Assembly: GCA_002269645.1 (NCBI GenBank)
Contig: NIVC01003288.1
Coordinates: forward strand, 29,517 to 93,516
Source: Macrostomum lignano
Lineage: Eukaryota
Direction of reading: 5' to 3'
DNA: 64,000 bases
The notes under the pieces were generated by a model. It did not search any database. It was not told the DNA's origin and worked only from the letters and a program-made list of their open reading frames with translations. Each line of letters starts with the position of its first letter. Within the stretch, counting starts at the first letter, position 1. Below are positions 1-64,000 of the stretch, piece after piece. The position numbers were made by a program, and so were the translations under genes.

Positions 1-89
1 ACTCTTCCAGTTGGATTCCTCTCTGCATCACTTGGACACTAAAAAAACGTTCTTGTATTTCATTCACCACTATACTGAAATGGTTTGTC

Positions 90-258
90 GGTAGGTAGGT
101 AGGTAGGTAGGTAGGTAGGTAGGTAGGTAGGTAGGTAGGTAGGTAGGTAGGTAGGTAGGTAGGTAGGTAGGTAGGTAGGTAGGTAGGTAGGTAGGTAGGT
201 AGGTAGGTAGGTAGGTAGGTAGGTAGGTAGGTAGGTAGGTAGGTAGGTAGGTAGGTAG
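90..258. repeat. (AGGT)n microsatellite
   Basis: Perfect tetranucleotide run of about 42 units; it explains the PTYL ORF. Confidence 0.98.
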
Positions 259-337
259 CTATGTGATTGATTAAAAAAACGGCTCAACTGATTTTCATGA
301 AACTTATACACCGTTTGATCAGAAATTTTTCTTGTCA

Positions 338-667
338 GAGATTCCAAGGCTTACGGAATTGCTGAGATGTCAAGGCTTACGGGAATTGCTGAGATGCCAA
401 GGCTTACGGGAATTGCTGAGATGCCAAGGCTTACGGGAATTGCTGAGATGCCAAGGCTTACGGGAATTGCTGAGATGCCAAGGCTTACGGGAATTGCTGA
501 GATGCCAAGGCTTACGGGAATTGCTGAGATGCCAAGGCTTACGGGAATTGCTGAGATGTCAAGGCTTACGGGAATTGCTGAGATGCCAAGGCTTACGGGA
601 ATTGCTGAGATGCCAAGGCTTACGGGAATTGCTGAGATGCCAAGGCTTACGGGAATTGCTGAGATGT
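338..667. repeat. 27-bp minisatellite, about 12 copies
   Basis: Unit GAGATGCCAAGGCTTACGGGAATTGCT repeated head to tail with no spacers. Confidence 0.97.
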
Positions 668-883
668 GAAGGGTCAATTGGAAGTTGTTGGTAGGCCAAG
701 CCAAAGGTGGATCAAAAGGGAGAGTTTGGGTTAAGCCATGTCTCAAATGGAGGCTTTGGTGACAAAGCTCACAGAGGATGCTGATATCTTAGACTAGCTA
801 GATGGCTGACCTTCAGGGCTGGTGCTTTTTGCTTTAAACATCATTTTTTTTATTAGAGGCAGGGGGGTTGTGTGCACCCTGGC

Positions 884-1010
884 ACACTTTAAGCGACATG
901 GGCACACAACCGGCGAGAGGCATTACTGCCCATTCTGCGACTCCCCTGAGCAGGCATACAAGCGCGCGGATACGTACGCAGGCACACACTCACACAGGAG
1001 TGTACAGCGG
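884..1010 (+). repeat. Dispersed repeat family, copy 1
   Basis: CACTTTAAGCGACAT..CACACAACCGGCGAGAGGCATTACTGCC..ACAAGCGCGC recurs at 18896-18995 (+) and, more diverged, at about 49548-49675 (-). Confidence 0.8.
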
Positions 1011-1829
1011 CCCTAACTTTATATTATCGTTAGGCATGTACACTTCACTGCGCCTTGGGGGTTGGCTCTCAAGGCCGTTAATTGCACGAGCAGAGCCAAG
1101 CCGAGATTCCAATTCAGCCCCAAATTAATGTGACTGCACTTGGAATCGAGCCTGGGTCGCTGGCACACCAGAGCCTGCGCTAGACCGCTGGCTACGGACC
1201 CCCATCATTTTCCGTAGTAGGATACTAAAAATAGCGACTGTACAAGGTCAAAACTCACATGTATTTTATTAAAAAAATGTATTACTTTCTTTGTTGCCTC
1301 TCCAACGGGGGCCGCTGGAGTAAGTCTAAATTTTGCTGGGAGCACCGGCCGGGAACTGCTTTGACTGTGGGCAACAAATTAAACTGGGGTGGTCGTTTGA
1401 GCTGGGATAGGGGACAGGGAGAGACAGGGGAGGCAGAGGCTTTGCCGGGGACGCTTCAAGCTAGAAATCTGGACTGGAAACGAAGCTCTCACTGGGCCGT
1501 TTCTTTGCGACAGCTTAAAGCCGATGAACTTTTCTTCTAGGAAGGCGGACAGAAAATTCTGTAGTGCCTCTAAAATGCCAATTTTCTTCAGAATTGTGCA
1601 GCCGATACAGCTCACAGAAGACCTCGATCGGCTCCAGACGCTTTGGCTTGAACGCCCTGGCTTCCCTTTGCCTCCACGGTTGCTATGGCCGCGCTGCCAT
1701 CGGGAGCAGCTCAGTTCAGTCCCGTATAATAAAATTGAGAATATAATTTATTTTGCTCCAGGACCAGCTATTCAATTCAACGATTCCAGAGTCCCTGAGC
1801 CCGATCTATAGCGTCTGCCCAGCATTCGG

Positions 1830-2315
1830 ATGGACCATCACGGCAAGCCGCCCGGCCTCCAGCAGTCGCCGTTGCAGCAGCCGCAGCCGCCGCCGCCGCT
1901 GGCGATGCGCCGGGAGAAGACCCGCCTGACTTTCGTCCGCGCCATCCAGAAGGCGACGGCGGCCCAGGCCGAGCAGGGCATCAACGGCCCAGCGCTGCAT
2001 CGCCGCATCGACGCGGTCTGTCGCCGGCTCGACTCGCTTGGCGACCTCAGCGAAGTCCGCGACCAGCTGGCCGCGGTGCAGAGCAAAACTGGCCGGGTTG
2101 GCAAGATGGAGAAGCAGCTGGCCGAGCTGCAGCAGCATCTGGCGCAACAGGAGGCGCTCACTGCCGACCTGGTAGGCCGCCTGGCCAAGGTGGAGTCGGA
2201 GAATGCCGGCATGCTGAAGCTGGTGGGCGAGCTGCACGAGATCATTCTGAACCCCGGCAGGCTGCAGCAGGAGCAGCAGGCAGCGGTGAGGCGGAAGAAC
2301 CTGACGGAGAAGTGA
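1830..2315 (+). CDS. Coiled-coil protein of unknown function (161 aa; may be a terminal exon)
   Basis: GC-rich ORF with GC3-biased codons in AT-rich flanks; heptad-like L/Q/E/A pattern; an AG acceptor (TATAG, about 1810) lies upstream. Confidence 0.65.
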   Translation: MDHHGKPPGLQQSPLQQPQPPPPLAMRREKTRLTFVRAIQKATAAQAEQGINGPALHRRIDAVCRRLDSLGDLSEVRDQLAAVQSKTGRVGKMEKQLAELQQHLAQQEALTADLVGRLAKVESENAGMLKLVGELHEIILNPGRLQQEQQAAVRRKNLTEK

Positions 2316-3627
2316 CTGGCCGGCGTTGACCTCCTCTGTTGCTTGCATAATTAACAGATTAATTTACAGCAGTTATTGCTGGTATGGAGGACTCATAGGA
2401 AATTTCTGTGCACTCAATGCCCTCTCCCTCCCTCCCAAGGAAGCAAGACAAATTAAGACGGTTGATTACAAGACGTTTAAAGTCTACTTTTGCTTTAGAA
2501 GTCAATAGCAAGATTATTGAAAATCGAGAACTTTTTAGAAATCAAATTCAGGAAACACGTCAATATAACACTTCAACAAAGTTTGAATTGCCGTAGAAAA
2601 CTTGAAAAGAGGCCTTAACATACAGTCAATAACTGTATACTTGTTACTTGTAAATAAGACTCTGCGGAAGTGTCAGAGTTTTTCAGCTCTTCATCGTGTA
2701 CTTTTAGCAGATATGGATTTCATATTGGCTTTTTTACAAGAATGAAGGGTTTTCCGTTGAAAATTTTCGATAAATAATCGACTGGCCATTGAAATTGTTG
2801 CAAGCATCGAGTCGGTTATCGAGTCGGTTTATCGAGTCGGTTATTTTTTGGACAGAGTTCACGTCATACAAGCTGACAATTTTCTGAAAGGCAAAAAACA
2901 TAAAAAATACCTCTCTCAAAACTCCTGCCTAGCTGTGCCAACCCGACACTGCTCACTGCATCCCAGCTCATCCAGCGTGAGCCTGCCCCCTGGTTTTGAT
3001 ATTGTATACTCATAGATATGCATTCTATTGGGGGGGGGCAACAGACGCAGCCCCAGATGAGTTCCTTGATGCACGGCTCAGCAACCCAGCGCTTCTCGCT
3101 GCCCAGCTGAACTGCTGCCAGCTGTTTCCCACAGAGGAGCAGCGCGAGTTTCTTAATGCGAGCTCGCGACAGCCGGTAACTGTAGCGGGCGTTCCCAGCG
3201 CTACCCCCGTTGCTTAGCAACACCCGAGAATGCAAGGCCAAGGAAGAATTGTGGAAAAGCAAACTCGCTCGAATCCACAGCAGTTCGTGTCATCGAAAGT
3301 AGACACAGCGCCCAAACTTATCGCTGATACAGTAGCAAATGTGGCCCTTGCTCGCTAAACTCTTCACCTCACCGCCGCCCCGGCCCCTTCGCCATTCTCC
3401 ATGCCTCAGATGCTTAGGAAACAAACTTCCCTATGTATTCTAAAAATGTGGGCAAAAACCTCGCGTCTCTACTTTGGGCCATAAAGTAAGGGTTTCATCT
3501 GAAAAGGATGCCGTACTGTTAATCTTCCGGGTTTTCGCGCGCACTCATCAGAGACTTCTCGGTTTAGCTTTCACGTCTTCGAAAAAAAAATCGACTTAAA
3601 CTATTCGAACAAATAAATTATTGCACT

Positions 3628-6600
3628 TCAATTTCGTGTATTCTTTATAAAAAATTGGTTCTTGTAAAAACAGTAAAAATAAAAGTCAGCAGCCTCCCTG
3701 ATCGGACTTTCCCGTTGCCAATCCTTGACGGAGAGGGCTGCCTCAGCGTGCTGTCGAATCATGTTGACGAAAATCTGGTCCAATGACATCTGGTGCAGAC
3801 TGAAGTACTGCACGTTCAGCTCCGTTTTGTTGTCCGCCAGCCATCGAATGCTGTCGGAGAGGCTGGCCACCGACTCCGTCGGGATCTGGAACTGTACTGA
3901 TGCGCCGACGTCGTCCAGAACAGCAGCCTGGGGAACTGCTGCTGAATGGCCGCTTTCAGCACCGATTTGCGCAACGAGGTTTCGTGGAGATCCGCCGAAA
4001 AAGGCAGGAGAGCCTCCAGGGTGTAGGCCTTGCCGTAGCTGGGATGGACGTAAAGGGGGAGGGCTGGGAGACGTCCGTGGCTCATTCTTGTAGATTGGTG
4101 TCAGAACCGTCTTTACTCTTAAAATGCTTACTCCTGACTTGTCGTTGTCCATGTTGCCAGTCCCAGCATCTGCAACTGTTCCTCCTACTTTCCCTATCCT
4201 TGTCACTGTTTCTGTCCCTGGTGCGGAACTATCAAACGCGATTCACTTACCGACTGCGCAGCTGCTGGACAGTGCCGAACCCGATCATGCCACCCCTGTC
4301 CATGATGCCCACCCTACCGCAGAGCGCCTCCACCTCCTCCATGCTGTGAGTAGTTACCACGACGGTTCGTTTACCGCCCTCTGCCAGGCTGCGGATTGCC
4401 TTCCAGATGGCGCGCTTGTTCTCCGGATCCACTCCGGTGGAGGCCTCATCGATGACAACAATGGAAGGGCAGCCAAGTAACGCAATGGCGAGGCAGAGGC
4501 GGCGCTTGTTGCCACCTGACAGCTCCTTGGCCGCCTTGAATCTGTGCTCGGCAAGGCCCAGGCCGCGAATCAGCCTGTCCGTCTGCTCTGGCACCAGAAG
4601 CTCGGGAATTCCGCGAACTCTCGAGTAAAAAGTCAGATGTCCTCGACGGTGATGCGCCGGAAGATCGGGTCGTGCTGCGGACAGAAGCCGATGATACCCA
4701 GCTGAGTGCCCAGCTGGCTGACCATCCAGTCGCCGTCAAATTGGCGCACCTCGACTTTACCTCGTGTCGCCGCTAGCTGCCCGACAATGGCTGACATCAG
4801 GGTGGTCTTTCCGGCTCCGTTCTGGCCCAGAAGGCCGAAGACCTCGCCAGTCATCGCCCCGAAGGTGACGCCCCGAACTGCTCGCACGCCGTTCGGGTAG
4901 ACTTTCTCCACGTCGCGAACCTCGAGTAGATTTTGATCGCTCCGAGGATTTTTCAACACACGCTGAGCCTCAGTTTGAACGCCGAGCTCGTCGTCATCTT
5001 TTTGACTCTGTTTGAGTTGGTGAGAGTCAGCGGCCTTGTCCTTGTTGCAGCACTGCTGCCCCAGGGAATAAACTGTAGGCCAGTTGTCCAGTAGTATCAG
5101 CAGCCCGAACAGCAGTACTATATGGAAAGCCATGGCAACAAGCGAGTGAATTGTGTCTGATAGTTCAGAAAAACCTTCTGCAGCTCCGGTATGTCGCCCA
5201 GATGGCTTAGTTCAAAGAACAGCAGGCCATAGCCAGCCATTTTCATGGCCGTGAATGGCAGCATCATGGGAGCCAGTGGAGGTACGAGCCACACGCACAC
5301 GGCACCAGCGATGCGGTTCGTCATTACGAAAGTCAGGACGGCCAAGATGAAAAGGATGAAGAACAGGTAGATGGCCAGCACGCTGTAGCTCGGAGTGCGC
5401 TGCAGAGCTCCTATGCAGTAGACGCTAAGCAAGTTGCTCACCGATCCCAGCAGTAGCATGGGAATCCACACATTGTACAGCAGAAACAGACTCTGGTACC
5501 GATTCCAAACTAGGCACATTGCAGCCGATAGAACGATAAACACAGCATACTGGATCCAGTGAATAGCGAACGTATTGAGCCAATAGATTTTGCTGTCTAA
5601 TCCCATGACCCTCATCTGCTGCCTGACCCCGCTGGACCGGTCCTCAACCGGGTCAGACATGTAGGTGACGGGGACAACTGAGAACAGCAGGACAAGGACA
5701 AAAATTTCCATTTGAATTGTGTAGTATTGCGAAAACGGTACTACTGCGGTCAGGCGAACAGTTTTCCAAGGATCGCTATCGTCGTCTGTTGAAACAAAAT
5801 ATCGCCACATCATTGAGAAATAGTCGGCCATGGGCTTGAAGATTATTTCCGATCGAGATTTGTGCCAAAACTGTCCGATAACTAATGATCGATTGGCATT
5901 TGGTGACTGGTGTTCCAAGAGCTAGCGTACAGAATGAAGCAGACGTTCTCGCAATTCTGCCGTAGCTCCGGGTTCAATAGACTGTCTGTAGGCAGGACAA
6001 ACTTATCAACGCTGACAGACTTGGGCTTCAGCATTAATTTGGTTTTAAAAGCCTAGGAAAAGCAGTCAAACAGGCGTTCGTTGCCATCTCCTCTTCATCG
6101 CTGGAATCAAAGAGGCAAACAAGGTTTTCTGAAAGAGCTGTCGGCAAAACTGGAACTCTGATCAGCTCGGACTGCGACTGCTTCATTGTGTTTTCCAACA
6201 GATCAACCGGAGACATTTTGTGACCCTCTCTGGTAAGATGCTTTGCTATCGACTGGCTCAGCTCATACCGTTTCTTTCCACGAAAGCAACGGAGAATACG
6301 ATAGCCAGCAGCACCAAAGGCATGACTAGACGGCAAAGCGCTTGCACGGGCGAGCGAACCTGCCGGCGAAGGTTCATGACTAAAAGCGAGCCGAAAGTCT
6401 TGGAAAATGAGCGCTGCAGTTTATTAGCCTTGTAGTAATCCAGTCGTAGTTCAAGTAGAGAATGGTCTACTCTAGAAGTCACTAGTTTTAGTTCATCGTC
6501 TGGACTTTTGAGGCTCACAATGCTGGCCAGTCTCCGATTTTTGATCGCCGAAACCACATCCATTGTGTTGAAATTTTCCAGACGCATAAAAATCTCGTCG

Positions 6601-9304
6601 AGGTTAGCCTGAGACACACCGAACGCTTCTACAGGGGACCCGTTCTGCCTGCAGCTCTCAAGAATCTTCACAGTCTCAGCCAACAAATGCAGCTCTGAAG
6701 AGACTATCGACCCGAAGACGACACACTCAGCTGAAGCTCCGTTCCGGACCGATTGAGAAGGTGAACACCCGCGGTATCGATTCCAATAGTTTCGCTGCGT
6801 CCTGGCTCGACCTCAACGATATGCCGATTGTGGGACAGCAGCCGAACAAATGCTTGAGAAACAGCGACGATCCAGCGCAGACCAGTCGGCCTCCAGAGAG
6901 GAACAGCTTTCTGTCCGCCAGCACGTCCGCCTCGTCCATGAACTGCGTGCACAGCATAATGCAGCGGCCTTGCCTGCGCTCCTGCATGATTCGCCACAGG
7001 CAGCGCCGCGACACGGGGTCCAGACCGCTGGTGGGCTCGTCCAGCATCACGATTTTCGGGTCACCAATAAGCGCAATGATGCAGCACAGCTTCCGGAGCT
7101 GGCCGCCGCTCAGGTCGAAGGCTTGAACATCGGCCTTGTCCGCTAATCCGAGCTGCTCCATCATAGTTTTAATGTTGTCAATTTGACTCTCCAGCATGAA
7201 ACCTTTGCTCAGGGTTGCTAAAGTAATGCTCTCCATCACGGTGAGCTGCTGACAGAGCACGTTTGTCTGACCGCAGGTGCTAACTACGCGCCGCAGTGCC
7301 ATGCGTTGGTACGGGTCCGTGACGAGGCGATCGCCGATTACAGCCACGCCGCTTGTCGGCGTCTGCTCGCCCGTCAGCGTTCGAATCAGGGTTGTTTTCC
7401 CAGCGCCATTGTGCCCGATCAAAGCCGTGATCTGGTCTTGATAGATGGTACCTGCGGATTAGTGCTAACTTGATTATAGGAAGCATCGTCATAGAACGGT
7501 CTTAAACAGTTGGGGAGAAATTTCAGTCATTCGATGGTTTCAGCAAAATGAAGTTCAAATGAAATAAAAGAAATAAACGAATATACGAAAGCTCAAGTTT
7601 TGAATTCCAACTCTTCATTTCCCTAATTTTTAACAGCCATAAGTTTTCGTACAAATATATACTTATTCTAACAAGCGTAGCGAAATATACCCGTAGCCTT
7701 TTGCTTGATGTAGTGAAGCATTTGAACATTGACAAACTCAGTCCAACAAGGAGAGATTCTGGATTTTTTCTACTTTTCAACTTTCGACTCACATGAAATT
7801 GAGTCGAGCGCCTGCACCACGGTTTCCTGATTTTCCAGCGCGCAGCAGCCGCGGTCGTAGCACACGCTGATGTCGTTGATGTAAATGGCTGGCAGGCCGG
7901 AGTGCAGCGGCTCGATGTAGGACTTGCTGCAATCCGAGTCGGCGCAGCTGACGGGAATCGAGCTGACCATCTTGGCCTCATCGGGCAGCCAGAAGCTTCT
8001 GCTGAATGGAAAGGTCAGCGGCAGACCCATTCCGTTTCCGCTGCTGAGCACGAAATCCGCGTATATCGTGAGCAGCGTGACAACGATAGGGAAAATCAGC
8101 ATTCCATTCGGAATTTTTTGCAAGTAGCTGATTTGCGCTTCGTGCCAGTCGCGTGAGGTTTTTGGTAGCAGAGTATAAAGAGCGTACTGCGTCATGTGGC
8201 CAGGTGGGAACACCAGCAGCACATTCAATAGGTAGTCATCTGATTTCATTGCCATGATGCGGATCACTCCCAGGACTGTGACTGTGACCACCGAAATGAT
8301 GATGGCCACGGTGGCAACTACAATGAGGAAGAAGGAGCGCAACAGCACAGTGGCTAGAAGACTCAGAGACACTAAGGAGAAGCAGTAGGCATAGAACATC
8401 ATTGACAGTTTGATGGCTGATCCTTTCGGGTAGAAATTGGGGCACTGAAGCGCGTAGCAGGGCCCAATAATGGCCGAGAAGACTGCGCATTCTATAGCTA
8501 TGGAAACGATGATGACAGTCCAATACGCTCCCACTGACAGCCCGTTGCTGATCATGAGCTGCAGGTAGCCGCTCTCTTTGAGACCAGCGATGAAGGCGAT
8601 AGTGGTGGCGGTGAAGTGAACCATGCAGCCGGCAGTAGCGATGAGGATGTGGTACAGCACAGTGTGCATCAGCGCCACAAACACGTTTCCAGTGGATTCG
8701 ACGCGGCTGCAAATCGAGCGCCGACTCGCTCTGTGCGTCTCCGTCTTGGAATGATCGACAGTATCAGTTAGGCTTATGAACTGTACGTCCCTGAAGACTC
8801 GGCCGCTGGGACTTAGGGACTGAAGCGCGAGATGGTGAAGGAACGGACAGGCCAGCTCTTCTTCCTGCAGTACGGTGCACTCAACCAGCGCTGTACTCTT
8901 CGACTCGAAACTGATTCGAGCGAACATTTCCCCGGTGGTTGCGGGACGCAGCTGCTTATAGAACTGAAGGCTGCAGCTCTGCGGTGACCGCACTGGATAA
9001 GCCAATTGTTCCTCGGTTTGCCGGCCGCAACCAACGCCTGCAGATTGCTGATTGGCCGTGAAAAATTCCCACTGCTCCCAACCAGCGCCTTCCAGGGAAA
9101 AGTCCCGGCGTTCATCAACTTTCGAGCGACAGTTTCCTCATTTGAGCTCATCACGCCAGACAGGACTTCGAACAGCCAGAAATTCGACGGCAGAAGCAAT
9201 ATAGCCACAACAAACACTGGTAGGCGCTGGGCCTTGAACTTCAGCAGAAGGAGCAGCAAATACAGGGCCTGTCTCACCCGTATCGAGTAGCTAACGGAAA
9301 ACAT
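3628..9304 (-). CDS. ABCA-subfamily full ABC transporter, paralog 1 (3 exons: 9304-7793, 7451-4251, 4038-about 3628; about 9 single-base frameshifts in this sequence)
   Basis: TMD1-NBD1-TMD2-NBD2 order. Walker A GHNGAGKTT and GQNGAGKTT, signatures LSGGQ and LSGGN, Walker B LDEPTSGLDP and IDEASTGVDP. GT-AG introns are at the same positions as in paralog 2. Confidence 0.93.
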
Positions 9305-10263
9305 CGTGATAATTACGAGAGTGCGCTACCAAGATGGGCGAGGTGTGATTTAAATCTTTTCGGGTTCAATTTTTTTCAATGCAACAAATAATTCATCTGA
9401 ATACTATTATCATAGACAATTTAGAGACTGCCGTCATTACAGCTGAAATCTACGTACTTCGAATTTGGCGAATTTGCAAGCTATAAATACATTCTTACTT
9501 CCGAGCAATCTTTGATATCGCCAGAGACCAGAGTTTCGTCTAAGCAATCGATCATTTGCGTGCAGTTACTGCTCAAATAGCCCGTTCATTTAATATGTTG
9601 AGAACCATCCCCCTATCCCTTTGCTATGTGCATGCAACAACTTCACGTACACTACTGAAAGACTATTCAAATAAATGGAAGTCCTCAGAGCATAATTAGC
9701 CTCAGGCACGTGTAAAAAACAGCCATAGATGTACATATTCGCTTGTATTCCTTGCATGTCCTTAGAACAACCACCTACATGTATCCTGTTGCGGCTACCT
9801 GAGCTAGCTGCAACAGGATACTTAATCAAAGAGGGAAATGAGTTACGAGAAATTCATAATAACCATTCCGGATGACTCACTAAACCGTAAGCGTACACGA
9901 GTCAGCTGCTCGATAGTTGATGGTGGTCATCTGTACTCTAAACTCAAATAATTCAAGTAATTCAAAACTCCAAGACTTGATTTAGTTTTAAATAAAATAG
10001 CTGCGTTCAGGTACTTCAAGTACGTGGTAGCTTTTGGATCAAAAGTATATTCTTTTGCTTGCGACTTTAGTTAAAAGTCGCGTTCGCTTGTCGCACATGT
10101 AGTAAACCTCAATGTTCTTTTAGTTTTTAAACTGAATTTTAAGGCTGTTTTTCCAAAAATGACGGCGGAAAACAGTGAGATCGGACAGCGAAACACAGTT
10201 GATAGAATAAAAAAATAACAGCCATGTATTATGCTGCAAGCAGTGGTAAGATAATGTTAGAAC

Positions 10264-13200
10264 TCAGACTTCTACATCTGCATAGTTTGCAACTGTGTGC
10301 TTGCGCATCATTTTGACGAATATCTGGTCGAGAGACATCTGGTAGAGACTGAAGAACTGCACATTCAGCTTAGCTCTCATGTTGGCCAACCACTGGATCC
10401 TTGCTGACAGTCTAGCCGTGGTCGGAGTCGGTATCCGGAACTGGACTGACGCCCCAACATCATCAATGAGGATGGCATGAGGAAACTTTTTCTTAATGGC
10501 CGACTTCAATTCAGCCTTGCGTTTCGACAGTTTATCTTGGCTCGACGTAGCCGACAGCAGAGCATCCAAGGTGTAGTCTTTGCCGTACCTGTAAGAGATT
10601 CATGAAAATTTGACAGATAGAGCCTGCTGAAGCCCAGAGATCAGAGTAGACTGGGATGAACTGGTGAAAAGTTTTCTATGCTTGGTATAATGACGAGCAA
10701 AAAGTAAAAAACTCAGCAGATAATTTTCGCACAGAGGTACTCACTAATACGGTACTATTGTCCAAGTACCTGTCAGTCGCGAAAAATGCAGCTAAAGCCT
10801 ATACTTTCGCTTCCTTGCTGCTCCTCTGACCCACTGCACTAAACAAAAAAATACTTACTGACTTCGCAGCTGCTGGACAGTGCCGAATCCGATCATGCTG
10901 CCTTTGTCCATGACGCACAGTCTGCTGCAGAGCGCCTCCACCTCCTCCATGCTGTGCGTGGTCACCACCACTGTCCGATGACCGCCCAGTGCTATACCGC
11001 GGATCGCCCGCCAGATGCCGCGTTTATTCTCCGGATCTACTCCTGAGGAGGCCTCATCAATGACGACAACAGATGGACATCCAAGAAGCGCAATGGCGAG
11101 GCACAGGCTGCGTTTATTACCACATGAAAGTTGTTTAGCTGGCTTGAACCTATCATCGACAAGTCCGAGTCCTTGAATGAGCCTGTCTGTCTGCTTCATG
11201 ACAGTGTTCTCTGGAACGCCTCGGATACGCGCGTAGAAGATAATGTGCTCCTCAACTGTGACTTGTCGGAACAGCGGATCGTGTGCGGGCAGAAGCCAAC
11301 GACGCCGCGCTGAGTTCCCAGGTGACTTTCCAGCCAGGCGCCGCCCAAATGGCGGACCTCGACTTCGCCACTCGATGCGGTCAGCTGTCCGACGATGGCC
11401 GACATCAGAGTAGTCTTTCCGGCTCCGTTCTGGCCGAGCAGGCCGAAAATTTCACCGGTCATGGCGCCAAAGGTGACGCCGCGCACTGCATAGACGCCGT
11501 TGGGGTAGACTTTCTCCACATTGCGGACTTCCAGCAAGTTTTGGTTGCTCCTCGGATTCTTTAATAGCCGCTCTGTTTCCATCAGAACGCCTTTTTCATC
11601 TTGTTCATTTAATTTTCTTTTCTGTCTGCGCTTAGCGACATTTCGAGATGCACATCGCGCGTTTGCAAAATATTTAATAGCGGACCAGTTTTCGTAATGA
11701 TTAACAATATGATTAGCAATAAAATATGAGCTCCCATTGCACTGAGTGCATGTACGGTGGCAGATAAATTTAAAAAAGTCTCTCGCAGTTCGGGAATTTC
11801 TTTCGTCAACTCCTCGTTATGGTAAAGTAAGCCATAAACAACAATTTTCAGTGCCGTGAAGGTCAGCATCATGGGAGCGAGCGGTGGAACGAGCCACATC
11901 GCAATTGCGCTGGCGATGCGGCTTTTCATTAAAACGTGACCACGGACAAGACGAAGAGGATGAAGAACAGGTATATCGCTAAGACACTGTTGCTTGGAAT
12001 GCGCTGCATCGCACCAATGCAGTAGATACACAGAAGGTTGCTCACGGTGCCCAGCAGCAGAAGTGGAAGCCAAACATAGCAGAACAGAAATGCGCTGATA
12101 TACCGATCCCATATCATGCACACGAGAATTGATAGCACAGCGAATGTCAGGTACTGAATCCAGTGGATGACGAACGTGTTGACCCAGTAAGCAAAGCTGC
12201 TCAGTCCCATGATTTGCATCTGTTGCCTGACGCCAGTGGATCTATCTTCAACAGGGTCGGACATGAAGGTGACTGGGATGATCGAAATAGCAAAACTAGA
12301 ACAATAAGCTCGTTTTGAATGCTGTAGTATTGCAGAAACGGTATGACGCTTATCATGTGAACCGATTCCGGAGAGATGTCATCGGGGGCAAACATTTTCC
12401 AAAGTTTTACAAAGTAGGAAGCCAGCGGCTTTTCCGACACTTCATGCCGGGGCTTGCGCCAAAAGTGTCCAATAGAAAATGATCTGTCTCCATTTGATTG
12501 TGTCCCGCTCCATGAACTGGCATAAATGATGTAACAATGCTCTTTGCAGAGATTCTCTAGCTCCGGTCTTAACTGCTGACCAGGAAGAATGAAATCTCCG
12601 ATTGACTCCTTGCCCTTCCGCACCACATCGAAGTGGTAGTTGGCCAGATATTTGCAGGCAATCCGAGCGACTTTTTCTTCTCCTGTTTTGTCGTACACGC
12701 AAACAACATTGTCAGTTGAATACAGTGATACTACTGGCTTTCTGACAGCTTCTGCCATAATTTGCTGCACTGTAGAGGTATAAATCAGCTCTTTAAAGGA
12801 CCTGTTGTAGGAGACATCCCAGATAAGATACTTTGCCATGGGATAGTTTACCTTGTAGTTGTTTTTTTCCATGTAAGCCAAAATGCCAACAACTGCAATG
12901 AGCACAAGAGGCATCACAAAGCGGCAAATGACTTGCACCGACGATCTTACCTGACGGCGCAGATTCGTCGCCATCAGCGATGCAAATGTCCTGCAAACTG
13001 AACGCCGCAGCTGACTAACTTCAAGATCGTTCTGCCGTAGTAGTGCCAAATCTCCCATGCGCCTTTTTGGCGGCTCTTCCTTTGTGGATATACTTATCAT
13101 ACTGGCTAGGTTTCGGGACCGAATGCCCGATACAATAAACCCAGTGTCCAGATCCTTGATGCGCATAAAAATATCGTCCAAGTTGGCTTGCGACACACCG

Positions 13201-15790
13201 AATGCGGCAACTGGGGATCCTTTTCGTCTTCTATGCCACTCGAGCTTCTTCACAACGGCAGCTAGCAGGTGCAACTCAGAGGCTGCTTTTGACTGTGCAA
13301 ATGAGACGTTTAACTGCAGCTCCGTGCCTGATTGGTTGATCAGAGTAACCCCGCGTGGCAATGTGTGGACGAACGCTTGAGCCTTCCGTTCAGGTCTCAG
13401 CGATACGTTGATAGTTGGGCAACAGCCAAATCGATTCTTTAGGAACAGCGACGATCCCGCGCAGATAAGCCGGCCTCCAGAAATCACCACTTTTCTATCT
13501 GCTAGCATATCCGCCTCGTCCATGAACTGAGTGCACATTATGAGACAGCGACCTTGCTTGCGCTCTTCCATAATCTGCCAGAGATGCCTTCTAGACACGG
13601 GGTCGAGACCCCTAGTGGGATCGTCCAGCAAAATTATTTCCGGGTCACCCAGCAGAGATATGATGCAGCACAGCTTTCGCAACTGTCCACCGCTCAGGTC
13701 CACTGCTCGAACATTTTCCTTGCCACTTAGCAGCAGTCGCTCAAGCATTTTATTGACATTTTCAAGCTGGCTCTCCAATGTAAAGCCTTTGCTCAATGCT
13801 GCCAGCTTGAGGCTCTCCATCACAGTGAGCTGCTGGCTCAGCATGTTTGTCTGGCTGCAGACGCTCACGATTCGGCGCAGTGTCATGCATTGGTAGGGGT
13901 CGCGGACCATCCGATTGCCGATGTAAGCAGCGCCGCTTGACGGAGTCAGGTCGCCAGTGAGAGCCCGGATCAGAGTGGTCTTTCCAGCACCGTTGTGCCC
14001 GATCAGGGCGGTAATCTGGTCGCGGTAGATTGTGCCTGCAATATTTGGCAGTTTGGAGAAACCAGTGCACATTTTCTATGATGCGAAGCTGTCCAATCTT
14101 TTAGCGGCACATTTGTATTCACTTTTTAAAGCTTAGTTTGCAAGTAAACTATTTTACGGTTTAAACAAAAACAAAAGAAATTACGTAGAAAGAAAATAAC
14201 TCTATCAGGTTTTCACTTACAGGTAAATGAATCCAAGGCTTGAACAAAATTTTCCCGGTTTTTGAACGGAGTGCAGCCTCGTTCGTAGCTAACGCTTAAA
14301 TCATTCACGCAAACTGCCGGCGACCCACCGGGCACTGGTTCTATCGTCTCGGGGTCCTCCGGCTCTTGAAATTCCATGGGTAGGTCAGTCTTGGGTGCGT
14401 CTTCCTTAGGCATCCAGAAACTTGGACTAAATATATAAGTAAAAGGTAGCCGAAAGCCGTTGCCGCTGCTTATCATGAAGTCTAAATATATCGCCAGCAC
14501 TGTCATGACGAGAGGAAATGCCATCATTCCTGTTAGCGCTGTCTTCAGATAGTCCTTCTGAAAATTATTCCATTTCATGTACTCATTAGATCGAAAAGTG
14601 TATAATGTGTACAGCGAATATTGAACCACGTGACCAGGTGGGAATATCAACAGAGTGTTAAGAATGTAGTCCATCTCCTCCATTTTTGTCAGATTAATCA
14701 CGCCCAACACAGTGATTGAAACCATCGCCATGATGATGGCCACCGTAGCCACCACAATGAGGTAGAAGGTGCGCAGAAGCACAGTCAGCAGGAGGCTCAG
14801 CGACGCCATCGAGTAGATGTAGGCGAAGAAGACGAGTCCGAACTGTAGCGCACGCTTTGCAGGAAAATAGTCTGAGCACTGCAGCGTGTAGCAGGGCCCG
14901 ATGACTGCGGAAAACACTGCGCACTCCACCACTACTGAAGTGATGATAACAGTCCAGTAGGCTCCCACCGACAGTCCATTGCTGAACATGAGCTGCAGGA
15001 AGCCGCACTCTTTCAGACCAGAGATGAATGCGATGGTGGAGGCAGTGAAATACACCATGCAGCCGGCTGTGGCGATGAGTAAGTGGTAGAGCAAAGTGAC
15101 AGTGAATGTATAGAACATTTGTCCAGTGGACTCAACTCGTTCGCATATTGTATTGGCCCTTTTCTTGCTTGGCAGCACGCCGACACCCTGGTTTTTAGGG
15201 AGCTCTCGATCCAAGGTGTCGGTGTAGCTCACGAACTGGACGTCACGGAAGAGGCGGCCGTCCTTGCTCAGGGAGCGCAACATCAGCTGGTGGAGGAACG
15301 GGCAGGCCAGGTCGGCCTCTGGCATGTGGAAGCACTCAACGAAGTGTCCGACTTTGGAGCTGTAGCTGACGTGAGCAGTTTTGCTAACTTTGACTTCATC
15401 GAGCGCTTTTTTGTAAAAATCTAAGCTGCAAGATTTCCTGCTGCGACATTCTTTCATCCAATCTGGTTTCCATCCATTCACTGTTGCAAGCTTTTCCAGC
15501 CTGTCCATTTTGTTTAAAATGTTCCCTTCGTGACTAACCGAGATGTTCCAGGTAAATCGCTCTGAATCAACTATCTTCTGCGCACTGACTTGGCCATCGG
15601 AGCTGCCGGCCAGTGACTGTACCTCGAGTAGCCAGAAGTTCGAAGGTAGCAGCACGATAGCAGCAATGAAGAGCGGAACACGGAGAATCTTGAACTTGAG
15701 CAGCAAGAACAGGAGAAACACGGCTTGCTTTATCCGGATCGAAAAAGTAATCTTTGGGGCCGACGATTGCAAATGCTGCATAGCCGCCAT
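10264..15790 (-). CDS. ABCA-subfamily full ABC transporter, paralog 2 (3 exons: 15790-14221, 14035-10859, 10589-10264; about 4 single-base frameshifts)
   Basis: Same architecture as paralog 1. Motifs GHNGAGKTT, LSGGQ, LLDDPTRGLDP, CTQFMDEAD, GQNGAGKTT, LSCGN, TTHSMEE. Splice phases join in frame (FTC/TIYRDQ and RSQ/YGKDY). Confidence 0.94.
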
Positions 15791-16184
15791 GATTCAAAGT
15801 AGAAAAGTTTATAGCAGTCGGTAAAACTCTATTGTGCCATCGCTAAGCGACTATCGCGCAAGCTGAATTTCAATATCACCATAGACGATTACGAAATTCA
15901 CTTTGGCTCGCAACGGCGGGCCAATAATACCAGTAAAGTTGCTTGTAACTTCTAGTTTTTTCTGCTGTTCGTAAGTCTATGGGTCTAATTAAAAGTTCGA
16001 AAAAATTAAAGATAATAAACGGCTCTCAGTCGTTAGATTTCTATTGTGTTTTGGTGGGAACGACCACCGCGCATAGCACTGTAGTTGTACTACACCGATT
16101 CTTGGGAATGTTAAGACTGAGTTTTGCTTGTATCGATTTGCTTGCAATCTCACTATATAGCAAAATGTGTCCATGTGTCTGGCG

Positions 16185-16470
16185 ACTCAGGCTGGCTGGC
16201 AACGTCATACGGTCGGACAGTCGCCGCCTCGAGCCGTTACACGACCTTCTGTTGTAGACGCGCAGGGTTTGTGGAGACGAGGTCATGGGCAAACGAGTCC
16301 TAACCCGAGCTGCTTCCGAGGGATGCGAGAGCCCCTATTCTGAATTTGACTGAAGGAGTTGACTTTTTTAGAAGTGCGACGTAAAGGCGTGTATTCTGCC
16401 GCCTCCCACCCTCTGTGGCCACTTGTGGCCGACGAGAGGTGTATTTTGTTGTTGTTGCTGGTTTTGTTGT
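16185..16470 (+). mobile_element. Probable 5'-truncated non-LTR retrotransposon (RTE-like) 3' remnant
   Basis: Translates to RLRLAGNVIR..EPLHDLLL*, resembling the RTE ORF C-terminus, and ends in a (GTT)n tail. Decayed. Confidence 0.4.
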
Positions 16471-17164
16471 TGTGTCCACGCAATTGAATACACAATAACT
16501 AAGTTCCATGTTTTATACGCTTATAACATTTCGAGACTTTGCAGGCTTTTTAAAATTTAGCCATTTGACAGATTTGTCATCTATTTAAGAACCAAATCTT
16601 CAGACTGTACTTAATCAACTATTTGAGTCTTTAATAATCAAGAAAAAATCACACCTCTGATCGAGTCAGTCACCTGAGCATCGGGAAAGCCCCAGCTTGG
16701 AGTTGTACAGCGAGTGCCCTCGGGTGCTGCACTGCACTTGAAGCCCAAAACTCCCTGTGCAGGTATTGTGGCCTCCTCTTATTGCTGCTTGATGAGTTTC
16801 TTTCACCTTTATTGAAGCTTGTCGATTGCGCTGAGTTGAGTCATCATTTGTTTTTGAGAACTTGCAGACAAAGCCGAATGCGCGACTGCAATTTTGTGAA
16901 TCAACAGGCAGACTTCTTCAAGATCAGGGTCGCACATACGCCAGTCAATGTCAAAAGTTCTCGAAGTCCCTTGTGATTGATAATGTGACACCCGGTCTTC
17001 TGTATATTCAGCTCATGAACTAGATCGGAGAACTCTATTGAATTTACTGAGCGGATGTATTGGCGCTTATCTCCAAACCCAGCCGGGCGTTTTAATCACT
17101 ATATTTGGAAATAGCTCGTAGTTGCTGAACAAAGTTGGTTAGTACGTGGAGCAATTGCAAATCC

Positions 17165-17166
<2 letters not shown>

Positions 17167-17216
<50 letters not shown>
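17167..17216. repeat. (GA)n microsatellite
   Basis: About 25 perfect units. Confidence 0.97.
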
Positions 17217-17219
<3 letters not shown>

Positions 17220-17770
17220 GGTGAGAGACACTGGGCATCGCACACAATTACCGGGCTGGAAGTAAAACTTTAAACAACACTAAAAAGAAAACAAGGCATA
17301 TATAAGCCACCTGGCTGAAACATACAAGATGATTCAAGGTGATTCAAGAAAACAACAAAACAAGGGGGAGGCGAAACGCATGGTGGTGACTCATTTGAGG
17401 ACGGGGTGCACTTGCACTGCAAGAGTGGGCGATGTAACACCACAACACGTCGAAAACCTTTTAACAGAAGTAGCTATTAGCTTTTCTGGAAAACCATTAA
17501 AACGCATTAGGATGTATGGTATGCAAGTGTTTTGAAACAAATTTAGCAAAAAGACGTTTTATCAAAGGCCTTGAATACCTTCGTGTTGTAGATCACACCA
17601 TAAACGTTGTTACATGCATAGCGTAACTAGGCCGTAAATGTTTTTTTTCGCAAAGCAAAAAGGAAAATGAATTTCCACATTTTTATTTCCGATACGCTTG
17701 ATTACTAAATCGGTCGAACATTGAAAGTAGCAATCGCTGGCGAAGAATTGAACAGGTGAATCAAAGCTAA

Positions 17771-18468
17771 TCAATGCAGACTGAACTTTTTCCAGTCCTC
17801 GCCAGTCTCTATATGCATTTCCACCTGCGAGTCGGTGAACAGCAGCAGTCGGCACTGTTTCAGCTTCCCATTGTACAGCGCGTGTCTGCAGCTGCGGCCG
17901 GCCCTCAGTGCGGCCGCCACGCACTGGATGGCGCTTGAAGCGGCAACGTCATTGAAGCAGCAGTTTGAGTTCAAGTTGAAGTCGACCCGCTTGAACTGAA
18001 CTCTTCGCCAGTCGAGGCAACTCCGGTTGGCTGGACTGGTCCGACTTGCTGCTCACATACGTATCCGAATTTTTGTGAGCACATTGCATTCGCCAGTTGG
18101 TTGCTGGCTAAAAGCAGCAGGCAGTCCTGGTCTCCTCCGTCTGGCTCTGAGCTCACCCACAACGAGTGATCGGTGGGCAGAACGCCCCTGCCGTTCACGA
18201 GCTGCCATCCGGATCTGCTCAATCCGCATTCGTCGGCAAGGTCAGCCGCTCCAATCCACGCTTTGATGCCGAATGACCTCAACTTGATGACGTCATAGGA
18301 CCACAGCAGCTCGCCTCCGATGAGTTGGCACTGTTGATTGGCGGCGCACCAAGTAAACCTGGTCCGCGACTCATTGAACAAGCAGGTTCCGTGCGCTGGG
18401 AAGAAAGGCGGGGGACATGCCGAGAGTCCGAGGCCTGGCAGCAGGAGCAGCAGCATCAGCATCATCAT
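17771..18468 (-). CDS. Secreted C-type lectin domain + PAN/apple-like domain protein (one -1 frameshift near 18010-18040)
   Basis: Signal peptide MMMLMLLLLLPGLGLSA. CTLD motifs CPPPF..C, W..A...C, WIG, EPD..DC, C....YVCE. The -1 frame continues as FKRVDF..CCF..SAIQC....C.HALYN...QC.LL. Confidence 0.8.
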
Positions 18469-18895
18469 TCGGTGCAGAATTGTCATTAGCTCGCTAGCAA
18501 ACACAGAATAGTTGAGCATCTTTCTTTTGCCTCTGTCAAAAATGCTTCTTACAGCTTCGAAATGTAAAGCTGTATACCTTTTGACAGATCCAATGCGACC
18601 CATCTGTCAATCGGGTTAATGATTAAATTGATGCAGTGCTCTGTCAAAATTATTTGACAGACGATCCAGTCAATCAATATACTCGCAATTAGGAACTTTT
18701 AGCCATCCAATCCATCAACCAATTGGTGTCGCTGAAGCTGAAGTGGATTTTCAGTCCATTTTCAGTTCAGAAGAATGACGGTTTATGCAATTAGAGAGGA
18801 TGGGTCTCCCAACTTGTGACAACGGCTGATACCGAATGACAAGTGAATTATAGCGGATTAATAATTTCCATCGTTTTTTATAGACGCAGAAGGGA

Positions 18896-18995
18896 GCACT
18901 TTAAGCGACATTGTCACACAACCGGCGAGAGGCATTACTGCCATTCCGCCGACTCCCCAGAGCAGGCACCACAAGCGCGCTGATTCGCACGCGCA
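18896..18995 (+). repeat. Dispersed repeat family, copy 2
   Basis: Closely matches 884-980. Confidence 0.8.
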
Positions 18996-20236
18996 GTCTA
19001 AACAGTTTAAACCAGTTACTGTTACATTGCAGCAGCTCGATAAATTAGACTAGATTAAATATCCTAAGAAAGATGTTCGGACAGGGCAGAAATCTAAATT
19101 TTTGTTTTAATTCGAGTTCACGAGTTCGTATTTCATTTTTCAAGCAGAATGGTTTTCCTACGAGAGTACGTATATGGGTTCTCGACTACACCTAGAAGTA
19201 AGTTTAGCGGCAGAGCAGTTCAGCAGTAAACGCAGTCACTTGGGGCTTGTGCAAGAAAACTGGCCGGGAGGTTGTCACTAATGTCACTAAGTTGTAGACT
19301 AATGCAGAGAGATACGACTGAGAGTTGACGAAGCCTCTTGGCGTTTACTAGATCGATACGCAGGTTAAATACGATAGGGTGAGTGGAAAGCACCTACATG
19401 CTGTACAATAGCAACCCCCAACCCCGCTCTAGCGACTAGCGCATACAAGTACACTTGCAACTCACTACAGAGTTGCATCAGCGCTGGTTGCCGGACTATG
19501 TCGCGAAAGCGTTGCGCTTCCAGGGTGCTTACAGCCCTCGATCCTGCAATTAGTAGTAGTTGTTGTTGCAGTATACATACAAAATTCTGTCAAATCGTCT
19601 TTTCCTGAAGTGACTGAATTATTATTCACCTACTCCCGCTGAGCTTCAGACTCAGAGACCTGACATAGGGAGAAGTGGCTGAGAGTCTGCTTTAGTCTGC
19701 TTTTTTGACTTTCCAGACTGTGGATAACTTGAGCCGTTGTTATATCAATATGCAAAATAGCGATTGCGAGAAAGCAGTTGAAATCCTTAATACTCATAAG
19801 TAGTACGTACACACAGTTTATCAATAAAACATAGTGCTTAGAGTGTTCCACCTCTGTCACTAAAAACATTGGAATTCTTGATCTGTCACTCTGATTGATG
19901 ATCTCAGTCCCGACACAGTCAGTGATTTGCACTTTTAGCTTCCTCTTACTGGCGATATTGGCTCGCTATAGTAACTCTGTACTCTTTGGTTGCCATTGTG
20001 GGACAGCAGAAAGGACTGTGTACTCGTATTGAGTAAAGCCAAAAGCCTGATGAATTTTAATATGAGACTCATTTTTTAATTAGTCTCATAAAGAGAAATG
20101 ATGTCATTTAAAACGGAAATGGATAATTTCAGCCTAGTTTAGAAAGCTTCACCCGAACTAGTAGAAAAATTTTATCAATCTGCTCCGCTCAGACTGCGGT
20201 TATCGGACTTTATTTTTAGTTTGAAAATCTAAATTA

Positions 20237-21424
20237 TGATGTAACAACGCTCTGGTCGCGGGATAGGGCAGGGGAACTTTTTTCGAAAGTGCCTCCTTAT
20301 CGCCGTGCACCCCCTGCACAGAGCTGTTGAGACTCGGCCAGGTGTTCGACCAGGCCTGGAGACTCCCGCTCTGCTGCACCCCCTGCTGCCTTGGCTCCGT
20401 CTCCCCTGCCGCCACACTTGCCTTTCCGGAGCTCCCCCTCCCTCTTTGTACCTCCCCCTCTACCTTATCTCCCCTGCGCGCCTCCCTATTCTTTTTGTAC
20501 TTTTCCTGTCCCCTCTTTTTGTCTCTTTCTGCACTATTTTCCTGCGCTGTCCCCCCTTTCTCTGCGTCTACTTACAGTATTTTGTGCGCTCACCGTCACC
20601 CCATCCCTTCTCAAACTCCCAAACGGTGACGCAAGTCGTGTGACCCCTTCTTCCCCTCGATGACTCATCGATGACTCATCCCCCTCTTTTGCGCAACCTT
20701 TTCTCACGCTATTGTTCTCCTCCCCAAATTTCTCATGCGACACCCACCCCACCTCCGCTTCTATTGTTCTCGTTTTTGATTCTTTTGTTCTCTTTACCCC
20801 CACCAATTATCACATTTTCTCCGATTTTCTCTTTCTATTGTTCTCGTTTTCGCACCTATTTATCACCTTTTCTCCAATGTTTGCTTTTCTATTGTTCTTG
20901 ATTCTCCCCAGTTATCCCCGATTTCCAATTCCTTTGTTCTCGACCCAAGCCCCATTGTTCTCAATGTTTGCTTGCGCAACACTTTTGCGACCTCCCGCTG
21001 CGCCAATTATCCCCCACCCACCTCTCCGGATTGCGCAATTCTCCCATTTCTCATGTTGCTATGCCGGTCTCATGCTTCTCATCATGACTCATTCTGACGT
21101 CATTCTGCCGGCAGCCAATCAGAGAGAGGGAGTCATGGAAACGACCTTGGAGCGGCGGCTGGGAAGGCTATATAAGGAAGCGGTTTTCGGCATGAGAATC
21201 CTTAGCCGGTTCACGTTTCCCGTCTTCTGCGTCGTCTTCTCAAGCGTCCTATTGTGGACTTGCTGTCAGACCTTGATCTGACCTATTCGTCTACAAGGCG
21301 AACCCCTGCCGGTCCGCGGTCTGTTACCGCCAAGTTATCTTCAGCTCCCCAAGCGAGCTCGCCTATCGGCCAGCGGTCTGATACCGCCCAGCATCATCGG
21401 GCGGCGACAAGGGCGGTTACATCA
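20237..21424 (+). mobile_element. Solo LTR (1188 bp), probably Gypsy-type
   Basis: Ends are TGATGTAAC...GTTACATCA (TG..CA, 9-bp inverted termini), flanked by the 4-bp duplication ATTA (20233-20236 and 21425-21428). Internal CCAAT and TATA boxes; no coding capacity. Confidence 0.8.
21085..21175 (+). promoter_or_regulatory. LTR promoter cassette: AP-1, CRE, CCAAT, TATA
   Basis: TGACTCA 21085, TGACGTCA 21095, CCAAT 21115, TATATAA 21169; two more TGACTCA at 20661 and 20672. Confidence 0.65.
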
Positions 21425-21589
21425 ATTATATAAACTTTTTAGAAAGTAGTGCGATAGCCGTCACAGCGGAATAAGCTGTAATTTTCTATTAAAACAATTG
21501 TAGGGTTTACTGAATAAATCCATAACCTAAAAATGTAAAACTTAATCGCAACTGCAGAATTCTGTCATGTATTAGACATAGGCATGTAG

Positions 21590-23187
21590 TCATCCAGAAG
21601 CGGTCTGCTGGATCCAGCTGGTGTACATCTGCACTCGAGTGTACACTCCTGGTCGCTGGGGCTTGGCGCAGCCCTCGCCCCAGCTCGTGATGCCCTGCAG
21701 GTACCAGACTCCGCCGGACTTGCACACGAGCGGCCCGCCGGAGTCGCCCTGGCACGCGTCCTTGCCGCCCTGCTCGTAGCCGGCGCACACCATGTAGCTG
21801 GTGATGGCGCCTCCGTAATGCGACGCGTCGCCGCAGATCGAGTTGGGTACGATCGGCACCATCACCTGCAGCAGCCTGGTGTTGTCCCCAGTGCCCTGCG
21901 TGCTGCCCCAGCCTGTGGCGAAACAGCTGGCCATGTTCGACACCGGCGAGCTCGGCAGGCACACCGGAGACACCTGCGAGTTGAACTGGAACGGCCGGTC
22001 CACCCGCATCATGGCCAGGTCCTGGTTAGTCCGGCTCGAGTCGTAGTTCGGATATCGAACTACCTGCGTCACCTTGCGTCTCTGCAGCGTCGCCTCAGTG
22101 CAGTCCCGGCAGTGTCGTCCCGCGTCAACGCCCCACATCGACGGCGACATGTAGTTCTCGACGCAGTGCGCGGCCGTGATGATCCAGTTAGCGTTGTAGA
22201 TGCTGCCGCCGCAGAAGTGGCCGCCGAAGAGACGCAGCGACACCATCCAGGGCCAGCTGTTCTTGACAGCCTCCTTGCCGCCCACGATGCGAGTTTCGTC
22301 TGGCGGGATGGCGGGCCTGCCACAGCCTGACGGTGCTGGAAAGAAATTTTAATCTAATAATTAAAGAATAGAAGCTCTAAATAAACTTTTTGATGCATTT
22401 CATTCTTACATGGCGGCTTCGTTGTGGTGATGGGCGACACTGTGGTTGTAGTCACCGGTGGCCTGGCAGTTGTTGTCGTCTGGCCTCCACAAACCTCATC
22501 ACTGCCATCTGAGCAGTCTCTGAAGCCATCGCACCACCACTGGTTGAAGATGCATTTGGAGTTGTCCTTGCAGGGTCGCTGGTTTATCGGGCAGTTCAGC
22601 GTAATCGAGCAATACTTCTCATCGGAGCCGTCTGGACAGTCTTTGATGCCGTCGCACTTCCACTTTGAAGGGTAGCAGAATCCTCCAAATCGGCAGGAAA
22701 TATAGCCACTTGGGCAGGGCACTCTGGTGCGGTACTCGTCGTTTGACACGAATCGATAGCGCAGCTGGAAGCCGGACTTCTGCAGGTAGGAATCGCTTTT
22801 GAATACCAGCAGTATCGACGAGGACTGCGACAGAACCGACCAGGAGCCGCCGCCGCAGAAGCGGTCAAGGACGGAGCTGGAGTCATTCCAGCCGTCGTAC
22901 ACAATCAGAGAGTCGCTCGAACACTCCGATGTGTACTCGAGGTCGAATGAGACTGAAATCACCTCGATGCGGTAGCTCGGGCCGTCGGCGCGGATGAAGT
23001 AGCGGCAAGTCGAGTCCGCGTCGTATGGAGTGCGGCCGAACAGGCGGTGGGAGGCGATGACTCCTTGGTTCGTCTGGTACAGAATATCGACGCCACAGTT
23101 CTTTTCGCTGGCAGTAGCCGCCACTTCTTGGGCAGCGGCTGCAGACAGCAGGGCTGGACACAGTGCCAGCACGAATACTAAACTCAT
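21590..23187 (-). CDS. Secreted modular serine protease A: signal-CUB-LDLa-LDLa-Thr/Pro linker-trypsin (exons 23187-22410, 22335-21590)
   Basis: CUB (C..YFIR..FDLE..C..DSL..FCG), two LDLa repeats (C..W.CDG..DC.DGSDE), R/IVGG activation site, TAAHC, DLAM and GDSGGP triad with S1 Asp. In-frame phase-1 intron. Confidence 0.96.
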
Positions 23188-23528
23188 TGTGCTTAACTTG
23201 TGTTTGGAAATTCAAAATACTTATTAAAATTCACCCGTGCAGAACCGCATTTAAATATTCTTAGCGGAGAGGGTAATTATCAGCTAATTGCTTGCAGGTC
23301 AGGTAGAATTTTCTCTCACAATTAAAAATTGCAGGTGCTAATTTTCCGCAGTGATGCAATAATGGTGAAAAGGTTTTCCTCACGTAAGCATTTCCTTAAC
23401 CTCCAAATGTTCCCGGCCGAAACACACAGCTCCACTCCATTGTCGAGATCAATTCGATTCCGAAATTTACGTCTTCCGGCTTCGACTTCCAAAGTCAATG
23501 CCGGAATGATTGCTGCAGGCAAGGATTT

Positions 23529-23987
<459 letters not shown>

Positions 23988-25437
23988 ACTAAGACAGAAT
24001 GGAAAGAGAAATACAATGATGTCGCGTAGATTGAATTCTTAGAACAACTCAGAGGCTCTGTCCTGAATCGACCTGGATTGCTTTCAACAGCAGAAACACA
24101 GAAAACGGCCTCACTGCAGTGCCGGGAGATTTTGCTGAGGCTGCAATAATCCGGATGAGAAGCAAGCGATGCAGAAAATCAAGGTACGAGCTCAGCTTCA
24201 TTATCCGTCACTCGTGCAGAGCAATCGGTTATCAGTGATGGAAATTCTGCAAAAAGAATGCTTTGCGGAACTCACTGAGTCTGAAATATTTGTCTTGATA
24301 GCTGGAATCCTTTCGGAGTGTTTATGGCCCTGCCATCTGTTTCCTCGGATTCAAAGGTTTCGGTGTATTTCTTGTTTAAACTGTGCAGTTGCTGCGTGCT
24401 AATAATAATGGAAAATTAAAATCAATCCTAAACAGATGTTTCTAAAAATGGTTACTATCTACCTCGGGTCAAAGGGTCACGCCAGGGCTACCATCTGCAA
24501 TAGAGTTCTCATATGACACTTGCATATCCATGCCATGTGATTTTTGCTTACTCAAAATGGTGATCTGCGGCTTTATAACTATAGAACTATAGAACTCCTT
24601 TACAATGACGTTAATCTTTTTCACAGATTTCCCCAAGATAGTATCATTCCTATTCATTTATCCGTTTTGTTTTTCTTGAAGTGACCCCTTTGGAATTTAG
24701 AATAGCGGCAGAATTACATGTATTTCAAAACCTGCTTACCCATGCAAATGAGAGTTCTCAGGGAGTTGGGGATTAGCTATTCAGCTCAATGTCACGCCAA
24801 ACCTCTGTCCGAGAATCTTTCTAGCCCTGAATTAAAAAATTATCTGATGCAAAGATTGCGCATAAATTAGCAGCCGATCGCAGTATAAGACAGCTCTGAG
24901 GTAGGTAGGTACGATTGTTAATCAGGATATTGTTACTCAGGACACCAAGCCTGGCCTGAGGAAGATCTTTTATAAGTTTCCTTTCCATATTAGCCCGTAA
25001 TTTTAAAACAGTTTTTTTTTCAAAATGAGCGTATTGTAAAAGTTTTCCCCTGCGACACGTAAAAGCATAGTTTTCCAATTTTCTGAACCAAGGTTCAGAG
25101 AGGGTTTACCCTCATAACCATAGCTTGAGACGTGCAAATACTTGTTGACAGAATTTGCAAGGCGTGTAATAAAAATGGTCTTGAATTGACGGTCAATACA
25201 GTAATTATAATGTTGGTTGAGTCACCGCTCAGTTGCAGTCGGTGACTGGATAGGCACGTTAAATAAATTTAATTGCAGGCAGCTTGTACACCTGTGAGCA
25301 ATTTATTAATTGTACATCAATTAAACTGTGCAGTATAAGTATGCGACAATCGGCTGCTTGCAAACTAAGGCTACAATTTCAAGTTGTCAAGCCTTCTTAC
25401 CTTGCTATAGGTACTAATAGGTACTATCAAAGTAGCC

Positions 25438-27113
25438 ATGCGACTGCCTAAACTGTTGCCATTGCTTCTAATTGGAGGACTGGCGACATTGAATGTCGCA
25501 ATTGCCGACGAAATTAACTGCGGCGTCAACCTGCTGTACGAGACGGACCAGACCGTGATAGCGTCGCACCGGCTCTACGGCCGGAAGTCCTACCAGCCGA
25601 ATTCTGTCTGCCGGTACATCATCCGCGCCTGGAGCCCCGACTACCGCATCGAGATCACATCGGTGAGTTTTGACCTCGAGTACACTTCCGAGTGTACGGG
25701 CGATTCCCTGACTGTCTATTCGGGCGGAAACGATTCGAGTCCTGTGCTGGGCCGATTCTGCGGATCCCTAGACTGGTCGGTGCTCACGCAGAGCTCGTTT
25801 GTGGCTCTTGTGTTCTCTAGCGATGCTTACCTGGAGAAAGGCGGCTTCCAGCTGCGGTACCGGTTCGTTTCCAAAGACGAGTACCAGAAGCGAATCGCTT
25901 GTCCCAATGGCTACTTGGCCTGCAACAGTGGCAACGGCTGCTACCCATCCAAGTGGAAGTGCGACGGAATCAAAGACTGCAAGGACGGATCGGACGAACA
26001 ATTCTGCACGAGCACGCTTACCTGTCCAAGTGGCCAGGTTGCCTGCAAGGATAACTCCAAATGCATTTTTTCTGGCTGGTGGTGCGATGGCTTTCGCGAC
26101 TGTGGTGATGGCAGCGATGAGACAAGCTGCAGCGGCGGTGGCAATACCGGTGGCAATACTGGTGGAGGCACTGGAGGCAGCACCGGTGGAAGTACGGGGG
26201 GAAGCACTGGAGGCGGCACAGGTGGCGGAACACGTAAGTTAACGTCTTTTAAGGTCTTTTCAACTCACTCAACGCAATCATGAATTTTCCGGTACTTGAA
26301 TAGCAGCTTTCTTGCACTTGAATTACGCCAGACCAGTAACTCAATGCAATTTACTTTGCTCTTGCAGCACCTTCGGGCTGTGGCACGCCAGCCATCCCGC
26401 CAGACGAAACTCGCATCGTGGGCGGCAAGGAGGCTGTCAAGAACAGCTGGCCCTGGATGGTGTCGCTGCGTCTCTTCGGCGGCCACTTCTGCGGCGGCAG
26501 CATCTACAACGCTAACTGGATCATCACGGCCGCGCACTGCGTCGAGAACTACATGTCGCCGTCGATGTGGGGCGTTGACGCGGGACGACACTGCCGGGAC
26601 TGCACTGAGGCGACGCTGCAGAGACGCAAGGTGACGCAGGTAGTTCGATATCCGAACTACGACTCGAGCCGGACTAACCAGGACCTGGCCATGATGCGGG
26701 TGGACCGGCCGTTCCAGTTCAACTCGCAGGTGTCTCCGGTGTGCCTGCCGAGCTCGCCGGTGTCGAACATGGCCAGCTGTTTCGCCACAGGCTGGGGCAG
26801 CACGCAGGGCACTGGGGACAACACCAGGCTGCTGCAGGTGATGGTGCCGATCGTACCCAACTCGATCTGCGGCGACGCGTCGCATTACGGAGGCGCCATC
26901 ACCAGCTACATGGTGTGCGCCGGCTACGAGCAGGGCGGCAAGGACGCGTGCCAGGGCGACTCCGGCGGGCCGCTCGTGTGCAAGTCCGGCGGAGTCTGGT
27001 ACCTGCAGGGCATCACGAGCTGGGGCGAGGGCTGCGCCAAGCCCCAGCGACCGGGAGTGTACACTCGAGTGCAGATGTACACCAGCTGGATCCAGCAGAC
27101 CGCTTCTGGATGA
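25438..27113 (+). CDS. Secreted modular serine protease B: signal-CUB-LDLa-LDLa-Gly/Thr linker-trypsin (exons 25438-26233, 26368-27113)
   Basis: Same domain motifs as copy A, intact triad, phase-1 GT-AG intron in frame. Confidence 0.96.
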
Positions 27114-28437
27114 GCTGCGAACAACTTGATACTTTTGTTGATTGCTTTCGGCTCTGCAGATTTCTGATTGGATGCAAATCAATATAGTGATATGTTTAAT
27201 GAGTTGTCAAGGTATTTGTTTGTTCATTTTATCATAATGGAATTTTTCTCAATAATATAGTATCTTTCATAGTCCTTTTAATCGTTGTTGCTTACGCCTC
27301 CTTGGTGCTTGCTGCAGCCTCCCCCTACTCTCCTATAAAGTCTGCTCTAATGGGTTTTGGAAATATATCCTTAAAAGTAATAGAACTCACTGTGATCTTA
27401 TTTTTCGTGCCACACCCTATACTTAAATTTTTTGCTTGAGTGACCATGATAATTAAATTTTAAGCCGAGGCTAATCAGTAAGAGATTTCACATGGTCACT
27501 TTGTATGCTAGCTCGCATTAAGCAATGTTTTAATGTGTGACGCATTACCTACTGCCAACTGTATTATTAATCCTTTAGCACTTGAAATCGTGTTCCCATA
27601 ATCGCCATCGCCTCTTGAGCGGCCTGTTTCCGGGATTTTTTAATAGCGGTGCTCGTTAATTTTCCTGATCGGTTTGCATTCTACGAGGAACAAATGAAAT
27701 TTATCGGTCTGGCTTTTGGATTTGCGTCTTAACACACCGAATTTCTAGCCCTTTCGAAGTGTTACTTCCGACGGTAGCTCCAGACATGTTTTACTGAGAA
27801 GCACATTAAAAGTTCTTCTGTACCCATGTGGAGCAGTTGTTGGGATTCGCAAGCCTTTGCAGGCAAAAGTGGACTGGATAGAATTTTAACCCCACCCCAC
27901 CCCCCCCCCACGCATTAGGGTGACGGTCTGACGCTCCACCTGTCAGCAGGGAAGCTTCCATTGTCTTTCACCTGGGCGGCTGGCCCAGTACAGGCCTCTG
28001 GAAGGCTAAGGATTCAAGACTGCGCGAGAACAAAACCTCACGCGGGCAAGTGAAGAGGGATCGATGCATACTGAGACACAATTCATAAGACGCAACGCAT
28101 CTGCATGCTGTGACAGAAAGCAGCATGAAGGGTAGCAGTTCTCGTGGCCTTACCCGCCTCCTCTACCTGGAAATGAAATCGTAGATGCGTGATGGAGAAC
28201 TTTCTTTCTAGGGAGTTTCCCCACGCCTCTCCCTACTTTGTGGTGTTTTGTTCACACAACCATCTACTATGCTCCCCCTTCGTACTTCACGGGCATAAAA
28301 TACTGGATATCGCCGTGTCTGGCTGCTTTTTTCAGTCCAGATATTCCAATATTAAAACTCATTGAAAGTTTTTTTCATTTCTAAGAAAAACTTCTAATTT
28401 CAGTAAACTCAAAAAAGCATATTAATTTTGTTTAACT

Positions 28438-28971
28438 ATTCAAACATCCACTCCGAGCGTGCACTGCTGTGACAGCAAATTCAAGCATCCACTCCGAGCG
28501 TGCAATGCTGTGACAGCAAATTCAAGCATCCACTCCGAGCGTGCAATGCTGTGACAGCAAATTCAAGCATCCACTCCGAGCGTGCAATGCTGTGACAGCA
28601 AATTCAAGCATCCACTCCGAGCGTGCAATGCTGTGACAGCAAATTCAAGCATCCACTCCGAGCGTGCAATGCTGTGACAGCAAATTCAAGCATCCACTCC
28701 GAGCGTGCAATGCTGTGACAGCAAATTCAAGCATCCATTCCGAGCGTGCAATGCTGTGACAGCAAATTCAAGCATCCACTCCGAGCGTGCAATGCTGTGA
28801 CAGCAAATTCAAGCATCCACTCCGAGCGTGCAATGCTGTGACAGCAAATTCAAGCATCCACTCCGAGCGTGCAATGCTGTGACAGCAAATTCAAGCATCC
28901 ACTCCGAGCGTGCAATGCTGTGACAGCAAATTCAAGCATCCACTCCGAGCGTGCAATGTTGTGACAGCAAA
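28438..28971. repeat. 41-bp minisatellite, 13 copies
   Basis: Unit ATTCAAGCATCCACTCCGAGCGTGCAATGCTGTGACAGCAA, near-identical copies, no spacers. Confidence 0.97.
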
Positions 28972-31493
28972 TACTGGCAAAAAATCCAATCAAATAAGGG
29001 TAAGCGTGCCTGCACTCTCAGATTCTTCCCAAGTAAAATAATATCTAAAATACCGCTCCGTAGGTCTGTAAGCCTGTACTTTCCGCTCTGGTATTAAATT
29101 TCAGCTGATGCATCCACAAACATACGGGCCTAAGGCCTTCGCTTATCTCTGCTTCTCCACTTCTCTCTCCTATTTTGTTTTTCCTCTTTCTGGCTTCGCT
29201 CTCGACTTCTCTCGGGCAGTGAGTAGGCGTTGGGCTCGACATCCTTCCGCTGACTCACCGGAGAGCTCTCGAATGGTGCCAAAGCTGGGATCGCAAGACT
29301 GAGGGCTCCAGTCTCTTCAAGGGTCAGGAAAGTAGCAGTCCTTGAAATCAGCTTCCGGATAATTGCTTTTGGATAGTACTTGGACTTTTCCCTTGATTTT
29401 TACGTCAAGTATACCACGATTGGACTCTTAACACCCCGACTCTCGTGTTTCTCAAGTCTCCGGGTTCTCAATGACAGGCCAACGCTAAGGCACAGTGAGT
29501 GTTTGCATGTACATTCTACTGTGCATAAACCCTTTGCTTATTATCACACACACATTCACGAGTTACGATAGCTAAAATTGGTTTCTCAAACAGTTCTCAT
29601 GACGCCGATTCGAACCTGTTTTACAACTCATAGAGGAGCTCAGTCAGAATCAAAATTCGCTTTCATGAGGATAATAGTGCATCTTCTTGGGTTGAAGTCC
29701 TGAGCTGTTCCAGGCACCCTATCCTACGAGATAATTGATCCTTTGTATCCATTTTTGCCTCACCTGGGAACTTCCATATCTGCTTCAGTTTCTCCTGCCT
29801 CTGTCGCAAGCCATCGCCAGTTCCTCATTTGCTCCCTCTCTTCATCACAGGTGACAACGTGGCGAATACGAAATTATGACGCACAAATTATTCTTTCCCC
29901 GCCCCATCATTTCCACTTCATCTTTTAAAAGCACCTGGGACGCTCCAAACCGGACAGAAATGCTCACATATGCGGCACAGAACCTGTAATTCGAGCGCCA
30001 CTCGTGCATCACTAAAGTGCAACAGCACCTGTTTTCATTAAAACAGGTTAGACATTGAGACACTTGCGCCGAAACGAAAGTAAATCAAGATATTGACTAA
30101 TCGTCAAATTTTGTATGCATAGACGGATCGATAACAGCTCTGCCATATTGCTGTTGCCTTTGTTCATCCAGATATTTTTGCCTCGCCTGAGCAAGTCGCA
30201 GCCAAATCGATGGGCAGATTTCTCTTCCTCTCGCCAGGCTTCGGGGGATCGGAAAATTTAATTTGAGATCCCGATTGAGAATCTTGTTTCCTGTTTGTTC
30301 GAATCATGGCTGGAGGAAAGTGCAACATACAGATATGTGAGGAACCCAGTGCTCGGCCCTTCCAACTAACTCTTGAATTCAATAAACCTGAGCCAATCCA
30401 GGCGACTTTATCACGCCAGTCTGTAGCATGCGAGTTCCAGTGCCTTCTTTCCATTCAGTTTTGATCAGGTCTGTCAAACTAATCGGTTCTGTTATTGATT
30501 TCTAATTTGCTTGGCTTGCACCTGTGTAGCCGGTAGTCACAAAAAGCTAAGGCCGTTTTATTCGCGAGTACGTCGACTCCGCCATTGTCTGCTTCCGTGG
30601 CACTCCCAGCTTACAAAAGTTCCGCCCTATCTCACTCCTCATCCTACTCGCTTCACCTCACTGACTCCTCATCCTTCTCAAGCGCACTCTTCTCCGCCTC
30701 AAGACCTGTACTGCCTTTCATCTCCACCCCTTGCTGGCCTGATCGTCAGCTGCAACTGAAGTGACTGGCTGCGAGAAAGAAGTGAAGGGAAACTGTAAAC
30801 ACGCTCGTGCTTGCACCGGGCTGCCTTCCGCCAACCCGCAGCGGCCGAACAACTCTTTACAGAACCGGCCGGTAACAGACAGGGTTCCGTCAGAAGTCTC
30901 AGGCATTGACGCGCAAAAGTGAGTGGATTCCCCCAAAAAAGTTAAGAAGCGGTAGAAGACCTACTTGAGACGCAGTTGCAGCCCTCCTGGCCTCTTTTGC
31001 CCTTTCTCATCTCTCTTATGCAGCCGCTTTCATAGAATTTAAATGAACAAAATAATTCACCCGAGAGAGTTTACTGAGGAAAAAAGTACACGTCTCGGAG
31101 GGGTGGCAGTTTCACTTAATGAGGCTCCGTTTCGCAGCGGGGATCCTGGTTGCTGAGTGTACCCTCTTCAGTGCCAAAAAGGTAGCTGCTTCTCAAGCAT
31201 TAGCGGTAAATTTCCGATGCTAATAATGCCACCTCTTCCTGTCAATTTTTAAACTCCAATTTAATACTTTTCAACACAATAGCAGCTTTCTCATTCTGCC
31301 TGGCATTGGAACTCAAGTTTGCCACAGAGGTTCCGGTAAGGCACTTATAGTAACTGCCATTATAGCTGCTGGGGACATGAATTGCAGTCCCAACTTTCAG
31401 CCACGAGTGGAAGCAATAAATTACCATTACTTTATTATATATTATGTTCTTTTTTGGCAGCTCGTGCTTAGCGTGTGCTGCCCAGTCCAAAAG

Positions 31494-31882
<389 letters not shown>

Positions 31883-33078
31883 CCTTCTTCATTCCTCACC
31901 CTGCCTATGTCTGTGCAGCGTGGCGCAAGTTGTTTCCCTGATTCTAAGTCGATGCGTTTAACATATCCGCTCGCAGAACAAACGATTCTTGAAACAAACG
32001 TTTTGTTGAAACGAACCTAAACAAGAACACTAGACGAGAAGCTTTGACGTCAATGATTATTGCTTCTATTTTTTGCTTTCAAACATTCACAAAAAACTAA
32101 AAGTAGCTGAAATTGTTGCGACTCCTTGAAAGTTGAGAGTTGAGTGAAAACAGTCAGTTAGAAAGTTAGCAAAGAAGGTCAGAAGCGCAAGCAAATGCGG
32201 GTTGCCTCTCGATGGCGAAGAAGGTCCAGTGCCTCTACCGCATGAGCACGGCTAGACGCAAGCCTCGGTATAATAACATTTGCCGACCAATCTCTACTTT
32301 AAAGTGCACTGAGCAATAGAAAGAACTTCTATGCGCCACTGGCAGCCAATTTCCATGGCTGGCTGAGCCCAATCAGAAGGCCGAATGCACTTACTGGGCC
32401 AGCCCCCTGTGACAGCTTACCCGCCAGACTGTATTTCCTGATGCCTGTTTTCTGCCTTTTTTTCCAACGAAAAATCCACTCTGTTTCATTTTGTAATCAA
32501 AGAAATGGCCGATCCGACCCTGTCTGGGCCACTTGAATATGACTCTGCTGGGGGGCATCATTTGATTGAGCCGACACACTGAGACTTGCGATATTCACGC
32601 GCTTATACGGCTGGACTTGGTTGAAAATTTAATTACAGCGCCCGGTTTCGGCTCTAAATTCCAGCATACTTTACAATTTCTCATTGAAATGAACCGCGCC
32701 AAATGCCCCGCTCTGTTTTAGCCAAGTTTTCACGGTTTTCAGCTTTGACGATGGAAAACTTATTTACGTCAATAATTATTCAGCTCAGTTTCTAACTAAT
32801 CAATCCAGATGAATCGAGATTTCATCCAACTCATTTTTTTGTTTTTCCCCACTGTCTAAGCCGCGGCAGTGTGACTGGCCAGCGGGGCCCAGCGAATCGC
32901 CGCTGGTCGGATGTGGAAAGGAGCCGAGACAGCCCACACGGACTGAAATAGCAGGCCAGATAGTGCATAAAAACAAGGACTGCCGCGGCCCAACTGCTAA
33001 AGACGCGCCGAGGAAGCTCAGGCGGAAAGTGAACTACGCTAAAGTTGGCTTCAAAGTCTGCGGCAGCCAGCTCCAGAT

Positions 33079-34384
33079 ATGCTCACGGGCGAGTGCTCAG
33101 TCGGAATCGGGAATTTGAGTGAGCCAATCAATGAGACGCTATATTTAAGTAAAAAAGCTCAAGCTGATGAGCTGATATTCCACACCATCTGCATCGTGGT
33201 GGGCTTGGTTGGCCTCGTGCTGAACAGCCTGTCACTTATCGTGTTCGCCAAAGTGTTCTTCAAGTCCAGCAAGCGCAATAACTTTCACCTGTTCTTTCTG
33301 CTGCTGAGCTTCTGCGAAATCACGTTCTGCATCGGCAGCGTGATGACCTACTCAATCCAAATGGTCAGCAATACGGAGCCGTACAGTTGGACCGGGTTCG
33401 ACCCTAGCCTCGGCGAGAAGGTGGACATTAGTTTTTACTCCTCCGTCAACCTGCCAGGCGGCAGCAGCAACGCTGCGGTGGTGCTCTTCGCCGGGGTGGC
33501 CAACCTGTCCAACTACCTGGCCGTGCTGTCGCAGTTCTCGCGCAACTGCTGGGTCGGCATCACCGCCCTGCTGCGCTGCTACATCGCTACTCGACGAACC
33601 AACGTTCAGGTAAGTCGGGCAATGCAGGATGCCTGCCGGATAGCCACCAGCGTATCATTTGTTAATGACTGAATAAATAAACATTTCACAGGTGAATAAG
33701 ATTTACGCCACCAGACGCATACTACTAATGTTCTTCGTGAAGCTCTTCATCATAATCGGGCTGGCCATCGTTCGTACTTACCTAAAGGACCCAGGTAGTT
33801 TTATGCGCATGGAAGTATACATGTGCAATACCAGCGACTGGGTGACCAGCTCTCGGCTGTTGCTGCATATGCCCAATAAGCAGCCAAAGTACTGGAGCCA
33901 CGTGGACATGGGCTGGAACATCCTGGCGCAGTTTATTCCCCTGGTGGTCATCATCGCCAGCTCCGTGATCCTTGTGTTCTCGCTGCGCAACGGGGCCGGC
34001 GTCGGCAGCAGCAGCGCCGAGAGGAACAAGCGGGTCACTCGCATGGTGATCATCTTTGCCATCACCTTCGCGGTGCTGGAGGGCCCGAGGGCCATCGTCT
34101 ACGCTATTCCACGGCATTTGCGCTTGCGCAGACTGCCTCAGGTTACATTTTTTCTGTCGCAAGCGGACTCAATCGTGAACGTGTTCATTTATTTCTTCAA
34201 TGATCAGCACTTTCGGAAGGCTCTGTGCGGAGAGCAACAAGCGAACGGCTCTCGTCAGCCGCGGCCGCCGCAGACGCAGCAGCAACGGGGCTCTTGCGAC
34301 GCCTGCGAGGAGGTTGGCATGCTACCAACCAGAGACAGACGGAAAAGCTCTGGCCTGGAGGGACAGGACCCAGCCGAGGAATAA
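33079..34384 (+). CDS. Rhodopsin-class (class A) GPCR, peptide-receptor-like (exons 33079-33609, 33692-34384)
   Basis: Seven hydrophobic segments; GLVGLVLNSLSL in TM1, LLRCY in place of DRY, FAVLEGP in TM6, NVFIY in place of NPxxY; N-glycosylation sites at the N-terminus; phase-0 intron of 82 bp. Confidence 0.88.
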
Positions 34385-36300
34385 CTCATTTTAGCATCGC
34401 ACGCTAAGCATCGGCTTGCGCAAACAGCGGTACCCGAAAAGCCTGGGAACTTGGTTGGCTGTCCCAGCCTCGCAGGTCCTGGGAGGGCGGTGTGGTGCAT
34501 AATGCATGAAAATTAAACAAAAATGCTTTGCTGTCAATTTTAACTGCCTGGCTTGGACAAACTTTCTCCCCATCCCTACTCTTTCCGCCGCTGTCGTATT
34601 TTCTTTTTTTGCCTCCCCCCACCGCTGCTAGTTTCCAGTTTCCTATAAATTCCCTCCTGAGCATCGGCAAGCGAGCAGCAAAAGAAAATAAGAAGGTAGA
34701 AATTTCTGGACTTGGAATAGAACTCACCCTCAGAAGGTGCGTCCTCACGTGCATACCCGGCGTTCGATTCTCGCTAATTGCACACAACTTTTTTGACACC
34801 TGTGTTTGCTTGTTCGTTCTGTCGGTTAGAATGTCTTTTAGAATGAAATTCGCCAGTTCGGTGTTGACCTACCCGAGTGAAATGTCAATTTGGACAGCCG
34901 GCTGAGGGCTGCCAGGCTAATTTGTTCTTCGATAAGAGTCGGTGACTTTGGCAAAGAAGCAAGACTAACACAGTTTAGCGTAGCTGAGCCACAGCACAGA
35001 TACCTGTGCAAGCTGTCAGCGCATTGAGCCAGTCCGATCTGCACCTTTGTTTTTTAGTCAGTAATTAATTAGCCTGTTCTGTATCACGTCCGACTTTATA
35101 CTTTCTCATCACCAATGGCGCCATCACGCTCTGTTCAATATGCTATACGAGCTTTATTTTGTTTATTTCGAAAACTAGACTGTTGTAGAAATAAAGCCGC
35201 TGCAGATAAGACGCTTACCTGTCGCTGACCAGGTCCTGGCTGGGTCCTGCATGGCCAGCCCGAAAAAGTTGGCATTCGACTTGGCGATTTGTTGAAAAAG
35301 CAGGAGAGGGTGGGGAGGGGAGCAGAAATCCAACTTCAGATGGGCTCCGGCTCTCGATCAAGATTGTGCCTCAGTTGTTCTTTTTCCAATTGCCTTCGTC
35401 AATGTTTGTCCAGTCATTGCCATTCAGAAGTCGCGTGTGTCCGCTGGCCTTCCCTCCCTCTGAGTTGGAATGCTAAATAAAAGACAGAAAAATGGGGAGA
35501 TTTGTGACCGCCTCCGAGCGCTCGGGGACGCTTGCTGGACAGAAATTTCCGCTAACAAACCTGGAAATATTAGAACCCACCTGCTGCCTCGTCTTTACCT
35601 CTCGCTTCACAATTTCTTGGCTTGCCCAGAAATTTCTAGCTCTCAGCCGTGCCCCTCTCTGCTTGCTGCCCGTCAGTTCCCAGATGCCGTTCCTCACCGA
35701 TCTCGGAGCAGCCCCCGTCTGCTGCCTGTCACAAAGAAGCATTCTCAGCTTACTCGGACGAAGAACGAAGTCTCGCTCAGCCTGTCTATTCCTATGCCGC
35801 CGCTATTTCCCCTGCATCATGCGGCGCCTTCGTGTCCAACTGTGCGCCTGGCGTTCCGTCTGGCTAAGGCCGAAGTGTGCGTACGAAGTTCGTAGATAGT
35901 AAATTTCTCTGCGAAGATTTGACAGCTATTAATTCTGATAATCACGCTTCTGTGCCAGGTTCGCAACTCTAAATTTAGTTTAGATAATCTTACAGCCGCT
36001 CAATCAGCGGCTTTGTGTGATAATAGCACCATCCCTACCCATAAAAGACAATGCAAAAGTCAAGCTAAAAACACCGAAGTCCAAATTAAGCTTGACTTTT
36101 CATCCAAAAAGTATCCAAAATTTTGACAGGCGAAAATTTGCGGTGCCACATTACGATTACCATACGACGATTACCATACGATACGATAATATGTTACGAA
36201 AACTTCTAAATATTCTTGTACCAACCTCTGTGTCCCTACCCGGACTCCCCTACTCCCCTTCAGAAACCATAACCTCAGACTCCCGACCCCAAAATCCCCA

Positions 36301-37200
36301 CCCCAGACTCCCTACCCCAGACTCCCTACCCCAGACTCCCCACCCCAGACTCCCTACCCCAGACTCCCTACCCCAGACTCCCTACCCCAGACTCCCTACC
36401 CCAGACTCCCTACCCCAGACTACCCACCCAGACTCCCCACCCCAGACTCCCTACCCCAGACTCCCTACCCCAGACTCCCTAACCCAGACTCCCTACCCCA
36501 GACTACCCACCCCAGACTCCCCACCCCAGACTCCCCACCCCAGACTCCCTACCCCAGACTCCCCACCCCAGACTCCCCACCCCAGACTCCCTACCCCAGA
36601 CTCCCTACCCCAGACTCCCTACCCCAGACTCCATACCCTAGACTCCCTACCCCAGACTCCCTACCCCAGACTCCCTACCCCAGACTCCCTACCCCAGACT
36701 CCCTACCCCAGACTCCCTACCCCAGACTCCCCACCCCAGACTCCCCACCCCAGACTCCCTACCCCAGACTCCCTACCCCAGACTCCCTACCCCAGACTCC
36801 ATACCCTAGACTCCCTACCCCAGACTCCCTACCCCAGACTCCCCACCCCAGACTCCCTACCCCAGACTCCCTACCCCAGACTCCCTACCCCAGACTCCAT
36901 ACCCTAGACTCCCTACCCCAGACTCCCTACCCCAGACTCCCCACCCCAGACTCCCTACCCCAGACTCCCTACCCCAGACTCCCTACCCCAGACTCCCTAC
37001 CCCAGACTCCCTACCCCAGACTCCCTACCCCAGACTCCCTACCCCAGACTCCCTACCCCAGACTCCCTACCCCAGACTCCCCACCCCAGACTCCCCACCC
37101 CAGACTCCCTACCCCAGACTCCCCACCCCAGACTCCCCACCCCAGACTCCCTACCCCAGACTCCCCACCCCAGACTCCCTACCCCAGACTCCCCACCCCA
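36301..37200. repeat. 14-bp C-rich/G-rich minisatellite, about 64 copies
   Basis: Unit CCCCAGACTCCCTA with a CCCCA variant. Confidence 0.97.
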
Positions 37201-38007
37201 GAGCCAGAATCCCGCAAGCCCATCACTCAGACCCTTATAGCTGGTTTCCACACACCATTGGAAATATGCGTGACCGTCTCTAACCCATTGAAAGCGGCAA
37301 TGAATGAAATCTTGCTGTCTTGCCAATACAAAGCTAATGGTGTGGGACTCAAAATTAATCAATCGCACGGAAAAGTGTTCGAAAGTCAGCTAATTCCCAA
37401 TGGTTCGCCAATCCGGACTATATTTCTGTATTAAGGTAAAACACACGGAGAGGAGAGAAGGGAGGAAGGCTGCTTAGTCGCAGTCGAGCCGCGAGAGTCC
37501 CAGTCAAACAGCCACGGCCTGGCGCATGACAATATAAATCAGCGCCTGGGTGGGCAGAATGAATCAAAGCAAAGATTTTAGAGCCTCTCTGCCCAGCCAC
37601 CTCTTGCCGACAGCAGATTCTGATAACTAGTGCGTGACAGCTCTGCGGAATCGCAGGCGTGCCGTGAATGCCTGCTTCACAGCTTAAACAGCTTAAGCTT
37701 TGCTGTTCTGTTGGCTTTTAATGGATCAGACTCTGCTAACTGATATTAAAAAATATGCATGCATATACATATACTCGTATTTACGGACTTATCGAACTTG
37801 ATCTGCAACTCAACTTAGGAAATTGCCATTGATGCTGCAATGCTGACTCAGTTTTTTAAATAGAACCTCACCATATCGCTAAGGGAGTTCAGGGAGGATG
37901 GTTTTTTGTTAGTTTTTGTTTTTACCGGGCATATATTATCGAATGGCCAATGCAGTGCAATGGGCCGCAGTGCAATGCAATGACTTGTTACAGAAGAGCA
38001 TGGAAGA

Positions 38008-38175
38008 AGGGGGTGTAGTTAGTGTGTCCGACTCACGACTGAAAGGTCGGGGGATCGATTCTCGACCCACTCGGAACAGTTTGTGTCATTGAGCAAGACG
38101 ATTAACTCTGCATTGCTTTCAGTTCACCCAGCTGTAAAATGGTTGCCAGCATTAGCTGGGGTAATTGAGGGTGAG
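38008..38175 (+). mobile_element. tRNA-derived SINE with CORE-like domain, copy 1
   Basis: tRNA-like head, then GTGTCATTGAGCAAGACGATTAACTCTGC..CAGTTCACCCAGCTGTAAAATGG; homologous to 57895-58050. Confidence 0.75.
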
Positions 38176-41100
38176 GGTGGCGACCCCCTGGTCCTTGGAC
38201 TGAACAGCCCAGGACCAGGAATTCAGCACGACAATGCGGACTATGCTATGGAAAACTCTTGGAAAATTTTTTACAAGATCAAAAAATGTCCAGCTGTCTA
38301 AAATCTTTTTTCAGTATTTCGAAAAAATTAAGTTTCACGGCTCGTCTAACAACTGAGGCCCGGTTTCCGGGAGCCTGTCGCCTCGGCGTTGTTGGGGATT
38401 TAGGCTGGATAAAATCGCAATTTTTCGCATGCATGACTGAAGAGCCTCGGTGGGTTGTTGATGGGAGTGGCCGAACTGGCCGACCTCAGCCTGGCTTCTC
38501 GGCTACTTGCGCAAATCGGCTACTTTAAAAAATCAATGGTGTCGGCAGGAAAGGGAGAAAATATGGCTGAGACAAAAATCCCCACGCAGATGATTTCATT
38601 CCTGCCGCGGCCGCTCGGATTGTCAAACGGATTTAGGATTAATGGTTTCTCTACTCTGGCCTCATCCAGAGGGGGAGGATAAACGACAGCAATTATTGGC
38701 GCAGTTGTCTCTGATTTCAGCGGCTCTCCAACTCTTTGTCCCGCTTTCAATTAGCGAGGCTCCCTTCAAGCGGGGAAAGAAGACACCGGGGAAATTCTCG
38801 AAAGCACTCGAATCCCTGGTGTCTACTCTTTCGCTTCGCTTCGCTCTTAAGAAATCGTTCGGTCAATACTAGCTTTGTGGATTCTCAGAATCTCGCATAA
38901 CTCCCCGCTATTTCGCTTTTCCCCGTTTTCACTTTCGTCCCGCAATCGGGCGCCAATTGCGAGTAATTCGACTACTAAAGCAGCTTAGGCAGGGTGGGCG
39001 GGTCTGGGCTGGTCTTGAGAGGCCTGAAAGGCAAATTCGCAAAACGGAGAAAGCGCAGGCTTTCAGAGCAGCGCAGATCGTGGGGGGGGGGGCAAAGGCG
39101 GGGAGGAGGACAAAAATGTGCGCCATGCAAAATGCTAACGAGATTACAGCTGTCTGTCAGCTGGGAGTGAGGGGCGAAGAGGTCGGCTGATCTCTGCGCC
39201 AGAGGGGATTCCAGGGTGCGAGACAGCGAGGGGGGAGGTCGCGCGCTTCCATGAGCAAACTGAGAAACTCAATCGATGCAATTGCTCTACTGCTGCTCCA
39301 ATGCGGCTCTCCCAGCTAGCTTTTTTGAGGCATTTAGTCTGAAACAAATTGGAGTCTCCCAAGAAGAATCGGCCAATCTATTCAGCGCCGACTGGGCAGC
39401 CGGCCTCATCTCGAGGCGTATCGGTGTCGCACAGAAGCTGGGCTCTGCTGCTCAATCAATCAGATGGCACTGGCTCGATATGAAGTGCAGGACCAGGCCC
39501 TACGAGCCAAGGATTAAGTGTGTTTTGTGCGACACACCATCCAGATAAACACTCATTGTTTCACTGAGAAACTCAGCCGGGTTAGCTTCAACGATTGCAG
39601 AGTAGCAAAGGCGTAAGTAAAGACGAGCGCTGTGTCAATGGCTCAACACGCTGTTTGCTTTCCAGACACAATCAATATAACCTTTATCACACGATCGGTT
39701 ACCTCTCCCGCTCCCGTTTCAGTAAGACAACGAAAATTAGAGGTTAAAGATAATATTGTGCGGGTTTGGGCATTGGAGGATTAACGGGAATTAGGAGGTG
39801 TGGGTTCTCCATTGAGCAGTTTCTGACCCGTGCGAGAGCACTGCTAGCAACAGTGAGGCATGAGGTGCGGTCGATCTGCAGGTGCATTGATCGAGTCCAA
39901 GAATCCTCGACCACTCGATTCACAGCGCCCGTCCTTGCATTAGCCCAGACACTCCTAATCGTTACAGACAAGAATATTTCTGGCCATGGCATTGTCTCGG
40001 GGGTAAACGCAGTGTTGGCATCCTTGGGCAAGGAGACATAATTTCGGTGCAGAATCCATGCAGTTCACAAGGCACAAAAAAGTAAAACAAACGAGATTCT
40101 GGCTAGCTAACTAATGCGTTTTGTGGAAAATTAGGGGCTCAAATGATCCATGTCACCCCAAGCGGTCTTATGAACCTGAGCTCTGCTTGCCTAATTAAAA
40201 TACCCTCGGAAAAAATGTCAGCAAAAATATGAGGAAATTAAAAGCAAGTTCAAGGCAAACTCAAGCTTTTCGTGTTAGCAAAGAAAAGTACATTGTTGAA
40301 ATTTTGCTTACTTCGAAAAATTTAATCATCTAAAAACTTTTGCTGTTTGGAATATTTATCTGATAATAGCCTGGTTTTATTACCAAGCTCTGGTTTGCTT
40401 ATTAATTAAGGGTTCCTTCCCCAAAGCGAAGCTTGAGCAATGCACAAAAGGGTACGAGCGTATATTTAATTTGTCTCTCAGTAGTGAGCGTTAATAACCA
40501 CTTCGATTTTCAAAGATCTGCTTTGAAAAAAAATTTGTCACGTGCTCACATTCCTACATGTACTGACTTTCATCTTTGGTGAAAAAAGGATATGCAAAAG
40601 CTGTGTAAGTTGCAAATTATTTGGAGTCTCGCTTGTTTGCAGTGCAGCTGAACTTTAAATGCTCATAACTTTGAATCGGTTGCACTTGCGAGTCGTAAAA
40701 CGATAATTTGTCAACTTTCTAGAAGAATGTTGCAGAAAAAAATGCATCATATTTTTTTAAAATTGTAAAATAATAACATTAATACTTGAAGTATTGCACT
40801 GTATGCAGATTTAACAGTTCAAGCCTTAATAAATTATGCTTTTCTGAAAGGAAACATAGTTAAGTACGCGTAAACTTTAGTCTTAAAAAACTGATACAAC
40901 GGTAACTATGTACTATTGGTCCTTGGTGTTACACCTAGGTGCCTGCAAACCTATGCTTATTGTTGTTATTCCTTTCCCATCTCCAAATATGGCTGCTCTC
41001 CTTTACTTCAAGCGCTGACTGACGTGCGAAAAATCGCATTCAATTTGATCGATGAATGATGAGGCAGAGAACTGGCTGGGTCAGCTGCACTGCCAGCGAG

Positions 41101-44100
41101 ATGCCTATCAGACAGCATTATGGCCACTGGGCCGCTAAATACCAGCCTAGGATCCGCCTCCTTAGCCTTTTCTTTTGACAGAATAATAAAACAAGTAAAA
41201 GTACACGGTTGGGCGAGAGAGAGGGACCGGCGGCCACTCAGACAAGGAGCGAAATGGAAGCCAGGGCTGAGAGAGAGAGAGCAAGCCCAGTGCCAAATGC
41301 ACCGGCCCAAGAGAGCCCCACTAATGCGGTGGTTAGCGGCTGGGCGCCTGCGAACTTTGCAGACAGGAGAAAGTGTGCGCCGCGCGCTTTCAAGACGAAA
41401 CGAGAGCCTGGAATGAGCTTGAAGTAAAGCGAATAAGTACGACCCCGGGATCCCTGCCGTCTCTTGCTCACTCTCACCTCGGCGGACCTCCTCTTCATCT
41501 TGATGAGCCGCCTCTCTCGCTGTCTTTCCCGCGGCGGCGGCGACAGCGGAGGCGACGGCGACTGAATAATTGAAAAGATAAGCGAAAAAGAAAGAGGCGA
41601 TCCTATCGAAGCAACCGGGGAAGATATATTTTTTTCTCAACGACTGCGAAGCGAGAGAAAGTGGGTCTGAAGTGTTTTTTTCCTTTTCAACTTTTTCGAT
41701 AGTGTGTCCGCTTAGACCCTCAAGTTCGCGCAGGTGATGGAGCGCCCAGCAGCAGCTCAAGCGAGAGAGCCCGAGTGTATCTTTAAGAAAACTTTTCCTG
41801 CTTCTATTTTTTTTTCTAGAGCAGACACGGATCGACGAGGCTTGATGGGTCTTAAAGTGACTGCCCCGCCTCGGTCGAGGTTGAAAAACTGGCCTTGAGT
41901 TTGCTGGGCAGCCCTTTTGGCCCCGTTTCTCTCTCCTGCCTGCCTATTTTCTGACCCGCATTGCCTTACTGATGGTTTCAACCCTAGTTTTGACTTTTAA
42001 ATAGGGGATTTTGCATCCCATCTTGGCATCAGAAGGCCGAGTCCTCTGTCATCAAGTTGAGAACTTGCAGTTTCCTTCCGCAGACATGCGGTAATTACAT
42101 TCATTAACGGTGAAAAAATAATTAATATCTGAATAATCAATGCCCCCCCCACCCGATGTGAGCAAGACAGTCGGTCGATAACTCGCACTGAGCCAATGCT
42201 GCTCAGAAAGTCCAACTGGCCGTCTGTCTGGCTGCCAGCTGCTCTGGGGAGCCTTGATGCAGCTTTTTATGGCCCGAAAAGCCGGCTGCATTCAAGACTT
42301 GGGTAAGACACTGGTAGGGGCTTACCGCCAGCTCATAAAGGAGATGAAGGAAGAGAATCAGCGCGGACGGAATATCGCTCAGCGGCTAATCAAGTCTTCG
42401 CCATTTAGTGCCGCCTCGCTTGCCCCCCCCCCCCTGGCTTGCCGCACTTCTGCAGGCTAAGCTCTCGCGTTTCAACTCAGCAAACACATTCGGAAGTTCG
42501 CGAAAGTGAGTGCCAGCTAGCAGTGACAGCTCGGGTCGGGGCTCAGATTTCCGAACAAATGCAGCCCTGCCTCGGTTGGAAGCTCTCAGGGTTGGAGGGC
42601 AGCTCCACGTGGAACTGCAGGATGCGAACTTCTCGCAGTTTCTCCCAGAGGCGCCTCTCCTCGCCTCATCTGCCACTCGCTGCTCCATTTGCAGCTGAAG
42701 CTGGATAGCGCCGAGACATTCTAGAATCGAATCAAGGCCCGAACTGCCCTCAATCAGCCGGCCGCAGCATCCTTCGCCTACCTCTCCATCGCCAGAACTG
42801 ACCAGCAAAGGGAGGTGCCCTGTTGGCTGCTGCACAACTTCATTTCCTCGCCTCTCCCGCCCGAGCTGAAAGAAGGCTTGCCTTGTCTTGCTTTGCCTTG
42901 CCGTAATTGGTTAATTAGCATGACAGGGGTCATTGGCACGCCCGCAGGACAAAATGCGATTTCCACACGCCTGCAATTAAGCAAGTCCAGTGGAAAGAAA
43001 ACTATAGGGGATAAATTCTTACAATTAAGAATTAACTCGCTCAAGCGATCCTTCTTGATGCTAAGGTATCGACTGGGCAGATGACGCCACTATTGTCGGC
43101 TTCAGTCTGTAGCTGCGCTGTTCTTAACTGCGCATCGATGCTATTGGAATGAAATGAATGGATTAAAGTCAATTTATTTGGACTTTTGCAGATAGTAAGT
43201 CAGTTCTTAGACTGCGCAGGCTGTTCTGCACTTATTCTCAAACTTGTTGAACTTCTGTCCAAATTCATTTAAAATGATTCTATGCTACTAATAGTAGCTC
43301 TGAAGCCCATTAAGTGTAGGAGTAGGTTTATCTTAGCCATTTAACCATTTAAAAATTCTAATAATGTATGAAACAGAAGCACGACTTCTACAAGTAAAAT
43401 TATGGTACAGCTCGTATTTCTTATTTCAGTAAAAAATTTGTTTTTGATTCAGCAGCTGCATAAAGCTTTGAAAAAAATTGCTACGTAGGGAGACAATTCG
43501 GTGAAAGTGCTTCTGACTTTCTGTTTTGCTAGTTAGAGAAGCGCCAGTCAGTGTTTGCGCACCCAGTAGAAGCGCAGCATTGGTGGGTACAGCGCTGCGA
43601 CCGCGACCGGATCCTCCTAATGAGCTCGGCGCATCCGTGTTTAAGTCTGAGGTTCCTCCCCTTCCCCTGCTTCTGCAGTTGCAGGCCATTGACAGTAGCG
43701 TCTTCGGCTGCTGCTTATCTTCCTGTGTGCCCCAGCGCTAATTGAGCCACTACCATGCGACCTTATCTGGACAGCTGTGAACTGAGCGGCTTCACTGCTT
43801 GGTTGCATGGGGGAGACTTTGTTTTTTGGGAGGAATTTTAGCACACAGAGATAGTGCTTGCGAGCTTCTGTGTGTGTCCAGAAGTGAGATTCGAACTCGC
43901 CAGGACCAGATTCTACTTTGAAGTAAGCGTTCACTATTCGTCAGGTCAGGCCAACTTCATCCTACTGGCGAGCCAACTCGGCCAAAGCATACTCAATTCT
44001 ATTTCAAAAACGTCCTGATTGAGCACAAACGGGGCCTGCGAAATGACTGCCAGAAAGTTGACTGCCTGTCCTAGAATTTGTAACGCTAAGCCTAGCATGA

Positions 44101-44692
44101 TACAAACGCATTATGAATCCCACGATACAAACCCATGTAACGTTATAGAACGCATTTACGAGCCGTATCAGTTGTCTTTTAAGCTGTTGACCAGTTGCCA
44201 TTGGATGGACTAAAGTCTCACGGATCCAAAAACATGTCTATGTGGCCATAGACATCTTTGGCGAGCAAAATTCATACAAAGATCGGCGCTAATGGCTATA
44301 GCACTCATTGTCCTGAAGTTGGACCTTCGATTAGCTCTCAGTATTATAGCTTGGGCGGCTTCAACTGCAGTTTGAAACGGTTGTACTTCAAAACAGACTT
44401 AGGAAACAGAATTAATCATCTGGGATCCCCTGTTCGCTAGTCTGGGGGCAGCGTTTTGGCTCCGAACTTTCGTAGAATTTATGATCGGTTAAAGCTGGCT
44501 TAGCGAACTGCTTCGTTAGCTGCTTTTCGGTTTGGCGCAACCTTTTCCAGTCTTTGCCTTCCTGTCTCTGACATTTATAGTCAGCAACATTGAAAGCCGC
44601 CATCCCAGCGAGATTTGAAGAACGTCATTTGCAGTGCGTCATTTGCAATGCAGTGAGCCGATGCTTTATGGTAGAAGTTTCAATGGATAAAT

Positions 44693-44786
44693 AATCAGCG
44701 GTCCCAGTGCGTGACAACGATTGTCTGGCGAGCGCCGGTAGGCGCGAGCCATAGACAATCGTTGTCACGCACTGCGACCGCTGATT
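44693..44786. other. 94-nt near-perfect hairpin (palindrome)
   Basis: 34-bp arms with 1 mismatch (44693-44726 and 44753-44786), plus an inner GC stem closing a GGTA loop. Confidence 0.92.
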
Positions 44787-44928
44787 CTTTGCATTGTTTT
44801 TCTGTTTGACGATCCTACAGACACTGCATTGTTTGTAGTAATGGATTGTTCTGCATTAAAAATGTGAATAATGATTGTCAAATTGCTAAACAATGTTGCT
44901 CAGTATATAGCCACCCCTCCAAGTGCAG

Positions 44929-45454
44929 GGGGGTCTTTCTCGAAAGCAACTTACGATCGACCATAGACGTAAGTTGGGTAAGCTACACTTACGGGTTGCT
45001 CGAAGGGCTCGCAAGTTAGCTATGCGTAAGATTGATCGCAACTTTACGAGTTCGTAACTTTGCGCAAAATACTGTTTCTCGAAACGTTCGTATGTCTATG
45101 GTCTTTCGTAAGGTTGATCTTAACCCTACGACTGCTCGGTATCAGTCGTAAGACGCACTTAAGCACTAATTGCATAGTACGTGAAGCTTTAGTCAAGCCA
45201 GGTCAAGTTAAACTTTATCGAAGGTGGGTCTTTATCGAAAGCAACTTACGATAGACTAAGTAAAGATATTTGCAGATTTATTACCATAGACATGCAACTT
45301 TTCGTTTCAGATACGACTTCCGAACAGCGTAAGCCACCCAAAGTCTAAGTGAGTTTTGAGAAAGCGTCTTACGAGCAAACTTACGCTACACGTAAATTTC
45401 TTTCTTACGATCTAACTTACCATAGAACTTACGTGAGTTTCGAGAAACACCCCC
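44929..45454. mobile_element. Non-autonomous DNA transposon (MITE), PIF/Harbinger-like
   Basis: Terminal inverted repeats GGGGGT(C/G)TTTCTCGAAA, 3-bp CAG duplication on both sides, many internal CTTACG/CGTAAG motifs, and an internal TIR-like copy near 45224. Confidence 0.72.
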
Positions 45455-46904
45455 CAGAACTGTCGAGCTCGAGTCACTATCGTTAACTGGTTGGTTGTAC
45501 CAAACAACCAAGCTTTGTGGTTGGACATAGTACACGATCTCTAATTTGAGGATCTCGGCGTTACGCCAAAGGAGAGGTTCCGAGAGGACTTGGTGCATGG
45601 GTCCTTCGCCGAACTTTTGACCACAAGTTTCGTCCTCCGCAGAGTAGGCGTGAGGCAATTGACCAGCTAGGGGAAATCGAGTAACGAATATTCATTGGGG
45701 CATAAACACAAATACGAGCATGGATACGAGTTTAAGCATTAGTTACGATAAAATGAGCATTGCTTATGAAAATAAACACGACGTCTGTTATGTGTGAAAA
45801 TATTTACACTCCCATTTTTGCCCTGACTGGGACCTGGAAAGCTGCAGCTTCCCAAGGCCTTTAGGCGCGGTGCTCACCGCTCTATACAGGTAAATAGAGG
45901 CGAGACCACAAAATTTGTCTTGATAGATACCCTTTACTAGCTACTCACATGCCGGTTATCAGTAGTATCCTAGGTTCATTTTAAGTAACTGTCTCTCTTT
46001 CATTCGCTGTGTGAACGCATTGTTACCTGAACAAATGATTAGAAAAATTTTCGAAGGTTAAATGGATCAGAAAGAAATTTAGTTCTGCGAATTTAAGCAC
46101 AACTCTAGTTGTGAATGTGCCTTTCATCAACTGCATAATTTTGATACAAGAACGCAAGACGGAAAAGTTAGGGCCTGGTCACTAAAAAACCATCGCAGAT
46201 CCCAAAGAGCATTTTAGCTCTTTATATTGAATCATAAATCATAAATCATAATGCTCAAATTCTCGTGACGCGGCATCCGGAGACGCAGTTGCAACCTCGC
46301 TGACTTTTGCCTGGCTATTAATAGACTTCTGGTGATGCTTTCCTCCTGTAAGCCTTGCCAAGCGCTAAGTGAATGATTTACAGCTAAACGCAACCGAAGC
46401 CGTTTTATTTATAGGGATTTTATCCAGTCGCAGACCGGAATCCCCATTCTAAATCTCTTAATCTGGAAGAAAAGCCGTTGGCCCCAGCCCGGCAGGAAAT
46501 GGGCGTGTTAAACCGATTCCATTCTCAGGGCTGATGGGCAGCCCGTCTGGCCGGGTTAAATTTAGCATGGACTGCCACCAGTTCACTGCTTTCCAGGCCA
46601 TTGTTCGGCCTGGTTTTGCGTGCCGCTCAGCCCAGCGACCCGCGGGTTCAGCTGCCTGGACTGCCGGCTGACTGGCAGACCTGACCGGTGACTGCTGCAG
46701 GTCGCGTGACCTCTGACGACCATGATGCGGAGGAAGTTTGAGAGCAGACTTGTCAGCGCAGTGTCGCGGGAGTGGATTCTTTTTCTAAAGTATCTCAGTG
46801 CTTTTGCAGCTTCAAGAAATAACTGCGGCCAGCCTCTGGGCACCTTGCGGATGCAATCTTCAGCTCGACCCTTGGAACGCTAGCTTTCAATGGTGGCTAT
46901 TTCT

Positions 46905-48055
46905 CCTCTCATCTTCTCATCTCTCATCTCTCATCTCTTCGAGTCTCATCTCTTCCAGTCGCATCTCTTCCAGTCGCTTCTCTTCCAGTCTCATCTCTTC
47001 CAGTCTCATCTCTTCCAGTCTAATCTCTTCGAGTCTCATCTCTTCCAGTCTCATCTCTACCAGCCTCATCTCTACCAGCCTCATCTCTACCAGCCTCATC
47101 TCTACCAGCCTCATCTCATCCAGTCTCATCTCATCCAGTCGCTTCTCTTCCAGTCTCATCTCTTCCAGTCTCATCTCTTCCAGTCTCCTCTCTTCCATTC
47201 TCATCTCTTCTAGTCTCCTCTCTTCCATTCTCATCTCTTCCAGTCCCATCTCTTCGAGTCTTATCTCTTCTAGTCTCATCTCTTCGAGCCTCATCTCTAC
47301 TGCAGTCTCATCTCTTCCAGTCTCATCTCTTCGAGTCTTATCTCTACTGCAGTCTCATCTCTTCCAGTCTCATCTATTCCTGTCTCATCTCTTCCAGTCT
47401 CCTCTCTTCCATTCTCATCTCTTCCAGTCCCATATTTTTGAGTCTCATCTCTTCCAGTCTCATCTCTTCGAGTCTCATCTCTACTGCAGTCTCATCTCTT
47501 CCAGCTTCATCTCTTCCAATCTCAAATCTTCCAGCCTCATCTCTTCCAGTCTCATCTCTACCGGCCTCATTTCTTTGAGTCTCATAATCTCTTCGAGTCT
47601 CATCTCTTTTAGTCTTATCTCTTCGATTCTCATCTCTACCGGTCTAATATCTACCAGCCTCATCTTTTCCAATCTCATCTCTTCCAGTCTCATCTCTTCT
47701 AGTCTCATTTCTACCAGTCTCATCTCTACCAACCTCATCTCTCCCAACCTCATCTCTACCAACCTCATCTCTCCCAACCTCATCTCTTCCAACCTTATCT
47801 CTCCCAACCTCATCTCTACCAACCTCATCTCTTCCAATAACCTCATCTCTTCCAACCTCATCTCTTCCAACCTCATCCCTCCCAACCTCATCTCTCCCAA
47901 CCTCATCTCTTCCAGTCTCATCTCTTCCAACCTCATCTCTCCCAACCTCATCTCTTCCAGTCTCATCTCTTCCAACCTCATCTCTCCCAACCTCATCTCT
48001 CCCAATCTCATCTCTTTCAACCTCATCTCTTCCAATCTCATCTCTTTCAGTCATC
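46905..48055. repeat. 15-bp pyrimidine-rich degenerate satellite
   Basis: Unit TCTCATCTCTTCCAG drifting to TCTCATCTCTCCCAACC-type variants at the 3' end; it explains the LISSS and EEMRL ORFs. Confidence 0.95.
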
Positions 48056-48595
48056 TCTCCGCTAGTCTCCTATCCTCTGTCTCATATCCTTCAGTCTCAA
48101 AAAGAATCCACTCTCATTTGCTGTCTCCTTTTGTCTTTTCTTCACTCTTCTTGGACCCGTCTCCCGCAGTTCCTCATCTTTACTGCCATCGTATCTCCTC
48201 TTGTCCCCCTGTCGTTTTGTCCGGACTCTAATCTCTAATCTCGTTTCTTTTCATTTCTCTTCTCATGTGGATGCCTCTTCTCTTCTTGCTTACTGTAGAA
48301 CAACATATTAAAATAAATTTGGAATTCCAAAACTATATTAAGAATTTGAGTAGACAGAATTATCATATATTTAAATTGATACACAATAAAACCAAATACA
48401 AAAATTAAGGTGGGATATGAAGCCTGAAGATGTTTTTCAAACCATTTTTTGATCGAAATTCTTTCCTAGCAGAGTGTAGGGTTCCTCATCCGTTCTCTCA
48501 TTACGCTACTCCCCCTCTAGCGCACGAACCCAGCCAGTCAGTCTTGTTGACCTTGGCAACCCGCTCGTGTTGTGGTTGGTTACAAACTCCAAGCC

Positions 48596-48660
48596 TATAA
48601 AAGGCGACACTGTAGGCCCAGGCCGAGGCCTCTCTTCACTGTGGCCGCAGACTCTATAAA
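48596..48660 (+). promoter_or_regulatory. TATA boxes upstream of the peptide precursor
   Basis: TATAAAA at 48596 and TATAAA at 48655, 58-122 bp before the ATG at 48718. Confidence 0.55.
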
Positions 48661-48717
48661 GTGCTCAAGTGTTCAATCTTGCCGTTAAGCTTAAACTAAA
48701 GCGACACACGCCGCACC

Positions 48718-49020
48718 ATGCCGACCGTCGCCAAGCTGCAGCCGCTGCTGCCAGCGGCCGCCCTGCTAATGACGCTGCTGCTGGCGCTGGACGGCAGCTG
48801 CGAGGCTTCTCCACTGGCGCGCCACTCGACCGTCGCCCAGCCAGCCGTCGCTGAGAGCGGTCGGCACAGGCCGATTCAAGCCACTGACAATGAGCTGCAA
48901 CTGCTGCTTGAGTACCTGAGCGAGGCGGCCAGGGGGCGGCAGCACCAGGTGCAGCGCCGGAACGGGGAGGACCTGTCCCCGCCCAGGGAGCCACCTGGCA
49001 TTTGGAGGCGGCGGCGGTGA
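48718..49020 (+). CDS. Secreted neuropeptide-like precursor (100 aa)
   Basis: Signal peptide (LLPAAALLMTLLLALDGSCEA), propeptide, dibasic RR, C-terminal NGEDLSPPREPPGIW followed by RRRR and stop; GC3-rich codons. Confidence 0.8.
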   Translation: MPTVAKLQPLLPAAALLMTLLLALDGSCEASPLARHSTVAQPAVAESGRHRPIQATDNELQLLLEYLSEAARGRQHQVQRRNGEDLSPPREPPGIWRRRR

Positions 49021-49278
49021 ACCGATTCAGATGGAAAACATGGAGACACCTGGTCTACACCTAGGCAGTGAAATTCGAGCTCTGCTCCCAATGCAACCTG
49101 ATCCAGTACCCCCTATACCGTTGACTGCTTGTATGTTTTAAGATTTGGTATAATCCACCAAATACACTTCTCTTTAACAGAGTTACATACAACTGCTTGC
49201 GCGCAATAACTTTGATCGTTCGATCGCAAAAAATCACGAAAACGAGTCAGCTTCGTGCACATTGGCGTTGACAGCTGT

Positions 49279-49977
49279 TTAAATCTCTACCAAGCCTGGG
49301 TTTTGATCTGGTCTCGGCTTAGAGTGGCATTTCAATTCGACACATTTGAGTCCATCGCAGCACTTGGAGTTGTAGTTTATGCCGCCGTACGAGCTGTAGC
49401 CGTAGAACAGGTAGCAGGCCTCGCCTTCCAAGCCGCACCTGTTGGCTATTTGTGATTTTGAATACGCGCTCTAGAAGGTGGCGGAGTGCGTTAAAAGCCA
49501 GTCCCCAAGCACAGAGACTGTACATGCCTGACGATCAAAATGCCAGAGCTGCGGTACACCCTGTGTGAGCTGTGTATGAGTACGTGCCTGCGTACAGTAT
49601 TGGCGCGCTTGTACATGTGCCCAGGAGCCTCAGCTTGGGTTGATGGACGGATGTCGCCGAAGGCGTTGCGCCAGACTGTCCATAACCTTGCAAATAATAA
49701 TTATTTACTTTGTACGATTTTGAAAATGTTTAATCACTGTGATGATGCGACGTTGTAAAGGGAATAGGATGTGAAATTGCGATGGGATGAGTAACGGCTG
49801 AGATACAATGAGCAAGATGTAATCAAAAGCAATTCTGTACCCGAGATGCGCAAAGCCTGGATGGCTGGCAAACTCACTGGCTCCGCATGCAGCCGCGTCA
49901 CCGCACAGCAGGCACATGACCGTCACTGCAACAATTGGAGTCACGCAAGTGGATCCGCTTCCTCCTCGGCGCAGCAT
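49279..49977 (-). CDS. Secreted cystine-knot (ICK/knottin-like) peptide, about 88 aa (exons 49977-49878, 49445-49279)
   Basis: Exon 1 is a hydrophobic leader ending at a GTGAGT donor. Exon 2 encodes CGLEGEACYLFYGYSSYGGINYNSKCCDGLKCVELKC (C-C-CC-C-C). The junction is in frame using the AATAG acceptor at 49446. Confidence 0.7.
49548..49675 (-). repeat. Dispersed repeat family, copy 3 (inside the knottin intron)
   Basis: Minus strand TACAAGCGCGCCAATACTGTACGCAGGCAC..CTCACACAGGGTGTAC aligns with 956-1008. Confidence 0.65.
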
Positions 49978-50268
49978 CAACAGGCAGTAATATGAATTGA
50001 ATATCATAAGTTGCTACGCGAATCCAACTTGAAAATGAAATTATGACTTAATTCTCAATTTAAGCTAGAAACTTTTTTTGCCAAACTTCAACCATAGAGT
50101 TTTGTGACAGTTTGTAGATAATCCAGTTATTTACATTTGTATGCATTCAAATTACAAGTTGCTGCCTGAAACTTTAGAGTACAAGCGTAGCTTTTATATT
50201 TTAAATCTCGCACAACATCAATGAAGTGCTCAAAACGATGCGCGGAGACCCCCGGCGGTGCGTCAAAC

Positions 50269-53200
50269 ATGGCGGACCTGCTGTCCTCGGTTAACACCCT
50301 CATTGACAACCTCAGCGACAGTCGTCAGCAGCCGCGCTCAGCAGCAAAGGTAGGTCTCTGGACTGTAGACCGTAGGACTTCATTCGGTTCTGGTCTAGTT
50401 GGGTTAATGGATAATGCATCTGCATCCACAGTGTAGCGATGCATCAAATGCGACCAGGCCTAGAGTAGTGGAGGGGATATCAAGAGAAGTTTCCAGCTGG
50501 TCAGACTTGTTGAACTTGCTTGGCTGTCAAACGCTCAGCAGCCTGTCGAGCCGACCGGAACCGCAACTTCCGCTGCTTCATCGGCGGCCGCAGCAGCCGC
50601 AGCGGAGATCGACAAGCAGCTGGAACGGCTGGACCGCCTGTTCGCCAAGTCGAAAGAACGCCGGCGAAGAAGGCAGCGAAACCGGAAACAGCCTGAGCAG
50701 AAGCAGCAGCAGAAGGAATCGCAGAAACGCGATGCTTGCGGTGGCGGCGGTGGCGGCGGTGGAGGCTGCAGTCGGAGTCCCTGCAGCAACTGCACTACCA
50801 GCAACTGCAACGCTCTGAACGTCCTTTCAATCAGCGACAGCTCGGAGGAGAGCCCCAAAATTGGACGATGTTGTGAGTCCGGCTTATCGTACTGGAGTTG
50901 TTTCCACTTTTGCAAGCAATAATCCGAGCTATTTACCTAGGAGTTCAATGTAACAATGTACTGTGTAGGTGCAGTTAACGCCGCAACCAAGTGCGCGCCT
51001 GCAACGAAACAAGTAAAAGTCGAGGCTCGACAAACCCAGATTGAGCAGCAGCAACAAGAGCAGCCGCAGAAAAGGCAGCAAGTGCAGCAACCGGCTGCAA
51101 CCAGCAGAAGCAATCGCCAAGCCGGAATGGCGGGCATCAGCGACACCCTGTCGCTTGTGTCGCAGAACGCGTCCAACCGAAGGCAGTACATTGTACGCCG
51201 CGGTCGAAAGCCACCGCCGGAGCACACAAAGAAGAAGCATCGACTGCAGCAGGGTGGCGGCAGCTGGCGAGCCGCCAGCCCGGACGGCCCGAACACTGGC
51301 GGCAACGTGGACTTCAACTACCTCAAGGACGGCTTAGGTGGCGGCCATGGAGGCAGCGGGATTAGTGGAAACGAGCCGCCCGAGGGCCGCGAGAATTGCG
51401 CGTGAGTTTGGAGCGGCTCGGGGGACAGCGAGATAGCTTTCAGTTAGGAAGGGAGTGAATCTGACATTAGGATGGAGTGACTCTGGGATTATGTGAGATA
51501 TATTCTCAGAAGTATATGAGTACTCAACTACTCGTAAATTAAAATTAAAATAAGTATCGCAAAGCAAAGACAAAGGGACATTAAGATGAAGTGACATAAG
51601 GATGGAGTGACGTGATAATGGAGTGACATTAGAATCGAATGACATTAGGATGGAGTGACATTAGGATGGAGTGACATTAGGATGGAGTGACATTAGGATG
51701 GAGTGACATTAGGATGGAGTGACATTAGGATGGAGTGACATTAGGATGGAGTGACATTAGGATTGAATTACATTAGGATGGAGTGACATTAGGGTGGAGT
51801 GACATTAGGATGGAGTGACATTAGGGTGGAGTGACATTAGGTGGAGTGACATCAGGATTGAGTGACATTAGGATTGAATTACATTAGGATGGAGTGACAT
51901 TAGGGTGGAGTGGCATTAGGATGGAGTGACATTCGGATGGAGTGACATTAGGATTGAATTACATTAGGATGGAGTGACATTAGGGTGGAGTGACATTAGG
52001 TGGAGTGACATTAGGATGAAGTGACATTAGGATGGAGTGACATTAGGGTGGAGTGACATTAGGGTGGAGTGACATTAGGGTGGAGTGACATTAGGGTGGA
52101 GTGACATTAGGATGGAGTGACATTAGGATGGAGTGACATTAGGATTGAATTACATTAGGATGGAGTGACATTAGGATGGAGTGACATTAGGATGAAGTGA
52201 CATTAGGATGGAGTGACATTAGGGTGGAGTGGCATTAGGATGGAGTGAAATTCGGATGGAGTGACATTAGGATTGAATTACATTAGGATGGAGTGACATT
52301 AGGGTGGAGTGACATTAGGATGGAGTGACATTAGGATGGAGTGACATTAGGATGGAGTGACATTAGGATGGAGTGACATTAGGATGGAGTGACATTAGGA
52401 TTGAATTACATTAGGATGGAGTGACATTAGGGTGGAGTGACATTAGGATGGAGTGACATTAGGGTGGAGTGACATTAGGTGGAGTGACATCAGGATTGAG
52501 TGACATTAGGATTGAATTACATTAGGATGGAGTGACATTAGGGTGGAGTGGCATTAGGATGGAGTGACATTCGGATGGAGTGACATTAGGATTGAATCAC
52601 ATTAGGATGGAGTGACATTAGGGTGGAGTGACATTAGGTGGAGTGACATTAGGATGAAGTGACATTAGGATGGAGTGACATTAGGGTGGAGTGACATTAG
52701 GGTGGAGTGACATTAGGGTGGAGTGACATTAGGGTGGAGTGACATTAGGATGGAGTGACATTAGGATGGAGTGACATTAGGATTGAATTACATTAGGATG
52801 GAGTGACATTAGGATGGAGTGACATTAGGATGAAGTGACATTAGGATGGAGTGACATTAGGGTGGAGTGGCATTAGGATGGAGTGACATTCGGATGGAGT
52901 GACATTAGGATTGAATTACATTAGGATGGAGTGACATTAGGGTGGAGTGACATTAGGATTGAATTACATTAGGATGGAGTGACATTAGGGTGGAGTGACA
53001 TTAAGGTGGAGTGACATTAGGGTGGAGTGACATTAGGATGGAGTGACATTAGGATGGAGTGACATTAGGATTGAATTACATTAGGATGGAGTGACATTAG
53101 GGTGGAGTGACATTAGGTGGAGTGACATCAGGATTGAGTTATATCAGGATGGTGTGACAATGCTGCTTATTTTTATCAATCCAGTAACACGGTGGTCCAA

Positions 53201-53596
53201 GTGGAGAGGATGGTGAAGAGTCTGCAGCTGCTCACCGACCGTTTAAAGCGCCAGTACGAGCAGCGCCAGCGCCGGAAGCGGGTCGATCAGCAGCGGCGCG
53301 GCTTCGGCGGCTGCAGCTGGGAAAACTCGATGCCGGCCGCCCGCATGAAGGCGGAGATTCGCCAGGCGCAGGCGCGGGCCACGTGTCTGCGCAACTGCCT
53401 GCGAGCCGCGCTCGGCAGCGGCGGCGCCTGCGGTCCTCGCGGCCCCGCTGGCTGCGCAAGTGGCGACGGACCGGCAACCGCCGCTGTCGGCTGCAGACAT
53501 CGGGGAGTCGCTACAGAGCAGGCCAGAGATCCCATCACCGACATCAAGTGCAAATACGAGCGCTGCCTGCTGTACAGCCGCTACGATGTCAAGTAG
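50269..53596 (+). CDS. Orphan low-complexity/coiled-coil protein, about 440 aa (exons 50269-50349, 50464-50872, 50975-51401, 53185-53596)
   Basis: Four GC3-rich segments joined by GT-AG introns with compatible phases 0, 1, 2; A, Q, G and R tracts. The exon 2 acceptor is weak. An in-frame ATG also exists at 50221. Confidence 0.6.
51635..53145. repeat. 16-bp satellite with a 638-bp higher-order repeat, intronic
   Basis: Unit TTAGGATGGAGTGACA; the order of variant units from 51761 recurs from 52399. Confidence 0.95.
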
Positions 53597-53876
53597 GAAT
53601 GGGATGGGATGGGATGGAATGGGATGGAATGGGATGGGATGGGATGGGATGGAATGGGATGGGATGGGATGGGATGGAATGGGATGGGATGGGATGGGAT
53701 GGGATGGGATGGGATGGGATGGGATGGAATGGGATGGGATGGGATGGGATGGGATGGGATGGGATGGGATGGGATGGGTTGGGATGGGATTGGATGGGAT
53801 GGGATGGGATGGGATGGGATGGGATGGGATGGGATGGGATGGGATGGGATGGGATGGGATGGGTTGGGATGGGATG
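53597..53876. repeat. (GGGAT)n microsatellite
   Basis: About 55 units beginning directly after the TAG stop at 53596. Confidence 0.97.
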
Positions 53877-55609
53877 AAGATGATAAAAAGTGAGATCAGA
53901 TCGGACAAGCATTTATGCGATGAGATTAAGCGGTATAAGTTTTGATTCTGATTGAATGCAAGCATGGGATAAGCCTGCATGGGATCATGGGAAGCATCGA
54001 TGTCATCTTGCCCCGCCACTGCTCCGTCGCACTCCAGCTGGCCCTTTCTGCACATCATCGCCCCCACGCCGCCAATATTCGTTGACCCAATCTGCTGCGA
54101 GAATGACTGACCCCAGCAATTTCCAGTCAGAGCAAGCGGCCAAGATCTATTGACATTTTTCTCAGGTTTGAATTCTCGTGCGAACATTTTTTTGCTTTCG
54201 TATCTCTGCCCGAGTTCCTGTGTTATTTTTCCCGGAGACGGCTGCTTTTATTTGATGCCCTGTCCGCCTTTCCCGATCGCAGTACTTTAAATCATAAATT
54301 GTACATCGCTCAGTACAGCACAGACCGGTTCTGTCCATTGCGTCTCCGGCAGAAGATAACTAACTGACTTTCGTATCCGTGTACAGAAGTGCGGTTCCGC
54401 TGTAATGTAAGACATTTTTTGCTTGAAAATTACCTTTCAGTGAAGACCCCCTTCTCTGCTCAAGGCGACCAAGTCAGTGCTATATTATTCAGATTCAATG
54501 CAACTTTGGACTTTGGGACTTTCTTACTTCAGTTTAAAACGAATTTATTGAATTGAGTAGTATGTACAGCTTTTAACGGATCAATAATTCAGAGCTGATA
54601 GAAAACAGGTAACTTTTACAGGCAGCAAGCAGAATGGACGGAAGCAAAGTAGCTAGCATTAAATTAGTGTAACCATACTTTTGAACTGCAGACTAAAGAG
54701 AAACTTCTACCGGATGAGGCTGGCAAGCAAAGTGCTGGCAAAATTTCAGTTTTCCCTGCCTTCTCAATGTTTCTTTTGCCGAATCGATTTTTTTTCATGG
54801 CCAATAATAAATCTTTCTTTAAACTTTATCTAGACAGACCTGTACATCAGCCCTAAAGACACAATGCTGGCTCCATTTGCAAATTGAAGTTCAGAAACTG
54901 AGATACTCACGTACATTTGGTGCATTCAGTGCTCAAACACTGACAATTTCCTACTCGCTAATGCAGTTTGCGGTGATATTATAGTATCTGTCTGCTTGAG
55001 CTTTTCAGGAGTGCGTCGAGTGCTTTTGCCGTAGACCCACAAGTTTGAGTTCTTGAATCACATTCTCGTTTCATTGTCGGCTGATTTTCCATGCAGGAAT
55101 GGCATTCTTGCACTCTTTTGCGTGCAGGAATGGATGTCTATGGTAAAATCTCACTGAAAAAGCATTAGGCGCAGAAATGCATTCCTGCACGGTTTTGTGC
55201 ATTCCTGCACGATGAATCATCCGACAATGGAATTCCTTCACGTTCACTCGTGCGTGAAGGACATCGTGCACTCGTGCGCTAGCGCGCACTCGTGCATATG
55301 TCATTCCCGCACTCGTGACCGTGCAGGAATATATCATTCTGCGTGTGTTAATGATGTTTTGCCATAGAAATAAGCAATTCTGCACGATTGAGCCAGGGAC
55401 TTACGAGCTACTCAAATCGAAGGACGTAAACCTAGGTATCTGGGAAAATTTTAGAAGGCAGGTTTTTACAGAAAAATACATTATGGAGATAGGAGGTTTT
55501 CATTTTTTCAGCACAAAAATTGCTATTGCTTTTGCTAGAAGGGAGACCCAGTGTAGGCAGACGAGAATGTGTGATCAAATGTGACACTCCGCGGACATGC
55601 ACGGCTCGT

Positions 55610-56150
55610 TTAGAAGCTGCACTCGCTGCCAATGAAGAAACGAATGGATTTGCCGCTGCAGCTGCTCCGCGCGTCTTCGAGCTCCAACTCAACGAAGTCC
55701 TGCTTTGAAGTGTCGTCGGACATTGGACCGCCGTCCGTGCAGCCCACCGGGATGAACACAAAACTGCTGACGGCGTCCACTGGAAGCTGCAGGGAGCCGT
55801 CCGAGATCACCGCAACTGAAATTCCAGATGGGGATTCTGCTGGCGTAGACATTTTCCTGAGGCAAAGACTCTGCGAAAATAGAACTTACTAGAATGGCCT
55901 GAAGTGCCGACCTCCATGCTTGAGCTGGAGCGTCTTAGTTCCGGTTTTTCGAGTCCACAACAGCGGGTGCACAAGGAGCATCGGTGAGACTGGCTAACCG
56001 CTCTGATCCTTGCATGGGGCAGACCCAGCACCCGTTCATGGAGGTGACGCTGCCGAGCTCTCCTCCTCCAGCGGTGCACAATAGCGATGGTGAGTGTGAC
56101 AGCCAGTAGGGCAGAGGTCAAGGCCACTGTGACTACAAACACAAGCGATC
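55610..56150 (-). CDS. 3' exon(s) of a probable single-pass membrane protein
   Basis: Acceptor ACTTGCAG, hydrophobic FVVTVALTSALLAVTLTIAIV followed by the basic stop-transfer HRWRRRAR, then a Ser-rich tail. It joins ORF 55610-55852 by a -1 shift at the A-run near 55853 or by splicing. Upstream exons (to about 57660) are unresolved. Confidence 0.5.
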
Positions 56151-57760
56151 TGCAAGTTAGGAATTGAATAATAGGAACACAGAAAACTCTTTAAAAAATT
56201 GAAATCAACTATGAGTGAGAATAATATTGTAACTTACGCGCTAAAGTCATAGTTCTCCATGAAAAGGGAATTTTTATTGAAAAGAATGCATTGCAGGCTA
56301 GACAGTGGCGGAGCATTTAAAGATTTTTTTACAACCGAGTCTCAATAAATAGTTGATTCAGCCAATTAGTTGTGAAATTATAGGCTGTAAACAGCACAGG
56401 AGGCGTGTGCAACCATCGTTTGAACACAGCGAATGCTCCTGGGTGCTATTTTTAGATATGCTAGGCACACAGCTGAGTCACACTCACTCTTGTTGACGGC
56501 GAAGCACGCAGGTGAAAGAATGCCAACTCCATTTCCTGAGATTCTCAGGATTCGCTTCTACTGATAAACTATCTTTATTATTGTGCCAGCAGCTCTGTAA
56601 GCATGTTTATTTCTCACTATTAGCTGACTTCAGCAGTATATGCCGCAAAAACCTGCTGAGACAGAATCTGGCTTCAAGAAAGTTTAGAGCGAGTTAAATT
56701 GGAAACAACTGGGCATTTTGATCGTTGCCGATGGAAAACAACACGGGGGAAATTATTGACACAAAGAAATCGACACGAGGTGGTGTCAGTTTTCAGCTAG
56801 AAATTGATAGTTTCTGACAGCAAAAATCGCGATGTCAGAGTTAAACAGCTGTCGGATGGCTGCTTTTCGCCTATTTCTACATGTACACTGCATTGGAAGC
56901 ATGGCCTAAAGCAGATTCAGAAATCGCACAGTATTTAGACTTGGAGTTATTCAAGACTTTACACTTATCCAACAGATGTATAGCCAAAGTAAAAGCCGTA
57001 CAGGAAAAGCGAGATTGTACTTCTATCCCGCTCAGCCTGCACCAAAGTCAACAGTGAATTCACTCGCTGTTGGAGTCTCTAACTCTTTCTCGAAGGCACT
57101 CGTGGCAAAATTGAGCTGTACCACGTAGCCGTAGCCTTCCAAAATCTCGCGCAACGACAAGAATAGAGTTCAGCTTTGTAGCCACTGAAACCTGATCTCC
57201 AGCTGAAAGCTTCCGTTTTTTTAACTGAGCAATCAGTTTCTGCAACTGTCGGAAAATTCTTTGGGGAAAAACCGACCTTGATTTTTTGAGAAACTTTTTG
57301 TCTATTCTTTCAAATGAAGCCGGGCATTGAATGGCCGGCGAAAATATCCGAGTTTAGCGTTTTGTTTTTTACAACTCTTCGGATCAAATGCCCTGCGAGT
57401 GTGCAAAACCTGGGCAACAAGCATATCGATTTGATCTTGGCTGACTCTGCAGAAGAGAAAGGCGCTGTGGGGGTGGGGCTCGAGTGACGCAGGACTTCGC
57501 AGCTGACACGGATCTGATTCCACAGCTCAGCAGATTTTGCTCCAAATAAATTCCCGGCCCCGCAGAGCGACTGCGATTTCTGTGGTCCCCTTCAGAACTT
57601 CTGCTTTCAAAACTGTTGTCTTCAAAACTTTCGTTCTCAAACTGCAGGGCTGGACGCATTGGTGAGTGGTGATTGTCTTTTCTAGCGATTCCACGACTAG
57701 CACACCTAGTTTACAGAATCTTAAGCGGAACTCAACCTCGGATTGCTTTCAGATTACAAG

Positions 57761-60700
57761 ATGCGTCTCGCACTGCTACTCCTCAGTGCTCTTCTATTTG
57801 TGACTGTCTTCTGCGAGCTTGCCGATGCTCGTCAAGGCAAAAGGTGAGCTAAAAGCTAAGGTTGATTTTGTAGATATAACCTTTTCAAGGGATTTTAGCC
57901 TAGTGGTTTACAGCGTCGGACTCACGACTTATAGGTCGGGGGTTCGAGTCCTGAACTTTGTGTCCTTGAGCAAGAAACTTAACTCTGCATCGCTTCAGTT
58001 TACCCAGCTGTAAAATGGGTGCCAGCATTAGCTGGGGTAATTGAGGGTCTTTGGATTAAACAGCCATTACACAGCCTTCAGATGCGCCGCGCAATAGCTG
58101 AGGCTGTGCTGTCGGTTGCGAATCTGGCCCAATTTGGGCAGGTGTAATTAATCGTTATTATTATTACTACTATTAGTATTATTTTTATTTTATTATCGTA
58201 GAGAAAACAGCTATCATTGCAAAAATTGTCGCCTCGGTCGTCGCGTATCAGGCAGTCACAATTTCTCGAGTTCACATTTATAAGGGGTCACCTTTTTATT
58301 TTTTTGTAAAAAGGTGAAATCGAGGAAAATCGGGAAATCGCTGCCTAAGTAGCCGTTAAAACCTCGGAGAGTGAACAAGCGAACCAAATGCGCATCGTCC
58401 CATCTTGCAGCAGAAGCATGCGCAGCTACTACAAGCGCATGCGCAGCAGCATGGTTAAGCTGAAAGGCCTGTCCTACAGTCGGACTCGCAGGGCCGCAGC
58501 CATGCGCGGCCGCAAAGCCCGGGTCAGATGGGCCCGCCGCTTGAAGGCCCGGCGAGTGCGACGAGCGGCGATTCGATATCGCGTCACTCGCGTCAGCCGG
58601 CGGATACGCAGGACCAGCTCGGTGGTGCGGCGGTCTCGAGTGACCAGCAGAGCGCGGGTCAGACGGGTCGCTAGGCGATCCAGCTACTCGCGCTGCAAGC
58701 TGGCTGCCACTCGCTTCGTCTCCTGCACCAGGCGGCTGTACACTCGCTGCCCTGCTGGCTACAAGCGCAGAGGCAACATGTGCTTCCGGGTCTACTGTCC
58801 GAAGCCGTACGTCCGTCGGGGAGCAAAGTGCGTCCGTTACAGACGCGTTGTTGCTCGCCGGATGGCCTGCCCTCGCGGCTTCACCCGCTACGGCAGCCGA
58901 TGCGTCCAGCGGCTTGGACTGGCCTGCAGCGCCGGCTACCGTGTCTACAAGGGCCGCTGCCACCTGGTCCGCTGTCCTGCCGGGTTCACCAAAATTGGCA
59001 ACAGCTGCCGCAAGAGCTGCCGGAAAGGCTTCACTCTGAAAGGCTTCACTTGCGTCCGAATCCGGACCAGATGCCCCAAGAACTACTACCGCGTTGGTGC
59101 TCGGTGTGTGCGCTATCGCAGCGGTCGGGCAAGGTAAGAATTTAACTGAATCCATCTGGTTGCCTCTAAAAGTAAAATATCAGTTGCTTTTAACTCTCAA
59201 TACCATTGTTGCAACATTTCAGATGTCGATCTGGTTATAAGAGAAAAGGCAGCAAGTGTATTCGCATATTAAAATCTTGCCCGCGCAACTACAAGCGGCG
59301 GGGTAAGCGCTGTGTCCTTACCTGTCCTAGTGAACGGATTCCAAGGCGAACAAGAGACGGTCGCGTTCGTTGTGTCGTTGTGGTATCCAGGTGCCCTGTT
59401 GGCTACAAGATGAAACGGATCCGAACGCGTCGTGGCTATAGGTAAGTGACATTGTTGGGACTTTGTCGCCTCAGAAAATCTGGAACAGAAATACATCACA
59501 TCTGTAATTAATCTATCTACACCTAATCTAGAATCCAGTGCACAATGAACAGCGGCAGCTGCGCTAAAGGTTTCCGCAAGATCAGACGCTATAAACGCGG
59601 CTACTCCTGCGTGAGGATCGCTTGTCCAAAGAACTACGTGAAGCGCGGTAGCGCATGCGTTTATCGCTATAAAAAGCGTCGTCGATGCCCCAGCGGCTAC
59701 ACTCGGATGGGATCCACGTGTCGGAGGATCCGCTGCCCCGGAGGCTATGTAAGGCGCGGCAGTCGATGCGTTTTCGTTCGGTGTCCAAGTGGCTACAGGC
59801 GAGCTGGTCGCATGTGCGTCAGGACAAGATTCGTTAAAACCTGCCCATCTGGCTGGGTGCGACACGGCAAGCTTTGCAGGCGGTTGATTTGCCCCTCTGG
59901 CTACAAAAAGGTCGGCCAGTACTGCATTAGTAAGTAGCAAACTCGACAAGACATATCTAAGCGTTACTTCTAAACCAAAACAAAGGAACTAAAGTGACTT
60001 ATCTCTTACTCCTCCAGACAACTCATGTCCCTCCGGTTTCGTGAGAAGGCGACGCATGTGCGTGCGAAGTAAGTTCCATTTAACAATTGTACAACTGCAA
60101 AACTTTAGGCAGCGGGAACTGCTGCAATAACAATTAGTCATTCAATTATTCACTTTCAGCTCACTGTACAGCTGGATACAAGAAGAAAGGAAAGCTATGC
60201 GTTCGTAAGTAAAAAAAGCTAAACTTCGAATCTCAGAACTATGAGATATAAATTATTCAATGCAATTTGCTTTCTACGAGTATATTCCAAAATTTTCAGG
60301 GAATTGTCCGAAAGGCACAAAAAAATCTGGACGATTCTGTGTCAGAATGAGATGCCCAAAACGTTTTCGACGAGTAGGAAAAAGTTGCGTCCGAAGTAAG
60401 CACTCATTAAATAAATGTTCGAAAGTGCTGTGAAATGCAGAGAGCATCTTAAGATACCAGCTTATGCAAAATCTGACCTTCCAGCAAAATGTCCCAGTGG
60501 TTACGCTAAGCGATATGTCCGACAGAAAGTCTACACAGGGCGCAAAGTCTCCGGATCAGTGAGAAAGTGCAGCTGCATCGGAGCCAAGACTGGCAAGAAA
60601 CCGTCCAAAAAGAACGCCATCGACATGGCATTCGTGGTCGACGTGACCGGCAGCATGGGATCGGTGATCCGCGCGATCAAGGCCAAGATCCGCGAGGTTA

Positions 60701-61058
60701 TCAATGCGAACGCTAAGTCGCGCATCGTAAGTGGTTTTCAATCTAAATTTCAGAGCCCTAAATAAAGAAGACCAATTTTCTAACATGACAAACGAAACGC
60801 TACCTGGCCATTTCAGGTAAACAAATTCGTGCTTGTGCCGTACGGCGATCCGAAAGTTGGTCCAGTGACGGCGACTCGTGCGAGATCTCGCAGCTCCGTG
60901 AACTCCCTCATCAGAGCAGTGAACGCAATGCGCGCATCTGGCGGAGGCGACTGCGCCGAGTTCGGCTTCTCGGGAATATACGAAGCGCTGACCAGAGTAA
61001 AGAAGAACTCAATTGTGTACGTGTTCACCGATGCGAGTCCGTCAGCTCGAGACAGACG
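57761..61058 (+). CDS. Secreted Arg/Lys-rich, Cys-repeat protein with a hemicentin/VWA7-type VWA domain (exons 57761-57843, about 58353-59133, 59223-59441, 59532-59929, 60018-60068, 60160-60204, 60300-60395, 60485-60726, 60817-61058; 3' end unresolved)
   Basis: Signal peptide; about 23 C-P-x-G-Y/F-x-R/K-x-G-x-x-C-type repeats; AFVVDVTGSM..FVLVPYGDP.VGPV..GGGDCAE..VYVFTDAS. Phases of exons 2-9 are all compatible. The exon 1/2 junction is not clean. Confidence 0.88.
57895..58050 (+). mobile_element. tRNA-derived SINE with CORE-like domain, copy 2 (in intron 1 of the VWA gene)
   Basis: A box TAGCCTAGTGG 57896, B box GGTTCGAGTCC 57941, then TGTGTCCTTGAGCAAGAAACTTAAC..CAGTTT..CTGTAAAATGGG. Confidence 0.8.
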
Positions 61059-62301
61059 GTGAGCAGACATGGCATGTGTAGCATGCAGTCTTTTGCTGCA
61101 ATACCAAGATATCAGCGGAGAAATATTACGAATCTATGATATGGTCCTTATTAATTTTCAATCAGTACCTAAAGAATAGTCACTTCCGAATATAGTTGAG
61201 CACGAAAAAGCAATTAATAATCAGTTCATGAGTGGAAATACCTCAGATTTCATCTGACGGGGCCCATAGATTCCCACGCAGTAGAAATTAGCCAAGAGTG
61301 CGGCAATTCTTTAATGCTTCTAAGCAATTTAGTTGGCCTTTGAACAGTAAGGAACCGGCAACTCCTTCTCTTTTGTACTGCCGTGGTTGAAAGCATGTTC
61401 TTTAATTGACGCCTCTGATGTCTGAGGGGCTTTCGTTTCCTGGAACCGGGGACCCTGAAGACCCTGAAGCCCAATCGAGAGGATCAACTGCAGATCAAGG
61501 ACTAGGAGAAGGCAACACTTGCAAATCGAGGAAAAATAGTTGAAGGCCGAACATTAAAACTGTCTGTATCTCTGAATCGGTTGCATGTAGTAGTTACTTT
61601 TTTAGCCAGATTGTTCAGATTTTTGTCGCTTACCCAGTAAGACATTAACTTTAGTTTCCAATTAGATGTAGGTGCAAGAAACATCCTGTACAACGGAGAC
61701 ATCCTATATTTTGGTGCGATTGGTATTTAAGTATAAGTTTAGGAAGCAAAATAAAGTAGCCAAAAATCTTAGGCGCAACATTGGTTAGTTCACTACTGGA
61801 CATTACAGAATATACTTAGCCTTGGCATATACCCAATATGACAAAGCAATGTTGGGTTTCTCTCCTATAGTTCAAGAGTAGGCCTGGTTATAAAAATACT
61901 TATACTTTGCAGACGCAAATCGCAATCAGTAAAAAATCTACGAGTAAGTTGAGCAATAAAATAGGCCTAGGCCCATTACAATAATCTCCTATAGTCGATA
62001 AAAATAATTACAAGTAATTTAAAAATTGTAAAGGTGTATTACGCTCGTAATGTATCTGCTGATAACGAGGGAGTGTCGCAATAAAAACTGAGCCGCGAGG
62101 GCGAGGAACACAAAAACGCGTAAAAAAATTAATTTGCGGTAAAACCATCTTAATTAAACCTAAGATGCCTATCAGAAATTATATTTTATATGAGAATTCT
62201 TCTAGCTTAAAGCCCAACTCTCGCTTCTAAAAACAGTCCATTTATCTAGTTCGTATCTTGTGAAAGTGAGATCCAGTGAGCTCCAAGCACTGCAAGTTGC
62301 A

Positions 62302-63470
62302 TCAACCTTTTTTAGCAACTTGAGCCAAAAAGTCGTTTCTAACCCACAGTCCGTCCCATTCGCTGAATGTAGAGATGTTCTTAATTTTGAAGCTCTTCAT
62401 GGACAGCAGGGAGAAGTTTCTCGAGGTCATGAAGCGCGTCACAAACTCGTAATTTTTGGACAATTGCGGTCTGTTACTGAGTTTTTTCCGCCAGAACTCC
62501 ATCTGCAGCGCCATGATGTTGAGCTCTCTAAACAGCTTCTCGCCATTCTTCATGAACAGGTGCTCGCCGGACTCGATGTCCATCTTGATGACCACATTCT
62601 TGGTGCCGATGTGCGCTCGAAGCTCGTCCGCTTTGACAGTGGTCACAGGAACCGTGTCCTCGATTAACTTCGTGACCTGCCGTTTCCAGTCAGCCAATCC
62701 GCCTGAGCCGCTTCCAGCGTTGCAATCCATGCCGTCAGCGTCCCAACTGATCCGCTTGAGCGCCACATCGTCACTGATGAAGCCCCAGAAAAGCTTCAGC
62801 TTGTCGTCAAGCAAGTTCAGCCGCTTCGCTGACATTTGCAGCCTGACCAGTACGCGAATGTTAGCATCGATGGCCACCACGGGATACCCGAGCTCTCTGG
62901 CTTGCAGGCTGTAGATGCTAAGGTTGCTGCCGATATCGAGGAACGTCGCAGAGTTTGTCGGAAACTTCTTTAACAGGTCGAGCATCGTATGAATTGCGCT
63001 ACTTTCCCATTTATTGTATCTTAGAATTAGTCCGGAAATCATGTCCTCCTTGCCGAAGGTGACTATCGGCATTAAAGGGCCGCCCATCGCTCGGGTCACA
63101 TTGGCCAGAGGAGACCCTTGTCTGACAATGGTGTACAACTGCTGCGGTAAGTTCCTGTTCAGCTCGCACAGGGGAAACTTGCCCCTGACTAACTGGTAGG
63201 CCGGCGTCTCCTGACATAGTCGGTGCTTCAGGCTGGGGTTCGTGAAGTCGACATTGCGGAGCTCGTTGAATGGAGGACAGTTCTTTTATCATTTTGACAT
63301 CGCTCAGCGTTGGCAGCGACTCTTCGGCGGTCAGGCTTTTGCTTCCAATGAGATTTAGTTTTGAAGCGGTCAATATTTTGGACCGATAGGTATAGGACTC
63401 CGAAGCGGTGCATTTTTGTTTCCGGGAGACGAAATACGTGACAGTGATTAGCGTAATCGATGGGCATGCC
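62302..63470 (-). CDS. FkbM-family (class I SAM-dependent) methyltransferase-like protein, apparently intronless; 5' end frameshifted and uncertain
   Basis: FLDIGSNLSIYSL..VVAIDAN and VIKMDIES.E..ELNIMALQMEF match the FkbM pattern. The frame is open from about 63290, with a -1 shift at an A-run upstream. Confidence 0.8.
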
Positions 63471-64000
63471 ACAAGAAATAAGTGTATATTTTTTGCATTC
63501 TGTCACTTCAACATTTTTTGCTTTAAATTTGTTTCAAATTTCTCTATCTGCTTACGGTGATGTAGAATTTTATACAGAATTGTATTATTCATTGTATACA
63601 ATAGTGTTGTCTGTCTATCCGAATGTAAAAGCTTTGCTCCGTGCAGATTCTTTGAGCTACTGCGGAACAATGCAGCGCATAACTTACCAAAGTTGTTTCG
63701 AAGGTAGAAAATTGGTAGCGCTGGAAATGTGCACTGTGAAGAGGGACAGACCGATGGAGCCTCTGCTGTAAACGCGTCTGACTGTCCCACCCCACCCCCC
63801 TTTCGGTTCGATTTTGTGCGCCGCGGCATTATTAATTTGGGGTATGTGCTCAAAAATTTGGCAGGGGGGGGGGGGTTGTCGTGCCACTCACACCTACTGG
63901 GGGCCAACCCTAAGGCACAGAGCTCGTCTGGGCTACTAGAAAGTTAGGGCACTTTGTGAGAGCGTGCCTGCATACAATAACCGCGCGCTTGAATCAGACT

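Follow-up and report, generated by a model that had tools for sequence, protein, structure and literature searches.

The question raised by this locus is whether the minus strand of Macrostomum lignano DNA between positions 49279 and 49977 of a 64-kb stretch of contig NIVC01003288.1 (the window, meaning the whole stretch of DNA analysed) conceals a spliced gene for a toxin-like knottin, as an initial annotation had proposed. We consider it highly probable that the locus harbours a genuine gene whose product is a cysteine-rich secreted peptide, and, from transcript-based annotation, this is the expressed two-exon gene BOX15_Mlig003387g2, with a transcript implied to cover both exons. In fact, splicing of the minus strand exactly reproduced the proposed structure, namely two exons, a start at ATG 49977, the junction 49878/49445, and an 88-aa product (MLRRGGSGSTCVTPIVAVTVMCLLCGDAAACGATNRCGLEGEACYLFYGYSSYGGINYNSKCCDGLKCVELKCHSKPRPDQNPGLVEI). 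By translation, the coding part of exon 1 extends over 49878..50007 (-) when read from the annotated start, ATG 50007, and contains the entire signal peptide plus a single nucleotide of codon T34. A phase 1 GT..AG intron of 432 nt follows (49446..49877, minus strand), whose donor (A|GTGAGT, first G at 49877) and acceptor (...CAAATAG|, ending at 49446) are canonical and in phase. The coding part of exon 2 (49279..49445, minus strand) reads (T)NRCGLEGEAC...VEI up to a TAA stop at 49281-49279, and it encodes all six of the framework cysteines. Moreover, the statement that no ATG is present in the exon 2 frame, and that a TAG stops it on the upstream side, was borne out, with the TAG located at 49473-49471.

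The gene is already public as a hypothetical protein. Here, the 88 residues of the spliced product are identical (100%) to residues 11-98 of GenBank entry PAA52177.1 ("hypothetical protein BOX15_Mlig003387g2"; UniRef100_A0A267DU56), a 98-aa protein that starts at ATG 50007, and a word-index protein search returned this protein as its single cluster, with 100% identity and 100% coverage. The corresponding GenBank CDS on NIVC01003288.1 (GCA_002269645.1) spans 729 nt, equivalent to 50007-49279, and the GenBank locus sequence, taken on the reverse strand, is identical to 39279-60007 of the window. The GenBank annotation of the Mlig_3_7 assembly was built from genome-guided RNA-seq assembly with StringTie and TACO, with ORFs called by TransDecoder and gene boundaries drawn from trans-splicing and poly(A) reads (PMC5730564). 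Because the annotation of PAA52177.1 derives entirely from RNA-seq-based transcripts, a transcript with the 49878/49445 junction is implied. The identical junction between exons 1 and 2 (...CGDAAACGA|TNRCG...) is also crossed by UniProt A0A1I8GG92 (1658 aa, "CCHC-type domain-containing protein"), an independent M. lignano model from another assembly and annotation, and so the proposed junction is used by both proteins. This second model is a chimera that joins the ORF at 50929-51240 (-) with part of the knottin-like gene and further pieces, among them sequence antisense to the adjacent ORF and a retrotransposon gag that bears CCHC zinc knuckles. An acceptor-like site within exon 1 (TTGTTGCAG|TG at 49937, minus strand) is apparently the one used by this chimera, though it is probably non-functional, since its use would truncate the signal peptide.

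With the gene publicly annotated in three copies, its description as hidden does not stand. It is hidden from the prokaryote-style ORF track alone, as the RNA-seq-built GenBank annotation already contains it. Its reported absence from that track is true insofar as the exons fall under the length cut-off, but with a minimum of 40 residues both of them lie in ORFs of the bacterial list, where exon 2 is a 50-aa TTG ORF (49279-49431) and exon 1 is found inside a 100-aa ORF (49705-50007). Short, spliced eukaryotic genes that are already in the public annotation escape an ORF track of the prokaryotic style, which is the practical lesson here. As for published work, the identifier Mlig003387 was not found in the full texts searched or in supplements of M. 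lignano papers, most of the latter being incomplete or using other identifiers, and no peptide, proteomic, or expression-site evidence was found in the literature searched.

Two in-frame ATGs can open the reading frame. The one at 50007 precedes that at 49977 and adds MIFNSYYCLL to give the 98-aa precursor, and it is the earliest possible start because an in-frame TAG sits 9 nt upstream. The Kozak-like context is weak at both, each having a pyrimidine at -3, and the more canonical signal peptide begins at 49977. Further upstream, 184 nt from ATG 50007, we noticed a possible TATA box (TATAAAAG, 50191..50198, minus strand), and any transcript begun at this putative element would include additional ATGs at 50146, 50136, and 50095. 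On the other side of the gene, we looked for 13 variants of the poly(A) hexamer and found none in the 578 nt that follow the stop.

Read from ATG 49977, the N-terminus is built like a candidate signal peptide (49888..49977, minus strand), which we predicted with Kyte-Doolittle hydropathy and the (-3,-1) rule applied by eye. It opens with a basic n-region (MLRRGGSGST), after which come a hydrophobic core of 15 residues (CVTPIVAVTVMCLLC) and a c-region of small residues (GDAAA), with the 11-residue Kyte-Doolittle mean reaching a peak of 2.97 over IVAVTVMCLLC. We infer secretion and cleavage from these features. By eye, the best AXA site is AAA|C, after Ala30, with alternatives after G32 or A33, and the intron lies 1-4 residues from these candidate sites (A30, G32, and A33). 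If the signal were cut off after Ala30, the mature peptide would keep a seventh cysteine (Cys31) and, therefore, an odd number; if the cut fell after G32 or A33, just the six-cysteine module encoded by exon 2 would remain. The position of the site matters, since with an odd number of cysteines dimerisation or some other pairing becomes more likely. No propeptide separates the signal from the cysteine module. The mature peptide is near-neutral, with a charge of about -0.5 and a pI of 6.4-6.7.

The six cysteines follow the spacing C-x6-C-x17-CC-x4-C-x4-C that had been described for the locus, and a regular-expression match places this framework, the putative cystine-knot core, at 49327..49437 on the minus strand. 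Their C-C-CC-C-C order falls within about 30-50 residues, as is expected of a knottin. For an estimate of chance, we used 100 first-order Markov simulations of 64 kb each. Across the six frames of the window, the exact spacing, uninterrupted by a stop or an extra cysteine, is found a single time, as against 0 of the 100 simulated sequences, and a looser ICK pattern is matched twice in the window against a simulated mean of 0.17. The six-cysteine framework is not a chance pattern. The other loose match in the window is at 26153-26218 (-) (CRLQCFPPYFHRCCLQCLHQYC). Between the second and third cysteines is loop 2 (YLFYGYSSYGGINYNSK, 49363..49413, minus strand), and its depiction as unusually long and Tyr/Gly-rich was confirmed, with its 17 residues amounting to about twice the length found in the closest spider knottins (8 in PcFK1 and 9 in U1-TRTX-Sp1a). 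After the last cysteine, there is a C-terminal tail of 15 residues (HSKPRPDQNPGLVEI, 49282..49326, minus strand), which is predicted to be disordered (pLDDT <50 for residues 46-54).

For sequence relatives, an exhaustive phmmer search of 1.84 billion representative proteins gave no homologue outside M. lignano, with matches limited to the gene itself and the chimeric A0A1I8GG92 of the same locus. Nor did this search bring up a superfamily united by a common signal peptide. Pfam assigned no family to the precursor (E<=1) or to the mature peptide (E<=10), and a sequence search of the PDB had no match at E<=10. Alignment by hhalign with PcFK1 and U1-TRTX-Sp1a reached a probability of 28.6% over 17 columns, and pairwise BLASTP with the closest spider knottins gave an E-value of 0.007 with a partly wrong cysteine register. 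Neither the PF02950 profile nor the signal and pro region of the O-superfamily conotoxins was found in the precursor. Spider-toxin families in Pfam include Toxin_12, and there was likewise no profile match or significant similarity to a member that would place the peptide in a spider ICK toxin family. The kinship to O-superfamily conotoxins and spider toxin families suggested at the outset thus finds no backing in Pfam, the PDB, or the hhalign result. Judged by these searches, the gene has no detectable relative beyond M. lignano and counts, in sequence terms, as a lineage-restricted orphan.

Since the gene itself and the chimeric model were the only matches, no alignment could be made for AlphaFold2 or for a profile search, and structure prediction was carried out in single-sequence mode. 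The full-length 98-aa model was unusable (pLDDT 35.7). The model of the exon 2 peptide alone (54 aa) was of moderate confidence (mean pLDDT 61), with a cysteine core at pLDDT 70-90, a beta-hairpin formed by LKCV and KCHS (residues 32-35 and 38-41), and values below 50 in loop 2 (residues 13-23), as also in the tail. When this model was compared with the PDB using Foldseek, nine of the best 11 matches were ICK toxins of spiders or cone snails, and a tenth was the insect protease inhibitor AmFPI-1. Foremost among these was ceratotoxin (5epm_C), with a TM-score of 0.80 normalised to the target, a rmsd of 1.3, and a probability of 0.91. The ICK matches also include U1-TRTX-Sp1a, DkTx, muO-conotoxin MfVIA, and aptotoxin VII, along with PcFK1, covalitoxin, and omega-grammotoxin. 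None of these matches is significant, with nothing at E<=0.001 and a lowest E-value of 0.58. The claim of a knottin therefore holds up in part, in that a moderate-confidence exon 2 model resembles the knottins of spiders and cone snails, but the Foldseek E-values are at least 0.58 and the full-length model stayed at pLDDT 35.7. On the strength of this model, an ICK (knottin) fold seems plausible, with the chances for and against it about evenly balanced.

The two other annotated copies of the gene, g1 and g3, are on NIVC01000061.1 and NIVC01001405.1, and their proteins (PAA68294.1 and PAA92118.1) differ from PAA52177.1 by a sole signal-peptide change, M to L. All three copies share one and the same mature sequence. 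A recent whole-genome duplication has been described for M. lignano, and the three copies fit with it. With tblastn, using the mature and signal parts against the 64-kb window and the two other loci, no paralogues were found beyond the gene itself; judging by this search, the gene is present once per subgenome copy and does not form a local array. Between the window and the NIVC01000061.1 copy, the coding exons differ at 2/297 positions and the intron at 15/432 plus one indel (16/433), a contrast with a Fisher p of 0.013. However, we rejected purifying selection as a reading of this contrast, given that the flanking non-coding DNA is as conserved and that the copies are recombinant mosaics. 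In a 100-nt profile between the copies, the upstream non-coding stretch 50000-51700 has 3 mismatches in 1700 nt, and so it is the intron, not the exons, that is the outlier. As for the mosaic, the NIVC01001405.1 copy resembles that of NIVC01000061.1 upstream of ~49917 and the window copy through the intron and downstream, the switch among the three corresponding to about 49830-49917 of the window. This suggests recombination or gene conversion between the duplicated subgenome copies, or else an assembly chimera.

In its neighbourhood, the gene faces a plus-strand ORF (48718-49020) that had been called a peptide precursor. This ORF has 100 codons for amino acids, a hydrophobic N-terminus, and a C-terminal RRRR, and its stop is 258 nt from that of the knottin-like gene, tail to tail. 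No annotation lists it as a product and no homologue of it was found at E<=1, which leaves the peptide-precursor label attached to an unannotated frame, and because opposite-strand ORFs of similar length overlap it, we treat it as a candidate gene only. At g1 and g3, the annotation places another gene head to head with the knottin-like one; its product has 458 aa and no Pfam match on record. Mapped to the window, this neighbour would start at ~50221 (+), roughly 213 nt away from ATG 50007, and would extend across the 16-mer satellite; the annotation of the window's own contig does not list it. Two tandem arrays flank the locus, a 15-mer repeated 77 times (46929-48099) and the 16-mer repeated 99 times (51577-53159), and others in the window are a 14-mer x67 (36272-37202), a 41-mer x13 (28438-28972), GACA x115 (23529-23988), and GTA x130 (31494-31882). 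These large arrays explain both the pronounced GC-skew excursions and the long artefactual ORFs of the 'LISSS...' type. Elsewhere, a 623-aa open frame at 12201-14072 (-) contains an ABC transporter ATP-binding domain (PF00005, E 5.7e-25) and presumably represents one large exon of a gene for such a transporter.

How the gene is to be understood depends on the weight given to three other explanations. According to one of these, the transcript is real but non-coding or UTR-like, TransDecoder having called an artefactual ORF from which no peptide is made. The short length of the ORF (98 aa), its lack of homologues, the weak Kozak-like context of both ATGs, the upstream ATGs that come into play if the TATA-like box is used, the missing canonical poly(A) hexamer, and a between-copy conservation that gives no sign of coding constraint are all compatible with this. 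Yet a hydrophobic leader, an intron near the cleavage site, and an exact six-cysteine framework co-occur at the locus, ordered and in phase, and the framework did not arise in any of the simulations, which makes such an artefact very improbable, the least likely of all the explanations that we considered. A secreted, cysteine-rich peptide that is not a knottin is an easier alternative to entertain, though still an unlikely one. It would be cleaved after Ala30 to retain seven cysteines, form a disulfide-linked dimer or pair in some other manner, and have its ICK-like spacing by coincidence. This explanation takes its support from AAA|C being the best (-3,-1) site by eye, from the full-length model that did not fold and the non-significant Foldseek E-values, and from an atypical 17-residue loop 2. 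Against it, the intron parts the seventh cysteine from the six-cysteine module, and the exon 2 model independently converges on ICK-like structures.

The third explanation, closest to the original proposal, is a prey-capture or defensive neurotoxin that is kin to O-superfamily conotoxins or spider ICK toxins and acts on ion channels. The shared cysteine framework, the ion-channel toxins that make up the top Foldseek matches, and the CCxGLxCxxxKC motif, which is also present in PcFK1 and U1-TRTX-Sp1a, all speak for it. Arrayed against this is the failure of Pfam, the PDB, and hhalign to assign the peptide to any toxin family, together with a precursor that lacks a conserved toxin-type signal or pro region and has no propeptide at all. 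Moreover, a paralogue array is missing from the 64 kb, a superfamily was not recovered by exhaustive phmmer, and, with the mature peptide being the same in every copy, there is no sign of diversification. We also know of no described venom apparatus in M. lignano, an animal that is cultured on the diatom Nitzschia curvilineata. The diatom diet, the net charge of about -0.5, the lack of paralogues in the window, and the want of a toxin-style superfamily also count against the initial suggestion of a prey-capture toxin, for which we found no support, and we regard a neurotoxin of this kind as improbable.

This leads us to lean, with some reserve, towards an orphan secreted peptide with three disulfides and a knottin-like fold, whose role would be a housekeeping secretory one rather than that of a venom. 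In such a peptide, exon 1 would supply the ER signal peptide, and exon 2 would supply a mature peptide of about 55-58 residues out of a precursor of 88-98 aa. In a knottin, the cysteines are paired I-IV, II-V, and III-VI, the third bond threads the ring, and Cys V and VI sit on a C-terminal beta-hairpin. After removal of the signal, the six exon 2 cysteines would pair into three disulfides, most likely in this ICK arrangement, to give a compact core built on the C-terminal hairpin LKCV-EL-KCHS, from which the floppy 17-residue Tyr/Gly-rich loop 2 and the disordered tail of 15 residues would stick out. The peptide may then be secreted by one of the many gland or epidermal cell types of the worm and could bind an extracellular target through the exposed aromatic loop 2. 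The secretory cells of M. lignano include those of prostate, pharyngeal, cement, adhesive, and rhabdite glands, and dozens of its prostate-limited transcripts are predicted to encode secreted proteins (PMC5977470). With so many secretory cell types and such prostate-limited transcripts, a gland secretion is the natural default role. Candidate roles include a part in mucus or defence, the binding of a protease or receptor, and a secretion of glands or for reproduction, and the near-neutral mature peptide argues against a classical cationic antimicrobial peptide. A housekeeping secretory role is more likely than prey-capture venom, though our confidence in any specific biological role is low.

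As to what the gene may add, we found no paper that links Macrostomum with knottins, and few that join flatworms or Platyhelminthes with knottins or inhibitor cystine knots. We put forward only tentatively, and hold as rather doubtful, that this is a lineage-specific knottin, the first characterised cystine-knot miniprotein of a free-living flatworm, with loop 2 as a new functional insertion and an origin independent of the arthropod and molluscan toxins. An insertion of this sort would, for example, bind carbohydrates, surfaces, or membranes, or be cross-linked through its tyrosines. Should the fold and secretion be borne out, the knottin scaffold would be documented in Platyhelminthes, a phylum little covered in the literature searched, and a knottin with an unusually long aromatic loop would be at hand in an animal with transgenesis and RNAi by soaking, which makes the function of the peptide directly testable. 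At present, it stands among thousands of small secreted proteins that are restricted to one species and uncharacterised, in a genome that is already annotated.

Among known systems, the O-superfamily conotoxins (framework VI/VII; PF02950) have the same six-cysteine C-C-CC-C-C pattern as the flatworm peptide, and a muO-conotoxin (2n7f) is its fifth Foldseek match. Cone-snail toxin precursors belong to superfamilies with a conserved signal peptide, and conotoxin genes typically have three exons, one each for the signal, pro, and mature regions. In contrast, the flatworm gene has two coding exons and no propeptide, its product does not match PF02950 at E<=10, and neither O-superfamily conotoxins nor a conserved signal were found by exhaustive phmmer among the 1.84 billion representatives. 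The nearest ecological analogue is nemertide alpha, which, with other ribbon-worm mucus peptides, is a secreted, ICK-type product of a soft-bodied marine spiralian. Here, however, no nemertean protein was matched by the flatworm peptide in the exhaustive phmmer search, and while nemerteans are predators with toxic mucus, M. lignano grazes diatoms. Non-venom roles for a small disulfide-rich scaffold are exemplified by the knottin-type protease inhibitors and antimicrobials. The former include AmFPI-1 (PDB ID: 3bt4), the fourth Foldseek match, with 31% identity over 45 columns, though with a TM-score of merely 0.30-0.43 and a probability of 0.23. Most of the antimicrobial knottins are cationic, unlike the flatworm peptide with its pI of about 6.4-6.7.

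A closer resemblance is seen with two tarantula peptides, PcFK1 (PDB ID: 1x5v; its sequence was checked against the PDB before comparison) and U1-TRTX-Sp1a/OAIP-1 (PDB ID: 2ll1), both of which are in the Foldseek top 10. These share with the flatworm peptide the C-C-CC-C-C framework, a loop 1 of six residues that begins with Gly, and loops 3 and 4 of four residues each, with the motif CG...C...CCxGLxCxxxKC common to all three. The differences are in loop 2, where the flatworm peptide has 17 residues as opposed to 8 in PcFK1 and 9 in U1-TRTX-Sp1a, in its 15-residue C-terminal tail and missing propeptide, and in the host, which is a flatworm and not a spider. Taken on the sequences compared, the statistically weak likeness to these two spider peptides is at least as likely to reflect convergence or a constraint of the fold as common descent.

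What the first reader, a model, noticed from the sequence alone, without database searches (positions are those of the whole stretch)
57761..61058. Secreted polycationic protein: protamine-like segment, about 23 Cys-paired repeats and a hemicentin-type VWA
After the signal peptide come about 100 aa of Arg/Ser/Ala/Val with no acidic residues, then about 23 repeats, mostly C-x10-C (CPxGYxRxGxxC). Only about two D/E residues occur in some 550 aa, and even the VWA (MIDAS-like DVTGS..TD) is Arg/Lys-enriched. The repeat resembles those of apicomplexan oocyst-wall proteins. Late repeats sit on 45-96 bp phase-1 exons, suggesting exon duplication. I do not recognise this architecture. Extreme K/R-rich secreted proteins act as the cohesive component of the Macrostomum adhesive system, so a glue, mucus, eggshell or antimicrobial role is plausible (inference).
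Basis: partly seen in the sequence, partly recalled or inferred. Interest (0 to 1): 0.8.

Follow-up and report, generated by a model that had tools for sequence, protein, structure and literature searches.

The report
Giant polycationic secreted flatworm protein, 5' part
The region holds the first nine exons of a Macrostomum lignano gene for a very large, extremely positively charged secreted protein built from disulfide hairpins like those of parasite oocyst-wall proteins plus hemicentin-type VWA domains. Nobody has studied this family, although peptides of its sister gene sit unremarked in a published mass-spectrometry table of flatworm footprints.

Summary
Nine GT-AG exons (57761-61058, + strand) encode 699 aa: a signal peptide, a 95-aa Arg-rich acid-free segment, 24 Cys pairs (19 exact C-x10-C, consensus CPxGYxRxGxxC) and the first ~110 residues of a Pfam VWA_4 domain. 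Net charge is about +189, with two D/E in 562 residues.

The organism is Macrostomum lignano.

The window holds only about a quarter of the protein. Overlapping UniProt models, a paralogous locus and a related contig show it continues with the rest of the VWA, a SUEL lectin domain, a second VWA_4, K/R-rich stretches and more hairpins (about 3,000 aa). That continuation is not found in 61059-64000.

A 61%-identical paralog has the same exon layout, saturated synonymous sites, all 33 Cys conserved and no acidic residues in its repeats. Five of its peptides appear in published footprint mass-spectrometry data under a 3,863-aa, pI 12.1 entry.

It is neither Mlig-ap1 nor a hemicentin, COWP or protamine. 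The most likely role, inferred only, is a charge-driven, glycan-binding cohesive scaffold in a secreted material. Tissue and function are untested.

The parts
57568..57661 (+). 5' untranslated exon; the donor GT is at 57662 and the intron runs to 57752
   Evidence: UniProt models P0001 and P0002 begin with a translation of 57568-57660 joined to 57752 onward. The splice sites were read from the sequence. The upstream limit was not determined.
57761..57843 (+). Coding exon 1: start codon and signal peptide MRLALLLLSALLFVTVFCELADA|RQGK; ends in phase 2
   Evidence: The junction ...RQGK-SRSMRSYYK is identical in UniProt A0A1I8GGM8. The paralog has the same signal-exon/intron/basic-exon layout.
57844..58410 (+). 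Intron 1, containing a dispersed repeat at 57915-58048
   Evidence: A second copy lies at 38026-38172 with 82% identity. ARAGORN and Rfam found no tRNA here.
58411..59133 (+). Exon 2: 95-aa Arg-rich acid-free segment (aa 28-122) followed by hairpins 1-8 and the linker after hairpin 8 (hairpin 9, aa 270-281, begins exon 3)
   Evidence: AlphaFold2 (mean pLDDT 64.7) predicts a long helix, then a disordered stretch, then one beta-hairpin per Cys pair. In the paralog this segment is about 330-370 aa of (Arg-Ala)n.
59223..59441 (+). Exon 3: hairpins 9-11 plus the first part of hairpin 12 (C-x18-C, aa 326-345, completed in exon 4). It includes the C-x15-C variant (hairpin 11) and the only two acidic residues of the repeat region
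   Evidence: It aligns with paralog exon L001 10099-10314 at 57% identity.
59532..59929 (+). Exon 4: the end of hairpin 12 and hairpins 13-19; ends in phase 1
   Evidence: 61% identical to L001 10396-10797.
60018..60068 (+). Exon 5: 51 bp, phase 1-1, one hairpin (CPSGFVRRRRMC)
   Evidence: The paralog exon is at L001 10980-11027.
60160..60204 (+). Exon 6: 45 bp, phase 1-1, one hairpin (CTAGYKKKGKLC)
   Evidence: The paralog exon is at L001 11133-11174.
60300..60395 (+). Exon 7: 96 bp, phase 1-1, two hairpins
   Evidence: The paralog exon is at L001 11267-11359.
60485..60726 (+). Exon 8: the last, long C-x25-C hairpin, a CSC motif, and the start of VWA_4 with the DVTGSM motif
   Evidence: Pfam VWA_4; motif check.
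60817..61058 (+). Exon 9: the middle of VWA_4 (GGGDCAEF ... VFTDASP). It ends in phase 2 at a GTGAGC donor. If the donor is not spliced, a TGA stop follows immediately
61059..64000 (+). Intron 9 or a disrupted 3' region of at least 2.9 kb. The next coding exon (KESNVRSLARRKNAQLNFLITG...) is not found here
   Evidence: tblastn of P0001 finds nothing in the window for residues 881-1023. The equivalent intron is about 120 bp in paralog L001 and about 100 bp in L002. There is no DNA similarity beyond the exon end.
62302..63472 (-). Opposite-strand FkbM-like methyltransferase reading frames, lying inside intron 9 or just downstream of the gene. Not part of the protein
   Evidence: ORFs. Pfam PF05050 gives E 0.0017, which is below the curated cutoff. 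The frame breaks near 63285.

Best explanation
WHAT IT IS (shown). The region is the 5' part of a Macrostomum lignano gene for a giant secreted polycation. Its layout is: signal peptide, an Arg-rich segment predicted to be helical, a rod of 24 single-disulfide beta-hairpins, then a VWA_4 domain. Outside the window the protein continues with more hairpins, a SUEL-type lectin domain, a second VWA_4, long K/R-rich stretches and a terminal hairpin array. The whole is about 3,000 aa with about 30% K+R and about 2.4% D+E. It belongs to a Macrostomum family of multi-VWA_4 proteins. At least one member, its 61%-identical paralog, is made as protein and was recovered from substrate footprints.

HOW IT MOST LIKELY WORKS (inferred).
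- After secretion it acts as a charge-driven cohesive scaffold in an extracellular material such as footprint glue, mucus or an egg-attachment coat.
- The disulfide-stapled hairpin arrays give extended, protease-resistant spacers carrying a dense positive surface. This surface binds polyanions (sulfated or carboxylated glycans, glycocalyx) electrostatically, as proposed for Mlig-ap1.
- The SUEL lectin adds specific galactoside/rhamnoside binding.
- The VWA_4 domains, whose DxTGSM...GGGDxxE...TDA motif set is intact, provide protein-protein cross-linking nodes.
- Within the gland cell the charge would have to be neutralised by an anionic partner, as in coacervate-type packaging.

The confidence given covers anatomy and mechanism together: the anatomy is near certain, the mechanism is roughly even odds.
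For: Anatomy.

Organism and near-identical gene models.

Continuation of the protein: the P0001 C-terminus overlaps P0186 (A0A1I8JAD7, 2,245 aa) by 85 identical residues. P0186 has SUEL_Lectin at E 5e-19 and VWA_4 at E 2.6e-37, with K+R 33% and D+E 2.4%. Paralog locus L001 and contig L002 both show VWA, linker hairpins, then a second VWA.

Selection, window versus L001: pS is 0.73-0.83 (saturated) against pN 0.24-0.31; 33 of 33 Cys are conserved; 74 of 93 K/R positions stay K/R; the paralog repeats contain no D/E.

Fold: AlphaFold2 predicts one hairpin per Cys pair. The repeats match the structural wall protein COWP1.

VWA motif triad: present in the window protein and, in the same order, in 72 of the 147 best hits.

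Protein-level evidence: five peptides listed under a 3,863-aa, 457-kDa, pI 12.13 entry annotated 'Gal-lectin + hemicentin-like' in Dataset S2 (footprints) of PMC6410801 map exactly to L001. That entry was seen in two of the footprint runs.

Precedent for charge-based cohesion: positively charged Mlig-ap1 is blocked by heparin, and cationic peptides block release (PMC6410801). GRK-rich ap3 proteins occur in other flatworms (PMC9229212). SUEL-type lectin domains occur among Hydra basal-disc adhesive-candidate transcripts (PMC5080974).
Against: - There are no expression or localisation data for this gene. The gland or cell type is unknown.
- The footprint samples also contain vitellogenin-like and other body proteins, so presence there does not prove deliberate secretion into the glue.
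- No peptide specific to the window copy was found in the stored, truncated tables.
- Published in situ screens assigned only Mlig-ap1 and Mlig-ap2 transcripts to the adhesive glands (PMC6410801).
- In this window the next exon is missing within 2.9 kb, where relatives have a 100-120 bp intron. This copy might therefore be interrupted.
- The structure model is only of moderate confidence (pLDDT 64.7, pTM 0.23), and Foldseek found nothing significant.
- Polyanion binding, metal binding and lectin activity are all inferred from domain types.
Confidence: 0.5

Rival explanations
1. Mucosal defence agglutinin or antimicrobial matrix protein. The polycationic hairpins would bind anionic bacterial envelopes, the SUEL (rhamnose-binding-type) lectin would recognise microbial glycans, and the VWA domains would cross-link the complex into mucus. 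A stronger version is a polyprotein cut into many cationic hairpin peptides.
For: Each 12-residue disulfide-closed cationic hairpin resembles the general design of beta-hairpin antimicrobial peptides (my own knowledge, not tested). A SUEL lectin domain is present downstream. The protein is very basic and secreted. The paralog occurs in material left on surfaces.
Against: Only 1 of about 23 inter-hairpin linkers has a furin-type R-x-[KR]-R site, and 5 further sites lie inside hairpin loops. Release of individual peptides is therefore not indicated. The multi-VWA architecture and the ~3,000-aa size suggest a structural polymer. No antimicrobial family was matched in Pfam or by homology.
Confidence: 0.17
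2. Eggshell or cement (egg-attachment) wall protein. It would be a disulfide-cross-linked and possibly tyrosine-cross-linked structural component, analogous to apicomplexan oocyst-wall proteins.
For: The best named repeat match is the structural oocyst-wall protein CpCOWP1. Mosquito proteins named 'cell wall cysteine-rich protein' share the hairpin. One Tyr or Phe sits in nearly every hairpin. Shell and cement glands and eggshell granules exist in M. lignano (PMC4490696). Egg proteins such as vitellogenin are abundant in the same footprint samples.
Against: COWP1 itself is not basic (K+R 7.6%, D+E 9.3%). The similarity is confined to a short, widespread hairpin motif that also occurs in bacteria and viruses. 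No expression data link this gene to the female organs.
Confidence: 0.15
3. This particular copy is a truncated or interrupted duplicate, or the assembly is broken here, so that it yields at most a 700-aa product ending inside the VWA domain. The functional genes would be other copies.
For: No downstream exon is found within 2.9 kb, whereas the paralog and a related contig have 100-120 bp introns at this position. Read-through of the donor gives an immediate stop codon. An unrelated opposite-strand ORF lies in the gap. UniProt models of near-identical copies show internal duplications, which suggests a complex or mis-assembled locus.
Against: All nine exons are intact, with canonical splice sites and no frameshift. 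The protein differs from P0002 at essentially one residue over the shared exons. Long introns with nested genes are common in animal genomes, and the window simply ends at 64000.
Confidence: 0.2
4. Protamine-like nucleic-acid-condensing protein of sperm.
For: The Arg-rich, acid-free N-terminal segment (34 R in 95 aa).
Against: An N-terminal signal peptide, 24 disulfide hairpins, VWA and SUEL lectin domains are all extracellular features. The size is about 3,000 aa. The paralog's peptides were recovered from footprints.
Confidence: 0.02

Closest known systems
Mlig-ap1, the cohesive protein of the Macrostomum lignano duo-gland adhesive (GenBank MH586844; PMC6410801), and the GRK-rich ap3 proteins of other flatworms (PMC9229212)
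   Same: Same species. All are giant secreted proteins with extreme positive charge, high Cys content, a lectin domain, a von Willebrand-type domain and EGF-related Cys repeats. The proposed action is electrostatic binding to anionic glycans.
   Different: Mlig-ap1 has a C-type lectin domain, vWD-C8-TIL and 17 cbEGF modules flanked by Gly/Arg/Lys low-complexity regions, and lies on scaf1170. The gene here has COWP-like two-Cys hairpins, VWA_4, a SUEL lectin domain and Arg/Ala-rich stretches predicted to be helical. Its paralog carries the locus tag BOX15_Mlig000911g8. The Mlig-ap1 antibody peptide is absent. No adhesive-gland expression has been shown.
Cryptosporidium oocyst wall protein COWP1 and other apicomplexan OWPs
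   Same: Tandem CPxG[FY]xxxGxxC hairpins align unit for unit (phmmer E 3.6e-38, BLASTP E 2e-29). Both are secreted, Cys-rich structural-type proteins.
   Different: COWP1 is not basic and has longer linkers, giving 6-Cys type I units, plus His-rich type II repeats (PMC4514997). It has no VWA or SUEL lectin domain; Pfam sees only cEGF. The hairpin motif also occurs in insects, bacteria and a giant virus, so common descent is not established.
Hemicentin-1 / VWA7-type VWA domain (Pfam VWA_4, PF25106)
   Same: The VWA matches VWA_4 well above the cutoff (99.6 bits in the window; 128 bits for the second domain). It carries the DxTGSM...GGGDxxE...TDA motifs. The nearest non-Macrostomum hit (hagfish A0A8C4NBE1) has VWA_4, VWA7_N and GBD_Hemicentin.
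   Different: There are no Ig arrays, G2F, VWA7_N, GBD_Hemicentin or fibulin modules. The VWA is itself basic (pI 10.4) and is repeated in tandem, separated by CPxGY hairpin linkers. That arrangement was seen only in Macrostomum proteins among the hits examined.
Bacterial and metagenomic polybasic C-x10-C repeat proteins (for example P0025 on a 159-kb bacterial contig, P0009, and P0041 with 54 K-rich hairpins)
   Same: Tandem basic hairpins of the form K/R-C-P-R/K-G-F/Y-x-x-R/K-G-x-K-C with almost no acidic residues (P0025: K+R 27%, D+E 0.4%).
   Different: They have no VWA_4 or SUEL lectin domain. P0025 has a bacterial lipoprotein-type leader and bacterial gene neighbours. Their functions are unknown, and the similarity is probably convergent or reflects a very old shared motif.

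Membership tests
VWA_4 (hemicentin/VWA7-type von Willebrand A domain, PF25106) | Match to the Pfam profile above the gathering score | tested here: met
   E 1.9e-28, 99.6 bits against a cutoff of 27, over aa 586-696.
VWA_4 (hemicentin/VWA7-type von Willebrand A domain, PF25106) | Conserved metal-site-like motifs DxTGSM ... GGGDxPE ... xTDA in order | tested here: met
   DVTGSM ... GGGDCAE ... FTDA at aa 591-692. The same ordered triad is present in 72 of the 147 best library hits. Metal binding itself was not tested.
VWA_4 (hemicentin/VWA7-type von Willebrand A domain, PF25106) | Complete domain (169 profile positions) encoded at this locus | tested here: not met
   Only profile positions 2-108 are in the window. 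The remaining exon is not found up to 64000. It is present in relatives.
Hemicentin (fibulin-6) proper | VWA followed by a long Ig-domain array, G2F, EGF and fibulin C-terminal modules | tested here: not met
   Pfam finds none of these in the window protein or in the 2,245-aa continuation P0186.
Apicomplexan oocyst wall proteins (COWP/OWP) | Significant sequence similarity of the Cys repeats | tested here: met
   CpCOWP1 (P0044): phmmer E 3.6e-38, BLASTP E 2e-29 with composition correction; names.
Apicomplexan oocyst wall proteins (COWP/OWP) | Six-Cys type I units and His-rich type II repeats (as described in PMC4514997) | tested here: not met
   The period here is about 16 aa with 2 Cys. The 699 aa contain only 3 His.
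Apicomplexan oocyst wall proteins (COWP/OWP) | Localisation in a resistant cyst or egg wall | not testable with these tools
   No localisation data are available.
Mlig-ap1 (flatworm cohesive adhesive protein) | Domain set C-type lectin + vWD-C8-TIL + cbEGF array flanked by Gly/Arg/Lys low-complexity regions | tested here: not met
   None of these Pfam families was found in the window protein or in P0186. The description of Mlig-ap1 is from PMC6410801.
Mlig-ap1 (flatworm cohesive adhesive protein) | Identity of locus and sequence (scaf1170; antibody epitope SRKPRRKNRKSRKP) | tested here: not met
   The epitope is absent from the window in all six frames and from all fetched family proteins. The paralog's locus tag is BOX15_Mlig000911g8. 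The Mlig-ap1 scaffold is given. The Mlig-ap1 sequence itself was not available for direct alignment.
Mlig-ap1 (flatworm cohesive adhesive protein) | Expression in adhesive gland cells and a non-adhesion RNAi phenotype | not testable with these tools
   The only indirect evidence is that paralog peptides occur in the footprint mass-spectrometry tables.
Protamines / protamine-like sperm nuclear basic proteins | Small nuclear protein without a signal peptide or extracellular domains | tested here: not met
   The protein has a signal-type leader, 24 disulfide hairpins and a VWA domain.
EGF-like / cEGF domains | Six-Cys EGF fold or a match to EGF-family profiles | tested here: not met
   There are two Cys per unit. 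No EGF-family Pfam match reaches its cutoff (best is EGF_MSP1_1 at E 0.012). COWP1 does match cEGF. Foldseek's best hits, which are not significant, are furin-like, EGFR and TNFR Cys-rich modules (E >= 0.37).
SUEL-type (galactoside/rhamnose-binding) lectin domain proteins, PF02140 | SUEL lectin domain present | tested here: inconclusive
   It is present in the inferred downstream part (P0186/P0039, E 5e-19 and 2.5e-19) but not inside the window. The link rests on an 85-residue identical overlap between gene models.

The most novel reading that the evidence does not exclude
The gene and its paralog encode an overlooked third structural component of the Macrostomum footprint or temporary-adhesion material. 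It would be an Arg-rich polycation built from oocyst-wall-type disulfide hairpins that supplies charge-based cohesion and glycan anchoring alongside Mlig-ap1. It would also be a target of the polyanionic releasing factor and of heparin. If so, a wall-protein hairpin module was re-engineered into a reversible polyelectrolyte glue.
Probability: 0.15. Interest if true: 0.75.

Novelty: new variant of a known kind. Interest (0 to 1): 0.55.

Why it matters
Temporary adhesion in flatworms is currently explained with two proteins in M. lignano and with charge interactions of one polycation (Mlig-ap1). This finding points to a separate family of proteins of about 3,000-3,900 aa with pI above 12. They use a different and more structured way of presenting positive charge: disulfide-stapled hairpin rods, a SUEL lectin domain and tandem VWA_4 domains. 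One member is already present, unremarked, in published footprint proteomics.

If the family contributes to glue, mucus or egg attachment, it would add a testable component to the adhesion and release model and a compact 16-residue cationic hairpin module of interest for biomimetic coacervate adhesives. It also shows that the COWP-type hairpin is not apicomplexan-specific and can tolerate near-total removal of acidic residues. If the family turns out to be an ordinary matrix protein, the result is still a corrected gene model for a poorly annotated locus.

Tried and rejected
- **Solved structures.** Sequence searches for the repeats and for the VWA found nothing useful (E >= 0.25).
- **Fold search.** Foldseek of the AlphaFold2 model against PDB gave no significant match (best E 0.37). 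The ranking of furin-like, EGFR and TNFR modules is only suggestive.
- **tRNA-derived SINE in intron 1.** ARAGORN and Rfam found nothing, but a second copy in the window shows it is a dispersed repeat.
- **Next exon.** tblastn and blastn searches of 61059-64000 found nothing.
- **Literature.** Searches by UniProt or locus identifiers, by Macrostomum plus VWA/SUEL, and by transcript names gave no paper on this gene.
- **Seminal-fluid screen.** The paper and its supplements do not mention VWA or lectin proteins.
- **Window-specific peptides.** Tryptic peptides specific to the window copy were not found in the stored PNAS datasets. Those files are truncated, so absence is not informative.
- **Direct comparison with Mlig-ap1.** The Mlig-ap1 sequence is not held as text, so it could not be aligned.
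- **Polyprotein processing.** Rejected on the scarcity of furin-type sites in the linkers.
- **Chance ORF in GC-rich DNA.** Rejected on splice sites, conservation and the pN/pS contrast.


Full report
**1. The observation**

I read 57000-64000, translated it in three frames and assembled a gene model.
- Nine coding exons on the + strand join in frame through canonical GT-AG introns. They are 57761-57843, 58411-59133, 59223-59441, 59532-59929, 60018-60068, 60160-60204, 60300-60395, 60485-60726 and 60817-61058. Together they encode 699 residues.
- The last exon ends in phase 2, so the coding sequence is not finished at 61058.
- A 5' untranslated exon (about 57568-57661) is implied by two UniProt gene models whose translations start there.
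- Composition is R 141, K 61, C 51 and D+E 13. Between residues 23 and 584 the only acidic residues are E306 and D314.
- The mature part has a calculated charge of +189 and a pI of 11.65.
- Residues 28-122 have 34 Arg, 5 Lys and no acidic residue.
- Residues 123-567 hold 24 consecutive Cys pairs: 19 are exactly C-x10-C and five are variants with loops of 9, 15, 15, 18 and 25 residues. The consensus is C-P-[KS]-G-Y-x-R-x-G-x-x-C.
- Shuffling the same residues gives 1.6 C-x10-C on average (maximum 8 in 10,000) against 19 observed.
- Exons 5, 6 and 7 (51, 45 and 96 bp) are phase 1-1 and carry exactly one, one and two hairpins.
- Pfam places a VWA_4 domain (PF25106, E 1.9e-28) at residues 586-696, but only profile positions 2-108 of 169 are covered.

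The only correction is that 61058 is an exon boundary and not the gene's end.

**2. Organism and copies**

- The protein is 92% and 85% identical (BLASTP local alignment) to two Macrostomum lignano UniProt entries named only 'VWFA domain-containing protein' (A0A1I8GCQ9 and A0A1I8GGM8). It is 61% identical to a partial NCBI protein, BOX15_Mlig000911g8.
- The UniProt models contain skipped exons, a frameshifted stretch and internal duplications. Where they are collinear with the window they differ at essentially one residue: G instead of E306.
- Their junction between the signal exon and the basic exon is the same as mine.

**3. The paralog shows a real, constrained gene**

I fetched the paralogous locus (L001, contig NIVC01003734.1).
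- It has the same exon layout, including the three phase-1 mini-exons.
- Its N-terminal basic segment is not alignable in sequence. It is an uninterrupted frame of about 330-370 residues of (Arg-Ala)n. The property (Arg-rich, acid-free) is conserved while length and sequence drift.
- Over 423 aligned codons, synonymous sites are saturated (pS 0.73-0.83) and non-synonymous differences are 0.24-0.31.
- All 33 aligned Cys are conserved, 74 of 93 K/R positions remain K/R, and the paralog's repeat region has no acidic residue at all.

This excludes a chance reading frame. It also shows selection for the Cys framework and for the charge.

**4. The window holds only the first quarter of the protein**

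- In L001 the exon ending ...TDASPSRRDKR is followed, after about 120 bp, by an exon that completes the VWA. A second VWA_4 begins near L001 position 13290.
- A contig from a Logan assembly of run SRR31628392 (L002; organism not stated by the tool) is 76% identical in protein. It shows VWA, a short run of hairpins, VWA and further hairpins, with an intron of about 100 bp at the same place.
- The exhaustive HMMER search returned M. lignano A0A1I8GDF5 (1,223 aa) and its cluster mate A0A1I8JAD7 (2,245 aa, 'SUEL-type lectin domain-containing protein'). The N-terminus of the latter overlaps the C-terminus of A0A1I8GCQ9 by 85 identical residues.
- That continuation carries a SUEL lectin domain (E 5e-19), a second VWA_4 (E 2.6e-37), long K/R-rich stretches, a block of TNKASETKQK repeats and a C-terminal array of further CPxGY hairpins. 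It has K+R 33% and D+E 2.4%.
- The inferred whole protein is about 3,000 residues.
- In the window none of this is found between 61059 and 64000. That stretch instead carries an opposite-strand FkbM-like methyltransferase reading frame.
- Either intron 9 is unusually long here and the next exon lies beyond the window, or this copy is interrupted. Read-through of the donor would terminate at once at a TGA.

**5. The repeat**

- AlphaFold2 on exon 2, with an alignment of 26 sequences, gave a moderate model (pLDDT 64.7, pTM 0.23). It shows a long helix for most of the Arg-rich segment, a disordered stretch, then one two-stranded beta-hairpin per Cys pair.
- Foldseek against PDB found nothing significant. 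The best non-significant matches were furin-like repeats of R-spondin, the Cys-rich domains of EGFR and IGF1R, and TNFR modules.
- PDB sequence searches were empty.
- By sequence, the best named match outside Macrostomum is Cryptosporidium parvum COWP1 (phmmer E 3.6e-38; BLASTP E 2e-29 with composition correction). The hairpins align unit for unit.
- The motif is not confined to Apicomplexa. It occurs in mosquito proteins annotated 'cell wall cysteine-rich protein', in TraN-like and other bacterial proteins, in a Faustovirus protein and in many metagenomic proteins.
- Most of these are not basic. A few are, including P0025 on a clearly bacterial contig (K+R 27%, D+E 0.4%) and P0041, a 1,846-residue Lys-rich protein with 54 hairpins.
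- COWP1 itself matches Pfam cEGF. This fits the idea that the unit corresponds to the C-terminal hairpin of an EGF module, but the window protein matches no EGF profile above cutoff.

**6. The VWA**

- The motif series DVTGSM ... GGGDCAE ... FTDA is intact. The same ordered triad occurs in 72 of the 147 best library hits.
- The closest non-Macrostomum VWA is a hagfish protein with VWA_4, VWA7_N, Ig_VWA7 and GBD_Hemicentin domains. 'Hemicentin-type' is therefore the right label for the domain, but the protein is not a hemicentin.
- M. lignano has several further proteins with two or three tandem VWA_4 domains separated by CPxGYxRV...C linkers. Some are basic (A0A1I8I8N4, A0A1I8GUE1, A0A1I8JEL7) and one is not (A0A1I8I2M0).

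**7. Published proteomics contain the paralog**

- The supplementary tables of Wunderer et al. 2019 (PMC6410801) list an entry in the footprint dataset (Dataset S2) of 3,863 aa, 457 kDa and pI 12.13. It is annotated with a galactose-binding lectin domain and similarity to hemicentin, and it was found in two runs.
- Five of its peptides map exactly to exons of locus L001 and to nothing in the window: NSIVYVFTDASPSR, NIVNVINVNAK, VGPVTISR, FILVPFADPK and FVISAFNDPK.
- The paralog is therefore translated and is recovered from material left on the substrate.
- Three caveats apply. The same samples contain vitellogenin-like and other body proteins. Three other peptides of the entry are shared with a different fibrillin-like basic protein. 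The window copy's own predicted peptides were not found in the stored, truncated tables.
- Other basic hemicentin-like VWA proteins (pI 10.5-11.75) appear in the pull-down and tail datasets.
- The paper characterises only Mlig-ap1 and Mlig-ap2, which lie on other scaffolds and derive from other transcripts. I found no paper that discusses this family.

**8. How it most likely works**

Shown:
- The protein has a secretion-type leader and only extracellular domain types.
- Its positive charge is extreme and under selection.
- It has a conserved disulfide framework, tandem VWA_4 domains and (in the inferred continuation) a SUEL lectin domain.
- The paralog exists as protein and is found in footprints.

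Inferred:
- The hairpin arrays form extended, stable, positively charged rods that bind anionic glycans.
- The lectin domain adds specific sugar binding.
- The VWA_4 domains cross-link molecules.
- Together they make a cohesive polyelectrolyte network in a secreted material.

This is the mechanism already proposed for Mlig-ap1, where heparin blocks attachment and cationic peptides block release.

I rate the anatomy as near certain and the mechanism at roughly even odds. Which material is involved (glue, mucus, egg attachment or shell) is open.

Rivals are a mucosal defence agglutinin, an eggshell or cement wall protein, and the possibility that this copy is truncated. A polyprotein that releases hairpin peptides is unlikely, because only one inter-hairpin linker has a furin-type site. 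A protamine role is excluded by the leader and the extracellular domains.

**9. Comparison and novelty**

- The gene works like Mlig-ap1 in design but fails every membership test for it that I could run.
- It shares the repeat motif with COWPs but not their unit organisation or composition.
- It shares the VWA type with hemicentin and VWA7 but nothing else.
- The genes are in public databases as uncharacterised predictions, and one relative is in a published mass-spectrometry table. The family, its architecture and its extreme charge have not been described.

I classify it as a new variant of a known kind, namely giant polycationic secreted proteins of flatworm secretions. Interest is moderate at 0.55. 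It would rise if expression or RNAi ties the family to adhesion.

Noticed in passing
window 21590-23187 (-) and 25438-27113 (+): Two divergently oriented genes for CUB + LDL-receptor-A + trypsin-like serine proteases. The 231-aa protease reading frames (21590-22285 on - and 26418-27113 on +) translate to identical sequences, while the CUB/LDLa parts differ. This suggests a recent inverted duplication or gene conversion of the protease exon.
   Followed up: no
window 62302-63472 (-): FkbM-like methyltransferase reading frames on the opposite strand, inside or just after the last intron of the gene studied. A hydrophobic N-terminal anchor is followed by a frame break near 63285. The Pfam PF05050 match is below cutoff at E 0.0017.
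   Followed up: partly
window 57915-58048 and 38026-38172: A dispersed repeat of about 140 bp (82% identity between the two copies). One copy lies in intron 1 of the gene. Its start looks tRNA-like, but ARAGORN and Rfam did not call it.
   Followed up: partly
window 33079-34384 (+): Two adjacent reading frames (197 and 230 aa) with multiple hydrophobic segments that look like the halves of a seven-transmembrane receptor. Not analysed.
   Followed up: no
window 23329-24042, 31377-32020, 36017-36907, 46798-48231, 53243-54187: Long simple or tandem repeats that open spurious reading frames and cause strong GC/AT skew: (TDRQ)n, poly-Val/poly-Ser, a 13-aa PRLPTPDSLPQTPY-type unit, (LISSS)n and (HPIPS)n.
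   Followed up: no
locus L001 8400-9750 (paralog, contig NIVC01003734.1): The paralog's N-terminal basic segment is an open frame of about 330-370 residues made almost entirely of Arg-Ala repeats (ARARARA...). This is several times longer than the 95-aa segment in the window. There is an apparent frameshift near L001 9745 and another near 12324, possibly assembly indels.
   Followed up: partly
PMC6410801 Datasets S1-S3 (not in the window): Besides the 3,863-aa paralog, the tables list several other very basic proteins. Among them are hemicentin-like VWA proteins (RNA1310_3126.1, 1,242 aa, pI 11.75; RNA1310_12097.2; RNA1310_27252.1; RNA1310_17919), a 1,639-aa pI 12.5 galactose-lectin protein and a 3,590-aa pI 11.5 fibrillin-like protein (RNA815_38). 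The main text discusses none of them.
   Followed up: partly
locus L005 6001-7650 (JGI metagenome contig, bacterial): A bacterial lipoprotein-like protein (P0025) whose C-terminal half is about 12 polybasic CPRGFxLRGxKC hairpins with almost no acidic residues. It sits among sigma-54 regulator and PilZ genes and shows that a basic version of this hairpin exists in bacteria.
   Followed up: partly
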